Source: Candidatus Falkowbacteria bacterium (GTDB lineage: Bacteria > Patescibacteriota > Patescibacteriia > Patescibacteriales > UBA12075). From it: 64,000 nucleotides of DNA. Shown here piece by piece: positions 1-64,000 of the stretch; positions within the stretch are counted from its first letter, which is position 1; each line of letters begins with the position of its first letter. The translations under genes and the position numbers were made by a program. Where the stretch lies: contig JAZDLN010000029.1 of NCBI GenBank assembly GCA_043801965.1, forward strand, positions 1,587 to 65,586, given 5' to 3'. The notes beneath the pieces were generated by a model. The model was not told where the DNA came from, did not search any database, and saw nothing but the letters and a program-made list of their open reading frames with translations.

Positions 1-1
1 C

Positions 2-772
2 AATTACGACTTCATCGTCGTTAACGCGGCAGGCAATGATGGTTGTGATCTTGGATATGTCGATAAGCCGGATAATCTCCTAATCGTGGGCGGGTCGAAT
101 GGAATAGTCAGGGATTCACGGTCAATGTACGGCGAGGCCATAGACATCGCCGCCCCTTACGAAATCCAGGGATATTACAGTTACGCCAGAGGTGTTACCG
201 AGAACGCCAGCGGCACATCGGTGTCCGCGCCCTTGGTTGCCGGAGCCGCCGGGCTTATCTGGTCTTACGACCGGGATAATTTAACCGCCGCGCAGGTAGT
301 CGAAAGACTTAAGGCAACAGCCCGAGGCCACATTGAAGATTATGGTGGCGCCGGGGTTCTCGATATTTACGGTGCTCTTAATTCAGACGAAGATGATCTG
401 CCAAACGCACTTGATAATTGTCCGGAGGTCACTAACCAGAATCAGGCCGACGCGGACGGGGATGGATACGGCGACGTTTGCGAAGAATCCGGTAAAACTT
501 ATACCGTCTGGATCTCAGTGGAAAATTACGGAGGCTGTTCTCCCTGTCTTGGTTCGGTAACGCCGACGGGCGTCGTTACGGTTAATCGCGGCGAAAATCT
601 GACCCTGATCATTGATCAGGGAACATGTTACGGCGTTTCGTACGGTACTGATGAGCTGAACTATTGGCCGCGAGAAGATTATTGGTCATACGGAACGGTA
701 TCGTACGAAATTATTTCCATCCCCTCTGACCTTCATGTCAATATTGGACTGCATAATTGTTCGCCCTTTTAA
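2..772 (+). CDS. Peptidase S8 (subtilisin-like) serine protease, C-terminal portion; 5' end outside the window
   Basis: The frame is open from the window edge; track ORF 86..772 only starts at an internal Met. AAGNDG (oxyanion Asn) and GTSVSAPLVAGAAG (catalytic Ser motif G-T-S-x-S-x-P) are present. They are followed by DNCPEVTNQNQADADGDGYGDVCE, a thrombospondin type-3-like Ca-binding repeat. Confidence 0.8.
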   Translation, partial: NYDFIVVNAAGNDGCDLGYVDKPDNLLIVGGSNGIVRDSRSMYGEAIDIAAPYEIQGYYSYARGVTENASGTSVSAPLVAGAAGLIWSYDRDNLTAAQVVERLKATARGHIEDYGGAGVLDIYGALNSDEDDLPNALDNCPEVTNQNQADADGDGYGDVCEESGKTYTVWISVENYGGCSPCLGSVTPTGVVTVNRGENLTLIIDQGTCYGVSYGTDELNYWPREDYWSYGTVSYEIISIPSDLHVNIGLHNCSPF

Positions 773-782
773 AAAACTAAAC

Positions 783-808
783 CCGCTTCGATTTGAAGCG
801 GATTTTTT
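783..808 (+). terminator. Rho-independent terminator after the S8 protease gene
   Basis: CCGCTTC-N5-GAAGCGG stem followed by a T6 run, a few nt after the stop codon. Confidence 0.7.
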
Positions 809-834
809 AAATCTCATAAAAAATATCTACTACT

Positions 835-2031
835 TTAAACTGCTTCCAAAATAACGATCTCCCGCCAGACCTTCTGGCCCGGACGGCCGTAGATTATCGT
901 GTCCCGGGCCGTGGGTTCGACGGCCGCGTTGGCGCGCGAAGATTCCGGAATCGGATTTAATATTTTAAAACCTTTCATGTCCGGGGTGATGAATTGCGAA
1001 TTCCTCGTAGCATGGAATACCGGCCAGATCATGACGATCCGGCCGTTGGGCGCGAGGATTTTTTTAAATTCAGACAAAGCCCTGGCATAGAGTTCGGTCA
1101 GCTCTTTCTTTGTAATTTCAATGTCGACCGGGCCGCGCTGCGGTCCGAGATAGGGTTCGGTAATGATCGCGTTAACCGATCCTGACTCGATGGCTTGCGA
1201 CAGCTCCGCGGCATTCTTATGAAAAACCCGTAATCCGTACTCCGGAATTTTAAATTTTTCTTTGATCCAATCCATGTTTTTTTTCGTATCCTCGACCGCT
1301 TTAACTGAAATATCCGCTCCGATCATATTTTTATAACCCAAGAGCGCGGCCTCGGTAAGGATCGTGCCGGAACCGCAAAAAGGGTCGAGGATAACCCCGT
1401 CTTTCGGAGCGCGCGCCAGGTTGATCATGATCTGCGCCAGCTTCGGAGGGAGCATGCCGGACCGGTCGTCCCGGGCCGGCCGGCCGTAATCGCGGAAAGA
1501 CAATTCTTTGAACGGCTGGACGGCCAAAGTAAAACCAACGAGTATCTTATCGCCGTTTTGCAATAAAACTATTTCCGCGCCGCCGGCCGTCAATTTATTT
1601 TGCTCGACCACCACGCTCGACAAAGTCGTTTCCCGGCTTACCACCCAGCGGCAGACAATACCGCGTTCGCGCAGATACTTTTTTATTTCCATGCCCAAAG
1701 GTTTCAAATACATCTTCCTCGATCCGTAAAAAGACAGACCGAAATTGAATTTGCCCTCTCCGGGCTCTAGGCGCGGCGTAATTACGGATAAGAGTTCCCG
1801 GGTGCTTATTCCGGACTCTTCGTGAATAACGCCGATCTTGACGGTTCCGCCCAGATTCTTTATAAGCGCGGCGGCATCGATCTTCGCGTCCGTTTCCAGT
1901 AAAAAAACCTTGCCGCCGCAGCAGACGCCGGCACCAGCGGCCGTTTCCCTTTTTTCCGCCAATCCGAAAACCGACGCCAGCTCGGCTACGGACAAGGCCG
2001 GATTGCTCCCTAAAACAAAAAAATATTTCAT
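835..2031 (-). CDS. SAM-dependent RNA/DNA methyltransferase, UPF0020/Trm14-RlmL-like
   Basis: Motif I DPFCGSGTILTEAALLG and motif IV-like ITEPYLGP. The N-terminal half resembles a THUMP-like RNA-binding module. I moved the start to the ATG at 2029-2031 (MKYFFVLGSNPA...) rather than the upstream track start. Confidence 0.65.
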   Translation of the reverse strand: MKYFFVLGSNPALSVAELASVFGLAEKRETAAGAGVCCGGKVFLLETDAKIDAAALIKNLGGTVKIGVIHEESGISTRELLSVITPRLEPGEGKFNFGLSFYGSRKMYLKPLGMEIKKYLRERGIVCRWVVSRETTLSSVVVEQNKLTAGGAEIVLLQNGDKILVGFTLAVQPFKELSFRDYGRPARDDRSGMLPPKLAQIMINLARAPKDGVILDPFCGSGTILTEAALLGYKNMIGADISVKAVEDTKKNMDWIKEKFKIPEYGLRVFHKNAAELSQAIESGSVNAIITEPYLGPQRGPVDIEITKKELTELYARALSEFKKILAPNGRIVMIWPVFHATRNSQFITPDMKGFKILNPIPESSRANAAVEPTARDTIIYGRPGQKVWREIVILEAV

Positions 2032-2078
2032 AACGCGATAAATTATTTTATTATTTGAGTGGTTTCCGTAATAAAAAA

Positions 2079-2615
2079 TCAACCCGAAATCTTATATAAA
2101 TAAATCGCCACGTCTTTCTCGTCAGGTTTATCGACCGCGTCCGGCGTCCAGCCTTCAATCGGAAAAACGTAGGTAATTACCCGCGCGCCGGATTTAAGCT
2201 CTTGCTTGAGTTTTTCCGAAAGCTTTCCCTCCAGGGCTCGGCGGGAGGCCGGAAAGACGAAAACTGCGCCTGCGTCCGTCAGATCCTCGCCGTAAATATC
2301 CCTGAATCTGAAACTAAGATTATTTACGCCCGACAGCGTTCTTTTAAGGAGACATAGAAGATAAAACAGGAATGACAGCTCGACACCGACCACCCGACCC
2401 CCGGAATGGCGGGCCATGTAAAAAGCCACGCGGCCATCGCCGGCGCCCAGATCATAAAATATTTCTCCTGATCTTACTGCCGCCAAACGGCAAATCCGCC
2501 GCAAATCCTTTTTCCGGGTCGGCACCCAGGGGGCCAGCGAGCCGGATGCGATCGCGGTGGTTCCCAGGATAACTGCCAGAAAAATCACGATAATGGATAT
2601 AAAAAAATGCCCCAT
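2079..2615 (-). CDS. Class I SAM-dependent methyltransferase with N-terminal membrane anchor
   Basis: Hydrophobic N-terminus (FFISIIVIFLAVILGTTAIA) and motif I FYDLGAGDGRVAFYMA. Confidence 0.6.
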   Translation of the reverse strand: MGHFFISIIVIFLAVILGTTAIASGSLAPWVPTRKKDLRRICRLAAVRSGEIFYDLGAGDGRVAFYMARHSGGRVVGVELSFLFYLLCLLKRTLSGVNNLSFRFRDIYGEDLTDAGAVFVFPASRRALEGKLSEKLKQELKSGARVITYVFPIEGWTPDAVDKPDEKDVAIYLYKISG

Positions 2616-2645
2616 ATCATAAATCTACCACAATATGCGTATGCC

Positions 2646-2674
2646 TTGCAATTTTTTTATTCTTATGCTAAGCT
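2646..2674 (+). promoter_or_regulatory. Candidate sigma70-type promoter of the rpsF-ssb-rpsR cluster
   Basis: TTGCAA (2646-2651), a 17-nt spacer, then TAAGCT preceded by TG (extended -10). Confidence 0.4.
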
Positions 2675-2699
2675 CATAATAACAACTTAAAGGCCTTTT

Positions 2700-2796
2700 C
2701 CGTATCCCGCCTGCGCGGGGTGGTTGCGTCAATACTCGACGCAACCAAAGGTATTCTCAAAACTCCCTAATATTAGAGAATATCTTAGGGATTTTT
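2700..2796 (+). promoter_or_regulatory. Structured 5' leader of rpsF: three hairpins, the last terminator-like
   Basis: CCCGC-CTGC-GCGGG (2706-2719). GGTTGCGTC-N7-GACGCAACC (2722-2746). TCCCTAA-N14-TTAGGGA followed by TTTTT (2764-2796), located 34 nt before the rpsF ATG. Confidence 0.45.
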
Positions 2797-2829
2797 ATTT
2801 AGGCCCGATTATTAACTAAACCACTAATT

Positions 2830-3315
2830 ATGTCAAAAACTAAAAAATCGGAAGCCCCCCAATATGAATTGCTTTATATCGTGTCGAACACTTATACGGC
2901 CGAGGAGCTAAAACCGATAATGGACAAGGTGAACAAGATCATAACGGATAACGGCGGACAGATCTTAAGGACCGAGGAATGGGGAAATAAGAAGCTGGCC
3001 TACCCGATCAAACACCAAAATTACGGGTATTATAACCTGGTCGAATTTACGACCGCGGGGGAAAAAATGCAGAAAATCTCCCACGTTTTTCGAATTACGA
3101 GCGAAATATTACGCTACCAGATAGTAGTTAAGGAGATAAAAAAAGAAGCGGCTGATAACAGGGAAAAAGAGAGGGCGCGCGAAAGAGCTGCCAGAGCTAA
3201 GGAGGATGAAAAAAAGAAGAATGAGCTTGAAAAAGAAAAAACCAAAACCAGGGTCAATATGCTGGAATTGGATGAAAAACTGGATAAGATACTCGAAACG
3301 GACGATTTATTATAG
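2830..3315 (+). CDS. rpsF: 30S ribosomal protein S6 with a long K/E-rich C-terminal tail
   Basis: YELLYIVSN...EEWGNKKLAYPIKHQNYGYY is the S6 core, and the gene sits in the conserved rpsF-ssb-rpsR order. Confidence 0.9.
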   Translation: MSKTKKSEAPQYELLYIVSNTYTAEELKPIMDKVNKIITDNGGQILRTEEWGNKKLAYPIKHQNYGYYNLVEFTTAGEKMQKISHVFRITSEILRYQIVVKEIKKEAADNREKERARERAARAKEDEKKKNELEKEKTKTRVNMLELDEKLDKILETDDLL

Positions 3316-3399
3316 ATCGTTACGGTTTTCCGCTTCTTTAAATTAGAAAATAATAATTAATTTTTCCTCGTTCATGGTAACGCGGTAAAAAGAAAAATT

Positions 3400-3864
3400 A
3401 TGAATCTAAACAAAGCCATGATTATCGGCAATCTGACCCGGGATCCAGAGGTCAGGAATACCCCTAACGGCGCGGCTGTCGCTTCTTTTTCAGTGGCCAC
3501 GAACTTCGTGTGGAAAGATCAGAGCGGGCAGAAACAGGAAAGAGCCGAATTCCATAATATTGTAGCCTGGAGAAAATTAGCTGAAATTTGCGGGCAATAC
3601 CTCCGCAAAGGCTCCAAGATCTATGTCGAAGGACGCTTGCAGACCCGGGACTGGGTCGGCCAGGACGGAGTAAAACGTTATCGGACGGAGATCATCGCCG
3701 ACAACATGATTATGCTGGATCGCGCCGGCAACACCGGTAATTTCCGGTCCGCCGAAGCGCCGCCCCTGCCGTCGGAAAAATCCGAGCCGATAATCGACGT
3801 CAACGAACCGGCTGATTACGGCCAGGCCGATGACGAGATCAAGGTCGAAAACATACCTTTTTAA
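3400..3864 (+). CDS. ssb: Single-stranded DNA-binding protein
   Basis: OB-fold N-terminus ([34 protein letters not shown]...[13 protein letters not shown]) and an acidic C-terminal tip [11 protein letters not shown]. Confidence 0.95.
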
Positions 3865-3895
3865 TGATATTATCCTTAATTTATTCCATTAATTT

Positions 3896-4126
3896 ATGTC
3901 CAACCAAAATCAAATGACGACGAAAGACAAAGAATGCCATTTTTGCGTCAACAACGTTTCGGATATTGATTACAAAGATATAAATACTATCCGAAAATTC
4001 ATAAATATCTACAAGAAGATCCTGCCGCGCCATAGAACCGGAACCTGTTCCTGGCACCAGCGCAAGCTGGCTACGGCCATAAAAAGGGCGCGCGTGATGG
4101 CTCTATTGCCTTTCGTGAAAAAATAA
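3896..4126 (+). CDS. rpsR: 30S ribosomal protein S18
   Basis: IDYKDINTIRKFIN...ILPRHRTGTCSWHQRKLATAIKRARVMALLPF. Confidence 0.95.
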   Translation: MSNQNQMTTKDKECHFCVNNVSDIDYKDINTIRKFINIYKKILPRHRTGTCSWHQRKLATAIKRARVMALLPFVKK

Positions 4127-4140
4127 TTTTTGCATGTTCT

Positions 4141-4698
4141 ATGTTAAACATGAATGAAATAAAAGTCGGCAAGGTTATCCAGGTTAACAAAGAACCTTTC
4201 GTGATAACCAAAACCGACCATCATAAAATGGGCCGGGGCGGAGCCGTCCTTAAGGTAAAATTGCGCAATCTGGTTACCGGAGCCGTTCTCGAAAAAACCT
4301 TTCAGGGTAACGACAAGGCCGAAGAGGCCGATACGGAAAAGAAAAAAGCTAACTTTCTCTACGGCGACGATACCAACGCCAACTTCATGGACAATGAAAG
4401 TTACGAGCAGTTTACGCTTTCTCTCGATTCGATCGGCGAAAAAAGACAATACCTTAAAGACGGCGCCGACGTCGAAGTCCTGTATTTCGACGGCAATCCG
4501 GTAGCCATCAATCTGCCCATCAAGATGGACTTCAAGGTGGTCTCCGCTCCTCCGGCGGTAAAAGGCAATTCAGCGGGCAACGTGACGAAAGCGGTCGAAC
4601 TCGAGACCGGCGCCACTATAAACGTGCCTCTTTTTATCAACGAGGGCGATATTATTAGGATCAATACTGATACCGGAGAATACGTGGAAAGAGCCTAG
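4141..4698 (+). CDS. efp: Translation elongation factor P
   Basis: GKVIQVNKEPFVITKTDHHKMGRGGAVLKVKLRNLVTG and three-domain length. The start could also be the ATG at 4150. Confidence 0.9.
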   Translation: MLNMNEIKVGKVIQVNKEPFVITKTDHHKMGRGGAVLKVKLRNLVTGAVLEKTFQGNDKAEEADTEKKKANFLYGDDTNANFMDNESYEQFTLSLDSIGEKRQYLKDGADVEVLYFDGNPVAINLPIKMDFKVVSAPPAVKGNSAGNVTKAVELETGATINVPLFINEGDIIRINTDTGEYVERA

Positions 4699-4737
4699 GA
4701 AATTTCGGATTGTCGATTTTTCATTGCCTATCTCAAA

Positions 4738-4777
4738 TAAAAAAACCGGCGCATCGATCAGATGGCCGGTTTTTTTA
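4738..4777. terminator. Bidirectional intrinsic terminator between convergent efp and recA
   Basis: A-run, ACCGGC-N14-GCCGGT stem, then a T7 run. Confidence 0.75.
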
Positions 4778-4852
4778 TTTAAGCTATTTTATTATTCACG
4801 GAACCGAATGGCAGGTCCTTTCGCCCGCGCGACGCGGGGGCGAGGTAAGAGC

Positions 4853-5896
4853 TTAACTCTCTTCGGTTTCTCTGGCTTTAACTTCATTTAAGATGGCTTT
4901 ACGGATATCCTTCATAAGTTTCTTGTCGGCGCGCAGGAATCTTTTGGCGTTTTCCCGACCGGTGCCAAGCTTAATCTCCCCGTAAGCGTAAGAATTGCCC
5001 GACTTGTTAATGACGCCATAAGCAACGCCGGTGTCAAGAAGATCGCCCGAAACGGAAATCCCTTCGTTGTACATTATGTCGAATTCGCAGGTGCGGAAAG
5101 GCGCCGCCACCTTGTTCTTGACGATCTTCGTCTTAACGCGATTGCCGATGATCTTATCTCCCTGCTTGATCTGCGCGCTCCGCCTTACCTCTATCCGGAC
5201 CGAGGAATAAAATTTAAGAGCGGTACCGCCGGTCGTGGTTTCCGGGTTACCGAAGAAAACACCGATTTTAAGCCTTATTTGGTTTATGAATATTACGACG
5301 GTCTTGGTTTTTGAAACAACACCGGTCAGCTTCCGAAGGGCTTGGCTCATAAGGCGCGCCTGAAGGCCCATATGCTGATCGCCCATATCCCCGTCTATTT
5401 CTTTTTGCGGCACTAAAGCGGCTACAGAATCGATGACGATCACGTCCACGGCGTTAGAACGCACCAGCGTCTCCACGATCTCGAGGGCTTGCTCACCGGT
5501 ATCAGGCTGCGAAATAAGAAGATCTTTGACGTTTACGCCGATACGGCCGGCGTAATCGGGGTCAAGCGCGTGTTCCGCGTCGACGAAAGCGGCGATTCCG
5601 CCAAGCTTTTGCACTTCTGACACTATGTGCTGGGCCAAGGTTGTTTTGCCGGAGGCTTCGGGACCGAAAATTTCGATGATCCGGCCGCGTGGCACGCCGC
5701 CGATCCCGAGCGCGATATCAAGGGAGAGACAGCCGGTGGAAACGGCATCGACGTTAGAGCGTCTGGCCTCGCCGAATTTCATGATAGCGCCATCCCCGAA
5801 TTTGCTTTTTATCTGCGCCATGGCCTCTTCCGCGGCCAGGATCTTATCATCCGCGCTCTTCTTTTCGTTTTTGATTTTTTCTTTGTTGTCTGACAT
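4853..5896 (-). CDS. recA: Recombinase RecA
   Basis: Walker [12 protein letters not shown], plus [14 protein letters not shown] and [19 protein letters not shown]. The start is set to the ATG at 5894-5896 (MSDNKEK...); the 32 upstream codons of the track ORF are AT-rich promoter sequence. Confidence 0.95.
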
Positions 5897-5988
5897 AAAT
5901 TTATTATAAAAATGAATTAATAAAATTATATGAATAAACAAAATTAAAAAGAGGCTTGCCTCCCTGCGTGTATTATATCGATAATAAT

Positions 5989-6693
5989 TCAAAAAACGGT
6001 CTTAGGGGCGGTCAGTGAGGTTTCGTTATTAACCAATATTTTTTTGACAACATTGTTTTTCCGGCTGTATTTTTTCTGGGCCGTTACCGAAATGGTATTA
6101 AGTCCGCTTTTCAGATTTACCTTCTGGATAAAATGTCCGTCCGGACCCGTAAGCACCGGCAGATCATTAATGGTCACCTCGGCTTCAGGCTCGGTATATC
6201 CCTCTATGTCTACCGAGGTGCGGCCGGTAAAAAGGTTGGCGGCCGGATTTATTATCTCGAGGCGAGGCGGGGAAATTATCCCCCCGAATTCGCCGCCCAG
6301 ATAAACCGCGCATACCGATATCGCCGCGACCGCGAAAAGTCCTTTGATAAGTTTTGGCAGGCTCAGGAAGTTAGAGGGGTGCGTTATCCGTTCGGAAAAT
6401 AATTTACTGTTCTTGGGGCGGTGCTCCGCGATCTCGGGCGCCGCCAGTAGAATAAGCTCGGCCGCCTCCACGCCCAGATATTCCGCGTATTCTTTCAGAA
6501 AATTCTTGCCGTAAAGACCCTGGGGCAATTTTTCAAAATGCCCGCTCTCTAAAGCGTCCAAATATAATATATTGATATTCGTGGCTTTGGCCGCGTCCGC
6601 TAATTCAAGCTTCTGCTCCCTTCGGGCCGTTTTTAATCTCTGGGAGACTAGCTCTACGTTATCGGAAATTGTGTTAGTTTGAAATTTATCCAT
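5989..6693 (-). CDS. RodZ-like helix-turn-helix membrane protein
   Basis: N-terminal XRE-type HTH ([38 protein letters not shown]), a single TM segment ([14 protein letters not shown]), and a beta-rich extracytoplasmic C-terminus. Confidence 0.65.
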
Positions 6694-6709
6694 AAAACAT
6701 AATTTTTGA

Positions 6710-7144
6710 CTAAGGCACGAACGCTGGCGCCTGATTACTGTTGAGCCTGAACCATTCGTCCTCGCCCTCGTATCTATAACCTAAAATATTAAACATGACG
6801 AATTGGACTATAAGCCAGCTAATAAAAACCACGACCAGTCCGATAACGGCGCCGATCAAAACCTGCTTGCCCTTATTGACCGTATCGCTGTTGCCGCTCG
6901 ATACCAGGAACATGGCGCCGCCTACGACGAAAGCGCCCAAGGCCAGAGAGCCGGTAATGCCCAATATCCATTTAGCTACGTTTACCGCCAGCCGAAAAAA
7001 ATCATCGGGTGTGCATTTTCCGTCCCCGGCGCATTTGATATTTTCCATAAGGTTGGCCTCCGCCTCGCCGGCAAAAACCGAAAAAAACAAGAGTGAGAAA
7101 AAAAAGAGAGGAAGTATCGTTCGCTTAATATATTTGTTCTTCAT
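6710..7144 (-). CDS. VirB2/TrbC-like 'T4SS pilin' family small membrane protein
   Basis: Signal peptide, a Cys pair (CAGDGKC), and two TM helices separated by the loop SSGNSDTVNKGKQVL. It is a paralogue of the ORF at 23948..24268. Confidence 0.55.
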   Translation of the reverse strand: MKNKYIKRTILPLFFFSLLFFSVFAGEAEANLMENIKCAGDGKCTPDDFFRLAVNVAKWILGITGSLALGAFVVGGAMFLVSSGNSDTVNKGKQVLIGAVIGLVVVFISWLIVQFVMFNILGYRYEGEDEWFRLNSNQAPAFVP

Positions 7145-7189
7145 GGATCGCGTAATTAAAGCCGTAAAAATAAAAATTTTAGCTATTTA

Positions 7190-8611
7190 TTATTTTTTAT
7201 TTATGGTTTGCTGGACTTTTTGCGCTCCTAATTTCAAAGCGTCTTCAAGGGTGTTTTTTCCGGTAACCACGTCATCAATCATTTCCCGCATGATCGTTTC
7301 GGCCGCGTCCGCGTTTATTCCCCTATACCAGCTTTCCGCGGTCAGTGTCTGTCCCACGAACACGCCTATTTCCTTGTCCTCCTTCATTTCATCGACCAGG
7401 GCCCGCAGCGCCGGAGGTTTTTTCGCCTGAGCCAGGTATGATTTTGCCTGTTCCGCCTTGGTAATAAATTGGACAAAGTCCCAGGCTTCGCTCGAATATC
7501 TGCTTTTTCTGGAAACGACCTCTGCCCAATAATTGGCAAAGTTGGTGTTTTGCGGATTGCCCTCGATCTGCGGCAGCTCCGCCACGGAAAATTTAAGCTT
7601 CGGCGCGTCTGCCCTGATCTGGGGCATCATATAAGCATAGCCGAACATCATGGCTAATTTATTCTGCAGGAACATGTCCATGGAATTTCCCATATTATTG
7701 TTCCAGCAGTAAACCTCTTTGGCCGGATTGGAAAAATCCACGTAGAATCTTAAAGCGTCAAGACCGGGAATGATATTTTTGTTTTCAAAATCGGCCGGTC
7801 TCTGGCTGAACATGACGCTGCCTCGGTCATTTATCATCTCGGTACCGTTCTGCATCATCAGAATCGATAAAATATCGCTTGACCGGTCTACGTTATCCCC
7901 GCCGCCCAAGGCTACGCCCGACTGTATTATCTGTCCTTTATTATCCTGTTTGGTCAGCTTTTTAACGTCTTGCTGGAACTCACGGTTCCAGTAGGCCGGG
8001 GGCGTGGTGATGCCGGCGTTATTGAAAAGGTCGTTATTGTAATACACGGCCAAAGTGTCAATGAACAGTGGCAGGCCGTAAACCTTTTCGGCGTAAGCGC
8101 CGATCCTTTCGTCAAACTCGTTTATTACCACATCCTTATAAACCACGTCGATAAAATCGGCTTTCAGCTGTTTTAAGGAAATACTCGGGGTGGTACGCAA
8201 TTCCGTAACCACTTCTTTTTTTATGCTGCCCTTAACCACCGGATAAGCCATAGTGATGCTCGCCGGCATCGGAGCCAAAAGATCCATTTCCTTGTATTTC
8301 CTGATCCAGGTGTTTTGTATAGAAAAAATGTCCGGTCCCCGATCAGCGGCGAAGGCTTCGATCAATGCCTGTTCGAATTCGTCATAGCGCAATTTACGAT
8401 ACTCGATCGTAATAAAAGGATGGAGAGTCCGATAGCGTTCCAGGATCTCGGCAAAAGCATCCGGCCCGTCCCAAACCCGCCAGTAGGTAAGCTTTATCGG
8501 CTGCATTTTTTCCTGGACCTCCCTGGAAACACAACGGCAGCCAAAGCCGGAAAAAAGTACGAATATCAAAACCAGGGATAATATTGATAATTTAGCTTTT
8601 CTGTTTAACAT
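7190..8611 (-). CDS. Extracellular solute-binding lipoprotein (ABC-type, family 1), orphan
   Basis: N-terminal signal ending in Cys (LFSGFGC). Size and sequence are typical of sugar-type SBPs (LTYWRVWDGPDAF..., YYNNDLF). No permease or ATPase gene is adjacent. Confidence 0.7.
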   Translation of the reverse strand: MLNRKAKLSILSLVLIFVLFSGFGCRCVSREVQEKMQPIKLTYWRVWDGPDAFAEILERYRTLHPFITIEYRKLRYDEFEQALIEAFAADRGPDIFSIQNTWIRKYKEMDLLAPMPASITMAYPVVKGSIKKEVVTELRTTPSISLKQLKADFIDVVYKDVVINEFDERIGAYAEKVYGLPLFIDTLAVYYNNDLFNNAGITTPPAYWNREFQQDVKKLTKQDNKGQIIQSGVALGGGDNVDRSSDILSILMMQNGTEMINDRGSVMFSQRPADFENKNIIPGLDALRFYVDFSNPAKEVYCWNNNMGNSMDMFLQNKLAMMFGYAYMMPQIRADAPKLKFSVAELPQIEGNPQNTNFANYWAEVVSRKSRYSSEAWDFVQFITKAEQAKSYLAQAKKPPALRALVDEMKEDKEIGVFVGQTLTAESWYRGINADAAETIMREMIDDVVTGKNTLEDALKLGAQKVQQTINKK

Positions 8612-8819
8612 TAGTTAAATAATTTCAACCGCTAAATAATTTTCAGCGCTTTTACCACAACAATATTATAGCATAAAATGAACACGGGGGACAATATCGC
8701 TAAAAAATTCATAGAAATCAGAAAGCTTGCGCCTTCGAAGCAAATTTATGTCAATAATAAATAATTAAAGCCGTGCCTAAATCCTGGATTTTACAATATT
8801 TTTTAACTACTGTGGTTTT

Positions 8820-10340
8820 CTAAATCTCCTTCGGCCGATACTGCAAAGCTTCGGCTACATGCTCCGAATGGACTTTTTCGCTTAGAGAAAGGTCGGCGAT
8901 CGTGCGGGCGAGTTTTAATATCCGGAAATAGGCCCGAGCCGACAGGTGCATGGATTCAACAGCGTTTTTTAGAAGCGTTTTCGAGAAATCGTCCAGAGGA
9001 CAAAAATTTTTAACCGCCTCGGAGGTCATTTCCGAGTTAGCGACAAAAGACGTGCCCTTGAATCGCGATTCCTGGATCCGCCTGGCGGCCTCAACCCTCT
9101 TTTTTATGTCCTCCGATCTTTCGCCGCTGCTTGCCGCCGCTAATTTGTCGAACTTTACCCGGGGAACCTCGATGTGGATATCGATCCGGTCGATAATCGG
9201 TCCGGAAATCTTTTTTTTGTAGTTCATTACCTGCATAGGCGAACAAACGCAATTTTTTTCCCGGTCGCCGAGATAACCGCAGGGACAGGGATTCATGGCG
9301 GACACCAGAATGAATTTCGCCGGAAAACTCAGATTGCCCGCGGCCCGGCTGACGTGGATCACGCCGTCTTCAAGCGGCTGGCGCAGGTTTTCCAAAACCG
9401 GCCGCGGAAATTCGGAAAATTCGTCGAGAAAAAGAACGCCACGATGCGCCAATGAAATCTCTCCGGGCCGGGGCCAGGCTCCGCCTCCAACCAAAGCCAC
9501 CCCGGAGGCGGTGTGGTGCGGAGAGCGGAAGGGACGGCTGGTAACCAGGGACGACCCGGCAGGAAGATAACCGGCTACCGAATAGATCTTGGTTATTTCC
9601 AGGGCTTCCGGCAAGGTTAAATTAGGGAGGATCCCTGGCATAGTGCGGGCGATCAGGGTTTTGCCGGACCCCGGAGGCCCGCTCATCATCATGTTATGCG
9701 CCCCGGCCGCAGCTATTTCCATGGCGCGCTTGACGTGTTCTTGGCCGCGTATATGGGACATATCGAAAATAATTTCGCTATTGACGAAATCAAAATCGCT
9801 TCCGGGAATCGGCTCTATCGCACTTTCCCCCTCTAGGTGGCGTACGACCTGATTAAGGTCGTTTACCGGCATAACCTCTATATCTCCCACCAGCTTCGCT
9901 TCCCGCGCGTTGGCGGCCGGAACAAAAAGGGTCTTTATGCCGTTCTTCGACGCCCTAAGCGCGACCGGCAGGATACCGTTAACCGGCCGTAAATCCCCGT
10001 TTAAGGCTAGCTCGCCGACAAAAAGCATGGCGGAATGATCGTCTTTCATGTGAAGCTTTCCGGTGGCGATCAGGACGGAGATGGCAATCGGCAGATCATA
10101 GCTCGGACCGTGTTTTTTAAGGTCGGCAGGAGCCAGGTTGACGGTTATTTTATTGCTATTCAAGCGGGAGTGGGAATTCTTGATCGCGCTCCGGACGCGC
10201 TCGCGCGATTCGCTCACGGCCGCGTCGGGCAGTCCGACAATCGAAAAAATACCGTGTTCGCCTCCGCCGCGGTCAGCTTCGACCTCGACAATTTCGGCCT
10301 CAAGGCCGATAACGGCGGCCGATAATACTTTCGAGCTCAT
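8820..10340 (-). CDS. comM: YifB/ComM family Mg-chelatase-like AAA+ ATPase
   Basis: N-terminal Lon-like domain, Walker A MSGPPGSGKTLIAR, Walker B GVLFLDEFSEF, and a C-terminal ChlI-type region. Confidence 0.9.
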   Translation of the reverse strand: MSSKVLSAAVIGLEAEIVEVEADRGGGEHGIFSIVGLPDAAVSESRERVRSAIKNSHSRLNSNKITVNLAPADLKKHGPSYDLPIAISVLIATGKLHMKDDHSAMLFVGELALNGDLRPVNGILPVALRASKNGIKTLFVPAANAREAKLVGDIEVMPVNDLNQVVRHLEGESAIEPIPGSDFDFVNSEIIFDMSHIRGQEHVKRAMEIAAAGAHNMMMSGPPGSGKTLIARTMPGILPNLTLPEALEITKIYSVAGYLPAGSSLVTSRPFRSPHHTASGVALVGGGAWPRPGEISLAHRGVLFLDEFSEFPRPVLENLRQPLEDGVIHVSRAAGNLSFPAKFILVSAMNPCPCGYLGDREKNCVCSPMQVMNYKKKISGPIIDRIDIHIEVPRVKFDKLAAASSGERSEDIKKRVEAARRIQESRFKGTSFVANSEMTSEAVKNFCPLDDFSKTLLKNAVESMHLSARAYFRILKLARTIADLSLSEKVHSEHVAEALQYRPKEI

Positions 10341-10545
10341 AAAAATTTGAGAATTATTAACAAAATTAATTTGATTATATCATAGTGGCGATGAAGAAAA
10401 GATAAAAAAAATATAAAGAAAACATAAAATCCTTTTATTTTTCCAGCCAAATCGAACAACTAAATAATAATATTACCTTAATAACCCCGTTCAAATGTGG
10501 TAAAATAACTATAACTGTGGATAATCTTTGATTTTTACCAAAACC

Positions 10546-11685
10546 ATGTTTTCTAATTTTAAAAAAATTATTTTCATTTTTTCGGCCGCATACGTCCTCT
10601 TCGGGGTTTTTTCCGCTTCTCTGGCAACGGAAAACACTGAACTTCTGCCAATTAACCGGAAAGAGCGCGCCCAAAACACCTTAAAACGAAACGAATTGAT
10701 ACGACAATACGGCGAATCCGAATTTTATCGCTGTTTCGGCTGTTCCGGCGAAAAGTTAAATAATCCGTTCGCCGTGGAAGCATGCCTCTTTGAGACTGAA
10801 TATTGCCTTAAAAAGATTGCCTTGCCCGAACCGAATTGCCGGGAGGGATTGGTTTTTTCGGTCGGGAGATGCATAACGCCTGATCGCGGCTGCCGAGAGC
10901 GTTTTGGGGAAAACGGCTACTATCTCGGGTTTGAAGAAGAGAATAATTATGCCTGCGGCTGCCGAAACGGCTATAGTTGGAATAACGATAAAAGCCTCTG
11001 CGTCCAAACCGCCTGCCCCGATAACTATATTTATTACAGTCCTTATCGCGACTCTGACGGTGGCGTTCTTTTCGGCCGTTGTCTCGACCGGGATGACGCC
11101 TGCCGCGGCGAATTCGGCGATAACGGCATTTTTTACGGTCTGGGCCCGGATGGCGGATATCTTTGCGGCTGCGCCGCCGGCTGGGAATGGAATAAAACAA
11201 AAACCGCCTGCTCTGAAGCTGTTACCGTTAAAGGCATAGCGGCCTCGTTTGAAGACGAGACCGCGTACTTCGATACTGTGTCCAGGGAAAAGGCCGCCCT
11301 TCTCCGACCGGACAGCGACCTGGCGGAACGCCTCCGCGGCCGCATTCTTCTGCAGGTCGAAGAGAATGGCGAAGCCTGGTACGTGGATCCCGGCGGCCGA
11401 AAACGCTATTTTCTCCATTCTCCCGCCAGAGCTTTCACGGTCATGCGCTCCCTGGGATTGGGCGCCACCCACGACTTTCTGACCGCTCATGTCGCCTCTT
11501 ACCCGGATCACGTGCTCGGGAAAATACTTATTGACGTCGATGATCTCGGCCGCGCCTATTATATAAATCCCGGAGACCGCCTGGCTTATTATCTGGGAAG
11601 CCCCGCCGAGGCATTTACGGTTATGAGAAATTTAGGGCTGGGAATAAACAATAAGGACATCAGAAAACTCGAAATGGGAGATTAA
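10546..11685 (+). CDS. Secreted Cys-rich protein with two EGF-like units and two C-terminal 'GEAWYV' modules
   Basis: Signal peptide MFSNFKKIIFIFSAAYVLFGVFSASLA from the ATG at 10546. Duplicated unit C-R-x-x-F-G-x-N-G...C-G-C-x-x-G-[YW]-x-W-N. Two ~55-aa C-terminal repeats (11320-11682) are shared with the 923-aa protein at 47873..50644. Confidence 0.7.
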   Translation: MFSNFKKIIFIFSAAYVLFGVFSASLATENTELLPINRKERAQNTLKRNELIRQYGESEFYRCFGCSGEKLNNPFAVEACLFETEYCLKKIALPEPNCREGLVFSVGRCITPDRGCRERFGENGYYLGFEEENNYACGCRNGYSWNNDKSLCVQTACPDNYIYYSPYRDSDGGVLFGRCLDRDDACRGEFGDNGIFYGLGPDGGYLCGCAAGWEWNKTKTACSEAVTVKGIAASFEDETAYFDTVSREKAALLRPDSDLAERLRGRILLQVEENGEAWYVDPGGRKRYFLHSPARAFTVMRSLGLGATHDFLTAHVASYPDHVLGKILIDVDDLGRAYYINPGDRLAYYLGSPAEAFTVMRNLGLGINNKDIRKLEMGD

Positions 11686-11761
11686 ACAGACTCTTCATAT
11701 AACAGCAATACCGCCGGAAGAACCGGCGGTATTTTTTATTCAAAATATGATATCTTTAATC

Positions 11762-12211
11762 TTATTTTTTATTGTCGTATTCTTCCCAAAATTGAGCGAC
11801 TGCTTCAGTGTAATACTTAATCGTCCGAGCCCGTCCCTCGATCACGTCCGGAGAATCGCTCTTGTCCGGCCTAAGATAAATCGTCCTGGTACCCTTGACG
11901 TAGCAACCGTCAAGGTTCAGGCCCTCGATAAAACTTTTCGAATCGATCCTCTGATCGGCTATTATGCAATTTTTTTCGCTCACGCGATCGACGAACGTGC
12001 ATAGATTACGATAAGCCGTCCGATCGGTCTTTCCTAAATATCTGATGGCCGCCTTTATCGTCTCCTTGTTGCCGCTCACGATGTCGCCGTCAATATTCAG
12101 ATAGCACCCCCCGAACGGATCTAAATAATTGACGATGTTTACCGTCAGGTAAATTCCGGCCAAAAGGATGAGAAAAAGAAAAAAAAGCGTAAAGAGTGTT
12201 TTTATATACAT
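11762..12211 (-). CDS. Membrane-anchored hypothetical protein, HExxH-less paralogue of 12215..12682
   Basis: N-terminal TM segment. Aligns by eye with its neighbour: IKAAIRYLGKTDRTAYRNLCTFVDRV versus IKEGIKVLKHAVPDEYKKLCAYVDKI. Confidence 0.55.
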   Translation of the reverse strand: MYIKTLFTLFFLFLILLAGIYLTVNIVNYLDPFGGCYLNIDGDIVSGNKETIKAAIRYLGKTDRTAYRNLCTFVDRVSEKNCIIADQRIDSKSFIEGLNLDGCYVKGTRTIYLRPDKSDSPDVIEGRARTIKYYTEAVAQFWEEYDNKK

Positions 12212-12214
12212 AAG

Positions 12215-12682
12215 TCAATAAACTACCGTGCTATTCAGCACGTAATCGCCTATACCGTAACATTCGGTTTCGTTAAAGGGGCGGCCCTCTTCGTGCTGGA
12301 CGGCGTGGCAGGTTTCGTGGGCGATAACCGCCGCGGTCCAGCCTAAAAAACCGTCATAAACAGTGCTGATATCTATTTCCCGGGTTGGCGCCTTTCCCGA
12401 TATATAGCAGCCTCCGCCTAAGCCGCCGCAGGAATAGTTCGGATTGATCTTGTCGACGTAAGCGCACAGCTTTTTATATTCATCGGGAACAGCGTGCTTA
12501 AGTACCTTTATGCCCTCTTTGATGTTGCCGTTCGACCATTCGGTCAGTGATGGCTTAAGCCTGATCAGGCACTTATTACCGGGATCGTAATAGAAAAAAA
12601 ATTTATAGATGAGCGCTCCGGTCAGTAAAAGAAGGAAGAATATTTTTATTGATTTTTTCAGGGCTTTTGGCATAAAAACCAC
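12215..12682 (-). CDS. Membrane-anchored putative zinc metallopeptidase-like protein (HExxH)
   Basis: N-terminal TM segment and AVIAHETCHAVQHEEG, which contains H-E-x-x-H. It lies in tandem with a paralogue. Confidence 0.5.
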   Translation of the reverse strand: MVFMPKALKKSIKIFFLLLLTGALIYKFFFYYDPGNKCLIRLKPSLTEWSNGNIKEGIKVLKHAVPDEYKKLCAYVDKINPNYSCGGLGGGCYISGKAPTREIDISTVYDGFLGWTAAVIAHETCHAVQHEEGRPFNETECYGIGDYVLNSTVVY

Positions 12683-12694
12683 GCCTTAGACCGG

Positions 12695-13915
12695 TCATGA
12701 AACTATAGATCGATCATATTTGGCGGAAAAACTTAATATGAACGTAGCCACGCCCGCGGCGACCATAGTGATTATCATGGCCGCGGACGGTACAGTATCG
12801 GTAAAAGATAAAACCAGAAGAAAAAATATGACAACGAAGATCCTTCCCGCGAACATGTATAACTCCCTGTTCATTATGGCGTTATAATAATCGTCGCGGG
12901 AAGTAAACTTATAAAATCCGGCTTCAAGCGGAACATGGAGAATGCTGCCGAAAATTCCGCCCATCGTCTGCCAGAGCGTCATGGCCATGACGGTCGGAGC
13001 CAGAGCCCGCATTATGACCGATGATCCGTGCCCGAGCGAACCGATAGCGATCATCTTCCGGTTGCCGGCGCGATCAGTGAATTTGCCGCTATAATAACCG
13101 ATAATACTAAAGGCCAGATTCGAGAACAGATATAAAAGCCCGATCGAGGTCAGCTTAATATCCGACAGGAACAAAAGAATGGGCCAGAAAAAAGAAATGG
13201 CGTGAAAACCGATGCCTTCGATGAAATAGATCAGGTTCTTGCCCGCGTGCTCAAAATCCAATATCCGGCCGAGGCGCATATTCGATTTCTCGACCGCGAT
13301 ATCGCGCGAAAACAGCAAGGCTCCGGCCGCCGCCAAAAGCAGAGCGGCGCTTGTAAGGAACATGGCTTTAAAGCCATATTCATCGATAAGTAAAGCGCCT
13401 AAAAAGGGGCTCATTATCCCGGCTAAGACCGGTACGCCATTTATGAAACCCGCACGGATTCCGGAATTGGCCGCTGTCGTAGTCTTGAAAAAATAGACAT
13501 GATGCGCCGTCCAATAAATTACGGTGGCCGAAACGTTGAAAACAGCGATAACAACAAGGTAGGCCGTCCGATCCATGTTAAGAAAAACGGAAGCGGCCTG
13601 GTATAAGAGCAGGTACAGGGCTATGTTAAGTATATAACTGATAATGAGCGTCCTTTTAACCCCCCAGGCCGGAATATATCTGATGGCAAAATAATGCATG
13701 ACGATCGAAGCGACGCACATGGCCAACTCCAGGAAAACCACCGCTTCGACCGTAATGCCGATCTTTAAAAGAAAAATCGGAATGAACAAAGATATCATGG
13801 CCAGAGCCAGATGGCGCAGAGTATCGGCTATGACCAGATCGTTATATTCATCTTTGAGCCAGGGGCTAAAATGCAAATGGCGGGCCAAATGAAGATGGTG
13901 ATAATGTTTGTCCAT
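12695..13915 (-). CDS. MFS-type transporter
   Basis: About 12 hydrophobic segments over 406 aa, with two-halves MFS-like organisation. Confidence 0.65.
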   Translation of the reverse strand: MDKHYHHLHLARHLHFSPWLKDEYNDLVIADTLRHLALAMISLFIPIFLLKIGITVEAVVFLELAMCVASIVMHYFAIRYIPAWGVKRTLIISYILNIALYLLLYQAASVFLNMDRTAYLVVIAVFNVSATVIYWTAHHVYFFKTTTAANSGIRAGFINGVPVLAGIMSPFLGALLIDEYGFKAMFLTSAALLLAAAGALLFSRDIAVEKSNMRLGRILDFEHAGKNLIYFIEGIGFHAISFFWPILLFLSDIKLTSIGLLYLFSNLAFSIIGYYSGKFTDRAGNRKMIAIGSLGHGSSVIMRALAPTVMAMTLWQTMGGIFGSILHVPLEAGFYKFTSRDDYYNAIMNRELYMFAGRIFVVIFFLLVLSFTDTVPSAAMIITMVAAGVATFILSFSAKYDRSIVS

Positions 13916-13981
13916 AATTAGCTTTAAGCTGTTAACTTTCTGATTTTAAGTTTTGGCTATCCCAAAAACCGACGCTACGCC

Positions 13982-14689
13982 CTAAAACACCGGGTCGTCG
14001 AAAAGCCTCGACTTGATGACCTCGATATCCAGTTCATATTTTTTAGTCAGCGACACCACCAGATCGTGTATCCAGTTTTCGGCTGTCGGGGCCACGTAGA
14101 TCTTTTCGATCAGACGGGTAACGTCTACCGGAATGAAGATGCCGCTTTTCTCCGCTTCCTTTTCGTCGTAAATAAGCGCGCGGATCTCATTTTCGTGCGC
14201 GAAGCTTTTTCTCTTATACATGAAGGGGTAGAGTTCGTTATCATCCGGCAATTTCTCTTTTTGATAATCAAGATACCTTACCCGTCCGATATGGACGGCC
14301 GGCCGATGATCGTTTTCGAAACAACCGATAAGCTTTCCGAAAGTTGATCTGATGGCGATCCCTTCGTTGCTCTTAAGGTAAAGATCCCACATAGCGGCTG
14401 ATTCATGCTCGTTCTCGTGCCAGCAGTTCAAAAAAACCGACTCCCGGATCTTCTTGTAATTATCGTATAGACGCTGCCGCCCCGGATCGATCGCGCTCCC
14501 TATGACCGGCCGATGGATCTTTCCGAACTTTCCGTAAATACCCTCGTGCGGATCGGGAAGCATGTCGGAACGAGCGAAATAAAGAGATCTTGTTTCTAAA
14601 AGAGAGAGGAATTTCGTAAAATCCAGGAATTTCCAGATCGTGGCGTTGACATTCTTCGGTTGAATAAAAACGTTGTTAAACTCGGACAT
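13982..14689 (-). CDS. DUF2971-like hypothetical protein
   Basis: N-terminal FLDFTKFLSLLETRSLYFARSDMLPDPHEG resembles the DUF2971 signature. No other motif was recognised. Confidence 0.4.
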   Translation of the reverse strand: MSEFNNVFIQPKNVNATIWKFLDFTKFLSLLETRSLYFARSDMLPDPHEGIYGKFGKIHRPVIGSAIDPGRQRLYDNYKKIRESVFLNCWHENEHESAAMWDLYLKSNEGIAIRSTFGKLIGCFENDHRPAVHIGRVRYLDYQKEKLPDDNELYPFMYKRKSFAHENEIRALIYDEKEAEKSGIFIPVDVTRLIEKIYVAPTAENWIHDLVVSLTKKYELDIEVIKSRLFDDPVF

Positions 14690-14698
14690 ATGATTTTA

Positions 14699-15382
14699 TT
14701 ATGATTCCGCATGAAATTTTTTAGATTTTTTGCTGTGTTTCCTTCTCCATTCTTCTATCTTCTTGTGATTGCCCGACAACAGCACTTTCGGTACCCGGTA
14801 TTTTTTTCCCTTCGCCTCGAAAACCTCCGGCCGCGTATACTGCGGATATTCTAAAAGACCCGGCTCCGAATGCGACTCCTTCTCCGCGCTTTCTTTGTTC
14901 CCGAGAACGCCGGGCAATAAACGGGCGACGGAATCGACCATGATCATGGCCGGGATCTCACCGCCGGTAAGCACGTAATCACCGATCGATATCTCTTCAT
15001 CGATGAATTTCGTCACTCGCTCGTCCACGCCTTCATAACGGCCGCATACCAGGATGACATCCCGTAATTTCGCGTATTTCCTCGCCTGACGCTGGTTCCA
15101 GGTTTTGCCCTTGGCGGACAAAAGGACGATTTTAAATTTCCCCCCCTCGACGTTACGCTTAATATCATTTATTGCCCTATAAAGCGGGTCTGTCTTCATG
15201 ACCATTCCGGCCCCTCCCCCGTAGGGTGTGTCATCGACGGTCCTGTGCTTGTCATCCGTCCAATCGCGCAGATCATATATTTTAATCCCGATCAGATTAT
15301 TTTTTTGCGCCCGCTTAAGTATCGACTCGTTAAAATATGAATCGAAAATTCCGGGAAATATCGTAATTATATGGAATGTCAT
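14699..15382 (-). CDS. trmD: tRNA (guanine37-N1)-methyltransferase
   Basis: [37 protein letters not shown] and [24 protein letters not shown]. Confidence 0.95.
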
Positions 15383-15427
15383 AACTTGATGTTTCTGGTT
15401 GAATACTTAATATATTATACCACAAAA

Positions 15428-15460
15428 ATCAAAAACCACAGCATAACTGTGGTTTTTGAT
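15428..15460. terminator. Intrinsic terminator downstream of the KH-domain gene (functional on the minus strand)
   Basis: Perfect 14-bp stem ATCAAAAACCACAG-N5-CTGTGGTTTTTGAT with T-rich flanks on both strands. Confidence 0.7.
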
Positions 15461-15479
15461 TTATTTGATTTGTTTGATA

Positions 15480-15812
15480 TTAAATCTTCAGATCGTCAAC
15501 GCTGGTGGTATCGACTTCAGCGGTAGCGCGTTCGCGACGCGGCGGCCTTTGCGATCCTTCGGGTTCGTTGATCTTTAAATTGACCCGGGCGTTGTTTTTA
15601 GCACCTACGATTTTAAGTAAAGTGCGTATGGCCTGCGCAGTTTGACCTCTGCGACCGATTACATAACCCATATCAGCCGGGTTAATCGATAACGATAAAA
15701 GAACACCTCTTTCATCTACTACTCTTTCCGTAGTGACATCGTTAGGATTGGCTACGATGGATTTGACTACGAATTCCAGGAAATCCTGGTCCTGTGCTTT
15801 GTCAGCAGCCAT
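15480..15812 (-). CDS. KH-domain RNA-binding protein (YlqC/UPF0109-like)
   Basis: VIGRRGQTAQAIRTLLKIVG is a GxxG KH motif. The gene lies between rpsP and trmD, as in many bacteria. Confidence 0.85.
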   Translation of the reverse strand: MAADKAQDQDFLEFVVKSIVANPNDVTTERVVDERGVLLSLSINPADMGYVIGRRGQTAQAIRTLLKIVGAKNNARVNLKINEPEGSQRPPRRERATAEVDTTSVDDLKI

Positions 15813-16044
15813 AAGGTTGCGATTTCTTGCAAATTGATAATCTAGAATATTCTATAATATCAAATTTGAAAGACCTCGTTAATTAATTATTCATAACCCG
15901 CTTATTAAATAAAATGGCGGATTATTTATATAATCTGTCGCCGGTCCTTAAATTTGGGAATCGGCTTGACTATACTTTATATAATATCACAATATATATA
16001 TTTTGTCAAATAAAAACTAAATATATTTACTTTTTTATTTAATA

Positions 16045-16425
16045 TTAGCTTTTATTTTCAGCAATTTCTGTTTTTTCTTCCGGTTTATCCTCTGTCTTGA
16101 CTTCAGCAACCGGCTTAGAAGCTTCCTTGGCAGCCGCCCTGGCTGCTTCAGCCGCTTTTTTACCGGAACCAGAGGCTATAACCTTTTTGCCCGTTATTAG
16201 TCCTTTATCTATTAAAAGATTGTTAACAGTCGGCGACATACCAGAGCCTTTACTTAACCAATATTCTATCCGCTCTTTATGAGCCTGTAATTCCTTAGTA
16301 AACGGATTGTATGAACCCAATATTTCCAAAGAACGCCCATACGGATCTCTGGATTTTTCTGAAATTATCAGGCGATACATCGGCTTTTTCCTTTTTCCGA
16401 TTCTTGAAAGTCTTATAGTTAGCAT
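16045..16425 (-). CDS. rpsP: 30S ribosomal protein S16 with an A/K/E-rich C-terminal tail
   Basis: MLTIRLSRIGKRKKPMYRLIISEKSRDPYGRSLEILGSYNP. Confidence 0.95.
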   Translation of the reverse strand: MLTIRLSRIGKRKKPMYRLIISEKSRDPYGRSLEILGSYNPFTKELQAHKERIEYWLSKGSGMSPTVNNLLIDKGLITGKKVIASGSGKKAAEAARAAAKEASKPVAEVKTEDKPEEKTEIAENKS

Positions 16426-16618
16426 AAAAATGCGTATTTTTATTAATAATTAAGCTTATTTGAATATTAGCTGATATTATAGAAATTGTCAATATAAAGT
16501 ATTGCAACCGCTAATCGTTGACTAGTTGATTGACTTAAATATCTAACTGTGGGAAAATTCATTGAAAACAGGTTAAATTAACGGACCTTGAAAATTAAAT
16601 AAACTTAAGGCGGGGGAC

Positions 16619-18559
16619 ATGAAAAAACTTATTGCGGCAATGGGAGACAGATGTCTGTCTGTCGGAATAAAACTTAAAGAACCGCTAGTTTCTTTGCTGG
16701 TATTCTTCGTGCTTTTTAATCTTTTTTCTCCGCTGCTTTACTATGGCCAGGAATACGTTTGGAAAAAACTGGTGCTTTTTAACATGTTCTTCGGTGGTCT
16801 GGCTCTTTTTCTGACCGGACTTGAATACATGAGCCGAAGCCTGCAAAAATGCGCCGGTGAATCCATGAGATCGATCCTTTCGGCCATTACAACAAGTCCG
16901 GCCAAGGGTCTTTTGGCCGGCGGCCTGGTTACGGCCATAATCCAAACGTCGGCGGGCACGATCATAATCCTTTTATCCTTCGTGCAGGCGCGCATGATGA
17001 CTTTTGTAGAGACCCTGGGCGTTATGCTGGGCGCCGATATCGGTACGACGATAACCGCCTGGCTGGTTTCGATGAAAATCTCCGGCCTTCCCTGGGCATT
17101 TATCGGCTTGGGATTTTTAATACTGGCTTTCCGGGGGGCGAAGATAAAATATCTGAGTATGGCACTCATATGCTTCGGTGCGCTTTTTCTCGGTATTGAA
17201 GCGATGAGCGCGGTTATGAAGCCACTTCAAAATGACGTCCATATCAAATCTTTTATCCATCTGATCGAAACGCCGTATAGCGGCTGGGCGCTCGGGATAC
17301 TTCTGGGCGCGTCTTTGACCGCGGCCACAATGTCTTCAAGCGCTACGACCGGCATGGTCGTGGTTTTGGCTTCCGGCAGCCTTATTACTCTCGGAGCTGC
17401 TGTTCCTTTTATCCTGGGGACCAATATCGGCAGCTGCCTGCCGATAGTCATCGCTTCCGTCAAATATTCCCGCGACGCCAAACGCGTCGCCCTGGCCCAT
17501 GTTATCTTTAAGGTAGCGGGCGTTGCTCTGTTCTTCTTTTTCATTCCGCAATTCATCCGGCTGACCGAGGTCGTAAGCGTCCGTCTGGCCCTTTCTTCGG
17601 GACAGCAGGCGGCGGCCGCGCACACGATCTTTAACGTTATCATGTCCCTGGCGTTCCTGCCTTTCATAAAACTGGCGCCCTTTTTCCCGAAGATCATTTA
17701 TCGGCTTCTGCCAATAAGGGAGAACGAGAAGGAAGTCAAGCTTATCAATACCGGGCTGGACCAAAGTTTTATCAGGAATGGCATGACCGATACCGCCCTG
17801 GACCAGGTAAGAAAAAGGACGGTAGAGATGCTCAAACTCGTCAATCGGATGCTTTCCGCCATCATCATTCCTTTCATATCGGACGAAAAATTCATCCGCC
17901 GGGACACCTCTCTCTCCATTGAAGAAAAAGAGGCCTTCATTAAAGCTATCCCCAAAGAAGACGAGGAGTATCCCGGCTGGACGCTTTTAGAGGGAATAAC
18001 CAGGCGCGAAAACGCCGTTGACGAAATGGAACAGGAAACCAAGGAATACCTTCTTAAGATAATCATGCAGGAGCTGAAAGACGAATCGAGCGCGTTTAAG
18101 GCCCAGGCCCTGATCATTGCGGCTGAAGAGATCGAGGCGATCGGGGATATCATCCACCGGATCATGATGCAAAAACTCCTGAAAGAAAAAAAGCGCGATC
18201 TCAGATACGACTTTTCACTTGAGGGCAAGGAAGAGCTTATGCTTTTCCACAGCAAGATATGCAAGCAGCTTAAAAGAATGATCAACATCATTGATGGCTT
18301 CGAGGTAAAACGGGCGAGCCAGTTGTTCGAGGAAAAAAGGATCGAATACAAAAACCTGGAAAACGCCCTCCAGAATCTTCATCTGTCGAGGCTAAAACAG
18401 GGCCGGATCGAATCGAGAGAAACGGACGAACTTCACAAAGACCTGTTCGCGCAATTAAAGCAGATCAACTACCACATCATGAAAATCGCGAAAACGGTTC
18501 ACGATGCCTGGAAAGAACCGATGAAGGAAGGCCAGACGGCCGAGGAGGAAAACCGATGA
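16619..18559 (+). CDS. Na+/phosphate cotransporter family protein with C-terminal PhoU-like helical domain
   Basis: Duplicated Na/Pi motifs (QTSAGTIIILLSFV, GADIGTTITAW / GTNIGSCLP) followed by a ~280-aa helical cytoplasmic tail. Confidence 0.8.
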   Translation: MKKLIAAMGDRCLSVGIKLKEPLVSLLVFFVLFNLFSPLLYYGQEYVWKKLVLFNMFFGGLALFLTGLEYMSRSLQKCAGESMRSILSAITTSPAKGLLAGGLVTAIIQTSAGTIIILLSFVQARMMTFVETLGVMLGADIGTTITAWLVSMKISGLPWAFIGLGFLILAFRGAKIKYLSMALICFGALFLGIEAMSAVMKPLQNDVHIKSFIHLIETPYSGWALGILLGASLTAATMSSSATTGMVVVLASGSLITLGAAVPFILGTNIGSCLPIVIASVKYSRDAKRVALAHVIFKVAGVALFFFFIPQFIRLTEVVSVRLALSSGQQAAAAHTIFNVIMSLAFLPFIKLAPFFPKIIYRLLPIRENEKEVKLINTGLDQSFIRNGMTDTALDQVRKRTVEMLKLVNRMLSAIIIPFISDEKFIRRDTSLSIEEKEAFIKAIPKEDEEYPGWTLLEGITRRENAVDEMEQETKEYLLKIIMQELKDESSAFKAQALIIAAEEIEAIGDIIHRIMMQKLLKEKKRDLRYDFSLEGKEELMLFHSKICKQLKRMINIIDGFEVKRASQLFEEKRIEYKNLENALQNLHLSRLKQGRIESRETDELHKDLFAQLKQINYHIMKIAKTVHDAWKEPMKEGQTAEEENR

Positions 18560-18936
18560 AAAAAATCTTCGTTATTTGTCCGGTACGCGGCGCCGATAAG
18601 GATGTGTCGGCGAAAATAAAGGACTATATCGCTAAGTTAGAACGAAGCGGCTGCCAGGCGCACTGGCCGCCGCGCGATACCGACCAGGCCGACCCGGTCG
18701 GAGACCGGATATGCCGCGATAATCTGGGCGCGATCCTCGCGTGCGACGAGATCCATATCTGGTACGACCCGTCCTCGGCTGGTTCGCACTTCGACTTGGG
18801 CGGCGCGTTCATGCTGATCGAAATTCTCGGACACAAGAAAAAATTTGTCCTGATTAATTCCGACGCTCCGGTCATTCCCGGAAAAAGCTTTTTAAACGTA
18901 ATCCGCTATCTGGCGGAAAAAACCAAAGATTTCTAA
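18556..18936 (+). CDS. Nucleoside 2-deoxyribosyltransferase-like (Rossmann/flavodoxin-like) small protein
   Basis: KIFVICPVRG...CDEIHIWYDPSSAGSHFDLGGAFML resembles the NDT-family pattern. The ATG overlaps the stop of the transporter gene (ATGA at 18556-18559). Confidence 0.4.
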   Translation: MKKIFVICPVRGADKDVSAKIKDYIAKLERSGCQAHWPPRDTDQADPVGDRICRDNLGAILACDEIHIWYDPSSAGSHFDLGGAFMLIEILGHKKKFVLINSDAPVIPGKSFLNVIRYLAEKTKDF

Positions 18937-19035
18937 AAGAAAATAACGGTCCTTAAACCAGGGGCCGTTTTTTGTTTTTGTCAGATAAAAATAAAAAAGA
19001 CCGCGCTTGTTCGCGGCCGGATTATTATTTTATTT

Positions 19036-19770
19036 TTAAGCCCAATGGCGTTCACGCCTGTCCTTCTTTCTGAAATACTTTTTAATATAGTTAAGTTCTT
19101 TGCGAGCGTCCCGTTCGGGATCCGGGCACGCGCTCTCGATGATCATCGGCGCGTCAAGGTTATAGATCGCGTCGAGGATTTTCGTCTGCTTCGTCCTGTA
19201 AAGAAGTTCGTGGTATCCCTGATAACCGCTTACGTGGATCTCGGCCAGACGGTCCCTGAAAGCCTCGATCATTTCCGAGGCCAGCTTAAGGGTCGGGTCG
19301 TTGGCGAAGCAGTGGTTGATATCAAGGACGAAGCGGCAATCCAATTTATCGAAAGCGTTTTTAAGGTCGCTTACGCCGCGGTAGCTTTTCTTGCGGTTAT
19401 CAAGGTTTTCTATGGCGGCCGGGATATCAAATTCGGAAAAAACGTTCCAGTCGTCGATCAGATCCGGATGAAACACGACCAGATCGACCTGAAGACGCGC
19501 GCAGGCTTTTTCGATCCTGCAGAGCAGGTCTCTCGTGGCCTGATCGTCGGCGAACCTTGTGTTGCGGCAGGGGGCGTGGATCGAAACGTGGTCGAACGCC
19601 CGTACGTCCGACAAACCTATATCGTCTAGCCTTTCAGCCTCCGCTTTTCCCCCGACGCAGTTGATCTCCACGGCCCGGCAACCAACCCGGCGGCAAAGCC
19701 TGAGCGCCCGCGGCGATACCGGCGGTACGGTTTCGTAAGCAAATCCGCTTGTTAAACCGATGATCGGCAC
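19036..19770 (-). CDS. Xylose-isomerase-like TIM-barrel protein (sugar-phosphate isomerase/epimerase or AP-endonuclease-2 fold)
   Basis: VEINC..., HVSIHAP, VVFHPD, ENLD, LDINHC and IHVSGY show the beta-strand-end acid/His pattern. GTG start at 19768-19770, preceded by GGAGGTG. Confidence 0.55.
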   Translation of the reverse strand: MPIIGLTSGFAYETVPPVSPRALRLCRRVGCRAVEINCVGGKAEAERLDDIGLSDVRAFDHVSIHAPCRNTRFADDQATRDLLCRIEKACARLQVDLVVFHPDLIDDWNVFSEFDIPAAIENLDNRKKSYRGVSDLKNAFDKLDCRFVLDINHCFANDPTLKLASEMIEAFRDRLAEIHVSGYQGYHELLYRTKQTKILDAIYNLDAPMIIESACPDPERDARKELNYIKKYFRKKDRRERHWA

Positions 19771-19955
19771 ATCACACCTCCAATGTTAAATCTATTTATT
19801 TAAAAAGCCGGTGACCACAATTTAACACACCATCGGTATTTGTCAATTTATAAGGTTACAAAAAAATATGCGGTCCGTAGCTGTTATTATTATCGTATTT
19901 GTAAAAATTTAGCCAACAACAAACAAAAAATATCACTTATCCCCAGTATTTAGGA

Positions 19956-19984
19956 TTGACAAAATCTTCGTATTTTGCTACAAT
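19956..19984 (+). promoter_or_regulatory. Strong sigma70-like promoter
   Basis: TTGACA (19956-19961), exactly 17 nt, then TACAAT (19979-19984) with TG at the extended -10 position. Confidence 0.6.
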
Positions 19985-20113
19985 AAGAATAGATAATCAA
20001 AAAATACAAAAATACAAACAAAAATGAACGCAGTAGCTTCAATATCCCGAGCTGATACCCTCTTTATCGGCCATATCAGCTGGCGATATTACAATAAAAT
20101 AAAAAAGAAGGCA

Positions 20114-20347
20114 ATGGAACAGGAATTCAGCTGGTCTGGATTCTTACTAAGCATGTCCATTGCTTTTTTTATTGTTGTTGGGGGCGCTTTTTCGCTCAAT
20201 TTAATGCACGATTCGATACAAAATTCGCAAATCATGAAACAGCATAATATTATCTATATATTGGAAAACTCCAACGAAAACTACCTGCAGGCTGATCTTT
20301 TGAGCGAAAAACTGGAAAATCTCCGTTCTTTCACGCGTAACGCGTAG
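20114..20347 (+). CDS. Small single-pass membrane protein (hypothetical)
   Basis: ATG at 20114 preceded by AAGAAGG. One TM segment (FLLSMSIAFFIVVGGAFSL). The longer track ORF from 20024 includes a leader hairpin AGCTGATA-N16-TATCAGCT. Confidence 0.35.
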   Translation: MEQEFSWSGFLLSMSIAFFIVVGGAFSLNLMHDSIQNSQIMKQHNIIYILENSNENYLQADLLSEKLENLRSFTRNA

Positions 20348-20349
20348 TT

Positions 20350-20640
20350 TTTTACCTGATTTCAGTCCGTCTTAAGCGGTCTGAAACCAGTTAATAAACG
20401 ATCGTTTATTATCTGAATAAATAATGCGGCCAAGACTTTGGCGCCGCACGTAAAATCTTCATCTGGTTCTTTGTAAGAGGAACGCCCTCAAAATTCATGG
20501 CTGCGTCAGTCGCAGAACAACTATAAATCTGCCAACTACTAACGCAGCCTCCTCTTCTTTGCTTCACCAGCCGTCCGGCTGGCGGCGCAAAGCATGGGGA
20601 TGCTACTAAAACACCGCCGGACTCCATAAGCGGTGTTTTT
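20350..20640 (+). ncRNA. Candidate structured non-coding RNA or regulatory RNA, class unknown
   Basis: A chain of strong helices ends in a canonical terminator (AACACCGC-N12-GCGGTGTT + T5). No credible ORF is present. See findings. Confidence 0.5.
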
Positions 20641-20648
20641 ATATTTAG

Positions 20649-20676
20649 TTGACTTTTTGTTTTATTGTCTTACAAT
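20649..20676 (+). promoter_or_regulatory. Candidate promoter of the ASCH-domain gene
   Basis: TTGACT (20649-20654), 16 nt, then TACAAT (20671-20676). Confidence 0.45.
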
Positions 20677-20729
20677 ATAAGTACGTAACTTTAGAAATTT
20701 AAAAAACAAACAAAAAGGAGGGCTTCCCC

Positions 20730-21107
20730 GTGTCTTATCGCGAATCGCATAAAGTTCTGGTTTTTGCCGGAGAGCACTTTGAACCGACGCTATGGGGCAT
20801 AAAACAGATAACAATCCGCAAATACCGACCGGAAGCGCACGATTTTAAAAAAGACGAACTCGTGATCGGCGAATTCCTGAACGGTTATGACATGCTGCTC
20901 CAAATTCTTGCCGACACCGAAACGGTGCCGTTTCACGATTTGCCCGACCAAACAGCGCGGGAAGACGGATATAAAAACCGCGAAGAAACTTTTCTGGATC
21001 TTAAAAAATACTACCCCGACTTGACTAAAAACGAAAAAATCGCCATTATCCGCTATCGAACAGTCGGATATACGCCTTTGGGCCGCAATAAACATTACTC
21101 CGAATAA
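20730..21107 (+). CDS. ASCH-domain protein
   Basis: GIKQITIRKYRPE...FHDLPDQTAREDGY...IAIIRY follows the ASCH pattern (K-x-x-T-x-R, acidic/aromatic C-terminal half). GTG start preceded by AAAGGAGGG. Confidence 0.55.
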   Translation: MSYRESHKVLVFAGEHFEPTLWGIKQITIRKYRPEAHDFKKDELVIGEFLNGYDMLLQILADTETVPFHDLPDQTAREDGYKNREETFLDLKKYYPDLTKNEKIAIIRYRTVGYTPLGRNKHYSE

Positions 21108-21206
21108 ACGGAAAATGTTAGCTTTTTAAGCTAACTTTTTTATTTTCCCGAATTATAGTATAATATAATATAACGGGTCGGATAAACCTGTTTTCGTTTG
21201 ATTCAT

Positions 21207-23894
21207 ATGTATTTGGAAAAATTGGAAATATTAGGCTTTAAATCGTTCGCCAACAAGAACGTTCTTTTGTTTCCCGGCATGCTCGATCAGAGCCGGCGGG
21301 GGATAACCGCGGTGGTCGGACCGAACGGATCGGGAAAATCGAACGTGGCCGACGCTGTCCGCTGGGCTTTGGGCGAACAAAGCATGAAAACCCTCAGAGG
21401 TAAAAAATCAGAGGATATTATCTTTTCCGGATCGGACAAGAAGGGTAAGCTGGGCATGGCCGAAGTATCCCTTTTTCTGAATAACGATGACCGCAAGGCA
21501 CCGATCGATTTTTCGGAAGTGGTTCTGACCCGCCGGCTTTACCGGAACGGCGACTCCGAATACATGATCAACAACAACCGCGTGCGCCTCTCCGATATCC
21601 AGATGCTCCTCGCTAAAGCCAGTTTCGGACAGAAGACCTACAGCGTGATCGGGCAGGGTATGGTTGAAGGCTTCCTTAATACAACTTTAGCCGAACGCAA
21701 GGAATTCTTCGATGAGGCCACCGGCGTCCGACAATACCAGATAAAAAGGGACGAGTCCTTAAATAAGCTTCGTGGCAGCTACGAAAACCTGACTCAGGCG
21801 GGGATGCTCATTACCGAGATCGAACCGCGGCTTAAAAGCCTGACGCGGCAGGTAAGCCGCCTGCAAAAACGGGGCGAAGCGGAAACCGAATTGCGCGCGC
21901 TCCAAATTGAATACTACGGCCGGGTCTGGCACGACATAAACGATAAATTCTCCGATTATAATAACCGTTTTCTGGAACTTGAAAAAATCAGGCTGGTCAA
22001 AGAGAAAAAACTCTCCGGCCTTAACCATGACCTTGATAAAATGAAAGAGGAGAGCGGAACCGGAAGCGAATATTCCGCCCTCGAAAGCGACCTTAACCGG
22101 GAACAGCTTACAAAAGAAGGAATAAACCGGAAGCTGGCGCGCCTGGACGCGCAGATGGAAATGAAGCTTGAAGCCGGCGGACAGTTCGACCTCTCATTCC
22201 TTGTTTCTAAAAAAGGAGAACTTAAAAACGAGATCAGCGCAATCGAGAAAGAGATCGTTTCCCTGAAAAACGCTATGGCACCCGACAGCGCCCGCGGCAC
22301 GGAACTCTCTGAAGAAAAAGCCGGTATAGACCGCGAGATCGGCCGTCTCAACGGCCTTATGGCCGAGGTTGGAAAAAGCGCGGAGAACACAGGAAAATTC
22401 CGGGGCGATGACCGGCTGCGCGGCGTCCTTGATAAGATCGGACTGATAGAAGCGGAAACCGACCTTGATGCCGTAAAAAAACTGATAACCGAAATAAAAG
22501 GCGAAATCAGCGATATTCTTGATGGCGCTGACCGCGAAAAGGACGGCGAAAAGAACGAGAAACGTTTCGCGGAAATCCACGAATCATTGAACGCGCTGGC
22601 TCAAAAGAAAGAAGAGATACTTAAAAGAATAAATGAAAATAATCTGCGCGTTTCGGCCCGCGCCGAGCGGGTAAAGCTATTGGAAGAAAAAAACAGAGGA
22701 CTCGAAAGCGAAGCGGCGGCCATCGAGAATAAGATAAAGCAGGCTTCCGGCAATATCGATTTTCGGGATACGGAAAAAGAAAAATCCGGCCTCGAGGAGG
22801 AGCTAGCTTCGGTCGAGGGCAGGATCATGATCATAAAAGAAAAGATCGCGGCCTTAAGCGCGGCGGAAGAGGAAAAAAGACGGCGGCTTTTCTCCCTTCA
22901 GAAAAATCTTCAGGATCTTCAGAACGAGATAAATCTCATGAATAACCAGCTGAATGAACACAAAATTAATTCCACCCGCTATGAGACGCGGCTGGAAAGC
23001 CTAGAGATAGAGATTCGGGAAGAATTAGGCGGAATGGAGAAGATAAAAAACTTCCACTCGGCAATGCCCGCTGAAGAAACCTTCGACCTGGAAGCCGCCC
23101 ACGAAAAAATCAAGCAACTAAAAAGGCAGCTTGAACTAATCGGCGGAATCGACCCGCAGGTTGAGGAAGAGTATAAAGAAACAAAAGAAAGGTATGATTT
23201 TCTTTCCGGGCAGGTAAACGATCTTACCGGCGCTATCGATTCGCTTCAGAAGATAATCAAAGAGCTTGATGTCACGATCAAGGAAAAATTCGACAAGGAA
23301 TTCAAGCTGATCGCGGAAAAATTCCAGGAATATTTCAAGATCCTCTTTAACGGCGGCCAGGCTAAGATAGTTAAGGTGATCGAAGAGGAGGAGAAAGATG
23401 AGGTTCCGGCGGCCGGAAAAGAAGGGGAAGAGGGTGATGAAAAAGAGAAAAAGGACGCTTTCGCGGACAAAACCGCGGCCGACCTCAAAAAAATAAAATT
23501 CCTGCAGAAACATAACGCCACCGGCCTGGCCGGAATCGAGATCCAGGCGACCCCCCCGGGAAAAAAGATCCAGACGGTAACGATGCTTTCCGGCGGCGAA
23601 CGCGCTTTAACCGCGATCGCCCTGATTTGCGCTATCATAAGCGCCAACCCTTCGCCTTTCGTGGTTTTGGACGAAGTTGACGCGGCCCTGGACGAAGCTA
23701 ATTCCGAGCGCCTGGCCCGGATATTGGACGATCTTTCCCATAAAACCCAATTCATCGTCATAACCCACAACCGCGCCAGCATGCGCCGCGCCAATATTCT
23801 CTACGGCATTACCATGGGCGATGACGGCGTCTCCAAACTCTTGTCCATAAAACTCGAGGAAGCCAAGGGTGTGGTGGAGAAGTTTGGGAGATAA
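21207..23894 (+). CDS. smc: Chromosome segregation protein SMC, short form
   Basis: N-terminal head MYLEKLEILGFKSF...VVGPNGSGKSNVADAVRWALGEQS. C-terminal head LSGGERALTAIALICAI...FVVLDEVDAALD...ITHNR. Long heptad-rich middle. Start at the ATG at 21207. Confidence 0.85.
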   Translation: MYLEKLEILGFKSFANKNVLLFPGMLDQSRRGITAVVGPNGSGKSNVADAVRWALGEQSMKTLRGKKSEDIIFSGSDKKGKLGMAEVSLFLNNDDRKAPIDFSEVVLTRRLYRNGDSEYMINNNRVRLSDIQMLLAKASFGQKTYSVIGQGMVEGFLNTTLAERKEFFDEATGVRQYQIKRDESLNKLRGSYENLTQAGMLITEIEPRLKSLTRQVSRLQKRGEAETELRALQIEYYGRVWHDINDKFSDYNNRFLELEKIRLVKEKKLSGLNHDLDKMKEESGTGSEYSALESDLNREQLTKEGINRKLARLDAQMEMKLEAGGQFDLSFLVSKKGELKNEISAIEKEIVSLKNAMAPDSARGTELSEEKAGIDREIGRLNGLMAEVGKSAENTGKFRGDDRLRGVLDKIGLIEAETDLDAVKKLITEIKGEISDILDGADREKDGEKNEKRFAEIHESLNALAQKKEEILKRINENNLRVSARAERVKLLEEKNRGLESEAAAIENKIKQASGNIDFRDTEKEKSGLEEELASVEGRIMIIKEKIAALSAAEEEKRRRLFSLQKNLQDLQNEINLMNNQLNEHKINSTRYETRLESLEIEIREELGGMEKIKNFHSAMPAEETFDLEAAHEKIKQLKRQLELIGGIDPQVEEEYKETKERYDFLSGQVNDLTGAIDSLQKIIKELDVTIKEKFDKEFKLIAEKFQEYFKILFNGGQAKIVKVIEEEEKDEVPAAGKEGEEGDEKEKKDAFADKTAADLKKIKFLQKHNATGLAGIEIQATPPGKKIQTVTMLSGGERALTAIALICAIISANPSPFVVLDEVDAALDEANSERLARILDDLSHKTQFIVITHNRASMRRANILYGITMGDDGVSKLLSIKLEEAKGVVEKFGR

Positions 23895-23947
23895 TTCGAG
23901 AAGATTTTATTAAAAAAATTGTTTAAAGCTTAGGATTTTAATATTAT

Positions 23948-24268
23948 ATGGTCAGTTCTGATCTGAGAGTTAAAATTTTCGAATATCTCGAAGCGACCGC
24001 CAAGGCAGCCGGCTTTGCCGATCCGAAGAGCATCCCTGAGATCATCGGCGCCATCATCGGCGTTTTTTTGTCGCTTCTCGGGATTATTTTACTTTGCCTT
24101 ATTATTTACGGCGGCTATCTCTGGATGACTTCGGCCGGGAACGAACCGAAGGTATATAAGGCGAAGCAGGTACTCACTAACGCGACCATCGGCCTTATTA
24201 TCGTCCTCTCCGCCTACGGGATCACGCAGTTCGTCTTTACCGCCCTCCACGGCGCGACGCATCAGTAA
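23948..24268 (+). CDS. VirB2/TrbC-like 'T4SS pilin' family small membrane protein
   Basis: Two TM helices flank MTSAGNEPKVYKAKQVL. Compare GGAMFLVSSGNSDTVNKGKQVLIGAVIGL in 6710..7144. Confidence 0.55.
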   Translation: MVSSDLRVKIFEYLEATAKAAGFADPKSIPEIIGAIIGVFLSLLGIILLCLIIYGGYLWMTSAGNEPKVYKAKQVLTNATIGLIIVLSAYGITQFVFTALHGATHQ

Positions 24269-24295
24269 ATTTCGAATGACGAATGACGAGTATCG

Positions 24296-24317
24296 AACGC
24301 CCCTTCGGGGTTTTTTT
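24296..24317 (+). terminator. Intrinsic terminator
   Basis: GCCCC-TTC-GGGG followed by a T7 run. Confidence 0.6.
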
Positions 24318-24456
24318 CGTATTGCGGGCATGAAAAATTTTTCTTTAACCGCGAGCGCGGTCGCATCAAAAAACATAGTTCATTGCCGTGTGTATGCGCC
24401 TTTTTATTTGCGGAAATTATAGATATTGGTGTAAAATTATAAAGTAATTTATATTT

Positions 24457-24639
24457 ATGGATAATTTTACGACAGAAGAATTAGAAGAGGCTCTCCGGGC
24501 GATAACCTCAACTATCGGCAAATGCGAGAAGGTACTTCCCAAACTAACGCGAGGCACTTCTCAGCACACCCTGCTCACGCGCCGGATCAAGGCGTTAAAT
24601 ATTGCGTCGGCGTTAATAAAAAGAGAATTAAAACATTAA
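24457..24639 (+). CDS. Small helical hypothetical protein
   Basis: 60-aa ORF in an AT-rich island. No motif recognised. Confidence 0.35.
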   Translation: MDNFTTEELEEALRAITSTIGKCEKVLPKLTRGTSQHTLLTRRIKALNIASALIKRELKH

Positions 24640-24714
24640 TTAAAACAAGCGTCTGACGCGACAGGCAAAGGCTTTTGATTTTTACAATTTTAGTAATCTA
24701 TTATAGAAAATTAT

Positions 24715-24981
24715 ATGACAGAAAACATTAAAGATCTGATAAAAATGTTTAACGCCTTGCCGGCAGAAGAACAGAAAAGACTGGCAAAGGAAAAGCGGGA
24801 AATAACGAAACAAAATTTTCAAATCGAAAATTTGAATAATCACGAAATCTCATTAATGAACGAATTCGCTGATTTTTGTGCGGAAAAAAACGTTACCCCG
24901 TCAAAAAGGCAGGCTGGCAAACTCAGAGAAGAATATTTTAAGTGGTACAACGAAAGGTACGATAAATTACCAGAGCAATAA
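24715..24981 (+). CDS. Hypothetical protein
   Basis: 88-aa charged helical ORF. No motif recognised. Confidence 0.35.
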   Translation: MTENIKDLIKMFNALPAEEQKRLAKEKREITKQNFQIENLNNHEISLMNEFADFCAEKNVTPSKRQAGKLREEYFKWYNERYDKLPEQ

Positions 24982-25031
24982 TAATCAAGCGTTGACCGTG
25001 AAAATATCTTAATTACAAACATTAAAACATT

Positions 25032-25226
25032 ATGACGTGCTGTAATTGCGGCGAATGTTGCAGGGGATTGTATTGGTCCGACAGGATCAAGATCTCCCTA
25101 AAAACTAAATCCCTGATGCTTTCAAGAGTTTGTAAGTTTTTAGACGACCGGAATTTGTGCAAAATTTATTCTGACAGGCCAGCTATTTGCAAGAATTTTA
25201 AGTGCGGCGCTTCAATACGGGGATAG
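25032..25226 (+). CDS. YkgJ/UPF0153-type cysteine-cluster mini-protein
   Basis: CCNCGECC...CKFLDDRNLCKIYSDRPAICKNFKC matches the CxxCxxCC ... C-x-I-Y-x-x-R-P-x-x-C pattern. Confidence 0.5.
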   Translation: MTCCNCGECCRGLYWSDRIKISLKTKSLMLSRVCKFLDDRNLCKIYSDRPAICKNFKCGASIRG

Positions 25227-25261
25227 TTTTACTTAATACACACAAAAACAAGTTAAATCAT

Positions 25262-25549
25262 ATGACTATCGGACCGCTCGAAATAATGCTGATCGCTTCA
25301 ACGTTGTTGGAGTTTAATCCGCTCCTGCAGGCGATAAAAATCATAAAGCTTAAACGGGCCAAGGACGTATCTTTGTGGACGTACGTTATGATCCTGGCGA
25401 TCGGCGCGATGTGGTTGCTTTACGGAATTAAAATTAATAGCCTGCCGCTTATTATCGGCAACGCGATTAAATTATTCGCGAGCCTAACCGTTACGGTTGT
25501 CTATCTTAAATATAGGGAGCCGAAATCAGAGATCAGACAACGCGTTTAA
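25262..25549 (+). CDS. SemiSWEET / PQ-loop family transporter
   Basis: About 95 aa with three TM helices and NPLLQAIKIIKLKRAKDVSLWTY (PQ-loop-like motif). Start at the ATG at 25262. Confidence 0.6.
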   Translation: MTIGPLEIMLIASTLLEFNPLLQAIKIIKLKRAKDVSLWTYVMILAIGAMWLLYGIKINSLPLIIGNAIKLFASLTVTVVYLKYREPKSEIRQRV

Positions 25550-25574
25550 AAAAAGTTTAGCGATTGTTTTTATT

Positions 25575-26141
25575 ATGAAAAACCGAAAGCAACTTATAAT
25601 GATCATTATAATTTTTTTGTTTGGGTGTTTTTTGATAATCGAATCTTTTTCATATTTGTCAGCAAAAAATTATTGTTTGACTAATAACGCTTTGTCTTTT
25701 CAAATTTTCTTTGAACCAGCGGCCAGCCAATCAGAGATAAACGGATATATTGAAGAAATAAAGAATATGCATGAGGTGGCGGACATACAAAGCAAAGATC
25801 AAAACGAAACCCATAATGAATTTACCGCCAGACATCAGAATAATCAGCGGATTCAGGACTCATTAAATGAACTTGATTTTAACCCCCTGTCTTCTTCTGT
25901 TATTATTAAGACAAAACACATTATCATGGAAGATTATCTTAAAACAAAACAAGAAATACTAGACTTGGCAAACGAAAAAAAATTATACATTGAAGCGCAA
26001 CAGGACATAAACCTTGTTTATAAGCACAACGAGCTCAACATAGTAAAAAAAGCATCCATATTTAAAGATTTACCGTTTTATATTTTTAATGGTGGCTATA
26101 ATTTTTTTGCGGATAACTATAGCCCGATTTGTGATAAATAA
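25575..26141 (+). CDS. Membrane-anchored protein with an FtsX-extracellular-domain-like fold
   Basis: N-terminal TM segment. FQIFFEPAASQSEINGYIEEIKNMHEVADIQSKDQNETHNEF...NPLSSSVIIKTK resembles the FtsX ECD pattern, but no permease domain follows. Confidence 0.35.
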   Translation: MKNRKQLIMIIIIFLFGCFLIIESFSYLSAKNYCLTNNALSFQIFFEPAASQSEINGYIEEIKNMHEVADIQSKDQNETHNEFTARHQNNQRIQDSLNELDFNPLSSSVIIKTKHIIMEDYLKTKQEILDLANEKKLYIEAQQDINLVYKHNELNIVKKASIFKDLPFYIFNGGYNFFADNYSPICDK

Positions 26142-26308
26142 TAAACCGCTAAGATATTTAAAGGGTAAAAAAATATTTATTTACATCGCCCTGATGAAAC
26201 CCGAGGCTCGACCGCTAAAAAAACTTTTCGAACCGAAAGACAAGGTTTTCTAAAAAGGTTACGCTTTAGATAATAAAAAACCCGGAATTGATTTCCGGGT
26301 TTTGGGTT

Positions 26309-27223
26309 TTAATTTATTACCATTAACGGTAATCCGTAATATTCAAAGGGCGAATTACGCGTTTCATAATGTTTTTTAAAGCAAATAGTCGCTTTATTGT
26401 GATTCAGCTCATGATGACACGTAAACAATACGATCTCATGCCACGCCTTTGTTTCAGTGGTTTCGCAAAAAGTTTCTGTTCTGATGAATACGTTACGCTT
26501 CGATCTGTGGCTCTCGGGGGCCGGCAACATTCGGCCATTGGCGTAACTATGACCGGCGAAATTCGAGAAGAACAGGAAGGCTGTTTGTGATAGGGTGGCG
26601 TATTCAGGCGTACAGAAAAGCCTTATTTCTTCAAAACGGTTTATTAGTTTTTTGATATGATCGCTATACAGACCCTCTGCCCTACTATACGGATACAAAA
26701 AACCATCAGGCGGAAAAAGAACCAATCGCGCTTTAAGCGGTTCTTCGTTTATCGCATTAAGAAGCGACTGGATATCGATTTTGGAATCGAATAAACCATC
26801 CTGATCAGGCAATGAACAACTCCCTGAAAACAACTGCTTCAGATCTATTTGAAAAATAACACCCGGTTGCCAACAAAATCCCGTTTCGAAAGCTGACAGA
26901 TCGGATTTATACTTTTTGGGCACCTTCGAAGCGGCCTCGCTGATTTGTTTAAATGTATATCCGCAGCGCATAAGCATAAGGATCGAGCCGTAGGCCATAT
27001 CCTTAAAGCATTCCGGCAGCCAATCAAGGCCGCATTCTCCAGTAAGACCGTCCCGGACCCAATTTTTATAATTATTTCTTCTTATTCCGCTTTTCATAAT
27101 AACACCCAAATCATCCGTATGGCGATGATGATCTAAGGCTCCCTGCAGACCCATTACCGAAAAATTACCGATTACCTTTTCCCGAAAATGCGTTTCGATG
27201 TTCCAGGCATCCGCTTTTTTCAT
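26309..27223 (-). CDS. Hypothetical protein (304 aa)
   Basis: ATG at 27221-27223 preceded by GGAAGGAGAG. Intrinsic terminator (AACCCGGA...TCCGGGTT + T-run on the minus strand) at about 26280-26300. No motif recognised. Confidence 0.6.
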   Translation of the reverse strand: MKKADAWNIETHFREKVIGNFSVMGLQGALDHHRHTDDLGVIMKSGIRRNNYKNWVRDGLTGECGLDWLPECFKDMAYGSILMLMRCGYTFKQISEAASKVPKKYKSDLSAFETGFCWQPGVIFQIDLKQLFSGSCSLPDQDGLFDSKIDIQSLLNAINEEPLKARLVLFPPDGFLYPYSRAEGLYSDHIKKLINRFEEIRLFCTPEYATLSQTAFLFFSNFAGHSYANGRMLPAPESHRSKRNVFIRTETFCETTETKAWHEIVLFTCHHELNHNKATICFKKHYETRNSPFEYYGLPLMVIN

Positions 27224-27453
27224 GTTACTCTCCTTCCGCTTGGCCGGTATTTTCCCACGCCGCAACCCGTCGAGGCCGCCAGCGCTAGTAAGCCGGCTAG
27301 TGAAAATAAAAAGAACTACATCCCGCATTAAGACCGATTCTTAAGCGGGATAGTATAAGTTAACATATCCCGCCAAAAAAATCAAGAGTAAGGTTTCTTA
27401 CGTAAAACACCTCCCGGGGGAGGTGTTTTTGTATTTCATTGTCTATAAATCGC

Positions 27454-29430
27454 TTATCGGGCGGTTACCGAAAGAATAGGTTCGTCCGGCGCGGGCGGCG
27501 GGACCATCTTATCCGCCTCAGCGGGTATAGCGTCCGTTTCGAATTCCTCCTCCGCCGGCCAGTCGGAATTATCTTCCCACTCCTCGATCCGGCTCGCGTC
27601 TTCCGCTTTTTTAATTAAAGTTTCCGGCTGTCCCCGGTAAATAACCTCCGCCTGATCGCGGGAAATTATTTCCAAGGAAGAGACGCCCCAAACCTCAGCC
27701 CGGGAATAATCGGAAGCTCTCGCTCGCGTTCTGTCCGCGGATAACCCGAAAGCGGACAGACGGCTGCCGTTCTCGAGATCAGCCTTAAGTTCGGCGGCCT
27801 TTCCGGAAAATTCACTTCGCGACCAGGACGACTGGGCAATCTCGATCCGGTCGGCCTTAATATCTTTTGTTTCCAGCCGGGCGCCTCCATCCATTTTAAT
27901 ATTAAGAGCGCCTACTTCTCCGGTAAGCTCGAGCCGGCTGGATACGCCGCTTAAAACGCCGGTTATGCTTTGCCCTTCGGGTTCTATCTTCGCTTCCGCC
28001 GATTCACCCAGACTAACGTACAGATTATCGGCAAACTCGGCGATATCGGCCTTGGCTCTATTTATGCCGACAAAGGATTCAAGGCTCGGCATGGTAATTT
28101 CCCCGCTGATCTCCCGCTCGAAGCAGAATACGCAGAAACCGCCGCGGCGTACGGATTTTTCCGTAACCTGCAGCTGCCCCTCTTCGATTTCGAATTCAAG
28201 ACGGTCCAGGTCGGATCCGCGTCCGGTTAAAACGATCGAAAAATCACTTCCGGGACGGATTTTTATTTTCGTGTTTCCTCCTAAATATAGTTTCGAAAAA
28301 TCCCGGTAATCGAAACTCCTGGTTTCGGTTTCCCGAACAGCCGTCTCTTCCATCCATGTTTTGAACCTGGGTACGAGATCGCCCGCCGCGACTACGCTCC
28401 CCACGATCGATAGCATCCAGATGCCGACCAGAATACCGCTCGCTATAGGCGCGAACGCGTTCTTTCGCCTGATCATGGTAATACTTAGGAATGACAGGAA
28501 AACCAAAGGCACGAAAACCGTAAAATATATCGAAAGCGTCGCCAGGTAATAGAACGGGTCGGAAGCAAGTTCGTTAAGCGGCACGTCGGAACGTATGAAA
28601 GGAGAACCGATATGGAGGATCATGGCCCCGAGCGCTATTGTCAATCCTAAAATAGCCGCCAGCGTCGCCAATAAGAACACCACTCCGAAAAAAATACTTA
28701 GGACCGGAAAAACGACAGAGATGATTTTTTTAAAGACGAGAAATATCCGTTCGATCACGCGAATCGGAAAGTTAAGCACCTGATACCACCTTTTGTCGCT
28801 CCTGATCTTTTTTAAGGCCTCTTTACCCTCCCGGCCGATCATCTTTGATTTCTGCTTAACCGCCTCCTGGATCTCGGCAAGATTTACCGGCCGGCCGCGC
28901 ATTTCGAGTTTTTGCGCGCCGGTCTTGGCGACCGGCATGATCATCCATAGAACCACATAGACCAATATGCCGATACCGTTAAAGAAGGTAAAAATAATGA
29001 AAAGCAGGCGGACAAAAATCGGATCGACGCCGAAGTAAACGGCTAATCCTGAACAGACACCGGCCACCACGATATCGTCCGAGTTGCGGTAAAGTCTTTT
29101 TTTAGCAGGCTCTTCCGTGTCGCCTTCAGCGCGGCTATCTGTTTTTTTTCCGTCTATTTCCTCTTCTTCCTTGGCAATCTCTTCGATCGTACCCATAATT
29201 CCGATAATTTCCTCAACGTCTTTTAGGGTAACGACTTTTTTCCGGGCGTCTACGCGGGCACTGAATTTTTCGGCGATACTGGACTCGATGTCGTCGGCGA
29301 TCTCCTCGCCTTCCGATGGGGTCTGATAATGTTTCTTGATAGATTCAAGATAAGCGCTAAGCTTTTCATAGGCGTCTTCTTCCAGGATGAAAACAAGGCC
29401 GCCTAAAGTGATGTTTATTGTTTTTTCCAT
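27454..29430 (-). CDS. PspC-domain membrane protein with a long extracytoplasmic beta-rich C-terminal domain
   Basis: LYRNSDDIVVAGVCSGLAVYFGVDPIFVRLLFIIFTFFNGIGILVYVVLWMIMP is the PspC domain. Several further TM helices are present. Confidence 0.8.
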   Translation of the reverse strand: MEKTINITLGGLVFILEEDAYEKLSAYLESIKKHYQTPSEGEEIADDIESSIAEKFSARVDARKKVVTLKDVEEIIGIMGTIEEIAKEEEEIDGKKTDSRAEGDTEEPAKKRLYRNSDDIVVAGVCSGLAVYFGVDPIFVRLLFIIFTFFNGIGILVYVVLWMIMPVAKTGAQKLEMRGRPVNLAEIQEAVKQKSKMIGREGKEALKKIRSDKRWYQVLNFPIRVIERIFLVFKKIISVVFPVLSIFFGVVFLLATLAAILGLTIALGAMILHIGSPFIRSDVPLNELASDPFYYLATLSIYFTVFVPLVFLSFLSITMIRRKNAFAPIASGILVGIWMLSIVGSVVAAGDLVPRFKTWMEETAVRETETRSFDYRDFSKLYLGGNTKIKIRPGSDFSIVLTGRGSDLDRLEFEIEEGQLQVTEKSVRRGGFCVFCFEREISGEITMPSLESFVGINRAKADIAEFADNLYVSLGESAEAKIEPEGQSITGVLSGVSSRLELTGEVGALNIKMDGGARLETKDIKADRIEIAQSSWSRSEFSGKAAELKADLENGSRLSAFGLSADRTRARASDYSRAEVWGVSSLEIISRDQAEVIYRGQPETLIKKAEDASRIEEWEDNSDWPAEEEFETDAIPAEADKMVPPPAPDEPILSVTAR

Positions 29431-29439
29431 ATGTGTATT

Positions 29440-29847
29440 TTATTTACGCAAAAAAGTGATTTTACTGAGATCGCGGGCGCTTTCGTTATCCTTCTGGTCC
29501 ATGAATTTATCCGTAAGCGATTCGATCGACCCCCGAAGCGATCGCCAGGTGGCGGTCAACTGCTCAAGCGTTTTCCGCCCCGTATCAGTCAGGGAATAAT
29601 ATTTTCGGGGCGGGCCGCTCTGCGATTCTTCCCAGTCATAAGATAAAAGCGCGGAATTCTTAAGCCGCGTCAAGAGCGGGTAGATCGTTCCCTCGACCAC
29701 GATAAGATTCGCCTCCTTTAGGGCCCGCAATATATCCGACGAATAAACTTTTCCCCGGGATATCACGAGCAATATGCAGTACTCAAGTATACCTTTGCGC
29801 ATTTGCGCCTTTGTGTTTTCCGTGTTGATTTCCAGGTTCGGTTTCAT
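29440..29847 (-). CDS. PadR-family transcriptional regulator
   Basis: MRKGILEYCILLVISRGKVYSSDILRAL...VEGTIYPLLTRLKNSALL...RKYYSLTDTGRK. Confidence 0.85.
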   Translation of the reverse strand: MKPNLEINTENTKAQMRKGILEYCILLVISRGKVYSSDILRALKEANLIVVEGTIYPLLTRLKNSALLSYDWEESQSGPPRKYYSLTDTGRKTLEQLTATWRSLRGSIESLTDKFMDQKDNESARDLSKITFLRK

Positions 29848-30061
29848 ATATTTGCTAAATTATTTATATTTCCAGTATAGCACAGATTACTATGTATTGC
29901 AAGGTAGTGGGCTATATAATTATTTAAATATTTAATTTTAGCTAATAAAACACCTAAAAAATTATTTTTGTAAACTTAGTTTTTCTTTATATTTTTTTTA
30001 TGAAAAATTTATATTTTTTTTATGATTTCTTCATGACCATTGTGTTACAATAAAACCAGCG

Positions 30062-30142
30062 CGCAAAACACGCAACACCGAACGGGTCCGCGCGGGAATT
30101 TAGTTTCCCGCGTCCGCTGTTTCAAGTGTTGCGTGTTTGCCA
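30062..30142 (+). promoter_or_regulatory. Long imperfect hairpin in the 5' leader of the ComEA/LTD gene
   Basis: Outer perfect 13-bp stem AAACACGCAACAC (30066-30078) / GTGTTGCGTGTTT (30126-30138) and inner 8-bp stem CGCGGGAA/TTCCCGCG. It lies just downstream of TGtTACAAT (30043-30051). Confidence 0.5.
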
Positions 30143-30202
30143 TTTTTAGCGCTCTTCACTGACTCCGGAAAGGTTTTTTAAAGGTCTATAATAAAATATG
30201 AT

Positions 30203-32887
30203 ATGAAAACAACCATATCCATAATACTCCTGTCTTTGTTCGGGATAGGATTTTTTTATTGCCCGTCGGCGATGTCGGACGGACCAATCGATATAAATAA
30301 GGCGTCTTTGGAAGAATTAGATTCCCTGCCCGGCATCGGTTCGGCCAAAGCGCTCTCTATAATCGATTATCGGCAGAGCGTGGGGCTTTTTACCGCGATC
30401 GAAGATATTATGAACGTGCCGGGAATCGGCCAATCCACCTTCGACGGCTTTAAGGATTTGATTTGCGTGAATTGCCCGGCAACGGACCCGGAAACGTCTG
30501 ACAAAACTCCAAATGAAGGGAATACCGCCGCTTTCGAAGAAAATAGCTCCGTCCGGCACGAATATAAAGCGGGCGATATCATCATAAACGAGCTAATGAC
30601 CGCGCCCGAAGACGGAGAAGCGGAATGGGTGGAATTATTTAACGCCTCCGATAGCGCTATCGATCTTTCCGGCTGGACCCTCCTTGACGGCGGCGAGCGG
30701 AAAACAGAGCTCGAGGGAATTATCGGGTCAAGGGAGATGTTGGTTAAAGAAGATATCGCGGGCAACCTCAATAACAGCGGCGATAGCCTGCGGCTTTTGG
30801 GTCCAATGGGGAGCCTCATCGACGAAGTCGTTTACGGTAATTGGGATGACGGCAATACGGAAGATAATTCTCCCGCGCCGGGCGCGAACCAAAGCCTGGC
30901 GCGGGACGGCGTTCTTTTTATCCTGACCGGTACGATAACGCGGGGAGAGGAAAATATTATAACAACCGCCCCTAAGGAGCCTCAAGCCGAAGAACAACCA
31001 TTTATTTCCGAGGTCTTTCCCGCGCCCTTGGGCAGTCCATCCGGGGAATTCATCGAGCTTTATAATCCGGGCGAAACAACGCTTGATCTTTCCGATTGGA
31101 GCCTATCCGATGATTCCGGACGGGAATTTGTTATGGCCGGACAAATTCTTGAATCTAAAGGTTGTCTGACGATTTGGCGCGAAGAAAGCTTTCTGGCTTT
31201 AGATAACGACGGGGATAGCATAATTTTTAAAAACGCTGACAACCGCATTATCCAGAAATTAACCTATAAAATCTCGCCCCCGGGCGAAAGCTGGAGCCGG
31301 AAAGAGGACGGGAAGTATTCCTGGACCCGGCTGGTCACCCCTGGCCGCGTTAACGAGTTTTCGCCGGTAAACGAGACTCCGACAGTCGATTTCGACGCGC
31401 CGTCCGAAGCGTATCCGGGCGAACCGGTGATATTCGACGGCGGCGACACGCTTGATGCCGAAAATGACGAATTGGATTTTCTTTGGGATTTCGGCGACGG
31501 ATCAAAAAGCGGCCTTAAGGTCGCCGAGCATACTTTTTTCGTTAGTGGTGATTTTAACGTCACGCTGACGGTCAAAGACGGCGCCAACGAAGCAAAAAAA
31601 GAGCAACCCATTAAAATAATCCCGACGGAAGCGGCCGTTTTCCCCGGAATTGAAACGGAAGGCTGGTCCGAAGAAATACCCGATATTATCATTAACGAAT
31701 TTTTGCCGGATCCGGACGGCGGGGATGAAGCGGAGTTCATCGAACTTTATAACCGCGGCGGGATTCGCGTGAATCTGCTTAACTGGGTGCTCGATGACGG
31801 CGAAGACGGTAGCCGGCCGCACGCCTTTAAGGAAGATTTCTGGATCGCGAGCAGTGCTTACGTTTCCGTCGGACGGGAAGAGAGCGGTCTGGCCCTTAAT
31901 AACGGCGGCGACTTCGTGCGCTTATTCGATGTCGGCGGCCGAACAATCGACGAAGTCGAGTACGGAAAAGCGGGCGCGGGCGAGGCCTATGCCCGTGGGG
32001 AGAACGATAAATGGTTCTGGACGACCGCGCCGACGCCAAACGGCAAAAACGTTATCCTCCTGTCCGATTCGACCGCTTTTGAAGTTTCGGGCAGAATATC
32101 CGCCGGGACGGCGGTTAAATCGGAACCGGAAGATAAAAATATCATTGAAACCACGCCGGTCCTGGCGAAAAATTTCGAAGCCGGTGATCTCCTGCGTGTT
32201 TTAGGGGTTATCGCGGTCCTGCCGGGCGTTTTAGGAACGCAATATTTCTATATAACCGGCGAAGACGGCGGCGGTATCCAGATATATAATTATAAAAAGG
32301 ATTTTCCCCGCTTTAACATCGGCGATTATATCGCTGTTTTAGGGGAGCTCGCGATTACGAACGGCGAATTACGTTTAAAGACAAAAGAGGCGGCCGACAT
32401 GGAAATACTGGAACGCCGGGAAGAACCGAAAGCCGAAAACGTCGCCTGCGCCGAGGTCGACGAAAGCTTTTTGGGCAGCCTTGTCGCGGTCACGGGCGAA
32501 ATCGTGGAAAAGCAAGGCTCGTCCCTGTTCTTGGACGACGGCACGGACGAAATAAAAATATTCTTAAGCCAGGGAAGCGGCATTGAGGCCGCGACGATCG
32601 AAGAGGGCGATCGGGCAAGCGTAACCGGAATTTTAAACGCCGTTAAAACCGGTTTAAGGCTTATGCCGCGCTTTCCGGATGATATTGTAAAAAAAGACAT
32701 CGAAACGTCCGCTGATGAAACTGAGGTCGAAGAAGCGGGACAAGTGCTCGGAGAGATCGCTCCCGGCAAAGAATGGGAACTCTCCGCCCGCGACAAAAAA
32801 CTCGAGCTCTTCCGCTACCTTCTTATTATCGCGGGGACGGTGATCGCGGTCCTGGTCGGACTACTTGTAAAGTTAGGAAGAAAATAA
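30203..32887 (+). CDS. Cell-surface DNA-binding protein: ComEA-like helix-hairpin-helix + three lamin-tail domains + PKD domain + OB-like domains + C-terminal TM anchor
   Basis: INKASLEELDSLPGIGSAKALSIIDYR...NVPGIGQSTF is the (HhH)2 region. There are three copies of the LTD signature I-[IS]-E-x-x-x-x-P...EF[IV]EL[FY]N...DLS-x-W-x-L-x-D. DFLWDFGDGSKS...NVTLTVKDG is the PKD domain. The C-terminal hydrophobic segment is LLIIAGTVIAVLVGLLV. Confidence 0.8.
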   Translation: MKTTISIILLSLFGIGFFYCPSAMSDGPIDINKASLEELDSLPGIGSAKALSIIDYRQSVGLFTAIEDIMNVPGIGQSTFDGFKDLICVNCPATDPETSDKTPNEGNTAAFEENSSVRHEYKAGDIIINELMTAPEDGEAEWVELFNASDSAIDLSGWTLLDGGERKTELEGIIGSREMLVKEDIAGNLNNSGDSLRLLGPMGSLIDEVVYGNWDDGNTEDNSPAPGANQSLARDGVLFILTGTITRGEENIITTAPKEPQAEEQPFISEVFPAPLGSPSGEFIELYNPGETTLDLSDWSLSDDSGREFVMAGQILESKGCLTIWREESFLALDNDGDSIIFKNADNRIIQKLTYKISPPGESWSRKEDGKYSWTRLVTPGRVNEFSPVNETPTVDFDAPSEAYPGEPVIFDGGDTLDAENDELDFLWDFGDGSKSGLKVAEHTFFVSGDFNVTLTVKDGANEAKKEQPIKIIPTEAAVFPGIETEGWSEEIPDIIINEFLPDPDGGDEAEFIELYNRGGIRVNLLNWVLDDGEDGSRPHAFKEDFWIASSAYVSVGREESGLALNNGGDFVRLFDVGGRTIDEVEYGKAGAGEAYARGENDKWFWTTAPTPNGKNVILLSDSTAFEVSGRISAGTAVKSEPEDKNIIETTPVLAKNFEAGDLLRVLGVIAVLPGVLGTQYFYITGEDGGGIQIYNYKKDFPRFNIGDYIAVLGELAITNGELRLKTKEAADMEILERREEPKAENVACAEVDESFLGSLVAVTGEIVEKQGSSLFLDDGTDEIKIFLSQGSGIEAATIEEGDRASVTGILNAVKTGLRLMPRFPDDIVKKDIETSADETEVEEAGQVLGEIAPGKEWELSARDKKLELFRYLLIIAGTVIAVLVGLLVKLGRK

Positions 32888-32920
32888 TTGTTTATTTTTA
32901 AAATAGCCCGGCTTTATCGC

Positions 32921-33185
32921 TTGTATGCGCGGTTTTTCCTTGGTATAATATAAATCCCACGTTTTAATCAGTGAACGAAATTCTTTTATCATGAAAAACC
33001 ACGCTAAAGTCGGAAATCGCAACGGGCGGCCGGGCTACCGGACACCGTCCGGTTTCCGCGCTAATCACGCCTTAAAAGTCGGCGGCCGGAAAGAGAGACT
33101 GCCTTTTGATAATTTTTCGTCCTCTCCTGGCAAATACGGAAGTAAAAACGATTCTCGCGCATAGAACCGCCGCCGGGCGGTTTTT
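32921..33185 (+). other. Self-contained promoter-to-terminator unit encoding either a 57-codon basic ORF (32991..33164) or a small RNA
   Basis: TTGTAT-17 nt-TATAAT with an extended TG (32921-32949). ORF MKNHAKVGNRNGRPGYRTPSGFRANHALKVGG... has no Shine-Dalgarno sequence. Terminator ACCGCC-GCCG-GGCGGT + T5 (33166-33185). Confidence 0.4.
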
Positions 33186-33234
33186 AAATCAATAAAAAAG
33201 AGAGAGCATTTGTCTCTCTGATTTTCATTTTTAA

Positions 33235-33723
33235 CTAAAACCGATCTATGACGGCATTTACCCCCTTTATAAAGAACCGAATAATCAATATGCCGAGACC
33301 CCCCAGTCCGAGCACGGTTGCCAACAATAACACAATATACATATAGCTAAGTAATATCCCGGCCAAAATCAACAAGGCCCCGTAAAGCACGTTTAAAACA
33401 TTAAATCCGACAAGATCATGTGTTTTTTGATGTTCATATAACCACACAGCGGGCCCAACGACGAACGGAGCGAAAACAATATCCCAGAAACGGTTAAGGA
33501 GCCAGGGGTACGATTCCCTTATCCATGGAGCGAAGAAATACATATTCATCTCAAAACAGTATTTTCCCGTAGTAGAATAATATATTCCCCAGAACAAGGC
33601 GGCTAAGGCCGCCGTAACGATAGACCACCCGATGGCCCGTTTGAGTTCCTGTGTTAAATATAATTGTCCTGAAATAAAGTAATTTAATCTTTGGAAAAGA
33701 GTGAGCCTTCCTTCTTTTGACAT
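33235..33723 (-). CDS. Integral membrane hypothetical protein
   Basis: 162 aa with about 4 TM helices. No motif recognised. Confidence 0.5.
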   Translation of the reverse strand: MSKEGRLTLFQRLNYFISGQLYLTQELKRAIGWSIVTAALAALFWGIYYSTTGKYCFEMNMYFFAPWIRESYPWLLNRFWDIVFAPFVVGPAVWLYEHQKTHDLVGFNVLNVLYGALLILAGILLSYMYIVLLLATVLGLGGLGILIIRFFIKGVNAVIDRF

Positions 33724-33891
33724 CGCGATCCTCCTGTGTGATTTTAGTAATAAAGAGCGGAATATTTTTTTAATTATATAGAATACTAAATAATAGGAAA
33801 TATTTATAAATTTGTCAAGAAGTCCGTGTAATATGTAAGAGCGTTTGACGGTTTTTAGAATAAAAAATCCCGAAATTTCGGGATTGTTTTT

Positions 33892-34185
33892 TTAAAAAAA
33901 TATGTCCGACCGATCGCCCTGGTCGTTATAAATGGCCATTTCCCCTTCGCCCTGTTCCTCGTCAAACCACCACAATAGCGTCAGGATGGTCGCGGCGTTA
34001 TCGGCGCTAAGCGCGTCTTCTTCAATTTGGAAATATTCATCTCCCTTTATTACCACCGCCCGGAATTTCCCGGGAGCGGCCGCGCGTTCGGATTCGGCTA
34101 GTTGCCTGATTTTCGGTTTTTCTTTGTCGTTGTATTTTCGGTTGATCTCGTCAAGCTCGGCAAGCTCATCTTTATCGGGATGCAT
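33892..34185 (-). CDS. Acidic hypothetical protein
   Basis: 97-aa ORF preceded by AAGGAAAG, immediately downstream of the proline dehydrogenase gene. Confidence 0.45.
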   Translation of the reverse strand: MHPDKDELAELDEINRKYNDKEKPKIRQLAESERAAAPGKFRAVVIKGDEYFQIEEDALSADNAATILTLLWWFDEEQGEGEMAIYNDQGDRSDIFF

Positions 34186-34208
34186 GCTTCTTTCCTTCTG
34201 GCAATGGG

Positions 34209-35144
34209 TTATTTTTGCTTACGATTCTTAAGCATATTTTCCAGGATATAGCCGACGATTCGCGGATTTTCCTTAAACCGCCTCAGGGAATAACCGTACC
34301 ATTTGACTCCGAAAGCAATATAAACCGATCCACGATTACCGTTTTTGATAAGGTTGTAAAGAGGGGGATCTTCCACGCCCAATAACATCTGGAATTCGCA
34401 TCTTTTTTGCGCTTCGTATTTTTTAATCAGCTGGCGGGCTTCGCTTATCCGGGCGGAATCGTGCGTGGCTATGCCGACAAAAGAGCCGACGGAAAACAAA
34501 CTATCCAGAAGCATATAGTAATTCTGATTGATAAGCGGCATTTCTTTAATGGCTATGGCAAGCGCTTCATTGTAGATTCCCTTGCATAGACGGATATGGG
34601 GAGCGCCATAATGGACGTTCTTCCTGATGTAGCATATATCGGATAAACTGCGCCGCAGATACGCCTGAAGCGCCATACCGACAAGATCGCCGAACTCCCA
34701 TTGGGCCTCCAGGTAAAAATCGATCGTTGCGGAAGTGGTGGATGAATTCTCCATGTCTATCCAGGTAAAGATTTTTTTCTCGGCAGCGGCCGCGATAACC
34801 TCGCGCATGGCTTCCCGGCTGAAATTAGGATCGAAGCGCAATCCGAAATTAGTCGGCTTAATGGCGATACCAGCCCTTAAGTTCTCTGAATTTATGGCAC
34901 GGATGATGTTCTTGTATATCCTGATATTTTCTTCAACTTCACGTTTGTCCCGAGCTTCTTCGCCCAGGTGGTCAATCGTGGCTTCAGCTCCGCGCGTGTT
35001 AACCGCCTTTGTCCGCCTGACAGCGTCGTCAATCGTCGGTCCGGCGACATAATTTTTAGCCACGAGCGGATATATCAGGGGTTTAACCAATGACTCCGGC
35101 AAAATCTCCAGGGAAGCCGTTATCATGCGATTGAATAGTTTCAT
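34209..35144 (-). CDS. Proline dehydrogenase family protein (monofunctional PutA-like)
   Basis: VAGPTIDDAV...TIDHLGEE...IAIKPTNFGL...WIDMENS...ALQAYLRRS...IRLCKGIY...IATHD follows the Pro_dh pattern. Confidence 0.75.
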   Translation of the reverse strand: MKLFNRMITASLEILPESLVKPLIYPLVAKNYVAGPTIDDAVRRTKAVNTRGAEATIDHLGEEARDKREVEENIRIYKNIIRAINSENLRAGIAIKPTNFGLRFDPNFSREAMREVIAAAAEKKIFTWIDMENSSTTSATIDFYLEAQWEFGDLVGMALQAYLRRSLSDICYIRKNVHYGAPHIRLCKGIYNEALAIAIKEMPLINQNYYMLLDSLFSVGSFVGIATHDSARISEARQLIKKYEAQKRCEFQMLLGVEDPPLYNLIKNGNRGSVYIAFGVKWYGYSLRRFKENPRIVGYILENMLKNRKQK

Positions 35145-35415
35145 TTAGTCCTCCCCGCGAACGCGAAAACCGTTTTTATCCTGGCCTTTTATTTTAAAGT
35201 GCCTACGTAGTTTACTGTTTTAATGTTAGCGCCCGGAAATAATTCTGTCAATTTGAAATGCAAATCGCCAAATAAAAAAGCGCCTCTCCTTAAAGCGCTT
35301 GACTTATGAGTTACAGGCCGACAAGCCCTAATATAAAAAGGATCTTATTATAATTTATCTTATCTTCACTTTATATTATAACCGTTATAAAGTCAATATC
35401 ACCTGGTACGACAAA

Positions 35416-37218
35416 TCACGCGTTAATGAAATCTTCGGAGTCTTTCTTCGCCATGATCTCGTCTATGTACTTAAGGGAAATATCTTTTTGATCGATTCCG
35501 CCTTTTAATTGCTCTTCTCTGACCGCCTCCAGGATCTCTCTTATGCGGGGACCGGGTTCGAATCCCATTTTTAATAATTCGCCGCCGGTTACGATAGGGG
35601 GGATATTGCGCCCGCCAACGCTAAGCTTTTTTCTTAACTCGCTTATCCGGGCGGCAAAATAGTCGACGTTTTCAGTACCCGGCGCGCCTTTCTCCGGGAT
35701 CGATCCCAGAGAATCGGCGCGGGCGAGAGTGATCAGGTCATCCGTCAAATCGTCCGATTTTAAAAACTTTTTCTCGAGCGTACTATTCTTCATGGACCTG
35801 ACGTTGTCCAGGATCGGCTCCATGTGGTTTTGAACCAGCCAAAGCACGTCTTCTTTCAGGTTCTTTTTTAGCCTGAACCTGTCGGCCAGGCGTTCCGTTA
35901 ATACGGCGCTTTGACGATTATGGCCCTTAAAGGAAACGCCGCCATCCTCGTTCTTTTTCCATGTTTCAATCTTTCCCAAGTCATGGCAAATAGCGGCTAA
36001 CTTAACCTTAAAGGACGTGTCCGGCGGCAGATTTCGTAGAACCATCATGGTGTGGCGAAAAACATCCCCCTCCCGATGATGTTCAGGGGATTGAGTTATA
36101 CCCTTGAGTCGGGCCACTTCCGGCAATACTACGTCCAGGCCTCCGGTTTCATCCATAATCTCGATAAATTTAACCGGGTCCGCGTTTATCGCTTTCATTA
36201 TTTCCGAGCCCATCGCTTCTTTGGCAACAGCCATCCGGGCTTTATTCTGCGTTTTATCCCAAAATACCTGGAGGCAAAGAGGAAGATTGTCCGTTCTTAT
36301 TCCGAACTCAGCGCGGATATCTTCTTCCAGGGCTTTTATTTTTTTAAGCTTCTCCGGCTCATTCCCGTAAATTTCCGCCGAACCCCTGGATGCCGGCCGG
36401 AAAATTTTCCTGATTATTCTTTTTAGGTCCGGCTCTATGTCCGCGCCGAAAACGCAGGCGAAACGGATGGCGCGAAAACAGCGCGACATATCTTCTTTAA
36501 GTATCCTCTCCGGATTTCCGACAGCCCTGATGCGCCCCTTTATAATATCTTCGATGCCGCCGTGTTGGTCCGCTATTTCTCCGTTTAAAAGATTGACGGC
36601 AATCGCGTTAATCGTCAGATCGCGCCTTTTTAAGTCTTCCGTGATCGGCAAGTTCGGATCGGTAATGGAAACGGCGTCATTTTTAATACCGCTAACGCCG
36701 GATCTTCCGGCCTCGGTATAATCGTCTAGGCGAGGATAGCCGATATCAATAAGCTCTTCCGATTCGGAGTCGCGCGGCAGGAATTTTATGATTCCGTAAG
36801 TTTCTTTAAGGAGTTTTTCTTTTTCTTCGCGTGATAGCGCTGAAAAATCGGCATTAGGGTTCTTGTCGAAAACGACCCTGCCGTAACGGGATAAAATTTC
36901 AACGGCCACGACCGGATCAATCCGGTTAATAAGCAAGTCAACATCTTTTGATTTACGTCCCAAAATCGCGTCGCGGACCGAACCGCCGACAAGATAAATC
37001 CCGGCTTCGGGATTTTCTCTTTTAAGTTCCCTTAAAAATTCCAGTTCTTTTTTACTGGCAATTTCCCGAGATAAGGATTTAATATTTCCTTCGATTTTCG
37101 TCCGGTCGTAAATACCCATTTCCCGGGAACTTCGATTAATCGATCCCGCCATCTCGTCTTCCCAGACCTTTAAGTGGCTATCGGCCCTTTTTTGATAATT
37201 TGATTTTTCTATACTCAT
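35416..37218 (-). CDS. cca: CCA-adding enzyme / poly(A) polymerase-family tRNA nucleotidyltransferase with HD domain
   Basis: YLVGGSVRDAILGRKSKDVDLLI (GGxVRD...DxD), RRDLTINAIA, and HD domain HHREGDVFRHT...CHDLGK. Confidence 0.85.
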   Translation of the reverse strand: MSIEKSNYQKRADSHLKVWEDEMAGSINRSSREMGIYDRTKIEGNIKSLSREIASKKELEFLRELKRENPEAGIYLVGGSVRDAILGRKSKDVDLLINRIDPVVAVEILSRYGRVVFDKNPNADFSALSREEKEKLLKETYGIIKFLPRDSESEELIDIGYPRLDDYTEAGRSGVSGIKNDAVSITDPNLPITEDLKRRDLTINAIAVNLLNGEIADQHGGIEDIIKGRIRAVGNPERILKEDMSRCFRAIRFACVFGADIEPDLKRIIRKIFRPASRGSAEIYGNEPEKLKKIKALEEDIRAEFGIRTDNLPLCLQVFWDKTQNKARMAVAKEAMGSEIMKAINADPVKFIEIMDETGGLDVVLPEVARLKGITQSPEHHREGDVFRHTMMVLRNLPPDTSFKVKLAAICHDLGKIETWKKNEDGGVSFKGHNRQSAVLTERLADRFRLKKNLKEDVLWLVQNHMEPILDNVRSMKNSTLEKKFLKSDDLTDDLITLARADSLGSIPEKGAPGTENVDYFAARISELRKKLSVGGRNIPPIVTGGELLKMGFEPGPRIREILEAVREEQLKGGIDQKDISLKYIDEIMAKKDSEDFINA

Positions 37219-37398
37219 ACAAAACCAGTTACTTTACCTAAATCATAGCTTATTATAGTGAATTTTTCAAGAAAAAAGGTAAACCCTGACAAAATATTGT
37301 TTGGCATATTTATAATACATTTTTTTTGTCTTCGTAATATGTTATAATAATTCTATAATACAAGGTAACGTTTACCTTATTTTTTAGTAGTAAAAATT

Positions 37399-40092
37399 AT
37401 GCGACGCAGAAAAAGAAGTATCATGGATTACATTTCCTTGCCCCGCCTACCTGAGCTGGAGCTTGATCCGGATACGAAAAAGGGTATTTTTATCGTATTG
37501 ATCATGGCCTTAGGCGCCTTGGGAGCCTTAAGCCTTTTTGATCTGGCCGGTCTTTTGGGAATATACCTGAAAATCGGCTTGGTCTCCCTTTTTGGTTGGG
37601 GAAAATGGCTTATTCCGGTAATTCTCATGGGCTGGGGGTATATGCTTTATGACGAAGAGAGATTCGAGATCCGAGGCGGAAATTATCTCGGTTTATTTGT
37701 TTTTGTCCTGTCTTTTCATACCTTGCTTTTTTTGTTCGTGGAAACGGATCAATGGACGATCGGTCTCAAGGAGGGCTTTGGCGGAGGTTATGTCGGTTAT
37801 TATCTGGCCGGAATATTATTGAAACTTATGGGATTTATCGCCGCGTTTTTAGTATCTATCGTCTTGTTGGTGATTTCCTTATTGCTTTTATTCAATACTA
37901 CCCTGGTTGGCCTTTTCGGCCGGGAAAGTTTAATCGCTAAACTGCTTTATCCGCTTAACTTTTTATTATTTAAATTATTCGGATCAAGGGAGAAAGAGGG
38001 GGATGAAGAAGAGGAAGAAGGTAAAGAAGAAGACGAAGAAGACGAAGAAGAGGAAGAAGGTGAAGAAGAAGATGAAGAAGAAGATGATGATGATGAAGAA
38101 GAAGAAGAGAAAGAGGGCGAAGAAGAGGAAGAGGATGATGACGAGGAAGAGAAAGAGGGCGAAGAAGAGGAAGAGGAGGAAGAGGAACCCGCTTCCTTTA
38201 AAGCCGCGCCCCTTAAAAACAGCGGGGCTGATGACGTATGGTGGAAACCCACTAATATAGAAATGAACATACCCCTGAGTCTTCTTGATAATAAAAAAGA
38301 AAAACCGACCAGCGGCAATATCAATGAAAACAAAGACATCATCCAAAAAGCTCTTAAAAATTTCGGCATTACCGTGGACATGGGCGAGGTAAGCGTCGGA
38401 CCGACGGTCACGCAATACACCTTCCGTCCGGCAGAAGGCGTCAAGTTGTCGCGTATCACGAATTTATCGAACGACCTGGCGCTCGCGCTGGCCGCGCACC
38501 CCATCCGTATCGAGGCGCCGATACCCGGCCGCCACTTAGTCGGCGTAGAGGTGCCGAACCAGGCGAAAGCGATCGTTTCCTTAAAAGAGATTCTCTCCGC
38601 TAAAGCCTACAAAGAAAGAAAAAATAATTTAATGCTGGCCCTGGGCAAAGACGTCGCCGGAAGTTCCTGGCTTGATGACATCACGAAGATGCCGCATCTT
38701 CTGGTGGCCGGCGCGACCAATTCCGGAAAATCAGTGTGCTTAAACACCATCATAGTGAGCCTGATGTTCCAGAATAATCCGGATAATCTTCGATTTATCA
38801 TGGTCGATCCTAAACGCGTCGAATTGCCGATGTACAACGGAATCCCTTATTTATTGACCGAAGTTATCACGGAGGTGCCGAAAACGATTAACGCCCTTAA
38901 GTGGTGCATAAACGAAATGGACCGTCGTTTCGATATTCTCGCGAAACACGGCAAGAGGAATATCCAAGGTTATAACGAAAGCGCCACCGTTAAAATGCCA
39001 TATATAATCTTTATCATCGACGAGTTGGCCGACCTTATGGTCGCGGCCGCCCGCGATATCGAGGCCGGCGTGATCCGTTTGGCGCAAATGGCCCGGGCGG
39101 TGGGCATCCACCTGGTCCTGGCCACCCAGCGTCCGAGCGTGGACGTTATTACCGGCCTTATCAAGGCTAACATGCCTGCCCGGGTCGCTTTTTCAGTTGC
39201 CTCCGGCACGGATTCGCGGACGATTCTCGATTCCCTGGGCGCGGAAAAACTTCTGGGACGAGGCGACATGCTTTTCCTTAACTCCGAATTATCCAAGCCG
39301 GTCCGCTTGCAGGGAGCGTATGTAAGCGATAATGAAATAAAAAAGATCGTGGCTTACGTAAAGAAAAAAGCCAACCTCACCAACTACGTGGACAGTATTA
39401 CTGATAAACAGAACGCGCATGGCGCGGGCGGTTTTGGTTTTGACGGCAATGAGGGCGATGATGACATGCTCCACGAGGCCAGGGACATCATAATAAACAT
39501 GGGCAAAGCCTCCGCTTCCCTCCTGCAACGCAAATTACGCATCGGTTACGCCCGGGCCGCCAGTATTTTAGACCAGCTGGAGAAGATCGGCGTGGTTGGT
39601 CCTGTTAACGGCGCCAAACCGCGCGAGATCCTTATAACCAAAGAACAATACGCCGCCATGGAAAGCCGCGGGGTTTCCGGGGTCGCTCTCCATAACCGCG
39701 CGGAGGCGCAGGTACCGGATAACTACTTAGACGGCGACAACGAAGACGAGGATGATGAGGGCCGCGATGACGTCGTTTTCAAGGAAGATGAGGAAGAGGC
39801 GGAAGAGGAAAATGAAAATAATGACGAAAACGAAGAGGAGGATCGGGAATCAAAGGAAGATGAAGAAGAAGATGAAGAAAACAATGAAGACGAAAACGAA
39901 GAAGACGGCGACGATGATAATGATGACGAGGATGATAAAAACGATGAAAACGGCGACGAAGGCGAAAACGATGAAAAAGAAGAGAAAAAAGACGAGGAGG
40001 ATAAACAGAGCGCCGGAAAGGAAGCGAAAAAAAATAACCGCCAAAAAACAGCCGCTAAAATCGATGACTTTGAAAAATTATTTTCCCGCTGA
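37399..40092 (+). CDS. ftsK: DNA translocase FtsK/SpoIIIE with poly-acidic linker and acidic C-terminal tail
   Basis: Four N-terminal TM helices. Motor domain LLVAGATNSGKSVCLN (Walker A), IIFIIDELADL (Walker B), ATQRPSVDVITG. Gamma winged-helix SASLLQRKLRIGYARAASILDQLE. E/D runs lie at 37990-38190 and 39730-40030. Confidence 0.9.
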   Translation: MRRRKRSIMDYISLPRLPELELDPDTKKGIFIVLIMALGALGALSLFDLAGLLGIYLKIGLVSLFGWGKWLIPVILMGWGYMLYDEERFEIRGGNYLGLFVFVLSFHTLLFLFVETDQWTIGLKEGFGGGYVGYYLAGILLKLMGFIAAFLVSIVLLVISLLLLFNTTLVGLFGRESLIAKLLYPLNFLLFKLFGSREKEGDEEEEEGKEEDEEDEEEEEGEEEDEEEDDDDEEEEEKEGEEEEEDDDEEEKEGEEEEEEEEEPASFKAAPLKNSGADDVWWKPTNIEMNIPLSLLDNKKEKPTSGNINENKDIIQKALKNFGITVDMGEVSVGPTVTQYTFRPAEGVKLSRITNLSNDLALALAAHPIRIEAPIPGRHLVGVEVPNQAKAIVSLKEILSAKAYKERKNNLMLALGKDVAGSSWLDDITKMPHLLVAGATNSGKSVCLNTIIVSLMFQNNPDNLRFIMVDPKRVELPMYNGIPYLLTEVITEVPKTINALKWCINEMDRRFDILAKHGKRNIQGYNESATVKMPYIIFIIDELADLMVAAARDIEAGVIRLAQMARAVGIHLVLATQRPSVDVITGLIKANMPARVAFSVASGTDSRTILDSLGAEKLLGRGDMLFLNSELSKPVRLQGAYVSDNEIKKIVAYVKKKANLTNYVDSITDKQNAHGAGGFGFDGNEGDDDMLHEARDIIINMGKASASLLQRKLRIGYARAASILDQLEKIGVVGPVNGAKPREILITKEQYAAMESRGVSGVALHNRAEAQVPDNYLDGDNEDEDDEGRDDVVFKEDEEEAEEENENNDENEEEDRESKEDEEEDEENNEDENEEDGDDDNDDEDDKNDENGDEGENDEKEEKKDEEDKQSAGKEAKKNNRQKTAAKIDDFEKLFSR
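37990..38190 (+). repeat. GAA/GAG/GAT-rich low-complexity coding repeat (poly-Glu/Asp linker of FtsK)
   Basis: Near-continuous purine-rich triplets encode EGDEEEEEGKEEDEEDEEEEEGEEEDEEEDDDDEEEEEKEGEEEEEDDDEEEKEGEEEEEEEEE. Confidence 0.9.
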
Positions 40093-40233
40093 CTATTGAC
40101 AATTAGAATATTTTGTCTAAAATAAAAACATACTTAAAGTTCAACCGTGAAGCGACTTTTAATGCTTCTCTAACTTGCGTAATCCGCGATTCGTAGATTC
40201 TCTTATAATTCGCGGATTCGCATCATAATAAAT

Positions 40234-40878
40234 ATGTTCATAACCTGGCTCGGACACTCCTGTTTTAAAATCCAAAACAAGGTCGGTCCTGACGGCATAA
40301 CGATCACCACTGACCCGTTCGATAAATCGACCGGACTAAAAGTTCCTAGTTTCGAATCGGACATCGTTACGGTAAGCCACGATCATGCCGATCACAACAA
40401 CGTAAAGGCCTTGCGCGGCACCCCTTTTATAATCGACCAGGCCGGGGAATATGACGTAAAAGGCATTACCATTGCCGGCGCCGAATCCGATCATGACGAT
40501 AAACGGGGAAAAGAAAGAGGAAAAAACATAATCTTCCGCATCGAGGTTGATGATATTTCCGTGTCCCACCTTGGCGACCTGGGGCATATTCTTGACAGTA
40601 AGCAACTTGATCTTATGGTTGGCACCGACATATTGCTTATTCCGGTAGGTGGAATTTACACGATTAACGCGAAAACGGCGGTTGAAATAGTAAGCCAGAT
40701 CGAGCCCAGAATAATCATACCGATGCATTATGCTTTGCCCGGACTTTCAATGAAGCTTGATGGCGTCGATAAATTTATTAAGGAAATGGGACTTAAACCT
40801 ACCTACGAAGATAAACTGAAAATAACTAAAAAAGAATTGCCACAGGAAGACGTGGAATTGGTCATACTAAAACCGTAA
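40234..40878 (+). CDS. MBL-fold metal-dependent hydrolase (UPF0173-like)
   Basis: MFITWLGHSCFKIQ...VTVSHDHADHNN... Confidence 0.75.
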   Translation: MFITWLGHSCFKIQNKVGPDGITITTDPFDKSTGLKVPSFESDIVTVSHDHADHNNVKALRGTPFIIDQAGEYDVKGITIAGAESDHDDKRGKERGKNIIFRIEVDDISVSHLGDLGHILDSKQLDLMVGTDILLIPVGGIYTINAKTAVEIVSQIEPRIIIPMHYALPGLSMKLDGVDKFIKEMGLKPTYEDKLKITKKELPQEDVELVILKP

Positions 40879-40889
40879 GAATATCAAAT

Positions 40890-40924
40890 AAAAAAAGACG
40901 GAGATTTCTCCGTCTTTTTTTATT
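40890..40924. terminator. Bidirectional intrinsic terminator
   Basis: A7, AGACGGAGA-TT-TCTCCGTCT, then a T-run. Confidence 0.75.
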
Positions 40925-41218
40925 TTTTCACTTAATTTAATTTGTTGTAGGCATAAATTCCCACAATGACGGCGACAAAAATTATGCCGAAAATAAAATA
41001 ATTTACCAGACTCATATAAATATAAATATTAAGTCAAACCTCTCTTTACTATTATAGTTTTTTTTCGCTTTTTTGGCAATTCAAAGACTAAATTTTGACT
41101 TATTTCAAATAATTTTTACGCATTTTTAATACTTTACTTTTTTCCATTTTTTTGGTACAATAAAACCATATTTCACACTATTTGGGGGTGATTTTTCTTT
41201 AATAATAAAAATTTAAAT

Positions 41219-41845
41219 ATGCCCGCCAAAACTAAAAAAACCATTCATAAGGCCGTTCAGGCCGGACATAAAAAAACGGTAAAAACCAAGCACGCCCTGA
41301 AGATCAAGGTTAAAAAGCCGCCGGTGAAAAAAATCGAACCCAACCCGACGACGTCTTCGCTTTTAACGGATAACGATTTAATTAAAGAAGCGATTACATC
41401 AAAAAATATACCGACGGAACCTAAACCAAGCGTTATACTGTCTGAAAATATTGAAAAGGACAAGAATCTTATACTTTGGAGCGGGGTTATTTTTTTCATG
41501 ATCCTTATCGCTTTCTTTTGGGTCCGCAACACTGGCCGGATATTCCGGGAAACAGCATCCATGAACGATGGAGCCGAAGCCGCGATTTTAACCGAGTGGC
41601 AAACGGCCACCAAAGAAATAGCGGAAAAAATGAATGAACTGAAAGCTGATCTCGAAACCATTAAAACGGTTGATCCTTCCGGCAACGGAGAAGATGCGGC
41701 CATTCCTAATCTTGAAAACGAAGAGGCGTTTGCCACCACCACGGTCCGCGCCACCACAACGGATATCGATATAAAGGCCGCCGAAGAAGAAATTAAAAAA
41801 TTAAAAACCAGACTGGAAGAATTGGAAGGAAAGATGCAACAATAA
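41219..41845 (+). CDS. Lys-rich N-terminus / single-TM / coiled-coil hypothetical protein
   Basis: KKTIHKAVQAGHKKTVKTKHALKIKVKKPPVKK, the TM segment LILWSGVIFFMILIAFFWV, and a C-terminal EEEIKKLKTRLEELEGK. Confidence 0.55.
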   Translation: MPAKTKKTIHKAVQAGHKKTVKTKHALKIKVKKPPVKKIEPNPTTSSLLTDNDLIKEAITSKNIPTEPKPSVILSENIEKDKNLILWSGVIFFMILIAFFWVRNTGRIFRETASMNDGAEAAILTEWQTATKEIAEKMNELKADLETIKTVDPSGNGEDAAIPNLENEEAFATTTVRATTTDIDIKAAEEEIKKLKTRLEELEGKMQQ

Positions 41846-41882
41846 TCATCCCTGTTTTAATTATTAATATTACTAAAATAAA

Positions 41883-44552
41883 ATGGCTAAAATCAAGAAA
41901 ACCGCTCCTAAGGCGGCTAAAGATAAAAAAAACCCAAAAAAACCCGAAGTAAAAATTAGTAAAAAACCGGATAGTAAAACAGACAAAGAACTGGAAGAAT
42001 CGAAAAAAACCGACGCCAAAGAGCCGGAAGCCGAAAAACAAAAAAATTCCGAATCGGCTCCTTCGGCTGAAACTAAAAATCTTATAGTGAGCGAAAGACA
42101 GCAGACCTCCTACGGAATCGTCGAGCCCCTGCCCATTTCCGCGGAAATGAGCCGGTCATATCTCGATTACGCGATGAGCGTGATCGTCTCCCGCGCCCTC
42201 CCTGACGCGCGCGACGGCTTAAAGCCGGTGCATCGCCGGATACTTTACGCGATGTGGTCGATAGGCCTCAGGGCCGGCGGCAAATTCCGCAAATCAGCCA
42301 CTGTGGTCGGAGAAGTCTTGGGTAAATATCATCCGCACGGCGATACGGCCGTTTATGATTCAATGGCCCGCATGGCCCAGGATTTCGCCTTGCGCTACCC
42401 GCTCGTACGCGGCCAGGGAAACTTCGGTTCAATGGACGGGGATCGGCCGGCGGCCATGCGTTATACGGAAGCGAAAATGTCCCCTATTTCGGAAGATTTG
42501 CTTTTCGATATCGAAAAAGCCACGGTCGATTTTGTGCCTAATTTCGACGGTTCACACAAAGAGCCGTTAGTTATGCCGGCTAAACTGCCGAATCTGCTCT
42601 TGAACGGCACGGTTGGAATCGCGGTGGGCATGTCCACGAATATCCCGCCCCACAACCTGCGCGAGCTTACCGCCGCGATTAACCATTTAATCGACAATCC
42701 GGACGCGACCGCCGAAGACCTGACGAGATTCGTCAAGGGTCCCGACTTTCCGACCGGCGGCATAATTTACAACCAAAAGGATATCATGCAAACCTACGCC
42801 ACCGGCAAGGGCGGAATCGTCGTCCGCGGCAAGGCGGACATAATCGAGGACGCGGGCGGTAAATTCAGGATCGAGATCACGGAAATACCTTACCAGGTGA
42901 ACAAGTCGGTTCTGGTTGAAAAAATCGCGGATCTTATAAAAAACAAGAAACTGGAGGGGATTAAGGATCTGCGCGACGAATCCGATAAAGAGGGCGTCCG
43001 GATAGTGATAGAGCTTAAAAAAGACGCTTATCCGAAAAAGATCCTTAATGGTTTATATAAACATACGCAGCTTCAGGAAACTTTCCACGTGAACATCCTG
43101 GCCTTAGTGGATGGACTTCAGCCGAAAGTGCTTACCCTTAAGATGGCTCTGGAAGAATACGTAAAGCACCGTGAGGTTGTGGTTCGCCGCCGGACCCAAT
43201 TCGACCTTAACAAGGCCCGTGAACGCGCCCACATACTCGAGGGCTTGATGATCGCCTTAAATAAGATAGACGCGGTCATTAAAACCATAAAAGCTAGCAA
43301 GGACAGGGAAACGGCCAAAATAAACCTCATTAAGCAATTTAAATTGTCGGAAAAACAGGTAATCGCGATCCTTGACATGAAACTTTCAACGCTGGCGAAC
43401 CTCGAAAGATTGAAGATAGAAACAGAACTGAAAGAAAAGAAAAGAATAATCAAGGAGCTTGAGGAAATCTTAAAATCCAAAACTAAAATAAAGAACATAA
43501 TCAAGGATGAGGTCGCAAAATTAGGTGAAAAGTACGGCGACGACAGAAGAACGCTGGTGGTTCCCCACGGCGTCAGTGATTTCTCAGTCGAAGACCTGGT
43601 GCCTAATGAAGAGGCCGTGGTATTTATGACCCGGGACGGCTACATAAAACGGATGACTCCGGATACTTTTAAAGTTCAGGGACGGGGAGGTAAGGGCGTG
43701 ATCGGCCTTACGACCAAAGAAGAGGATATGGTCGAATTCATGTTCACCACCCAGACTCATTCCGATATTCTTTTTTTCACGACCCGCGGACGGGCTTTCC
43801 AGTTGAAGGCCTATGAAATACCGGCGTCCACGCGGACGGCCAAGGGACAGGCGATCGTGAATTTCCTGCAGCTGGCCGGCGGTGAAAAAGTAACTTCAAC
43901 CCTGCCTCTGGATAAATTAACCGAAAGCGCTTATCTTTTCTTTACCACGGAAAAAGGGTTGGTCAAAAAAGTCGCTCTGAGCTCTTTCTCTAATGTCCGC
44001 CGTTCCGGTTTGATCGCGATAAAAATAAAAAATGACGATAAGCTTATCTGGGCGAAACCGACCAGCGGCTCCGACCAGATCCAGCTAATCACGGCCGGAG
44101 GCCAGGCGGTTCGCTTTAAAGAAAAGGATGTCCGCGATATGGGACGAGGCGCCGCCGGCGTGCGCGGAATAAGGCTTAAGGGAAGCGATTCGGTCGTCGG
44201 CATGGGGGTCATACGAAGCGACAAAGAATTCGAGAAAAAATACCAGATATTATCTATAATGGAACAGGGATTCGGCAAGCGCACCCCCTTGGATCACTAT
44301 AAGCTGCAAGGTCGTGGCGGGTCCGGCATAAAGACCGCCAAAGTAACGACTAAGACTGGCAAGCTGGTAAACGCCTATGTCGTCAATACGGATTATATGA
44401 ACGAACGCGACATAGTGATCATCTCGGAAAAAGGCCAGGTGATCCGATTGCCCTTCTCTACGGTCAACGAATCGGGACGAGACACGCAAGGCGTGCGCCT
44501 GATGCGCTTCAAGGATCAAGGGGATCGCGTGGCCTGCGTAACGTGGATTTAA
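41883..44552 (+). CDS. gyrA: DNA gyrase subunit A with a ~80-aa K/E-rich N-terminal extension
   Basis: [45 protein letters not shown], the catalytic-Tyr region [10 protein letters not shown], and C-terminal beta-pinwheel repeats. Confidence 0.95.
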
Positions 44553-44585
44553 TGAATTCTAACTAAATATTTCGTATTAACATAA

Positions 44586-44613
44586 AGAACCGGGTTCTAC
44601 CCGGTTCTTTTTT
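44586..44613. terminator. Intrinsic terminator between convergent gyrA and the 384-aa ORF
   Basis: AGAACCGGGT-TCT-ACCCGGTTCT followed by T6. Confidence 0.75.
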
Positions 44614-44629
44614 ATGATGTGTGTTTTAA

Positions 44630-45784
44630 TTATATTCCCAGTTCTTGTCGGACAAAATCCTTTTTTTCTCCTTCGAGATCGTTTAAAATCATCGCGAATG
44701 AACGAAGTTTAGCGAGCCGGATAACCGCCTCCGCGGTTGATTGATCCTTATAGTGCTCCCGAACGGCTTTTTCGGCTCCACGGATGAATTCCTCCGCTTG
44801 GGCGGCCGTATTAAAATTTTCTATCGCGCTATTAAACGCGTTTCCCAGGTCGTAAACGATCGCCAATTCCCGATTCTGGGTCTTGCCGGAAAGGCGCCAG
44901 TCGCTTAAATACATCCTGCCGGCCGATAAACGCGCCGTTTCTAAATTTACGTCGCCGTGGACTAAGGCGTATTCATCTTCATTAAGTTGCCCGGCCTCTA
45001 TTGTCTCGCGGTATTTTACCATTTGCGCTTCTAAATTTTCTTTTATGTCTTCGCTGTTCAAATCGTCCAGGATTACCCGGGAGTTGTCCATATAGCCATC
45101 AAAATTATCGAAATAATCCTCGAAAACCCTCTGCTCCATTTCTAATTTCGTCTTTATGCCGTTCTCGACCATAATTTCTTTTATCATCCCGGTCGCGTTC
45201 AGGACGGTCTGAAGATTTATTAGGGTCTGCCCCAGAAGACGGCCCTCCGCCTCCCCGTATTCTTCCGTTTCCTTTTCCGATGATTTTATTTTTTTAAGCA
45301 GAAACATCTCGCCGACCTTGCGGCTGCGGTTGTATTCGACCAATGAATCGGCTGAGATCGTCCCCGCCGAAAAGAACTTGTTGATCTTTTCCCCGACCAA
45401 TATTTCCCGATTAAGCCATCTTTCCGCCTCTTCCCGCGGCGTCAGGTCCCATTTAACATAGTCCTTTTCCCTGTCCGGATCATATTTTGTGTCAACCTGT
45501 CCGACAAAGCGCAGACTGAGATTTTCGCCGCCGCGTTCCAATTCAAGGTCTAAAAACTTATCCTCTTCATTCCTGTTTCTTATTTCTTTAATCTTTTTAA
45601 TCGTTTCTTTCTCCAGACCGACGGTTTCTCTCGCCGACAGATCGAAGCCTAGGCGGGTTAATACGCTTTTTGCCCGTTGCCATAATTCCGACCGAAAGCC
45701 TTTCAATTTTTCTCCAGGGCGGGAAATTTTTTCTTTTTTCGGTTTTGGCGATTCGGGAAAACCGCCGGGTTTTTCCTTGGTCAT
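44630..45784 (-). CDS. Hypothetical protein with a putative APH/choline-kinase-like phosphotransferase core
   Basis: ALVHGDVNLETARLSAGRMYLSDWRLSG resembles the H-G-D-x-x-x-x-N ... D-[WF] catalytic/Mg loop of the aminoglycoside-phosphotransferase fold. The rest is unassigned. Confidence 0.35.
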   Translation of the reverse strand: MTKEKPGGFPESPKPKKEKISRPGEKLKGFRSELWQRAKSVLTRLGFDLSARETVGLEKETIKKIKEIRNRNEEDKFLDLELERGGENLSLRFVGQVDTKYDPDREKDYVKWDLTPREEAERWLNREILVGEKINKFFSAGTISADSLVEYNRSRKVGEMFLLKKIKSSEKETEEYGEAEGRLLGQTLINLQTVLNATGMIKEIMVENGIKTKLEMEQRVFEDYFDNFDGYMDNSRVILDDLNSEDIKENLEAQMVKYRETIEAGQLNEDEYALVHGDVNLETARLSAGRMYLSDWRLSGKTQNRELAIVYDLGNAFNSAIENFNTAAQAEEFIRGAEKAVREHYKDQSTAEAVIRLAKLRSFAMILNDLEGEKKDFVRQELGI

Positions 45785-45858
45785 GTTTTTATAAATAAAT
45801 ATAATAAAATAATGTGACGAATAACGCGCGTAGGAACGGAGCGCTAAAGCAGTTCTGG

Positions 45859-47187
45859 TTACAAAACTTCGGTTTTATCCCCATGAAACGTCTTTATTTC
45901 TTCATCCAGAATAATATCCTTATACCGGACCGGGGTTTTAAGATAAAGCCCGTCAAAGGTCCGGGCGCGGGACAGGGCCACGTAAGCCTGGCCGTGAGCG
46001 AAGGCTCCACGGCCGAAATCGACGATTACCCGGTCGAATGTCTTACCCTGGCTTTTGTGGATCGTTACGGCCCACGCGAGCTTAAGGGGAAATTGCCGAA
46101 AAACGCCCCTGGTTCGCTTTTCTATTTTCTCCCGTTGCCGATCGTAAGTATAATCGAAAATCTGCCATTCCGCGCTTAGAACAACATAAGAAGCTCCGTT
46201 TATATCCACCTCCACGTAGTCCGCTCCGAAATTTTTAACTACGCCCAGAGAGCCGTTGGCCCAGCGCCGTTCTCCGCCGCTGTCATTTTTTACCATCATT
46301 ATCTGCGCTCCTTTTTTCAGGCGGAGAGTTTTATCCGCCGGATAATCCCCGGCGCCGAAATCGCCGCTGACCAAGGCGTCGTAAACCATTTCGCGGCCGT
46401 TAAGCTCGTTAAGCTTGCCAGTATTTATGCGTTCCACGATCGCGTTAGTGGTTGCCAGAGTAACAACCGGTTCTGACGGTTGGCATATGCCGCAACGCGT
46501 ATTAAGGCGTTCCAGGTCGGCGGGAGAGAGGGAGTTTTCCCTGATCTTTTCCAGAATATTACGATAGTCGTCTTCCGTCTGCCGGAAAATTTTATTTAAA
46601 ACGATTTTTTTAAGATCTATCTCCCGGAATACCGGAGCGCAGAAATAATATATTCCGCCATAACGATCGAGAAGATAATTTTTTTCTTCGTCAGACGCCA
46701 CGACCGGCGGCAGTTGGTAAAGATCGCCGCAGACTATAAGCTGCTTTCCGCCGAAAGGCCTGTCATTGCCGATATTTTTCCTGAGAGAAAGGTCGATAGC
46801 GTTCATAAGATCGGCTCTAACCATCGAAATTTCATCGATCACGACCGCGTCAAGATTGTGGAATATTTCTGACTTCCGGGCCAGGCGCTTGATCTCTTCA
46901 TTTCTGCCCTCAAGCAGTCCGAAATGAAATTGAAAAAATGAGTGAATGGTCGCTCCTTCGACGTTTAAAGCGGCGACGCCCGTTGGCGCCAATACCACTA
47001 TTTTCTTTCCCGTGTGGCCGCAAAAATGCTTAAGAAGGGTGGATTTGCCGGTACCGGCCTTGCCCGTAATAAATATATTTTCTTTTGTGTATTCAAGAAG
47101 ATCCAAAGCCCGCCGGAATTCCGGGGTTATCTCTATCTCATTAGTGGCGAAAATATCAGGTCTTTGACCGAAAGTAATTAAATCCAT
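45859..47187 (-). CDS. Pif1/RecD-like SF1B DNA helicase
   Basis: ITGKAGTGKSTLLKH (Walker A), VVIDEISMV (Walker B), LIVCGDLYQLPPV, TIHKSQGKTFDRVIVD and AYVALSRAR. Confidence 0.85.
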   Translation of the reverse strand: MDLITFGQRPDIFATNEIEITPEFRRALDLLEYTKENIFITGKAGTGKSTLLKHFCGHTGKKIVVLAPTGVAALNVEGATIHSFFQFHFGLLEGRNEEIKRLARKSEIFHNLDAVVIDEISMVRADLMNAIDLSLRKNIGNDRPFGGKQLIVCGDLYQLPPVVASDEEKNYLLDRYGGIYYFCAPVFREIDLKKIVLNKIFRQTEDDYRNILEKIRENSLSPADLERLNTRCGICQPSEPVVTLATTNAIVERINTGKLNELNGREMVYDALVSGDFGAGDYPADKTLRLKKGAQIMMVKNDSGGERRWANGSLGVVKNFGADYVEVDINGASYVVLSAEWQIFDYTYDRQREKIEKRTRGVFRQFPLKLAWAVTIHKSQGKTFDRVIVDFGRGAFAHGQAYVALSRARTFDGLYLKTPVRYKDIILDEEIKTFHGDKTEVL

Positions 47188-47315
47188 CCGAGTAAATTAC
47201 TAAAAATAATTAACGATTAACGCTTATTTTATTATATACGAACAAACCGTGAAAGACAAATTTTAAATGAAAAAGGGGAGATTTTTCTCCCCTGAAAAGC
47301 GAATTACGGCCGTTT

Positions 47316-47744
47316 TCACCTTTTAAACAAACCGGCGGCTGTTTTTTCTTTATCTAATACATAACGATGATCTATGTCCTTGGGTTTTTCTCTGCTAATG
47401 GCGCGAAATAAAGAGAACTCGATTTCCCGGGCCGTGTATTCAAGATTCCTTTTTTCTTTCCTGGTTAAATCAGGACTTTTAAGTCTTCTCGAAAATTCAA
47501 TTTTCCAAAAATCAAGCGCCTCCTCAAGGTCCGTCCGTGAAACATATTTAAGTGTCTGCCCCGCCCGGATATAATTCCTTTTATCCAGGCTGTTAATCCG
47601 TTTTAACGCATCCGGAGTGGTTCCGAGTTTATCCGCGATACTATTAACCGTATCCCCCGATAAAACGACGTATTCGGCTGGCCGCGTTTCTGAAGTTAAC
47701 ATAAAAAGAACCACGAATGACGACAAAAGAACTATTTTAAACAT
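47316..47744 (-). CDS. Secreted LysM-domain protein
   Basis: Signal peptide and YVVLSGDTVNSIADKLGTTPDALKRINSLDKRNYIRAGQTLKY. Confidence 0.8.
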   Translation of the reverse strand: MFKIVLLSSFVVLFMLTSETRPAEYVVLSGDTVNSIADKLGTTPDALKRINSLDKRNYIRAGQTLKYVSRTDLEEALDFWKIEFSRRLKSPDLTRKEKRNLEYTAREIEFSLFRAISREKPKDIDHRYVLDKEKTAAGLFKR

Positions 47745-47872
47745 GATCCACCTCCTTAATTTATTATAAATTCCTGCTTTATTGATATTAATGAATATTT
47801 ATTAAAAAAAGATTACGGCTCCGCTATCGAATCAAAAAACCGCGGCCCTGGCGGGCCGCGGTTCGATATTTC

Positions 47873-50644
47873 TTAATCCAATTTTCCTTCTTCGATTTTT
47901 CCTAAATCGTCGTTCGTTATCCCCAGGCTTAAAAATCGCATGATTTCGTAAGCCGAGGCCCCGTTTTGCATATAATAGCGTCGCCCGTCATCCGGGCTCA
48001 CGTACCAGGCTTCGCCCTTGGATTCTACCTGCAGTATGATCCTCCCTTTAAGGCGATCGCTTAATCCGAAATCCGGCGGCAGTTGTCCCGATCCCTTCGG
48101 ATTATAACCGTTCATGATCTCGGCGTAATCATCATAACCGTCGCCGTCCGAATCGGGGTTTGCCGGATTTGTTGCCAGGGCCTCCTCCATCTTATCAGCT
48201 ACGCCGTCTTTATCCGAATCGGTTTCGTTGAACCTGCGGTCAAGACCGATCGGTATCTTGGCTAGATTTTCATTTGTAACACCCAGCCCGAAACGCCGCA
48301 TTATCTCATAAGCCGTCGCGCCGTTGGCCATATAAAACCTCTTTCCGTTATCCGGGTTCACGTACCAGGCCTCGCCTTTCGATTCTACCTGCAGTAAAAT
48401 CCTGCCTTTAAGCTTAGACGCCATCCCACCGGCGTTCACGTGCTTTGCCGGCGAAAATTTCTGCCCAGAGGAAATAGCTTGCTCGTTTACAGTTTTAATC
48501 GTTAAATTTTGAAGTTCGCCGTTGGCTATATAAAGCGCCGAACCATATTCAGTTTTATTAAAAGTAACCGTAAACAGATATGGTCCGGGAGAAATTATCG
48601 CTTCCGCGTATCCCTTATCCGTTGTTTTTACGGTCGACAAGCGCTTGCCCTTATAATAATTGTTGTTTTCGTCCGCTTCCAGGGCATAAACCGATATCGT
48701 GCTGTTGGACGGCAGGGCGGCCCCGTCCGGACCGACCGCGCCCACCCTGGTTAAATTAGGGACCAGGGTTTTTCCCGTCCGTTGCCGGTTCTTTATTTCC
48801 GTGTCCCAAAAAATAATATTCTGCTTAAGATCGTCCGATATTACGAAGGCGTATTTTCCGGCCGGATAAGCGAAACCGGCCGCGCCCTCATTATTGGTTT
48901 TAGCCGAACCCAGGGATTTACCCAAAGATTTTCCTCCCGAGGGCGTCTGGATCTGCTCGTAGAAATTGATCGTTTTATTCTTGATGGCCGATCCCGCGGG
49001 ATTGGTCAGTTTGACGATGATATCGCTTAAGGTATAATCCAGATAAACATCCTGATAAGCGGGCACGATAATATTATATTCATTGTACTCAACCTTGCCG
49101 CCTCCGCTTACCGATAATACGTATACGCCCCGTTTGTTCTTGTCGTGGGGATGCGCGGACGCGACGAAAACCAGGGCTTTCCCTTCTTCCGAGGTGGTTA
49201 AAGCCGAACTTACCAGGTCTTTTTTTTCTTTGACCGGGTTGCCGTCCACGTCGAATTTCTGCGTATAAACGGAAAATTTTTGGTTTTTCCTAAGTGTTCC
49301 GTCGGCATTCCGTAGAATTACCTGAATAACCGGCAGTTTTTTAACGATCTCCTTGTCCCGACCACAAATAAAACGGATCTCGTCCATAAACCAGTAATCC
49401 CCGACATTGGCGTTCTTGTCATAAATTTTTAAAGCGTACAATTTTCGCGGATCCGGATTAAAGACCGCCGTAGCCTGGCCGTTAGAATCGAGTTTGCCGG
49501 ATTTAATTTTGGTTCCGGCCGCCGATTTTCCGTTAGCATCCTCGATCTGTTCGTATAATTCATAACTCAGGCCAGGGATCAAATTATTTTGATAATCCCT
49601 GGTAATAAGCGTAAGGGTTGAGGCCGCCGCGCAAGCGCCGCTTCCTAGCTCCTGGTCCTCGGCCGTGGTCAACTCATAGGTTTTGCGCTTCTGGTCCGCT
49701 ATATAAAGATCAAGGAAATAAATATATTGTTTATCGGTTCCCGTGATCCGGGCCATATATCGTCCGGCCGGATATTCAAAAACAGCTTCACCCTTATCGT
49801 TCGTAACGACTGTCCCGACAAGCGTCCCCATCTTGTCTTCATCGTTAACTCCCGTTTCCTGTTTATAAATACTGATTTTTGTGTTAGCCGGAAAAAATAC
49901 GTTATTAGAATCGCGAAAAACCAGCTTCATGTCGCTATAGACATAATTGATGTTGGTGGTGTGCTCATAGCTGGCGTAAATATCATATTGGGTATAAACG
50001 CCGGATTTATCGTCTCCCGATTCAAACACGAATATCCCGCCGGTTTTGCCGTCTACTGACTGATCGTCGCTCGGGAGATAGATCTTAACCATCCCTTCCC
50101 CCGAAGAATCAAAGGCCGCCACCAGATCCTCTTTCTCTTTAATGGGTTCGGAATCAGCGTCTTTCCTTTGCGTGTATAAAGAAAACTTTCGGTTCTTTTG
50201 CAGGTTGCCGTTGGTATTGCGTAGCGTGAATTTCAGAGCCGAGAGCACTTTCGTGATTTCCACGGACTGACCGCAATCAAGAATGATCTCATTATAATAA
50301 TAAAATGACGTAAAGTCCTTATTGACAACGTTTATTTTTAAAGCGTAATTAACGGCGTCCGGACTTTGGAAAATTACCGTGCCTTTTCCTAGGAGGGCAT
50401 CCGTTTTTCCCGATCCCACGAGCTTGCCCGGCTTAGGGAGGCCGTCAACATCCACCGCCTGCTCATAAACGCTGAAATTCGCGTTTGGAATGAAATTCCC
50501 GTCAGTATCGCGGGCGATAACCGTTATGGATTTAGAACAATCCTGAGCGTTCGCGGGCAATATCGGCAGAACCAGACAAAAACCCGCCATTAAGAGCGTT
50601 CCGAACAATAATCGATTTATTTTTAGGGTATTTAATTTTTCCAT
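47873..50644 (-). CDS. Large secreted protein: duplicated ~330-aa beta-rich (Ig/prealbumin-like) modules, TSP3-like Ca-binding linker, two C-terminal 'GEAWYV' modules
   Basis: Signal peptide. Internal duplication (C-x-x-S-I/L-T-V/L-I-x-RD...YEQ...YALKI...RKNxKFSxYTQ). DSDKDGVADK...NPDSDGDGYDDYAE. Modules KGRILLQVESKGEAWYVNPDNGKRFYM and KGRIILQVESKGEAWYVSPDDGRRYYM. Confidence 0.75.
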   Translation of the reverse strand: MEKLNTLKINRLLFGTLLMAGFCLVLPILPANAQDCSKSITVIARDTDGNFIPNANFSVYEQAVDVDGLPKPGKLVGSGKTDALLGKGTVIFQSPDAVNYALKINVVNKDFTSFYYYNEIILDCGQSVEITKVLSALKFTLRNTNGNLQKNRKFSLYTQRKDADSEPIKEKEDLVAAFDSSGEGMVKIYLPSDDQSVDGKTGGIFVFESGDDKSGVYTQYDIYASYEHTTNINYVYSDMKLVFRDSNNVFFPANTKISIYKQETGVNDEDKMGTLVGTVVTNDKGEAVFEYPAGRYMARITGTDKQYIYFLDLYIADQKRKTYELTTAEDQELGSGACAAASTLTLITRDYQNNLIPGLSYELYEQIEDANGKSAAGTKIKSGKLDSNGQATAVFNPDPRKLYALKIYDKNANVGDYWFMDEIRFICGRDKEIVKKLPVIQVILRNADGTLRKNQKFSVYTQKFDVDGNPVKEKKDLVSSALTTSEEGKALVFVASAHPHDKNKRGVYVLSVSGGGKVEYNEYNIIVPAYQDVYLDYTLSDIIVKLTNPAGSAIKNKTINFYEQIQTPSGGKSLGKSLGSAKTNNEGAAGFAYPAGKYAFVISDDLKQNIIFWDTEIKNRQRTGKTLVPNLTRVGAVGPDGAALPSNSTISVYALEADENNNYYKGKRLSTVKTTDKGYAEAIISPGPYLFTVTFNKTEYGSALYIANGELQNLTIKTVNEQAISSGQKFSPAKHVNAGGMASKLKGRILLQVESKGEAWYVNPDNGKRFYMANGATAYEIMRRFGLGVTNENLAKIPIGLDRRFNETDSDKDGVADKMEEALATNPANPDSDGDGYDDYAEIMNGYNPKGSGQLPPDFGLSDRLKGRIILQVESKGEAWYVSPDDGRRYYMQNGASAYEIMRFLSLGITNDDLGKIEEGKLD

Positions 50645-50785
50645 AATAATAAATTATTAAATAAATTATAACTTAATTATATAATAATTAAGCTGGTACG
50701 GCAAACGCCCGCGCGAAAATATCGCTTAAGCATAATATTATAAAACCCGCTCGTTTTTGGAGCGGGTTTTATGTTAAAAAATAAT

Positions 50786-51559
50786 TTACTTTTTTTCTCT
50801 CTGCCTGACCGCCTCATAAACTATGATAGCCGCGCTTACGGAAGCGTTAAGCGAATCGATTTTCCCTTTCATCGGGATTTTTATCTTTTTATCGGCCGCC
50901 TTAAACCAGGTTTCGCTCAAACCTTCGTGTTCGGCGCCGATGACTATAGCCGTCGGTCCCCGATAATCCGGTTCCGTGTAGAACATGTCAGTCTCGGGCG
51001 CGGCGGCTAAAATATTTATTTTATTTTTTCTAAGCCAGTGCATAACCTCATTAGCGGAACTAACCGCTGTCTGGACGGCAAAAACGGTTCCCCGGCTGGC
51101 GCGGATAACGTTCGGGTTGTAAATATCGGTCTTGGGATCGGTTACTATGACAGCGTCCGCTCCGGCGGCATCCGCCGTTCGAAGGATCGCGCCCAGGTTG
51201 CCTGGTTTTTCCACTGTTTCCAGAATGATCACAAGCGGATTCCCGGATAACCGAACCTCGCCCAATTTTAAATATCCCGGCCTGGCCAGCATAAGCCACC
51301 CGTCCGGATTTTCGCGCAAGGAAATCTTTTTGAATATTTCCGGGGTAGTTTCAAAAAGTTCGATTCCGGCTGGAAAAACCGGCGGCATCCCGTATTCCGG
51401 ACAGAAAAAAAACGCTTCGGGTTTTAATCCGGCGGCCAACGCCATTTCCGTTTCCTTTTTTCCCTCGACTATTATAAGATCTTCCTCCCGCCTCTTGCCT
51501 GCCTTGCGCAATTTTATTACTTCTTTGATCTTCGGATTTTGCGCGCTTGTAATTCGCAT
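50786..51559 (-). CDS. TrmH/SpoU-family RNA 2'-O-methyltransferase
   Basis: LETVEKPGNLGAILRTADAAGADAVIV...IPMKGKIDSLNASVSAAIIVYE. Confidence 0.85.
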   Translation of the reverse strand: MRITSAQNPKIKEVIKLRKAGKRREEDLIIVEGKKETEMALAAGLKPEAFFFCPEYGMPPVFPAGIELFETTPEIFKKISLRENPDGWLMLARPGYLKLGEVRLSGNPLVIILETVEKPGNLGAILRTADAAGADAVIVTDPKTDIYNPNVIRASRGTVFAVQTAVSSANEVMHWLRKNKINILAAAPETDMFYTEPDYRGPTAIVIGAEHEGLSETWFKAADKKIKIPMKGKIDSLNASVSAAIIVYEAVRQREKK

Positions 51560-51570
51560 ATGCTTCTCGC

Positions 51571-52263
51571 TTAATATTTAGTGTTGTTGCTGTTTTTTGT
51601 CCGGTTCTTTTTGTTTTCCAAAAGATAAACAACGTAAGAATAAACCACCGTCCCCAATAAAATAAAGATCATGTCGGCCATAAAGAGGGGCGCGCGCCAG
51701 GAAACCGGCATCCAGTTCATTGCCAAGAAAACCAGTCCGGCCAGCATGAATATTTTTCCTCCGAACCGGTGGGTTTTATTCCAGACCTCCTCCGAGGAGA
51801 GGGTCCAGGGGGTGCGGATCCCCATAAACCAATTAGGTTTTATCTTGCCCATATAATTACCAAGCAAAATAAATAAAACGCCGACCATGCCCGGCACCCA
51901 TAATCCGATATTAATATCGCCCCCCAAGGCGCTAAAAGAGGTAAGAAAATAAATAATCGCCATGAACGTCACGATAAAACCTTTGAATACGTGATATACT
52001 TTTCGAAACTGCTCGTACCTGTCCTTTTTCGGATCAAGGTAGGGAATTCCTAAAAATAATAAATACATTCCTAATATAACGATTGGAATCAAGAACGCTC
52101 CGACCCAGCGCGAACCCCAGCCATCGATCTCGCCAGCCGCGTTCCAGTGCATCGGCACGCGTTCCGGAAAATGGGCATAAAAATAAAAAGAAGAAATTAC
52201 GGCCGCGGCCACACCCAAAACGGGGATTATTTCGGTTTTAACGGTAGGTTTGATAGGATTCAT
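51571..52263 (-). CDS. SdpI/YhfL-family membrane protein (DUF1648 + SdpI)
   Basis: MHWNAAGEIDGWGSRW and GNYMGKIKPNWFMGIRTPWTLSSEEVWNKTHRFGGK. Confidence 0.75.
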   Translation of the reverse strand: MNPIKPTVKTEIIPVLGVAAAVISSFYFYAHFPERVPMHWNAAGEIDGWGSRWVGAFLIPIVILGMYLLFLGIPYLDPKKDRYEQFRKVYHVFKGFIVTFMAIIYFLTSFSALGGDINIGLWVPGMVGVLFILLGNYMGKIKPNWFMGIRTPWTLSSEEVWNKTHRFGGKIFMLAGLVFLAMNWMPVSWRAPLFMADMIFILLGTVVYSYVVYLLENKKNRTKNSNNTKY

Positions 52264-52269
52264 ATGATT

Positions 52270-52533
52270 TTATTTTTTAAAAAATTTAATTAATTTTTCC
52301 GCCACTTCCTCGAACACGCTTAAATTAAGCGAGTATATGAGGTTTTGGCCCTCCCGCCGAAAAGTGACAAGATCGGCCTGTTTCAGTATGTTAAGGTGGT
52401 GCGATAAAGAGGGCGGGGTAATAGAAAAATTTTTAGCGATTTCTGAAACGCCCGAATCTTTCTTTTTAAGTATCTCGAGGATTTTAAGCCTGGTCGGATC
52501 GGCTAGGGCGTGCATGGTTTTACTTAATGTCAT
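52270..52533 (-). CDS. ArsR/SmtB-family (SdpR-like) transcriptional regulator
   Basis: ALADPTRLKILEILKKKDSGVSEIAKNFSITPPSLSHHLNILKQADLV. Confidence 0.85.
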   Translation of the reverse strand: MTLSKTMHALADPTRLKILEILKKKDSGVSEIAKNFSITPPSLSHHLNILKQADLVTFRREGQNLIYSLNLSVFEEVAEKLIKFFKK

Positions 52534-52633
52534 TTTAATATAATTAGATATTTAGACAACTATCTAAATTATATCATATAAATATTTTTTGTCAAGACAC
52601 GAAAAAACCGTTCACTGGGGAACGGTTCTGTTT

Positions 52634-52822
52634 TTATTTTTTTGTTTCTTTTTTAAACTTCTTAAAATAACAGCGTTCGCAGCGCGCCACGCAATCGAGT
52701 CCGTAGACGACGCATCGGCCGCATATTATTTTTTGGCAGTCTTCGCATCGAAGCGGCTGGCGCGCGCCTGCCTGGTTCCGGCCCGGCGGCGCTCCGCAAA
52801 AAAAACAACGATCGGTTTTCAT
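52634..52822 (-). CDS. Cys-rich zinc-ribbon-like mini-protein
   Basis: MKTDRCFFCG...LRCEDCQKIICGRCVVYGLDCVARCERCYF has 10 Cys, mostly as CxxC pairs. A terminator hairpin AACCGTTC...GAACGGTT lies at about 52604-52630 on the minus strand. Confidence 0.5.
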   Translation of the reverse strand: MKTDRCFFCGAPPGRNQAGARQPLRCEDCQKIICGRCVVYGLDCVARCERCYFKKFKKETKK

Positions 52823-52846
52823 TCCGCCTCCCAACTGGTCCGGCGA

Positions 52847-54325
52847 TTATTTAAACATCATCTCTTTGGTATAAAAATCGACTGGCGCGTAATCATCGGT
52901 TAAAGCCGGCAGGTCGGAATCAAGATCTTCCGTCCAGATATTTTTTAAAGAATCGTTGATTTCCCGGTCGTCGCTATTAAAAAATATTTTCTCCGTTTTT
53001 TTTGTGGCTATAAGAATAATATTTTGCCGCTCCGCGGGATCGCTGCCTTTATGCACGGCGAACAGAAATACCTGCGGAAAAATCTCTTTGTAGGTTGCCA
53101 GCTCCGCCCGCAGGAATTTTCCCTTATCGCCCTTGAAGGCTGAGATCAAATTAAGAACAACCACGCCGTCATCGGACAGTGAGTCATAGATTTTTTGTAC
53201 CGCCTCCCGCGTGGTCAACTGGAAAGGGATCGAAATATGGGAATTAAACGCGTCAAGATAAATATGGTCATAGGCCGCTTTATTCCGGTTTAAAAATATG
53301 CGGCCGTCTTCGTTAAAGACTTCGATTCTCGGATCATCCCGGTAATAAAAATACTGCCGCGCCAAGTCGATAAGCCTGCCGTCAAGTTCGACCACGTCCA
53401 TTTCCGAATCAGGGTTCCTTAAAATATAATCACGGGGAAAAGTGAATATCCCCCCGCCAACGAGAAGCGCGCGGTCCGCCCGGGGATTAAAATGCTCCGC
53501 GACGTGGAAAAATTTAAGATAATCAAAAACCATCTCGTCCGGATTATCCGTATAAACCGCCGCCTGGGTTCCGAAGGGATCGGTTTTAATTACTCTGATC
53601 GGCCGGCCGTTATGTTCCCGATCGTATATCCAGTAACGGTTATAAGCCGTGTCAACATCGACCATTCCGGGATAAGCGGTTACGGCTAGACTGCCGGTAT
53701 AAAATATGATCGAGGCTACGGCCAGTATGGAAATTTTTTCTATCCAAAAACGCCGGCCGGAGATCATTAAAGCGGTTACGGCCAGGATAAGAGCGAGAAT
53801 CCAGAGAACCAAAGTGGTGCCGAAACGCGGAATAAGCCAAAAACCGGCCGCGAATGTGCCGGCGATACTGCCGATGGTGGATATCGCGTATAAACGTCCG
53901 ACCACGCCGCCGCTTTGATCAAGCGACCGCAATTTAAGCCTAACCGCGTAAGGCGTCGCCATTCCCAGAAACGCGCTTCCGGGCGCGAAGAGGACTATCG
54001 CCGCCAAAATGCTTCCTGAATTGATGGACAACGCCATCCCATCCAGTAATACCAGAAATAAATCCTTGCCGGAGGCGGTTAATCCGATAAAAAAAGCCGC
54101 GGCCCCCAGGACCGCCGCCAGCACTTTTAGATCCTGGCGCCTATCAGCCAGCTTTCCGCCGATGAAATAACCCAGGCTCAGGCTTCCCAGGATTATCCCG
54201 ATAAGACTTGTCCAAACGACGAGCGATGTTCCGAGGTAAGGGGCCAATACCCGCGCGCCCGCGATCTCGAAGATCATGCCGGCCGCGCCGGTTATAAATA
54301 AGATTACTTCCAAAACTATTTTCAT
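52847..54325 (-). CDS. Fused polytopic membrane domain + spermidine-synthase-like (aminopropyl/methyl-transferase fold) protein
   Basis: About 7 N-terminal TM helices, then ALLVGGGIFTFPRDYI ... YDHIYLDAFNS, typical of spermidine synthase family proteins. Confidence 0.7.
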   Translation of the reverse strand: MKIVLEVILFITGAAGMIFEIAGARVLAPYLGTSLVVWTSLIGIILGSLSLGYFIGGKLADRRQDLKVLAAVLGAAAFFIGLTASGKDLFLVLLDGMALSINSGSILAAIVLFAPGSAFLGMATPYAVRLKLRSLDQSGGVVGRLYAISTIGSIAGTFAAGFWLIPRFGTTLVLWILALILAVTALMISGRRFWIEKISILAVASIIFYTGSLAVTAYPGMVDVDTAYNRYWIYDREHNGRPIRVIKTDPFGTQAAVYTDNPDEMVFDYLKFFHVAEHFNPRADRALLVGGGIFTFPRDYILRNPDSEMDVVELDGRLIDLARQYFYYRDDPRIEVFNEDGRIFLNRNKAAYDHIYLDAFNSHISIPFQLTTREAVQKIYDSLSDDGVVVLNLISAFKGDKGKFLRAELATYKEIFPQVFLFAVHKGSDPAERQNIILIATKKTEKIFFNSDDREINDSLKNIWTEDLDSDLPALTDDYAPVDFYTKEMMFK

Positions 54326-54380
54326 GTGACGCTTGTGTCCGCTTTTTTCGCGGCTTTGTTAAATTTTATTTAACCGGGAG

Positions 54381-55649
54381 CTATCCGAACATGATCCATC
54401 CCGGCTTGAACAAAAGCAATAGCCCGATAACAAGCATAATAATGCCGCCGATCGCGTTCGACCAGCGGGTATAACGCGAGCTTATAGCTTTCATCCGCAG
54501 GGTGAACATGGCGATAAAGAAGATTAAAAGATCGTCCAGCATGAAGATCAGTATATAAAGAAGAAGATATCCGTAATATTGCCAGGACGGCAATCCGGCC
54601 AAGGCGATTACCTGGGTATAGACCGCGGGCAATCCGGCGGAGCAGACGAGTTCGACAAGGTTAACGGCCGCGGCCAGTAAGATAATTCCGGATAAAGCCA
54701 ATACGAATTTCTTTTCCAACACTATCGTCCGCAGTTTATCGAAAACTTTTTTTCTTTTTTCATTATCGGTAACGCGACAGGTTCCGTCCCGGTGGCGGTA
54801 ATAATCATAAAGATGGTAGCCGCCGCTTAAGAGGGCTATCAAGCCGACGACCGCCCTGATCCAGGTGACAAAACCTAAAAACAGGAAGAGGTTGAGCCAG
54901 GCCGCCAGAAAAAGGAAATAAACCGCGCCGGAAACCGCGATAAAAACCGTTCCCAGTATCCACATCCGTTTTTTGTTTTCCATCCCCAAAAGCAGGCTGA
55001 TTAAAAACAAAAGCACCCACATCGCGCAAGGATTAAAGCCGTCGGCGGCGGCGATAATAAAAGTTAAAAGCGGCAAAGACAGGTTTTTTACTTCGACTTC
55101 TCCCAGTATCGGTATATTGACCCGATCGGGAATTTCTTTCTTTACGTCGGTCTCGCAACCGCAGTTGTGGATACATTCCGCGTCTCCCGGGTCGCAACCA
55201 TGGATACACTGTCCGTTGTCCGGACCGGGTAGATCGTTAAGAAGCGGCGCTACGATATCGTTGCAGCCGTTTTTTATGTGATCAAAAACTATCGACTTAA
55301 TTTCAGCGCCCGTGGTTTCTTCGTTGTAATATCCGGAAACAGTTTCGTCGCCGATAATAAGAAAGGGGACCCCGGAAACGGTTAAATTAAGTTCTTTGGC
55401 GATACTGGATAAAAGTCTGGCGTTATCCCGGTCTTTCCAGACTTCGTAGCGCTTAATTATGATATTGGAATTATCTTCTTCCAGCTTATCTAAAAGCTTC
55501 TCCTCTTTAGCGCAATGCGGACAGCCGTCGCCATAAAAAAAATAAAGATAAACCTTATTGTCCTGGGCTAAAACAGGATTAAACGCCGTCAACAGAAAAA
55601 AGCCAATTATAATCAAATTGATCGCTTTTTTTAATTTAAATTTCATCAT
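54381..55649 (-). CDS. Thioredoxin-fold (CPHC) domain fused to a Cys-rich linker and a CcdA/DsbD-like thiol-disulfide transporter membrane domain
   Basis: YLYFFYGDGCPHCAKEE, linker CIHGCDPGDAECIHNCGC, and membrane core AADGFNPCAMWVLLFL. The start is uncertain (Met codons at 55649/55646). Confidence 0.7.
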   Translation of the reverse strand: MMKFKLKKAINLIIIGFFLLTAFNPVLAQDNKVYLYFFYGDGCPHCAKEEKLLDKLEEDNSNIIIKRYEVWKDRDNARLLSSIAKELNLTVSGVPFLIIGDETVSGYYNEETTGAEIKSIVFDHIKNGCNDIVAPLLNDLPGPDNGQCIHGCDPGDAECIHNCGCETDVKKEIPDRVNIPILGEVEVKNLSLPLLTFIIAAADGFNPCAMWVLLFLISLLLGMENKKRMWILGTVFIAVSGAVYFLFLAAWLNLFLFLGFVTWIRAVVGLIALLSGGYHLYDYYRHRDGTCRVTDNEKRKKVFDKLRTIVLEKKFVLALSGIILLAAAVNLVELVCSAGLPAVYTQVIALAGLPSWQYYGYLLLYILIFMLDDLLIFFIAMFTLRMKAISSRYTRWSNAIGGIIMLVIGLLLLFKPGWIMFG

Positions 55650-55791
55650 AAAAATTAAAGAAAAACCTTCTATTATCATACTATTATTTATCCCTTTTGA
55701 CAATTCCGGAAAATAAAGGACCCCGTTTCTTGGAAACAGGGTCCTTTAGGCTTAAAGAAGGGGCCCGATTGGGCTTTTATATAAACTTTTA

Positions 55792-56787
55792 TTAATCTCC
55801 GGAATCGTTTTTTACCGCTTCTCTTCTTTCTTTTATAAGCTCGCGATTAACCCAGAATATCCAGCTGATCACGGCCAGTAAAAATACGATAAATATGATC
55901 GCGTTTAAATTAAGTTTTCCCTGGCTTTCTTCTTTTTCGTTTATCGCCCCCGTCGAATCGGTATTTTCAGCGTCCCGGTTGATCAAGGCTTCGATCTCCG
56001 CGATTTCTTCGGACGCGGCCGCTTCGGAAACTTTTCCAGGGTTGGTGTTTTCGGTATCATCCGGGAATTCAAACTCTGCCGCCGCCACCATGGGGCCAGA
56101 TGATTCTTTTGGGCGACCGACGGTAAAATAAACGATATTCGACCACGCGCTTTCCTTGCCTGATTTATCGGTTGCTACGCTATACGCCATGTGGCGGCCC
56201 TCCGTAAGAGGTAAGAAGGGTAAATAAGCAAAATCGGTTGTACCTGAATTATGGTTTTTTACGTCAAATTCCCCGAAAAACTTTTTATCAATAAATATTT
56301 TAACCCTGGAATCATTTTTCGCCAATCCGATGATATACGGTTTTTCAAAATTCGTACTGCTGTTAACCACCGGCTTAAAAAGCGTCGGGGCGGGGAACGG
56401 AAGCTCTATGGAGAACCTGAGGGTTTTTGATATTTGACTCTTGCTTCCCCGGCTGTCTTTAGCAACGGCCCAGACTGTGTGCTCGCCTACGCTTAAATTC
56501 AGGAATGGATCATAGGCGAAGTCGGCTGTACCGGAGTCGTCCTTAAGAATTCCGGTCTGGCCGTTATATATCCCGTCGATATAAATATAAACCGCGGTGC
56601 CGCTTTTTGTTAAGCCGGTTATCTTTGGTTTTGCCCGGCCTATTTTTTTGTACTCATCCGGCCCGATAAGCGTCGGCGCCGGCGGTACCGCTCCGGCGCT
56701 ATTATCCGCTGCTTCGACCGGATTTATCAGAAAAAGACTTAACCCTAAAAACATTAAAATAAAAAAATATTTGCCATATCGCAACAT
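55792..56787 (-). CDS. Secreted protein with two Ig-like repeats and a C-terminal TM anchor
   Basis: Signal peptide. Duplicated ~95-aa unit (PKITGLTKSGTAVYIYIDG...SGTADFAYDPFL / PYIIGLAKNDSRVKIFIDK...SGTTDFAYLPFL). C-terminal IIFIVFLLAVISWIFWV. Confidence 0.65.
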   Translation of the reverse strand: MLRYGKYFFILMFLGLSLFLINPVEAADNSAGAVPPAPTLIGPDEYKKIGRAKPKITGLTKSGTAVYIYIDGIYNGQTGILKDDSGTADFAYDPFLNLSVGEHTVWAVAKDSRGSKSQISKTLRFSIELPFPAPTLFKPVVNSSTNFEKPYIIGLAKNDSRVKIFIDKKFFGEFDVKNHNSGTTDFAYLPFLPLTEGRHMAYSVATDKSGKESAWSNIVYFTVGRPKESSGPMVAAAEFEFPDDTENTNPGKVSEAAASEEIAEIEALINRDAENTDSTGAINEKEESQGKLNLNAIIFIVFLLAVISWIFWVNRELIKERREAVKNDSGD

Positions 56788-56854
56788 AGATATCGTGCCT
56801 CCTTGAATTTATTTAGCCTTGTCTCGTATTTAAATTATTTTATATTAAGATAAC

Positions 56855-56917
56855 GCGCTAGGGTTAAGGGGAAACGAATCAGGAAAACCCGACAAAACGC
56901 CCCCTTAACCCTAGCGC
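56855..56917. repeat. Perfect 17-bp inverted repeat with a 29-nt A-rich spacer in the promoter region of the Ig-like protein gene
   Basis: GCGCTAGGGTTAAGGGG (56855-56871) / CCCCTTAACCCTAGCGC (56901-56917). Confidence 0.85.
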
Positions 56918-57140
56918 AAAAATCTGATGAAATCACGCCTTTTCTGAATTTAAAAAAACCGATCCTATCGGTATTTCTACTTTATCTCCGTGCTATACTT
57001 AGGGTCAAGTACATAACCCGTTCATAGGCTGTGTTTAACCCTGTTTTTTCAGTGGATAAGGCTGTGTAATAATCATATTTTTAGTTAAACCACTTTGGGC
57101 GATATTATCTACTATTGTCCTGTTAATAACCTCCGGATAA

Positions 57141-57503
57141 CTAAAAAACGTCTTTATAATGCTTAATATTAGCTCTTTTATTTACACGATTAATATCGAT
57201 GGTTATAAGATCAAGTTGAATTTCGTCCGGATCTATATCGCTTTTTACGGCGTAGAGTTTAAGGGCCCGCATTAAATTATTTATTTTACGGCGGCTGAAA
57301 TTTTCCTCGGCTAATCCCGGTGCGCCCGAAATCCGGGTTTTTACTTCCACTATTATGGTTTTTTCTTTTACTTTAGCGATAATATCAATTTCTTGATAGC
57401 TGGTTTTAGTGTTCCGACTGATGATCTGATATTTTTTTCGTTTTAAATATTCTACGGCCAGATCTTCGCCATATTGTCCGATTTTTTGTTTATAATTCAT
57501 CAT
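57141..57503 (-). CDS. yraN: YraN-family (UPF0102) endonuclease-like protein
   Basis: GQYGEDLAVEYLKRKKYQIISRNTKTSYQEIDIIAKVKEKTIIVEVKTR. Confidence 0.85.
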   Translation of the reverse strand: MMNYKQKIGQYGEDLAVEYLKRKKYQIISRNTKTSYQEIDIIAKVKEKTIIVEVKTRISGAPGLAEENFSRRKINNLMRALKLYAVKSDIDPDEIQLDLITIDINRVNKRANIKHYKDVF

Positions 57504-57574
57504 AACGATGATCCGTTTTTTAAAAACAGCAGAAAAATCTGCTGTTTAAATAATCTTGATATAAGCTTAAATTA

Positions 57575-57961
57575 CTATGGTATGTATTTTTTGAATTCCT
57601 GTTCTTTCTCTTTTTCTTCCTTGATCTTCGGGATAGTTAAAATGTGGCGCATTATAAAGACGAACCAGACCAGCATGCCGATTGCCCAAAGTAAAACCAG
57701 TATTCTGGCCGATAAAAAGGGAATCAATTCATAAGTAAAAAATAAAAACATCAATCCCAGAAAAAAATTCGTCAGAAAAAAAGAACTGAACCTCTGCCAT
57801 ATTTTCGTGTAAAGGCTCTTTTTCCGATTCTTTACTAAATAGGAAATAAAGGCGCCGACCAGCATCGCGCCGATAAAAATAACGAATACTTTAAACGAAA
57901 TCGTACTAAGTGCTTCTGGTCTGGTGTTCAGCCAGAATTTTATGCTTAAAAAATTACTCAT
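57575..57961 (-). CDS. Integral membrane hypothetical protein
   Basis: 128 aa with three TM helices. No motif recognised. Confidence 0.5.
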   Translation of the reverse strand: MSNFLSIKFWLNTRPEALSTISFKVFVIFIGAMLVGAFISYLVKNRKKSLYTKIWQRFSSFFLTNFFLGLMFLFFTYELIPFLSARILVLLWAIGMLVWFVFIMRHILTIPKIKEEKEKEQEFKKYIP

Positions 57962-57983
57962 AAATTAGGTAGATTATAATTAA

Positions 57984-58538
57984 TTATGATTTTGTAAAAA
58001 TAAGTCCGTAATGGTAATGTCCGGCAAAAAATTCTTCTTCAAATTCAAGGCCTAAGCGAGGGCCGCTTTTTATTAATGCGTCTTTATTGACGCGTTCTTC
58101 TGCCGGGGGACCGAAGGGCAGAGCGATATTTTTCCATTCAACAATTATGAGTTTACCGCCCTTTTTTATCAGCCGGACTGATTCGCGGATTATTTCCGCC
58201 CGTTTGTGGGATTGGTAAAGAGTATTAACCAGAAGAGCGACGTTTAGGCTTCCAGATTCTATTTTAGTGGCCTTGAATGTTTCAATATTACTCCAAACGG
58301 TGATTATATTCTTTACGTTGTCATACTTTATCCGTCGGTTAATGGTTTCCAGTACGGTTTTTAATATATCTACCGCGTACACAAGTCCTTTCTCGCCGAC
58401 CATAGAGGAGGCCGGGAAAACAAAGTGCCCGGTCGAGCCGCAGCCTAAATCGGCCACTTTCATGCCTTCGCCTATTTCCGCTTTATTTAAAATCACCTTA
58501 ACGTCCAATAATTTATCCCCGCCAGTGATATTATACAT
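57984..58538 (-). CDS. Class I SAM-dependent methyltransferase
   Basis: Motif I VADLGCGSTGHFVFPAS; post-I and motif II regions are consistent. Confidence 0.7.
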   Translation of the reverse strand: MYNITGGDKLLDVKVILNKAEIGEGMKVADLGCGSTGHFVFPASSMVGEKGLVYAVDILKTVLETINRRIKYDNVKNIITVWSNIETFKATKIESGSLNVALLVNTLYQSHKRAEIIRESVRLIKKGGKLIIVEWKNIALPFGPPAEERVNKDALIKSGPRLGLEFEEEFFAGHYHYGLIFTKS

Positions 58539-58552
58539 AAAAACTTGGATTG

Positions 58553-59260
58553 TTAATTCTCCTTGATTACACTATTATTATAGTTAATTTTTTTATTATT
58601 AACAAGGATTAAAGGAGATTTTAAAATATTATCTGTATTGTTATAGAATTTCCTTATTGGTTCAAAGCTTTTCCGATGAAGGGGGCAGGGGCCGTGCTTC
58701 GCTAATTGTTCCATGTGGAATTTTGTTCCATAGCCCTTGTGCTTATCAAACCCGTATTCCGGATATTTTTTGTGATTTGCGATCATAAGCCGGTCGCGCG
58801 TGACTTTAGCTATTATTGAAGCGGCGGCAATGGAAAAAACAAGGTTATCTCCGCCGATGATCGCTCTTTGCTTTAAGCTGGTATTAGGAATCGGAAATTT
58901 TCCGTCCAGCATTATGAATTCCGGCTTATTCTTAAGCACGCCGATCGCTTTTTTCATGGCCAAAAGCGATGCCTGGAATATATTGATTCTGTCTATGGTT
59001 TCCTGGTCGCAAGTCCCGACGCCGACCTCATAAGTATTCTCCTGGATAAGTCCAAAAAGCTTTTCCCTTTTCTTTTCCGTGAGCTTTTTCGAATCCTTTA
59101 CGTCTTTAAGGATCTCCATGTTGATTTTATGATCGCGTTCGCAAATAACGCAGGCGGCCACGACCGGCCCGGCTAAAGGCCCCCGTCCGGCTTCGTCCAG
59201 TCCGCCCACGAACCTATACCCCAGCGTGAATAAATTTTCTTCTTCTTTAAGGTCAAGCAT
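58553..59260 (-). CDS. rnhB: Ribonuclease HII
   Basis: VGGLDEAGRGPLAGPVVAA, DSKKLT and ASIIAKVTRD. Confidence 0.9.
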   Translation of the reverse strand: MLDLKEEENLFTLGYRFVGGLDEAGRGPLAGPVVAACVICERDHKINMEILKDVKDSKKLTEKKREKLFGLIQENTYEVGVGTCDQETIDRINIFQASLLAMKKAIGVLKNKPEFIMLDGKFPIPNTSLKQRAIIGGDNLVFSIAAASIIAKVTRDRLMIANHKKYPEYGFDKHKGYGTKFHMEQLAKHGPCPLHRKSFEPIRKFYNNTDNILKSPLILVNNKKINYNNSVIKEN

Positions 59261-59522
59261 AATTCAATTAAACATAAAAGGTTTTATCATTGCAAACCTT
59301 AGCAACTCCCTGTTATAATACAAGTAAGCCCCAGCGGTCTTTTGGCTGAAATTACGAATCCGCCTTTCCCTGGCAAATTTCTCAATTAGATCCTTGTTTG
59401 AATTAATTAATTTCCCAACACAAAGCTTGGTACCAAGAAGTTAATAAACATATTTTAACTAATTTTTAAATAAACAGCAATAAGTTAGCTCATCCCGCGG
59501 CCGTTGTGTAAAATAAAAAATT

Positions 59523-59735
59523 ATGACAAGCAGGTTAAAATTTTTTTATGATAGAATACCGTTTATTTGTTTTTTAATATCAATCTATTCTTGGTTTTTC
59601 CCGGTATGTGATGTGGGGAGCTTCCTCCCGAATCCTGGTTGTATTTTTTTAATTCTAATTTTAAGATTCATCTTTCCATTATTTGGAATAGTATTTATTG
59701 TAGATCATAGAAATAAAAAAAGAGAGATAAAATAA
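59523..59735 (+). CDS. Possible small hydrophobic protein (doubtful)
   Basis: 70-aa ORF with two hydrophobic segments in a very AT-rich spacer. No RBS is evident. Confidence 0.2.
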   Translation: MTSRLKFFYDRIPFICFLISIYSWFFPVCDVGSFLPNPGCIFLILILRFIFPLFGIVFIVDHRNKKREIK

Positions 59736-59857
59736 TTTTTTTACATCAAACAACACCGCGATACGCGGCCTCGTCACTTCTTCGGGTCTGCGGCCCTGCG
59801 GAGAGAACTCGCCCTAACTTTTAAAAAAATTTTGTTTACTATTTTATTTTGACTCGT

Positions 59858-60583
59858 ATGAAATGTAAGTTGTGCGAAAAAGAATTTGATAAATTAGCTG
59901 AGTCACACATTTTAGCGAAAGGATTTTTTCGTTATATGTACCCAAAAGATGACAACCGTGCATTTCTTTCATCAAATGGAAAAAGTAGACCAAAAAGAAT
60001 ACGTACTGGTTATTATGATAATGAAATTCTATGCATAGAGTGTGATAATAATCTTGGAAAATATGACGATTATGCAATAAGTGCATTTACACGAAAAAAA
60101 ATTGTCCCTTTTCCAAATTCTGACCAAGCCTATTTAATGAATAATGTTATTTATTCAAAATTAAAAATGTTCTTTTTATCACTACTATACAGGGCGTCAA
60201 TTACTTCACGTGAGGAATTTTCCTTGATTAATCTAGGAGAACACTACGAAAAAACACTCAAAGAAATGATTATAAAAGAAGATATTGGCGAGTTTAATGA
60301 TTTTCCGTTTATTATTGCTAAATTTGAAACAGCTCAACTCCCCCAAGATATTGCAGATAAATCCTTAATGAGCCCATATCGTACAAAAATAGACAATATT
60401 AATTTTTCAGTTTTTCGCATTCCAGGTGGTTATCAGGCTTACATTAAAGTTGACAAGAGACCACTTGATGATTTATTTAACCAACTGGCAATAAAAAGAG
60501 ATGGCAACTTAATTATAATTCGTAGAGAAAATTTTGAATCGTCAAAAGAGTTTAAAGCTATGTGCGACGTAATAATAAAATAA
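59858..60583 (+). CDS. Hypothetical protein with N-terminal CxxC...H...CxxC metal-binding-like module
   Basis: MKCKLCEKEF...SHILAKGFF...ILCIECDNNLG. Very AT-rich codon usage, unlike the core genes. Confidence 0.5.
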   Translation: MKCKLCEKEFDKLAESHILAKGFFRYMYPKDDNRAFLSSNGKSRPKRIRTGYYDNEILCIECDNNLGKYDDYAISAFTRKKIVPFPNSDQAYLMNNVIYSKLKMFFLSLLYRASITSREEFSLINLGEHYEKTLKEMIIKEDIGEFNDFPFIIAKFETAQLPQDIADKSLMSPYRTKIDNINFSVFRIPGGYQAYIKVDKRPLDDLFNQLAIKRDGNLIIIRRENFESSKEFKAMCDVIIK

Positions 60584-60711
60584 AATTCTTTTTAAAAGTG
60601 ATTTGCATTCGCAAATCTAAGAAAAACATATACATCAGTTAACAACGAGTATCCGGTTCCGATCCCGTAGCTTCGAGACGGCCAGTGAAAGAAAATTTAA
60701 ATTTTTTTAGT

Positions 60712-61146
60712 ATGATACCAACCGACGGCGCGAAAGCGTTTATAATAAATTCTAAAGACAACAAGTTTTTACTCGTATTAAGGGATAACGTTCCTAACAT
60801 TCCCAATCCAAACTGTTGGAGTCTTTTGGGCGGGGGAATTGAGCAAGGCGAAAAACCCGTAGATGCGCTTAAAAGAGAAATTCTTGAAGAAACAAATATC
60901 GAAATATACAACATTAAACAAATAGACACGATAGACGTTTTATTAACTGTTAATGATAAACAATATACAGTTACTGGGTACATATTTTTTGCGCACACAG
61001 ACGCCAAGCTTAGCGATATAAAAATATATGAGGGTCAAAAAGTTGGCTATTTCACTTATGATGAAATTAAAAACATGAAAAATATTGCACCCGGTGCTTT
61101 AAGTTTGATAGAAAAATACGAAAAACTATTCAAATCAAGAATTTAA
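60712..61146 (+). CDS. NUDIX hydrolase
   Basis: Nudix box GGGIEQGEKPVDALKREILEETNI. The start is ambiguous (GTG at 60685 or ATG at 60712). Confidence 0.8.
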   Translation: MIPTDGAKAFIINSKDNKFLLVLRDNVPNIPNPNCWSLLGGGIEQGEKPVDALKREILEETNIEIYNIKQIDTIDVLLTVNDKQYTVTGYIFFAHTDAKLSDIKIYEGQKVGYFTYDEIKNMKNIAPGALSLIEKYEKLFKSRI

Positions 61147-61240
61147 ATTTTCTTTCACAGTCTCCGTCCCAAATTTTATTACCAAATTAATTTTATAAGG
61201 AGTAATAAAACTTCAGATATCTCTCGCGTTCCGCAAAATC

Positions 61241-61374
61241 GCTCCGCCCTCGCTAACCCGCCTGCGCCAACCTGTCTACCGGCAGGCAGGAACAAAAACA
61301 AAAATTTAATTCTTTTTAAAAATGCCCCACAACTCTGCGGGACAAAGAAAAAGCTCCACGCATTAGCGAGGAGC
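61241..61374. repeat. 134-nt GC-rich imperfect palindromic element (attC-like geometry) between NUDIX and CPBP genes
   Basis: Outer arms are GCTC[CGCC]CTCGCTAA (61241-61256) and TTAGCGAGGAGC (63-74 of 613xx, i.e. 61363-61374), which is 12 bp plus a 4-nt bulge. The inner GC-rich segment CTGCGCCAACCTGTCTACCGGCAGGCAGG recurs at 62148-62176. Confidence 0.6.
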
Positions 61375-61408
61375 CTTGAGCATTGATTATATAACTGTTT
61401 TAATGGAT

Positions 61409-62056
61409 TTAGCATAACCGTTTCCGATTCCATCTTACCTTGTGCCAAAGAGACGTAACGCCTAGGGTGGCAAGCATCACTATGAGCATGATGATTTGAA
61501 GCACGGCAGGCATGATCAAGTTCCATGCCGAGTGAATTCCGAAGGCCACCCAGACAGACTGATACTTGATGCCGTAGTACCCGGCCAAGATACCGAGAGG
61601 AAACGTGAGGACAACATGGAACACTTTACGCGCCATAACCATCTTGCCTTCCTCTGCGCGGAGTCGATCCACCTCGTCCGCCACATTGTCTGATTTGTGC
61701 TCGCCGTTCTCGCGAACGGAGAAGATGTCCAGTATACAGATTTTATTCCCGAACCAGTGCATAAGCGCAAATAATGCGCTTGAAGCGAAGATGCCGTACC
61801 ATGCGACTGAGGAGATCGCACTAAAAGCGATAATAAGCGGTGCTCGGAAAATGAGCTCTTCTACAGCGGGTGCCCACAAGCTGACCGAGGGCGTACCAAC
61901 GGACCAGGCAACCTTGCGTTTGTTCCTCTCGTGCCATTCGACACTCTTAAAGTTTTTACCGAACCGCTTGATGATCAGCTTCAAGTAAAGAAGTGTGACA
62001 CCGGCAATACCCGCGAGAATGAAAACCGATGGCATGAATTCATAGATTCTTTCCAC
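61409..62056 (-). CDS. CPBP-family (CAAX-type) intramembrane glutamic endopeptidase
   Basis: AVEELIFRAPL, FALMHW and HSAWN motifs on a polytopic membrane scaffold. Visibly GC-richer than both flanks. Confidence 0.8.
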   Translation of the reverse strand: MERIYEFMPSVFILAGIAGVTLLYLKLIIKRFGKNFKSVEWHERNKRKVAWSVGTPSVSLWAPAVEELIFRAPLIIAFSAISSVAWYGIFASSALFALMHWFGNKICILDIFSVRENGEHKSDNVADEVDRLRAEEGKMVMARKVFHVVLTFPLGILAGYYGIKYQSVWVAFGIHSAWNLIMPAVLQIIMLIVMLATLGVTSLWHKVRWNRKRLC

Positions 62057-62130
62057 TTTATCCCTCCCTAGTTAAGGTTCAATATATCAGCGATTTTTAC
62101 TGATTTTTTAGTATAACATATTATCTTATC

Positions 62131-62198
62131 CGAGTCAAGCTCGGCGACTGCGCCAATCTGCCTGCTGGTAGGCGGGCGGCCGAGGGCAAGCCCTCGTC
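62131..62198. repeat. GC-rich structured repeat upstream of the HIT gene
   Basis: CCGAG-TCAAG-CTCGG. CTGCGCCAATCTGCCTGCTGGTAGGCGGG matches 23/29 with 61262-61290. Palindrome CGAGGGC-AA-GCCCTCG. Confidence 0.6.
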
Positions 62199-62231
62199 TG
62201 TTATATGAAAAATTTATTATCCCTTTAATTT

Positions 62232-62564
62232 ATGAATGATAAACATGACTTTTACTGTGAAGAAGTAATTTCTGGTAAAACGCCAATCGAAAAATTATAT
62301 GAATCGAATAATATTTTAGCTTTTTACCATACACGTCCGTCTTATAAAATTCACATAGTAATTACTTCAAAAAAACATATTCTCGATTTGCCTTCGGTGG
62401 CTGATGAAGAACTTACTATTCTAAATGAAATTATAAATGTGGCTCGTGATTTATCTAAGAATTTGAATAAGAAAGATGGCATCCGTTTAATTACTAACGC
62501 GGGAAAGTTCCAGGATTCACCACATATTCACTTTCATTTGGTGGCTGGTGAAAAGCTAAAATAA
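62232..62564 (+). CDS. HIT-family (histidine triad) protein
   Basis: C-terminal HIHFHLVAG (H-x-H-x-H-x-x), and size and order typical of Hint-like proteins. Confidence 0.8.
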   Translation: MNDKHDFYCEEVISGKTPIEKLYESNNILAFYHTRPSYKIHIVITSKKHILDLPSVADEELTILNEIINVARDLSKNLNKKDGIRLITNAGKFQDSPHIHFHLVAGEKLK

Positions 62565-62654
62565 TAGTTATAAATTGAATAATAAATTCATCATATAATA
62601 GCGGGTAAGCCCTCGTTCAATAGGCGACATATTTTTAGTGGGCTATAAGAAATT

Positions 62655-63104
62655 ATGAAAAAGGAAATTATTCGCCAAATACAAAGAAAAGTAATTGTAT
62701 TGTTGCGTAAAAATAATAATAAACCGCTCTACCTAACGTCAGTCGACAGCTGCAGTGAAGTTGCCCGTCTGGCTGGTTGCTGGATTTTTGAAAAATTGCC
62801 CCAAGTAAAAATATATATTCTAAAGGGTAAAAACGTTAAAAACACAAAACGGTGTCACGATATTTTAGCGATAGAGCAAAATTTCATTATTGATCTTATT
62901 GATCCAACGATATGGCAATTTTTTAAAAATAAAAAGAGTATTCATATTAAAACTACGGACAATTTGGCGAATGGTTTATTAGAAGCTGCAAAATTATATG
63001 GTGGTAACTGGAAAATTTCCGAAGAATTTAAAGTTAGCGATTATAAAAAAGCTGAACTTCAAAAAATTGTAGCTTCTAATATAAAGGAGTTAAATAAAAA
63101 ATAA
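62655..63104 (+). CDS. Hypothetical protein
   Basis: 149-aa ORF with AT-rich codon usage. No motif recognised. Confidence 0.5.
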   Translation: MKKEIIRQIQRKVIVLLRKNNNKPLYLTSVDSCSEVARLAGCWIFEKLPQVKIYILKGKNVKNTKRCHDILAIEQNFIIDLIDPTIWQFFKNKKSIHIKTTDNLANGLLEAAKLYGGNWKISEEFKVSDYKKAELQKIVASNIKELNKK

Positions 63105-63182
63105 AACATTATGTACAGCGGGCAAGCACCTCCACTAAAGGCTGACAAACTGTTTAGTAAAATATTATTTTAATCAATTTTT

Positions 63183-63779
63183 ATGGCTTACAATCTCCTT
63201 TTAAATAACAAGGTGTTTCATTTTGCCGAGAGCGGCCTTCCTTGTCTCGTGCATTACAAAAATAAAACAGGCGGTTCGCATTTCACGGTTACACTGGTCG
63301 CTGATATGTTTTTGCGAGGATCAAAGATATTGTTTCTGACCGCTTATCCGATGGCCAAAGATAATTTTTTTGAGCAAACAAAAGGAAAGGAATCTAAAAT
63401 ATTTTTTGTCGAAACAAAAGACGATTTTAAAAAAGCCAAAGAATATCAGGCAATAATTCTTAAAAGCGGCGATGGTAATTTATACTTAGAAGCGCTTAAA
63501 TCGTTGCCGGATCTAAACGAAAGAGTTGTACTGGTAAAAAATTTCGAGGTTTTTGATAAAAATATTTTAGACGAGTCATTAAAACTTGAAAAAATTATCG
63601 TTTCCGGGGATATCGATAAAAGTTCATCGAAAAAACTAATCGCCGATAAGCTCTACAAAACAATAATTTCCTTTTCCCAACCCGAAACGTCCGTGTCGTT
63701 TATTACACCGGCTCTTCTAAAATACACTGGCTATTTAAAAACCGCTGACAAGGAAGGGTTTGTGAAATTAGAAATGTAA
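63183..63779 (+). CDS. Hypothetical protein (possibly a degenerate P-loop-like fold)
   Basis: 198-aa ORF. YKNKTGGSHFTVTLVADMFL and VVLVKNFE loosely recall decayed Walker A/B positions. This is a very tentative reading. Confidence 0.45.
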   Translation: MAYNLLLNNKVFHFAESGLPCLVHYKNKTGGSHFTVTLVADMFLRGSKILFLTAYPMAKDNFFEQTKGKESKIFFVETKDDFKKAKEYQAIILKSGDGNLYLEALKSLPDLNERVVLVKNFEVFDKNILDESLKLEKIIVSGDIDKSSSKKLIADKLYKTIISFSQPETSVSFITPALLKYTGYLKTADKEGFVKLEM

Positions 63780-63837
63780 TTATTCCCGCAATTAAGAAAA
63801 AATCTATTTTACAAAATAATTCTTAATTAAATAAATA

Positions 63838-64000
63838 TGGCCAACAAAAAGAAATTTAAATTGTCTGCCGTAATTATTATCGCGCTGGTAATTTTTCTAA
63901 TTATATTCTTGTTTTTTAGGCAAAATAAAATCACTCCGCCGGCGCCGCCGATACTGCCGGCGCCGCCAGCCGCGGAAATAAGTATCTCCACGGATAAAAA
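63838..64000 (+). CDS. N-terminal part of a membrane-anchored, Pro-rich protein (3' end outside the window)
   Basis: ATG at 63838. MANKKKFKLSAVIIIALVIFLIIFLFF then PPAPPILPAPPAAE. The frame is open to the window edge. Confidence 0.5.

Follow-up and report, generated by a model that had tools for sequence, protein, structure and literature searches.

A segment of ~290 nt lying between the gene for a small membrane protein and an ASCH-domain gene, at positions 20350–20640 of the 64,000 nucleotide stretch of Candidatus Falkowbacteria DNA analysed here (the window), raises the question of whether it forms an RNA of a class not previously catalogued and, if so, to which gene that RNA belongs. The sequence and coordinates of the segment are as given in its initial annotation, which read it as a structured, terminator-capped RNA and left its nature between a stand-alone RNA, a 3′UTR-derived RNA, and a large regulatory leader. 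Much of bacterial diversity belongs to the CPR/Patescibacteria, yet to our knowledge the RNA elements described from this group are very few, and our literature searches turned up no paper on one.

Genomic setting

The small ORF (20024..20347, plus strand) encodes a membrane protein of 107 aa with one TM segment, located at the N-terminus, and is preceded by a TG-extended promoter, TTGACA-17-TACAAT, at 19956..19984 of the plus strand, with a consensus score of 11/12. Nearly all related loci carry a TTGACA-17-TAnAAT site 5′ of the ORF, scoring 10–12/12, and the leader 3′ of this promoter is A/C-rich, resembling AAAAACAAAAACAAAAUG, and carries no Shine-Dalgarno (SD) sequence. In a protein search the ORF was 100% identical to a ‘hypothetical protein’ of Candidatus Falkowbacteria at NCBI, and the protein family comprises >200 homologues or clusters assigned to Falkowbacteria, Parcubacteria, or Patescibacteria, every one of them ‘hypothetical’, with no named protein and no precomputed Pfam domain among them. 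Pfam and NCBIfam scans of the ORF and one homologue returned no family, and viral contigs scanned with the DNA pattern of the ORF gave no matches.

Members of the family share the motif ..GWKYYNxIKKKAMEQEFSWSGLxISLSIAFFIV.., followed by a variable tail with IYxLE, and the reading frame is open over 44–140 codons across diverse sequences with the IYxLE motif kept. Wobble-position changes and exchanges between K and R codons indicate that the small ORF is truly coding. Relatives show no conservation of the C-terminus adjoining the stop codon, and in three loci (L050, L091, and L106) the N-terminus of the small ORF is fused to an extension of ~600 aa (~1.5 kb); the extended protein of L050, the only fused protein scanned, matches SpoIID.

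Downstream of the segment, the ORF at 20730–21107 matches Pfam ASCH with E = 3.4e-5, and a promoter-like site at 20649..20676 of the plus strand, scoring 10/12, would serve the genes beyond it (ASCH and smc). The flanking genes and both promoters, as consensus matches, are therefore as the initial annotation had them. The ASCH gene stands between the RNA domain and smc in the window; in most relatives smc is directly downstream, starting 60–200 nt 3′ of the terminator on the same strand in most loci, with an extended −10 element, TGnTATAAT, between terminator and smc.

Conservation among related genomes

With the SMC protein as query, four related CPR genomes were identified, from Candidatus Falkowbacteria, where SMC is 94% identical, and from Parcubacteria, where the figure is 58–60%. 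BLASTN and nhmmer comparison of the locus with these four genomes showed the segment to be 91% identical in the close relative, with the best-conserved DNA in the distant relatives being ~90 nt within the small ORF, at 81–87% nucleotide identity. The same searches matched the segment's 3′ end in one distant relative (L004), and its counterpart in another (L002) was recognised by eye. All four loci are laid out alike, a strong promoter being followed by an A/C-rich leader that lacks an SD sequence, the small ORF, a structured spacer, and a hairpin followed by GCAUGGGGA and the terminator.

A degenerate DNA pattern built from the ORF core retrieved at least 120 metagenomic loci. Nearly every locus with enough downstream sequence carries one copy of the RNA domain 3′ of the ORF, a linkage that is counted among ORF-bearing loci, as the set was seeded by the ORF pattern and modules lacking the ORF are invisible to it. 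In 67 unique loci CATGGGG is found within a recognisable module downstream of the ORF, and three loci recovered from protein similarity alone have the module too. The RNA domain is kept in genomes whose SMC is only 53–60% identical, and is thus conserved well beyond the source genome. Two loci, L003 and L102, have the ORF and lack the RNA domain, showing that the domain is dispensable to the ORF. Short ENA contigs, considered as transcript-length assemblies, were uninformative, one being named as a metagenome assembly and the other having no stated library type.

Folding, covariation, and classification

The plus strand of 20350–20645 folds to −100.6 kcal/mol, compared with −70.3 ± 5.1 kcal/mol for 200 dinucleotide shuffles (z = −5.98, with 0/200 as good). 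The minus strand of the segment is equally structured (z = −5.77), and the strand is therefore not given by folding energy alone. An RNAalifold consensus of 25 sequences comprises the helices P1, P2, and P3 and the terminator, with an internal loop separating P3 from the P2 helix that encloses it. A covariance model built on the alignment of these 25 relatives finds one strong match per locus, on the strand of the ORF, with scores of 51–130 bits over 67 non-redundant full-length matches, and is also strong in loci without an exact CATGGGG. Across the whole 64 kb the model has a single match, at 20497–20640 (96.2 bits, E = 1e-21).

Among the 67 non-redundant sequences, in an alignment fitted to the model, 95.1% of cells are paired and 23/30 pairs show double changes. 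The 238 compensatory cells compare with 15–53 when the partners are slid by 1–3 columns, and none of 500 shuffles scored as high. The covariation is strand-specific, with G-U pairs. A further hairpin, H3, which lies 5′ of the region matched by the model, was scored by a count on the named structure, RNAalifold on the MAFFT alignment of H3 having given no consensus owing to misaligned rows; in this count double changes occur in 6/6 pairs, with 40 compensatory cells against 5–12 in slid controls and 0/500 shuffles as high. Compensatory changes are therefore abundant in the helices of the domain.

A 72 aa antisense ORF is present in the segment, which the initial annotation judged implausible in composition, finding no credible sense ORF either. 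The RNA domain gives no sign of being coding: module lengths modulo 3 are evenly spread (27/20/20), and the open frames agree neither in strand nor in frame.

Rfam 15, whose families include tmRNA, SRP, RNase P, 6S, riboswitches, leaders, and large ncRNAs such as OLE, GOLLD, ROOL, and raiA, gave no match at the gathering threshold over the whole 64-kb window, and only noise at E ≤ 10 over 19900–20800. Only tRNAs were found by Rfam in ten related loci, whilst permissive Rfam scans of L067 and L019 returned only sub-threshold generic terminator or miRNA matches. ARAGORN detected no tRNA and no tmRNA in the window, and our search of the literature on structured RNA in CPR/Parcubacteria found no paper describing such a domain. 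The description of the segment as a highly structured, terminator-capped, non-coding RNA without a catalogued class is hence upheld, and the domain is a previously uncatalogued RNA family of a known general kind, absent from Rfam.

Architecture of the RNA domain

The core conserved across the family corresponds to ~20425–20640, comprising ~215 nt and five helices, since the hairpins at 20360–20415 are confined to close relatives and the structure is recurrent from H3 onward. To judge from the aligned loci, the core is held together by base pairing in H3, P1, P2, P3, and the terminator, and three elements are conserved by sequence and not by pairing, namely a GYUCUUU box, a C/U-rich tract together with AGCAUGGGG across the internal loop, and GRACUCU in the loop of the terminator. 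The ~290 nt unit first proposed accordingly holds for ~20425–20640 family-wide, its first 75 nt (20350–20424) being lineage-specific.

Within this lineage-specific part, the MFE fold forms two hairpins after the stop codon (20360..20415, plus strand), TTTCAG..CTGAAA at 20360–86 and CAGTTAATAAAC..GTTTATTATCTG at 20388–20415. Both are present in L001 and, in changed form, in L105; the former, which had been listed among the helices of the segment, is seen in the fold and does not extend beyond these close relatives. At the same position other lineages have unrelated AT-rich palindromes.

H3 (20425..20448, plus strand) is formed by TGCGGC/GCCGCA around a purine-rich loop, CAAGAC.., and is identified by its covariation. 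A longer hairpin had been drawn at this position, and it is the outer stem that is retained family-wide, the inner CCAA/TTGG pairing being found in the lineage of the window only. The GYUCUUU box (GTTCTTT, 20466..20472, plus strand) usually lies 5–12 nt 3′ of H3, with a distance of 17 nt in the window, and is present in 60/64 loci when related 7-mers are counted (GYTCYTT and close variants of it, among them GCACYTT and GATCTTT). Often found 3′ of this box in relatives is a purine box, AAGAGGA in the window (20475..20481, plus strand) and AGGAGGA or AAAGGGA in relatives, which is complementary to the C/U-rich tract. Perfectly matched variants of the two occur in several lineages (AAGAGGA/UCCUCUU, AAAGGGA/UCCCUUU, and AAAGGAA/UUCCUUU), however the family-wide signal is weak, with −6.5 kcal/mol for cognate duplexes against −6.1 kcal/mol for non-cognate duplexes. 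The AAGAGGA:TCCTCTT helix of the initial annotation is thus matched in individual lineages, and competes with the consensus pairing of the C/U-rich tract with GGGG.

P1 (20499..20549, plus strand) is a long hairpin with an A-rich apical region, its stem GGCTGCGT/ACGCAGCC having been among the helices proposed at the outset, and shows double changes in 8/8 modelled pairs among the 67 non-redundant relatives. The suggestion that CTGCG could alternate between two CGCAG partners, in the manner of a switch, found no support, the alternative pairing amounting to 4.84 bp compared with 4.55 bp with shuffled loops. The apical loop of P1 tolerates a MITE-like insertion of ~160 nt in L010 and L112.

The C/U-rich tract, TCCTCTTCTTT in the window (20550..20560, plus strand) with the consensus CUCCCUUUCCU, pairs through its 5′ part with GGGG to form P2. 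All four P2 pairs vary on the pyrimidine side only (C to U opposite G), with 97.7% of cells paired. P3, CTTTGC..CCAGCC-GTCC-GGCTGG..GCAAAG (20557..20592, plus strand), had likewise been proposed from the window and covaries among the 67 relatives, with double changes in 8/9 pairs and 92.9% of cells paired. The 3′ side of the internal loop, together with that of P2, is formed by the invariant AGCAUGGGG (20591..20599, plus strand), which with the CUCYYUUUC tract flanks the conserved internal loop. AGCAUGGGG is invariant in a MAFFT alignment of 50 sequences, a set chosen for exact CATGGGG in which only the flanking AG is independent. A GCAT-GGGG-ATGC hairpin previously drawn over this stretch is not supported: GGGG is invariant with the C/U-rich tract as its consensus partner, and the GAUGC half is not conserved.

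The domain ends in the intrinsic terminator ACACCGC/GCGGTGT followed by T5 (20611..20640, plus strand), with an upstream A-tract and a 12-nt loop containing GGACUC. Its stem, which was placed at 20610–20640 in the initial annotation, shows double changes in 7/9 pairs. The loops of relatives measure 11–14 nt, and the GRACUCU loop motif is found in 40/67 modules.

A hairpin within the coding region

A terminator-like hairpin is also located within the small ORF (20101..20170, plus strand), where an A-tract is followed by an outer stem, GGCAATGGA/TCCATTGC, an inner stem, GAATTCAG/CTGGATTC, and T7. Its 26 pairs are 98.7–99.8% paired and near-invariant even at synonymous sites, with compensatory changes at two pairs of the inner stem, from GAG..CTC to GAA..TTC (in the window) and to AAG..CTT. 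The arrangement suggests that this hairpin and the 3′ domain belong to the same transcript, with a functional tie between them only conjectural.

The near-invariance of this hairpin with its U7, together with the five-helix 3′ domain and its invariant AGCAUGGGG and GRACUCU, leads to a broader reading that we regard as possible, if doubtful, in which the whole transcript of ~650 nt would be a dual-function RNA, new and class-wide among Parcubacteria-type CPR. Constraint at the RNA level would then equal or exceed that on the protein, and the 3′ domain would be a new RNP or regulatory RNA (for example anti-SD-like or protein-sequestering), tied to cell-envelope or chromosome functions. These ties are prompted by the SpoIID-fused variants and by the fixed place of the locus next to smc.

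Pairings of the 3′UTR with the CDS or with the next gene were considered and rejected. Kissing of the terminator loop (GGACUC or GAACUC) with GAGUUC of the CDS is contradicted by lineages with GAAUUC (the window and L001, L017, L024, and L043), which compensate within the CDS hairpin (CUGGAUUC) while the loop keeps GGACUC or GAACUC. Pairing of UCCUGCU in the 3′UTR with AGCAGGA in the CDS fails by eye, the P3 strand varying among lineages while the CDS is constant, and pairing of GYUCUUU with the A-tract of the CDS amounts to low-complexity complementarity, with no co-variation found on comparing CDS and 3′UTR variants by eye. The possibility that AGCAUGGGG acts as a seed for the start of the ASCH gene was dismissed as chance, given that CCCCGUG occurs there in only 1/62 loci, the window alone. 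A small ORF following the SD-like purine box was sought by eye in a handful of loci, with only non-conserved frames of 2–10 codons at unsuitable spacing being found.

Assignment of the domain to a transcript

Of the origins first proposed for the segment, a 3′UTR is the one best consistent with these data. We judge it probable (~0.6) that 20350–20640 represents the 3′UTR, possibly processed, of the mRNA of a small class-wide membrane protein, located upstream of smc in many Parcubacteria-type CPR. This stems from the lack of a promoter before the domain, combined with the near-perfect promoter of the ORF and the separate promoter of smc, which together argue for a 3′UTR, and not for a leader or a separate gene. 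In relatives’ loci the best promoter match just 5′ of H3 has a mean score of 5.45, lower than the 6.1 of the local background. The module begins a median of 151 nt after the ORF stop (range 20–621 nt), remains with the ORF after the ~600-aa extension of the latter, and remains with the small ORF where smc is absent within 2–7 kb downstream (L106, L050, L042, L012, and L084). We infer that the domain is co-transcribed with the ORF, lying between the stop codon and the terminator of that gene, where a GC-rich stem-loop is directly followed by a U-tract at 20611–20640, as predicted for an intrinsic terminator.

The proximity of smc to the terminator, 60–200 nt further on the same strand in most loci, led us to consider that the domain may instead be a cis-regulatory leader (a riboswitch or attenuator) of smc or the downstream operon, in which an aptamer-like domain would set terminator formation and hence read-through from the strong upstream promoter. 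The invariant unpaired nucleotides of AGCAUGGGG and the mutually exclusive purine/pyrimidine pairings would suit such a role, as would the terminator at the end of the domain. The leader reading is nonetheless unlikely, as the conserved extended −10 promoter lies between terminator and smc, the window has the ASCH gene with its own promoter-like site in between, and the consensus contains no pairing that competes with the terminator stem as an antiterminator. Moreover, the domain is kept with the small ORF in the five loci without smc within 2–7 kb, whilst L003 has smc and lacks the domain. A separate small-RNA gene, driven by a promoter of its own and merely adjoining the small ORF, appears distinctly unlikely: although the terminator is well defined, H3 would make a typical protective 5′ hairpin, and AT-rich, TATAAA-like sequences are often found 5′ of H3, these sequences score at or below background and have neither a −35 element nor a TG extension, compared with 10–12/12 for true promoters in these genomes. 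The short distance to the ORF stop, and a linkage that outlasts a 1.5-kb extension of the ORF, also disfavour a separate gene.

A nascent-chain cassette (with a SecM, MifM, or VemP-like arrest peptide) or a type I toxin cassette, in which the 3′ structure would control translation through SD-like and anti-SD-like pairings, is brought to mind by the small protein with its N-terminal TM segment, by the SD-like AGGAGGA and the anti-SD-like CUCCCUUU of the 3′ region, and by an mRNA heavily structured at both ends. This is very unlikely, however, with the C-terminus unconserved and the distance from stop codon to structure ranging over 20–621 nt, no ORF suitably spaced downstream of the SD-like box in the few loci inspected by eye, a terminator and promoter standing before the next gene, and a locus that is single-copy and syntenic across the whole class rather than mobile or multi-copy. 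The equal folding of both strands and the 72-aa antisense ORF could also be taken to indicate a chance cluster of hairpins, a REP/MITE repeat, or a protein-coding remnant. Such an origin may be regarded as effectively refuted by the comparative data, the domain being present in one copy per locus and one in 64 kb, conserved where SMC is only 53–60% identical, covarying strand-specifically with G-U pairs, and varying in length without 3-nt periodicity amid inconsistent open frames.

As the 3′UTR of the small-ORF mRNA, the domain would be transcribed from the strong promoter at 19956–19984, with no internal start, and the RNA would end at the predicted terminator at 20611–20640, just 5′ of the separate promoter for ASCH and smc. 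The domain may halt the highly expressed transcript from upstream before it reaches smc, thereby acting as insulation, and may make the 3′ end of the mRNA stable and resistant to exonucleases. It could also serve either as a platform to which a trans factor binds or as the source of a stable 3′UTR-derived RNA, with the C/U-rich (anti-SD-like) tract and the invariant AGCAUGGGG as the presumed recognition elements, and GYUCUUU and the GRACUCU of the large terminator loop possibly also among them. A switch of state could come from competition among three pairings: the purine box may pair with GYUCUUU or with the C/U tract, and the C/U tract may pair instead with GGGG. Across the family, support for the alternative pairings is weak.

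Significance and comparison with known systems

The family described here is a widespread, strongly covarying RNA domain, found in at least 120 metagenomic loci beside a protein family with >200 clusters. The small membrane-protein gene that it accompanies has a strong promoter, is everywhere annotated as ‘hypothetical’, and has a fixed place 5′ of smc. The domain is alignable and a candidate Rfam entry, and could improve the annotation of CPR genomes, where this region would otherwise attract false ORF predictions, the 72-aa antisense ORF being an example. The domain also offers a way into how bacteria with reduced genomes regulate through 3′UTRs and intragenic terminator-like structures.

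CpxQ, SroC, and DapZ of enterobacteria are small RNAs derived from 3′UTRs that share the intrinsic terminator of the mRNA. The domain resembles these in lying between the stop codon and the Rho-independent terminator of its gene, in being more conserved than the adjacent coding tail, and in having a short conserved tract as a possible seed. In contrast to these small RNAs, the domain is far larger with a more elaborate fold (~215 nt conserved, five helices), its host belongs to the CPR, its candidate seed, the C/U tract, is base-paired in the predicted fold, and it is known here from sequence alone.

The icaR mRNA of Staphylococcus aureus carries in its 3′UTR a UCCCC motif that base-pairs with the Shine-Dalgarno region of that transcript. 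The small-ORF mRNA similarly has a C/U-rich anti-SD-like tract in its 3′UTR and purine-rich partners in the same transcript, however its A/C-rich 5′ leader offers no SD sequence to pair with, and the purine partners (the purine box and GGGG) lie within the 3′UTR itself. By-eye comparison found no covariation in the pairings considered between 3′UTR elements and the CDS.

SecM-secA, MifM-yidC2, and VemP-secDF2 are monitoring cassettes with arrest peptides. Like these, the locus has a small upstream ORF with an N-terminal membrane segment, followed by RNA structure with SD-like and anti-SD-like elements. Unlike these, it shows no conserved C-terminal arrest motif, ORF lengths of 44 to ~140 aa, and a variable distance from stop codon to structure, with a terminator and promoter before the next gene, and its neighbour, smc, is not a membrane-biogenesis factor. 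Type I toxin-antitoxin mRNAs encode a small hydrophobic toxin, have an antisense RNA, and are typically multi-copy or mobile; the present locus encodes a small TM protein and occurs as a single copy in synteny with smc. Riboswitch and attenuator leaders lie in the 5′UTR of the gene they regulate, with no promoter in between, whereas here a promoter-like site stands between the domain and the next gene, and the consensus has no antiterminator pairing. The last 30 nt resemble an ordinary intrinsic terminator, with a GC-rich stem, an A-tract upstream, and a U-tract downstream, but differ in the unusually large loop of 11–14 nt, with GRACUCU in 40/67 modules, and in the ~185 nt of conserved, covarying structure ahead. 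On these comparisons, the domain behaves like a structured 3′UTR or a 3′UTR-derived sRNA, and its likeness to icaR and to the arrest cassettes is superficial.

Variation of the 3' RNA module

The conserved RNA domain downstream of the small ORF (the 3' module) varies across related metagenomic loci. In loci L010 (4935-5096) and L112 (3897-4058), the apical loop of P1, the long hairpin of the module, carries a MITE-like insertion of ~160 nt with inverted ends GGGRCTGTCRCCGAATGC; evidently, the apex of P1 can be dispensed with. In L087, L092, L113, and L060, the 5' half of the module has given way to sequence related to this insertion. L018, L021, L026, and L068 form a divergent subgroup scoring only 33-47 bits against the covariance model of the module, with an additional hairpin (GGGGATTTAAAATGTTAGGGTTTTAAACTTTAGCGTTTCC..) between the invariant GGGG, which forms the 3' side of P2, and the terminator. 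In one Falkowbacteria lineage, represented by L003 (1200-2100, reverse complement) and L102, the module is absent though the small ORF is present; here the ORF is divergent from smc, and is followed by an opposite-strand tRNA gene in place of the module.

The module is retained downstream of a longer ORF in L050 (5050-6892), L091 (343-2155), and L106 (14-1754, as the reverse complement), coordinates being in ORF-sense orientation, where the conserved N-terminal anchor of the small ORF, sharing its nucleotide core, is joined to a ~600-aa extension. Among these extended proteins the domain scan covered that of L050, which matches the SpoIID domain PF08486 (E = 1.4e-11).

Between the module terminator and smc, a conserved TGnTATAAT extended -10 element is observed in L015, L028, L029, L058, L080, L123, and others. 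The stretch from this promoter to the smc start codon often contains a GC-rich hairpin, such as CCCTCTTTAATTAAAGAGGG.

Expression signals and RNA structure of the small ORF

The small ORF is preceded by a sigma-70 promoter and leader (window 19956-20023), with equivalents at all loci. The promoter is near-perfect (TTGACA-17-TAnAAT, 10-12/12) and conserved family-wide, and the A/C-rich, AAAAACAAAAACAAAAUG-like leader, kept across the family, has no Shine-Dalgarno sequence; together, these features would imply very high expression and Shine-Dalgarno-independent initiation.

Within the N-terminal coding region, window 20051-20056 pairs with 20075-20080 (GCTGAT/ATCAGC; GCCAAT/ATTGGC in relatives), with 63-86% pairing over the outer six pairs and alternation between AU, GC, and GU; this covariation is moderate and involves amino-acid changes. 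A small hairpin, ACGCG-TAA-CGCGT followed by T6 (20333-20355), spans the stop codon and was called terminator-like by the terminator scan. An antisense nhmmer match, read by eye, suggests that its ACGCGT half also occurs in L001, a related locus.

A long hairpin also lies within the coding region (20101-20170), comprising an A-tract, GGCAATGGA/TCCATTGC, and an inner GAATTCAG/CTGGATTC, with T7 after it. Comparison of 78 diverse loci shows its nucleotides to be almost unchanged, synonymous sites included. Two of the inner pairs have changed in a compensatory manner, in one case at the price of an L to F substitution. This hairpin may be a translation-coupled attenuator and, with its T7 tract, looks like an intrinsic terminator.

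Follow-up and report, generated by a model that had tools for sequence, protein, structure and literature searches.

The closest described systems are integrons, Xer/dif loci with the elements that exploit them, Acinetobacter pdif modules and REP/BIME repeats. In sedentary chromosomal integrons (e.g. the Vibrio superintegron) and CALINs, a recombinase gene diverges from an attI-like site behind which co-oriented cassettes of one ORF each are lined up; a few are reversed, and toxin-antitoxin pairs occur among them. The site at the end of each cassette is an imperfect palindrome: its boxes are R''(..AAC)/R'(GTT..) and L''/L', its unpaired spacers are asymmetric, one base is bulged, and the terminal structure varies. 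The structure of these sites is conserved and their sequence variable, the bottom strand is the stabler one, the junction lies at GTT, and the R' remainder at the start of a cassette complements the R'' at its own end. Such arrays can lose their integrase. Canonical integrases need the IntI-specific insertion for folded attC sites. Xer-like recombinases serve Xer/dif, IMEXs (CTX-phi, TLC), XerS/difSL, XerH/difH and archaeal XerA/dif; CTX-phi and TLC hijack Xer at the Vibrio dif, and xerS adjoins difSL. The pdif modules are small gene modules that have Xer-type sites at their borders and are reshuffled among replicons; their sites alternate in orientation, are plain 28-bp duplexes and lie on plasmids. 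REP/BIME repeats are short, GC-rich and palindromic; they lie between genes, in DNA that is richer in AT, and are found behind many genes throughout a genome.

Positions 59261-64000 of a 64,000-nt stretch of a Candidatus Falkowbacteria contig (the window), read together with related loci, are probably the fossil cassette array of a non-canonical, integron-like gene-capture platform of Patescibacteria. We found no description of such a system in the literature. The integron traits listed above recur in these loci, including arrays that have lost the recombinase. The recombinase itself belongs to the Xer-like type: it scores best as XerA (NF040815, 249 bits, above cut-off), falls below the TIGR02249 cut-off and is devoid of the ~45-aa IntI-specific domain, so the platform is not a canonical integron. 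Unlike those of integrons, the sites are long (97-205 nt), with a conserved CCCAAAT-hairpin and 12-nt R boxes that carry two invariant mismatches, and the core of the attI-like site is dif-like, symmetric and 28 bp long. The host is a patescibacterium, and the window's own sites have decayed. As in xerS/difSL, an 11-6-11 core site adjoins the recombinase gene; as in IMEXs, integrated elements form tandem arrays, and the incoming partner may, like CTX-phi attP(+), imitate the core site as a folded single strand. Unlike in pdif modules, the sites are co-oriented, paired half-sites with covarying stems, in one chromosomal array with the recombinase gene at its head. The intergenic repeats look like REP/BIME in length, GC-rich palindromic character and AT-richer surroundings, but they are confined to arrays. 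The initial annotation, which had proposed an integron-like cassette array, was essentially right, and the tests that it had named as able to overturn it came out in its favour: the hotspot is variable, its units are modular, the repeats are array-confined, and a recombinase or its remnant lies alongside. Its ORF-plus-site array stands, but the recombinase is Xer-like and the annotated GC blocks are only parts of sites.

The array lies between conserved flanks. On the left, rnhB (RNase HII; 58553..59260, minus strand; Pfam RNase_HII 3e-44) belongs to a stretch (50001-59486) that is collinear with the sister Falkowbacteria contig L001 at 88% nucleotide identity. On the right, collinearity resumes with the 5' region and start of a Pro-rich membrane protein gene (63799..64000, plus strand), 86% identical to L001 4476-4275. 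Between 59486 and 63799, the window (4.3 kb) and L001 (5.3 kb) carry different small co-oriented ORFs, and L020, another sister contig with collinear flanks, holds a third version, the gene content being almost entirely different. The comparison with sister genomes suggested earlier thus reveals polymorphism instead of conserved synteny, and does so unit by unit: L020 also has the ORF70 unit and L059 the CxxC unit, and a His-phosphatase unit that closes the L001 array opens that of L020.

By composition count, the GC content of 59261-64000 is 0.357 versus 0.461 for 1-59260. The segment is AT-rich as had been noticed, but comparable stretches occur in the same window at 25-27 kb, 41-42 kb and 57-58 kb. 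It consists of seven small unrelated ORFs, located as annotated and separated by spacers with GC-rich blocks; cassette ORFs have a GC content of 0.27-0.36, with the exception of the reversed CPBP gene (0.50). Pfam confirms the NUDIX (8.6e-14), Rce1-like/CPBP (1.3e-13) and HIT (8e-13) identities. The CxxC, 149-aa, 198-aa and 70-aa ORFs have no family match. The 70-aa ORF, previously called doubtful, is real, with a 76%-identical copy in a related array.

No intact tyrosine recombinase gene was found in the window. The earlier statement that no tyrosine recombinase is recognisable holds for an intact gene but not for a 40-codon pseudogene remnant at 59279..59398 (minus strand), which corresponds to L007 protein residues 14-53, in the N-terminal SAM-like domain of the array's recombinase (45% over 40 aa by tblastn against the 64-kb window, E 3e-5). 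L001 retains this remnant too, interrupted by an in-frame stop. A recombinase is expected at this place, as the gene is intact between rnhB and the array in L007, L032, L051/52 and L055/56. In more distant relatives it encodes 283 aa, diverges from the array and adjoins, with its 5' end, a dif-like site of 28 bp. Recombinase and divergent array also occur together in L053, L057 and L062, giving at least three unrelated genomic contexts (rnhB, TrxB, a glycosyltransferase operon). The gene was lost from the lineage of the window, L001 and L020. Because the window and L001 have this deletion in common and their arrays are entirely different, a trans-acting enzyme or whole-array replacement is required, each as a candidate. 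The recombinase has no IntI-specific insertion, so its recombination of folded DNA is putative. Patescibacteria encode its family in very large numbers (7919 hits), and this family may include, or be, the housekeeping Xer (the 'Cand' subgroup, a Xer substitute according to Smyshlyaev et al., PMC8138268).

The remnant contains a promoter-like TTGCAA-18-TGTTATAAT directed into the array (59290..59319, plus strand; 10/12 match with TG extension), whose hexamers are also readable in L001 and L020. Judged from its sequence, this is a possible Pc analogue, and it could instead belong to rnhB regulation. An AT-rich stretch, the attI flank, is conserved before the first site in all relatives (59435..59482; 94% identical to L001). 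The first site, S0 (59483..59514, plus strand; nhmmer match), is attI-like and reads AGTTAGCTCAT-CCCGCGGCC-GTTGTGTAAAAT. Homology to L001 ends within it, at 59486, and the ORF70 unit common to L020 begins at 59502/3, directly 5' of GTT. In relatives, S0 has 11-6-11 geometry with arms ACTTCGCATAT and TTATGCAAAAT, similar to what we take to be the dif arms, and a TTTTAACTAATTTTTAAA-type motif adjoins the recombinase start in L007, L029, L032, L051, L055 and L057.

Relatives with an intact recombinase reveal the anatomy of the sites: each cassette ends in a 97-205-nt attC-like element, ordered R''(..AAC)-L''-variable hairpins-L'-R'(GTT..). RNAalifold finds the L''/L' helix unaided, with 6/10 pairs compensatory. 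This helix is 92% paired, both sides change in 7/12 pairs, and none of 500 shuffles reaches its covariation score. The L''/L' complementarity is 8.8 for own versus 4.7 for non-own boxes (p<5e-5). A covariance model scores 28-99 bits on sites outside its training set that lie behind cassette ORFs of L055, L059 and L062. Folded as single-stranded DNA, the sites have z of -2.6 to -6.0; the bottom strand, which the initial annotation had recommended folding, is the stabler one in all three sites tested. When half-site models (HMM trained on relatives only) were searched over 0.69 Mb (691 kb) of loci, matches lay inside such arrays and in array orientation, a few weak exceptions (E ~2 or more) aside; the repeats are therefore not the genome-wide kind that had been considered.

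In the window, the clade-specific covariance model detects half-sites but nothing complete. Its best match, at 61161-61213, is partial (17.6 bits, E 2.4), and just one half-site is significant by the half-site HMM (60632-60659, E 5.4e-4). The six annotated GC blocks have a GC content of 0.46-0.71, above that of the surrounding ORFs, and are central L''-like boxes or fragments of larger decayed sites, not whole attC sites. Their description as internally palindromic holds weakly: five of six spacers folded as single-stranded DNA are no stabler than shuffles (z -0.3 to -1.6), the sole other being 62120-62225 (z -2.1). The right half of block 61241-61374 consists of two terminators of the reversed CPBP gene, and the hairpin at 60600-60617 is a plain terminator. 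The words shared among blocks are genuine and array-confined, with zero copies in the other 59 kb of the window. The word GSGGGYAAGCMC occurs 5 times in the window, 3 of them in the array, versus 1.64 expected (1/100 shuffles reach this), and CTGCGCCAAYCTGYCT is restricted to both ends of the CPBP unit, in a 32-nt direct repeat.

The units are described in order and lie on the plus strand unless stated. Cassette 1 (59502..59767) comprises ORF70 (59523-59735) and its own flanks and is 90% identical in nucleotides to L020 6349-6084, versus 78.6% for rnhB; the unit opens the window's array and comes fifth in that of L020, with the junction C|GTTGTGT in both contexts. At its end, the R''+L'' half-site ACATCAAACAAC-A-CCGCGATACGCGG (59743..59768; relatives-only HMM, E 0.3), with the hairpin CCGCG-ATA-CGCGG in its fold, starts GC block 1 (59755-59817). 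Cassette 2 (59811..60644), with the CxxC ORF at 59861-60583, is 77% identical to L059 7033-7871, inside another array, and has a private inverted repeat (59817-59833 / 60582-60599) that covaries between the two copies. The significant half-site mentioned above, R''+L'' ACATCAGTTAACAAC-GAGTATCCGGTTC (relatives-only HMM, searched in 691 kb), starts GC block 2. Cassette 3 (60685..61158) encodes the NUDIX hydrolase (ATG, 60712-61146; Pfam), and its start GTGAAAGAAAATTTAAATT (60685-60703) exactly complements its end at 61140-61158, within a 22-nt, 95% inverted repeat. It is followed by a CCCAAAT-hairpin and L'-R' half-site, ACTTCAGATAT-CTCTCGC-GTTCCGCAAAAT (61168..61239; 81% identical to L001 8877-8792; nhmmer match 61210-61239). 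Cassette 4 (61240..62197, minus strand; Pfam, repeat and terminator searches) is reversed and carries the CPBP/Rce1-like gene at 61409-62056 (50% GC); the 32-nt repeat is common to its GC-rich ends, 61240-61290 and 62130-62197, and its terminators are at 61323-61344 and 61352-61375. The same GTTCCGCAAAATCRCTCCGCCCTC junction precedes a gene in L020 that is likewise reversed and GC-richer. Cassette 5 (62198..62628) encodes the HIT protein (62232-62564; Pfam). Its start CTGTTATATGAAAAATTTATTAT (62198-62220) complements 62579-62601 (score 15.5, rank 1 of 24), and an L''-like box, CGGGTAAGCCC, follows this inverted repeat in GC block 5. Cassette 6 (62655..63163), identified from the ORF list, word count and fold, combines the 149-aa ORF (62655-63104) with a short site-like element in GC block 6 (63106-63163), ACATTATGTACA-GCGGGCAAGCAC...CTGTTTAGTAAAAT, which forms a weak hairpin (-6 kcal/mol, z -0.9). 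Cassette 7 (63183..63779), the 198-aa ORF, is the last variable unit, bracketed by the inverted repeat 63148-63179 / 63790-63821. In general, the 70-nt flanks on the two sides of an ORF complement each other (11.3 for own versus 7.3 for non-own pairs, p<5e-5), and the own pair ranks first for 13/24 ORFs.

Much of this could also be read as a Xer/dif locus in which S0 is the dimer-resolution site, the adjacent recombinase is the housekeeping Xer, and the cassettes are small IMEX-like elements that hijack it. We consider this joint reading unlikely. The XerA score, the missing IntI insertion and the geometry and arms of S0 in relatives (dif as presumed above) speak for it, as does a ~897-aa window ORF (37399-40092), FtsK-like by N-terminal sequence alone. 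So does the near-ubiquity in Patescibacteria of the recombinase family with its 'Cand' Xer substitutes (PMC8138268). However, the sign of the GC skew, taken over short flanks, is unchanged across the array in L001, L007, L053 and L055, so S0 appears not to lie at a replication terminus. Recombinase and array occupy several unrelated contexts, the window's lineage has done without the gene, contrary to expectation for an essential Xer, and the passengers, instead of being self-contained elements, phages or islands, are promoter-poor single ORFs that carry structured sites.

An ordinary variable islet, exchanged by homologous recombination between the conserved flanks, with terminators and local REP/MITE-like repeats as its GC blocks, is highly improbable. 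Such an islet would account for the plain terminators (61323-61375; 60600-60617), for the weakly structured spacers and missing complete site of the window and, through whole-array replacement, for different arrays behind a common recombinase deletion. It does not fit repeats that are missing from the other 59 kb and, a few weak matches aside, array-confined in the 0.69 Mb of loci, divergence that begins and ends exactly at site boundaries, single units that move independently, a private inverted repeat per unit in place of shared terminal repeats, or a recombinase or remnant that is always adjacent. There is similarly very little probability that the conserved structures between ORFs function at the RNA level, for example in processing or stabilising a polycistronic transcript, beside a coincidental recombinase. 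The ORF-bracketing inverted repeats do covary between orthologous cassettes, many stop codons are followed by a terminator-like hairpin, and one top-strand G-T pair is conserved in the L helix. Against this, the bottom strand, antisense to the ORFs, folds better in 3/3 sites tested and the structures coincide with breakpoints of unit homology; nor would RNA elements explain why units shuffle or why recombinase and S0 head the array in independent contexts.

In its intact form, which relatives display, the proposed gene-capture platform consists of a ~283-aa Xer/XerA-like recombinase gene facing away from the 28-bp dif-like S0, behind which co-oriented cassettes follow, each a small ORF with its attC-like element. 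The site of a circular cassette would fold as single-stranded DNA, preferentially from the stabler bottom strand, and the R''/R' and L''/L' pairing would imitate the two arms of S0. Strand exchange by the recombinase would take place within the R' triplet GTT or directly 5' of it; incoming cassettes would therefore be inserted beside S0, and each would begin with an R' remainder complementary to its own-end R''. In the lineage of the window, the recombinase gene has been deleted down to the 40-codon remnant, and the sites have decayed to half-sites and GC-rich fragments. The NUDIX, HIT, CPBP, CxxC and other genes persist as accessory cargo, probably read from the putative promoter in the remnant and from their own promoters.

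The window segment at 59261–64000 occupies a variable hotspot. The closest genome recovered, Candidatus Falkowbacteria RIFOXYA2_FULL_47_19 (locus L001; rnhB 92% identical in amino acids), is collinear with window positions 50001–59486 at 88% nucleotide identity, and collinearity resumes at 63799–64000. Between these flanks the window holds 4.3 kb and L001 5.3 kb of small co-oriented ORFs, different in each, and a more distant relative (L020; rnhB 78% aa) carries a third version of the segment. The initial annotation had held that conserved synteny among sister genomes would argue against a cassette array; synteny is not conserved, and the contents differ among all three genomes. ORF70, a 70-aa ORF, together with its flanks (window 59502–59767) is 90% identical to L020 6349–6084, beside an rnhB that is only 78.6% identical between the same two genomes, and it forms the first unit of the window array and the fifth of L020. 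The CxxC unit (59811–60644) is 77% identical to a unit of another array, L059, and a His-phosphatase unit stands last in L001 and first in L020. These recurrent units, with breakpoints at the sites, are independently mobile ORF-plus-site cassettes of the kind that define an integron. The left junction of the ORF70 unit, between C and GTTGTGT, is the same behind S0 in the window, S0 being the attI-like first site at the array head, and behind another cassette in L020; crossover therefore falls at or beside GTT.

The segment is AT-rich, as the initial annotation had described it (35.7% GC against 46.1% in the rest of the window), and its ORFs lie where they had been listed, with 27–36% GC except for the reversed CPBP gene at 50%. 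Pfam families were matched by the NUDIX, Rce1-like/CPBP, and HIT proteins. No Pfam family was found for the CxxC, 149-aa, 198-aa, and 70-aa ORFs, and the first three had no match in NCBIfam. The 70-aa ORF, at first considered doubtful, is genuine: a related array contains a copy of it with 76% identity. The six GC-richer blocks reported in the spacers were recovered (46–71% GC), and the words common to them are over-represented and restricted to the array. Their description as internally palindromic did not hold: as single strands the spacers fold no better than shuffled sequences (z −0.3 to −2.1), which rules out the blocks as stand-alone attC hairpins. Half of the block placed at 61241–61374 consists of two terminators of the reversed CPBP gene. 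Rfam searches of the segment and the whole window (gathering and E-value modes) returned nothing relevant, tRNA scans over the same range found no tRNA, and the large ORFs elsewhere in the window (600–920 aa, five of them ~890–920 aa), considered as paralogues, are not paralogous.

Reversed, markedly GC-richer genes with their own terminator occur once in the window (61409–62056, minus strand; CPBP, 50% GC) and once in L020 (7805–8152; a 115-aa lipoprotein-like ORF), each immediately behind a shared junction, GTTCCGCAAAATCRCTCCGCCCTCRCTAACC; the two resemble cassettes that are foreign in origin or form a special subtype. A defence role of the cassettes was considered and set aside, PADLOC giving weak hints only, with matches of the NUDIX protein (60712–61146) to PDC-S07 (3e-13), of the HIT protein (62232–62564) to ThsC (2e-5), and of the 149-aa ORF (62655–63104) to SduA/DUF4263 (E 0.004). 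Cassettes of the relatives include Bro-N/KilA-N, Fic, HigBA, and HicAB.

The related locus L007 (rnhB 60% aa) encodes a tyrosine recombinase of 283 aa precisely between rnhB and the array, with transcription directed away from the latter. A recombinase takes the same position in L032, L051/52, and L055/56, and 58–59%-identical recombinases head similar divergent arrays in unrelated contexts, namely glycosyltransferase operons (L053, L062) and a locus beside TrxB (L057). The L007 protein matches the window by tblastn at 59398–59279 on the minus strand (residues 14–53, 45% identity, E 3e-5), a remnant of 40 N-terminal codons that recurs in L001 with an in-frame stop. The 226-nt 'non-coding' stretch after rnhB is thus the wreck of the recombinase gene plus the adjoining site. 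The 20 mid-size ORFs scanned in the window include no intact recombinase; the earlier statement that the window has no tyrosine recombinase stands for an intact gene and missed the remnant. Inside the remnant and directed toward the array, a pattern match to a promoter-like TTGCAA-18-TGTTATAAT (59290–59319), kept in L001 and L020, may be an analogue of Pc.

A HigB/HigA-like toxin-antitoxin pair lies between recombinase and array in L007 (9000–8402). Copies of the attI-flank motif (9140–9075 and 8375–8306), duplicated together with the recombinase gene's first 11 nt, border the pair on both sides, which suggests insertion right at the array head. Several of the relatives' contigs break off within ~100–200 nt of where the recombinase gene starts, or shortly after entering the array (L051 (1–140), L052, and L054; ~1.7 kb in L056). 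The pattern is compatible with assemblies breaking where arrays are repeated or polymorphic, and MAGs may under-represent such arrays.

The L007 recombinase scores 249 bits against the XerA model NF040815, above the cut-off, and 205 bits against the integron-integrase model TIGR02249, which it matches in two pieces and whose cut-off is 265. Aligned to VchIntIA (2a3v), it skips residues 184–235, the IntI-specific insertion. An integron integrase carries this additional domain around patch III; the array recombinase lacks it and, judged from its sequence, is not an IntI. Its family is very large in Patescibacteria and is probably the 'Cand' Xer-related subgroup of Smyshlyaev et al. (PMC8138268).

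The first site, S0, adjoins the recombinase start codon after a conserved AT-rich motif and measures 28 nt in the relatives, e.g. ACTTCGCATAT-ACCTTG-TTCTACGAAAT and variants, with an 11-6-11 geometry. It abuts the 5′ end of the recombinase gene in L007, L051, L053, L055, and L057. Two 11-bp arms around a 6-bp centre, bound by a Xer-type recombinase, are the hallmarks of a dif core, which S0 resembles in the relatives. The window copy (59483–59514) has a longer centre and totals 32 nt. S0 holds the position of an attI beside intI, where cassettes would be inserted; ORF70, the unit most recently shared with L020, is the one that lies at S0 in the window.

Each cassette ORF of the relatives is followed by an attC-like element of 97–205 nt. 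The element opens with the R'' box (ACATCNNNNAAC) and, after 1–2 nt, the L'' box, continues with either one hairpin or two (with CCCAAAT...ACTT closing the second), and ends with L', a spacer of 4–9 nt, and R' (GTTNNNYGAAAT). RNAalifold recovered the L''/L' helix unaided (10 pairs, with compensatory changes in six of the ten). On the named structure the helix is 92% paired and both sides change in 7 of 12 pairs, with a covariation score of 0.275 against 0.147 in shuffles that none of 500 shuffles reached; slid controls are only 30–42% paired. Pairs between L'' and L' were counted by an alignment-free test, the MAFFT alignment of trimmed sites being out of register, and across 16 sites complementarity was 8.8 for own partners versus 4.7 for non-own partners (p < 5e-5). 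In one subtype of site, L' has one bulged base. Pairing in the R helix reaches 67%, with two invariant mismatches, an imperfection to be anticipated if R' is part of the following cassette. Built from nine sites, a covariance model detected sites outside its training set immediately behind cassette ORFs of L055, L059, and L062 (28–99 bits). As single-stranded DNA the relatives' sites fold with z of −2.6 to −6.0, the bottom strand being more stable in all three tested. The relatives' sites show the architecture of attC, an imperfect palindrome with R''–L''...L'–R' boxes, AAC/GTT triplets, conserved structure, a bottom strand that folds, and extrahelical bases. Rigid duplex bipartite sites of the lox/dif type were dropped as a description of the cassette sites because their spacer varies from 5 to 9 nt and a covarying partner half-site lies upstream.

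L pairing is also degraded in sites of L001 and L059. In both L001 (5273–4547) and L020 (9727–9038), the His-phosphatase ORF lies between an R''–L'' half-site and a CCCAAAT-hairpin/L'–R' half-site, and thereby inside an otherwise single site. ORF-less stretches of 60–70% GC (L001 8810–8590, L055 ~9900–9650, window 61240–61290 and 62130–62197) consist of small hairpins together with copies of the L' arm ATTTCGCATATCCCGAGT in inverted orientation, and may represent site remnants stacked on one another, or empty cassettes.

The cassette ends carry a signature of their own. In a set of 24 cassettes drawn from four arrays, the 70-nt sequence ahead of each ORF complements the 70 nt that follow that ORF far better than it does the ends of other cassettes (11.3 versus 7.3, sd 1.4), and the own end ranks first in 13 of the 24 (permutation p < 5e-5). 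The start of the window's NUDIX unit, GTGAAAGAAAATTTAAATT (60685–60703), is the exact complement of the unit's end (61140–61158), and in the HIT unit CTGTTATATGAAAAATTTATTAT stands at the start and ATAATAAATTCATCATATAATAG at the end. Such complementarity is the outcome that integron-type insertion would yield, because the remainder of R' at the head complements R'' at the tail. The inverted repeats covary between orthologous cassettes and, unlike transposon ends, are private to each cassette, which rules out transposon-like terminal inverted repeats. In many cassettes the ORF is closely bracketed by a private inverted repeat, which in some is distinct from R'/R'' (window 59817–59833/60582–60599; L059 ~7039–7053/~7812–7826; the His-phosphatase units of L001 and L020), with compensatory changes between orthologous cassettes.

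The clade-specific covariance model found no complete site in the window, the best match being partial (61161–61213, 17.6 bits, E 2.4); a CALIN is called from at least two attC sites without intI within about 4 kb, and by this model the window has none that is complete. Half-site HMMs trained only on relatives match 60632–60659 (E 5e-4) and 59743–59768 (E 0.3), both in array orientation, and a model that includes Falkowbacteria sites also matches S0 and 61210–61239. The word GGGYAAGC, singled out early on, proved to take the place of the L'' box, immediately following an R''-like ...ATATAAT/...GTACA (62587–62612, 63106–63129; read from sequence), and the reversed CPBP unit has GC-rich ends (61240–61290, 62130–62197) that resemble the ORF-less stretches of L001 and L055. 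Taken together, partial sites, half-sites, GC-rich fragments, and degraded L pairing fit decay following recombinase loss, and the window copy of the array is a fossil. Outside the array, the site model gives weak matches between genes at 44569–44620 (minus strand) and 15426–15462 (17–19 bits, E 1.4–4.5), probably ordinary hairpin terminators.

A serious rival is a dif/IMEX system, in which S0 is a dif-like site, the enzyme is Xer-like, and the cassettes are passengers. The enzyme is indeed Xer-like, and S0 resembles dif sequences. A dif site, however, marks the replication terminus, at a switch in GC skew, and the skew does not change sign across the arrays of L001, L007, L053, and L055 (flanks of only 4–10 kb). 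The module also sits in several genomic contexts, and its recombinase gene is dispensable, having been lost in the window, L001, and L020, a loss that speaks against its being the cell's housekeeping dimer resolvase. The Xer sites of pdif modules alternate in orientation (inverted), whereas all L'–R' sites here follow the array orientation, the inverted copies being R''–L'' partners of the same spacer.

The initial annotation had offered a REP-like family or unrelated terminators as alternatives, and both are opposed by the restriction of the repeats to arrays and by breakpoints at the sites. No copies of the array repeats were found in window 1–59260, and in 0.69 Mb of loci significant matches fell only in arrays, with weak ones elsewhere (E about 2 or more); REP/BIME elements, by contrast, are dispersed genome-wide in many intergenic regions. 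An RNA-level role of the inter-ORF structures is countered by the better folding of the antisense strand and by the DNA breakpoints. In almost all respects the architecture is that of sedentary chromosomal integrons and CALINs. Canonical integrons, by the criteria of IntegronFinder and Messier & Roy 2001, have an IntI domain; the array platform thus works like an integron but falls outside the canonical family, since the defining IntI domain is absent and the attI is dif-like.

When intact, the system most likely operates as an integron does. A circular cassette would fold its own site so that R''/R' and L''/L' mimic the two arms of S0, the recombinase would exchange strands at GTT, and new cassettes would enter at S0. 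Deletion of the recombinase predates the split between the window and L001, because the same remnant is found in both. Their arrays differ despite this common remnant, and ORF70 looks recently exchanged; differing arrays behind a common deletion would call for either a paralogue acting in trans or whole-array replacement by homologous recombination.

All results are computational and refer to the loci fetched for comparison. We tentatively propose, at slightly less than an even chance, that Patescibacteria harbour a widespread natural 'Xer-type integron', in which a recombinase without the IntI I2 domain and a dif-like attI handle single-gene cassettes through folded attC-like sites. Such a system would be a living intermediate between Xer/dif and the integron, or an independent reinvention, and the window would represent its decayed, recombinase-less state. 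Our literature search found no description of such arrays in Patescibacteria.

Integron integrases presumably descend from Xer-like duplex recombinases through acquisition of a single helix, I2, which lets them handle folded single-stranded sites (Escudero et al. 2016, 2020; PMC4792948, PMC7790495). The arrays described here combine a Xer-like enzyme without the I2 insertion, sites that follow the attC logic in full, and an attI resembling dif; should the enzyme truly recombine these sites, the origin of integrons would become directly testable with natural components. Integron-type gene capture would then extend to the Candidate Phyla Radiation, whose systems would be missed by tools that require the IntI domain, on which IntegronFinder 2.0 and the archaeal integron study depend. 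The arrays appear to be a main accessory-gene depot of these tiny-genome symbionts, holding nucleotide-metabolism enzymes, toxin-antitoxins, and possible defence genes, and the window is a record of the decay that such an array undergoes after losing its recombinase.
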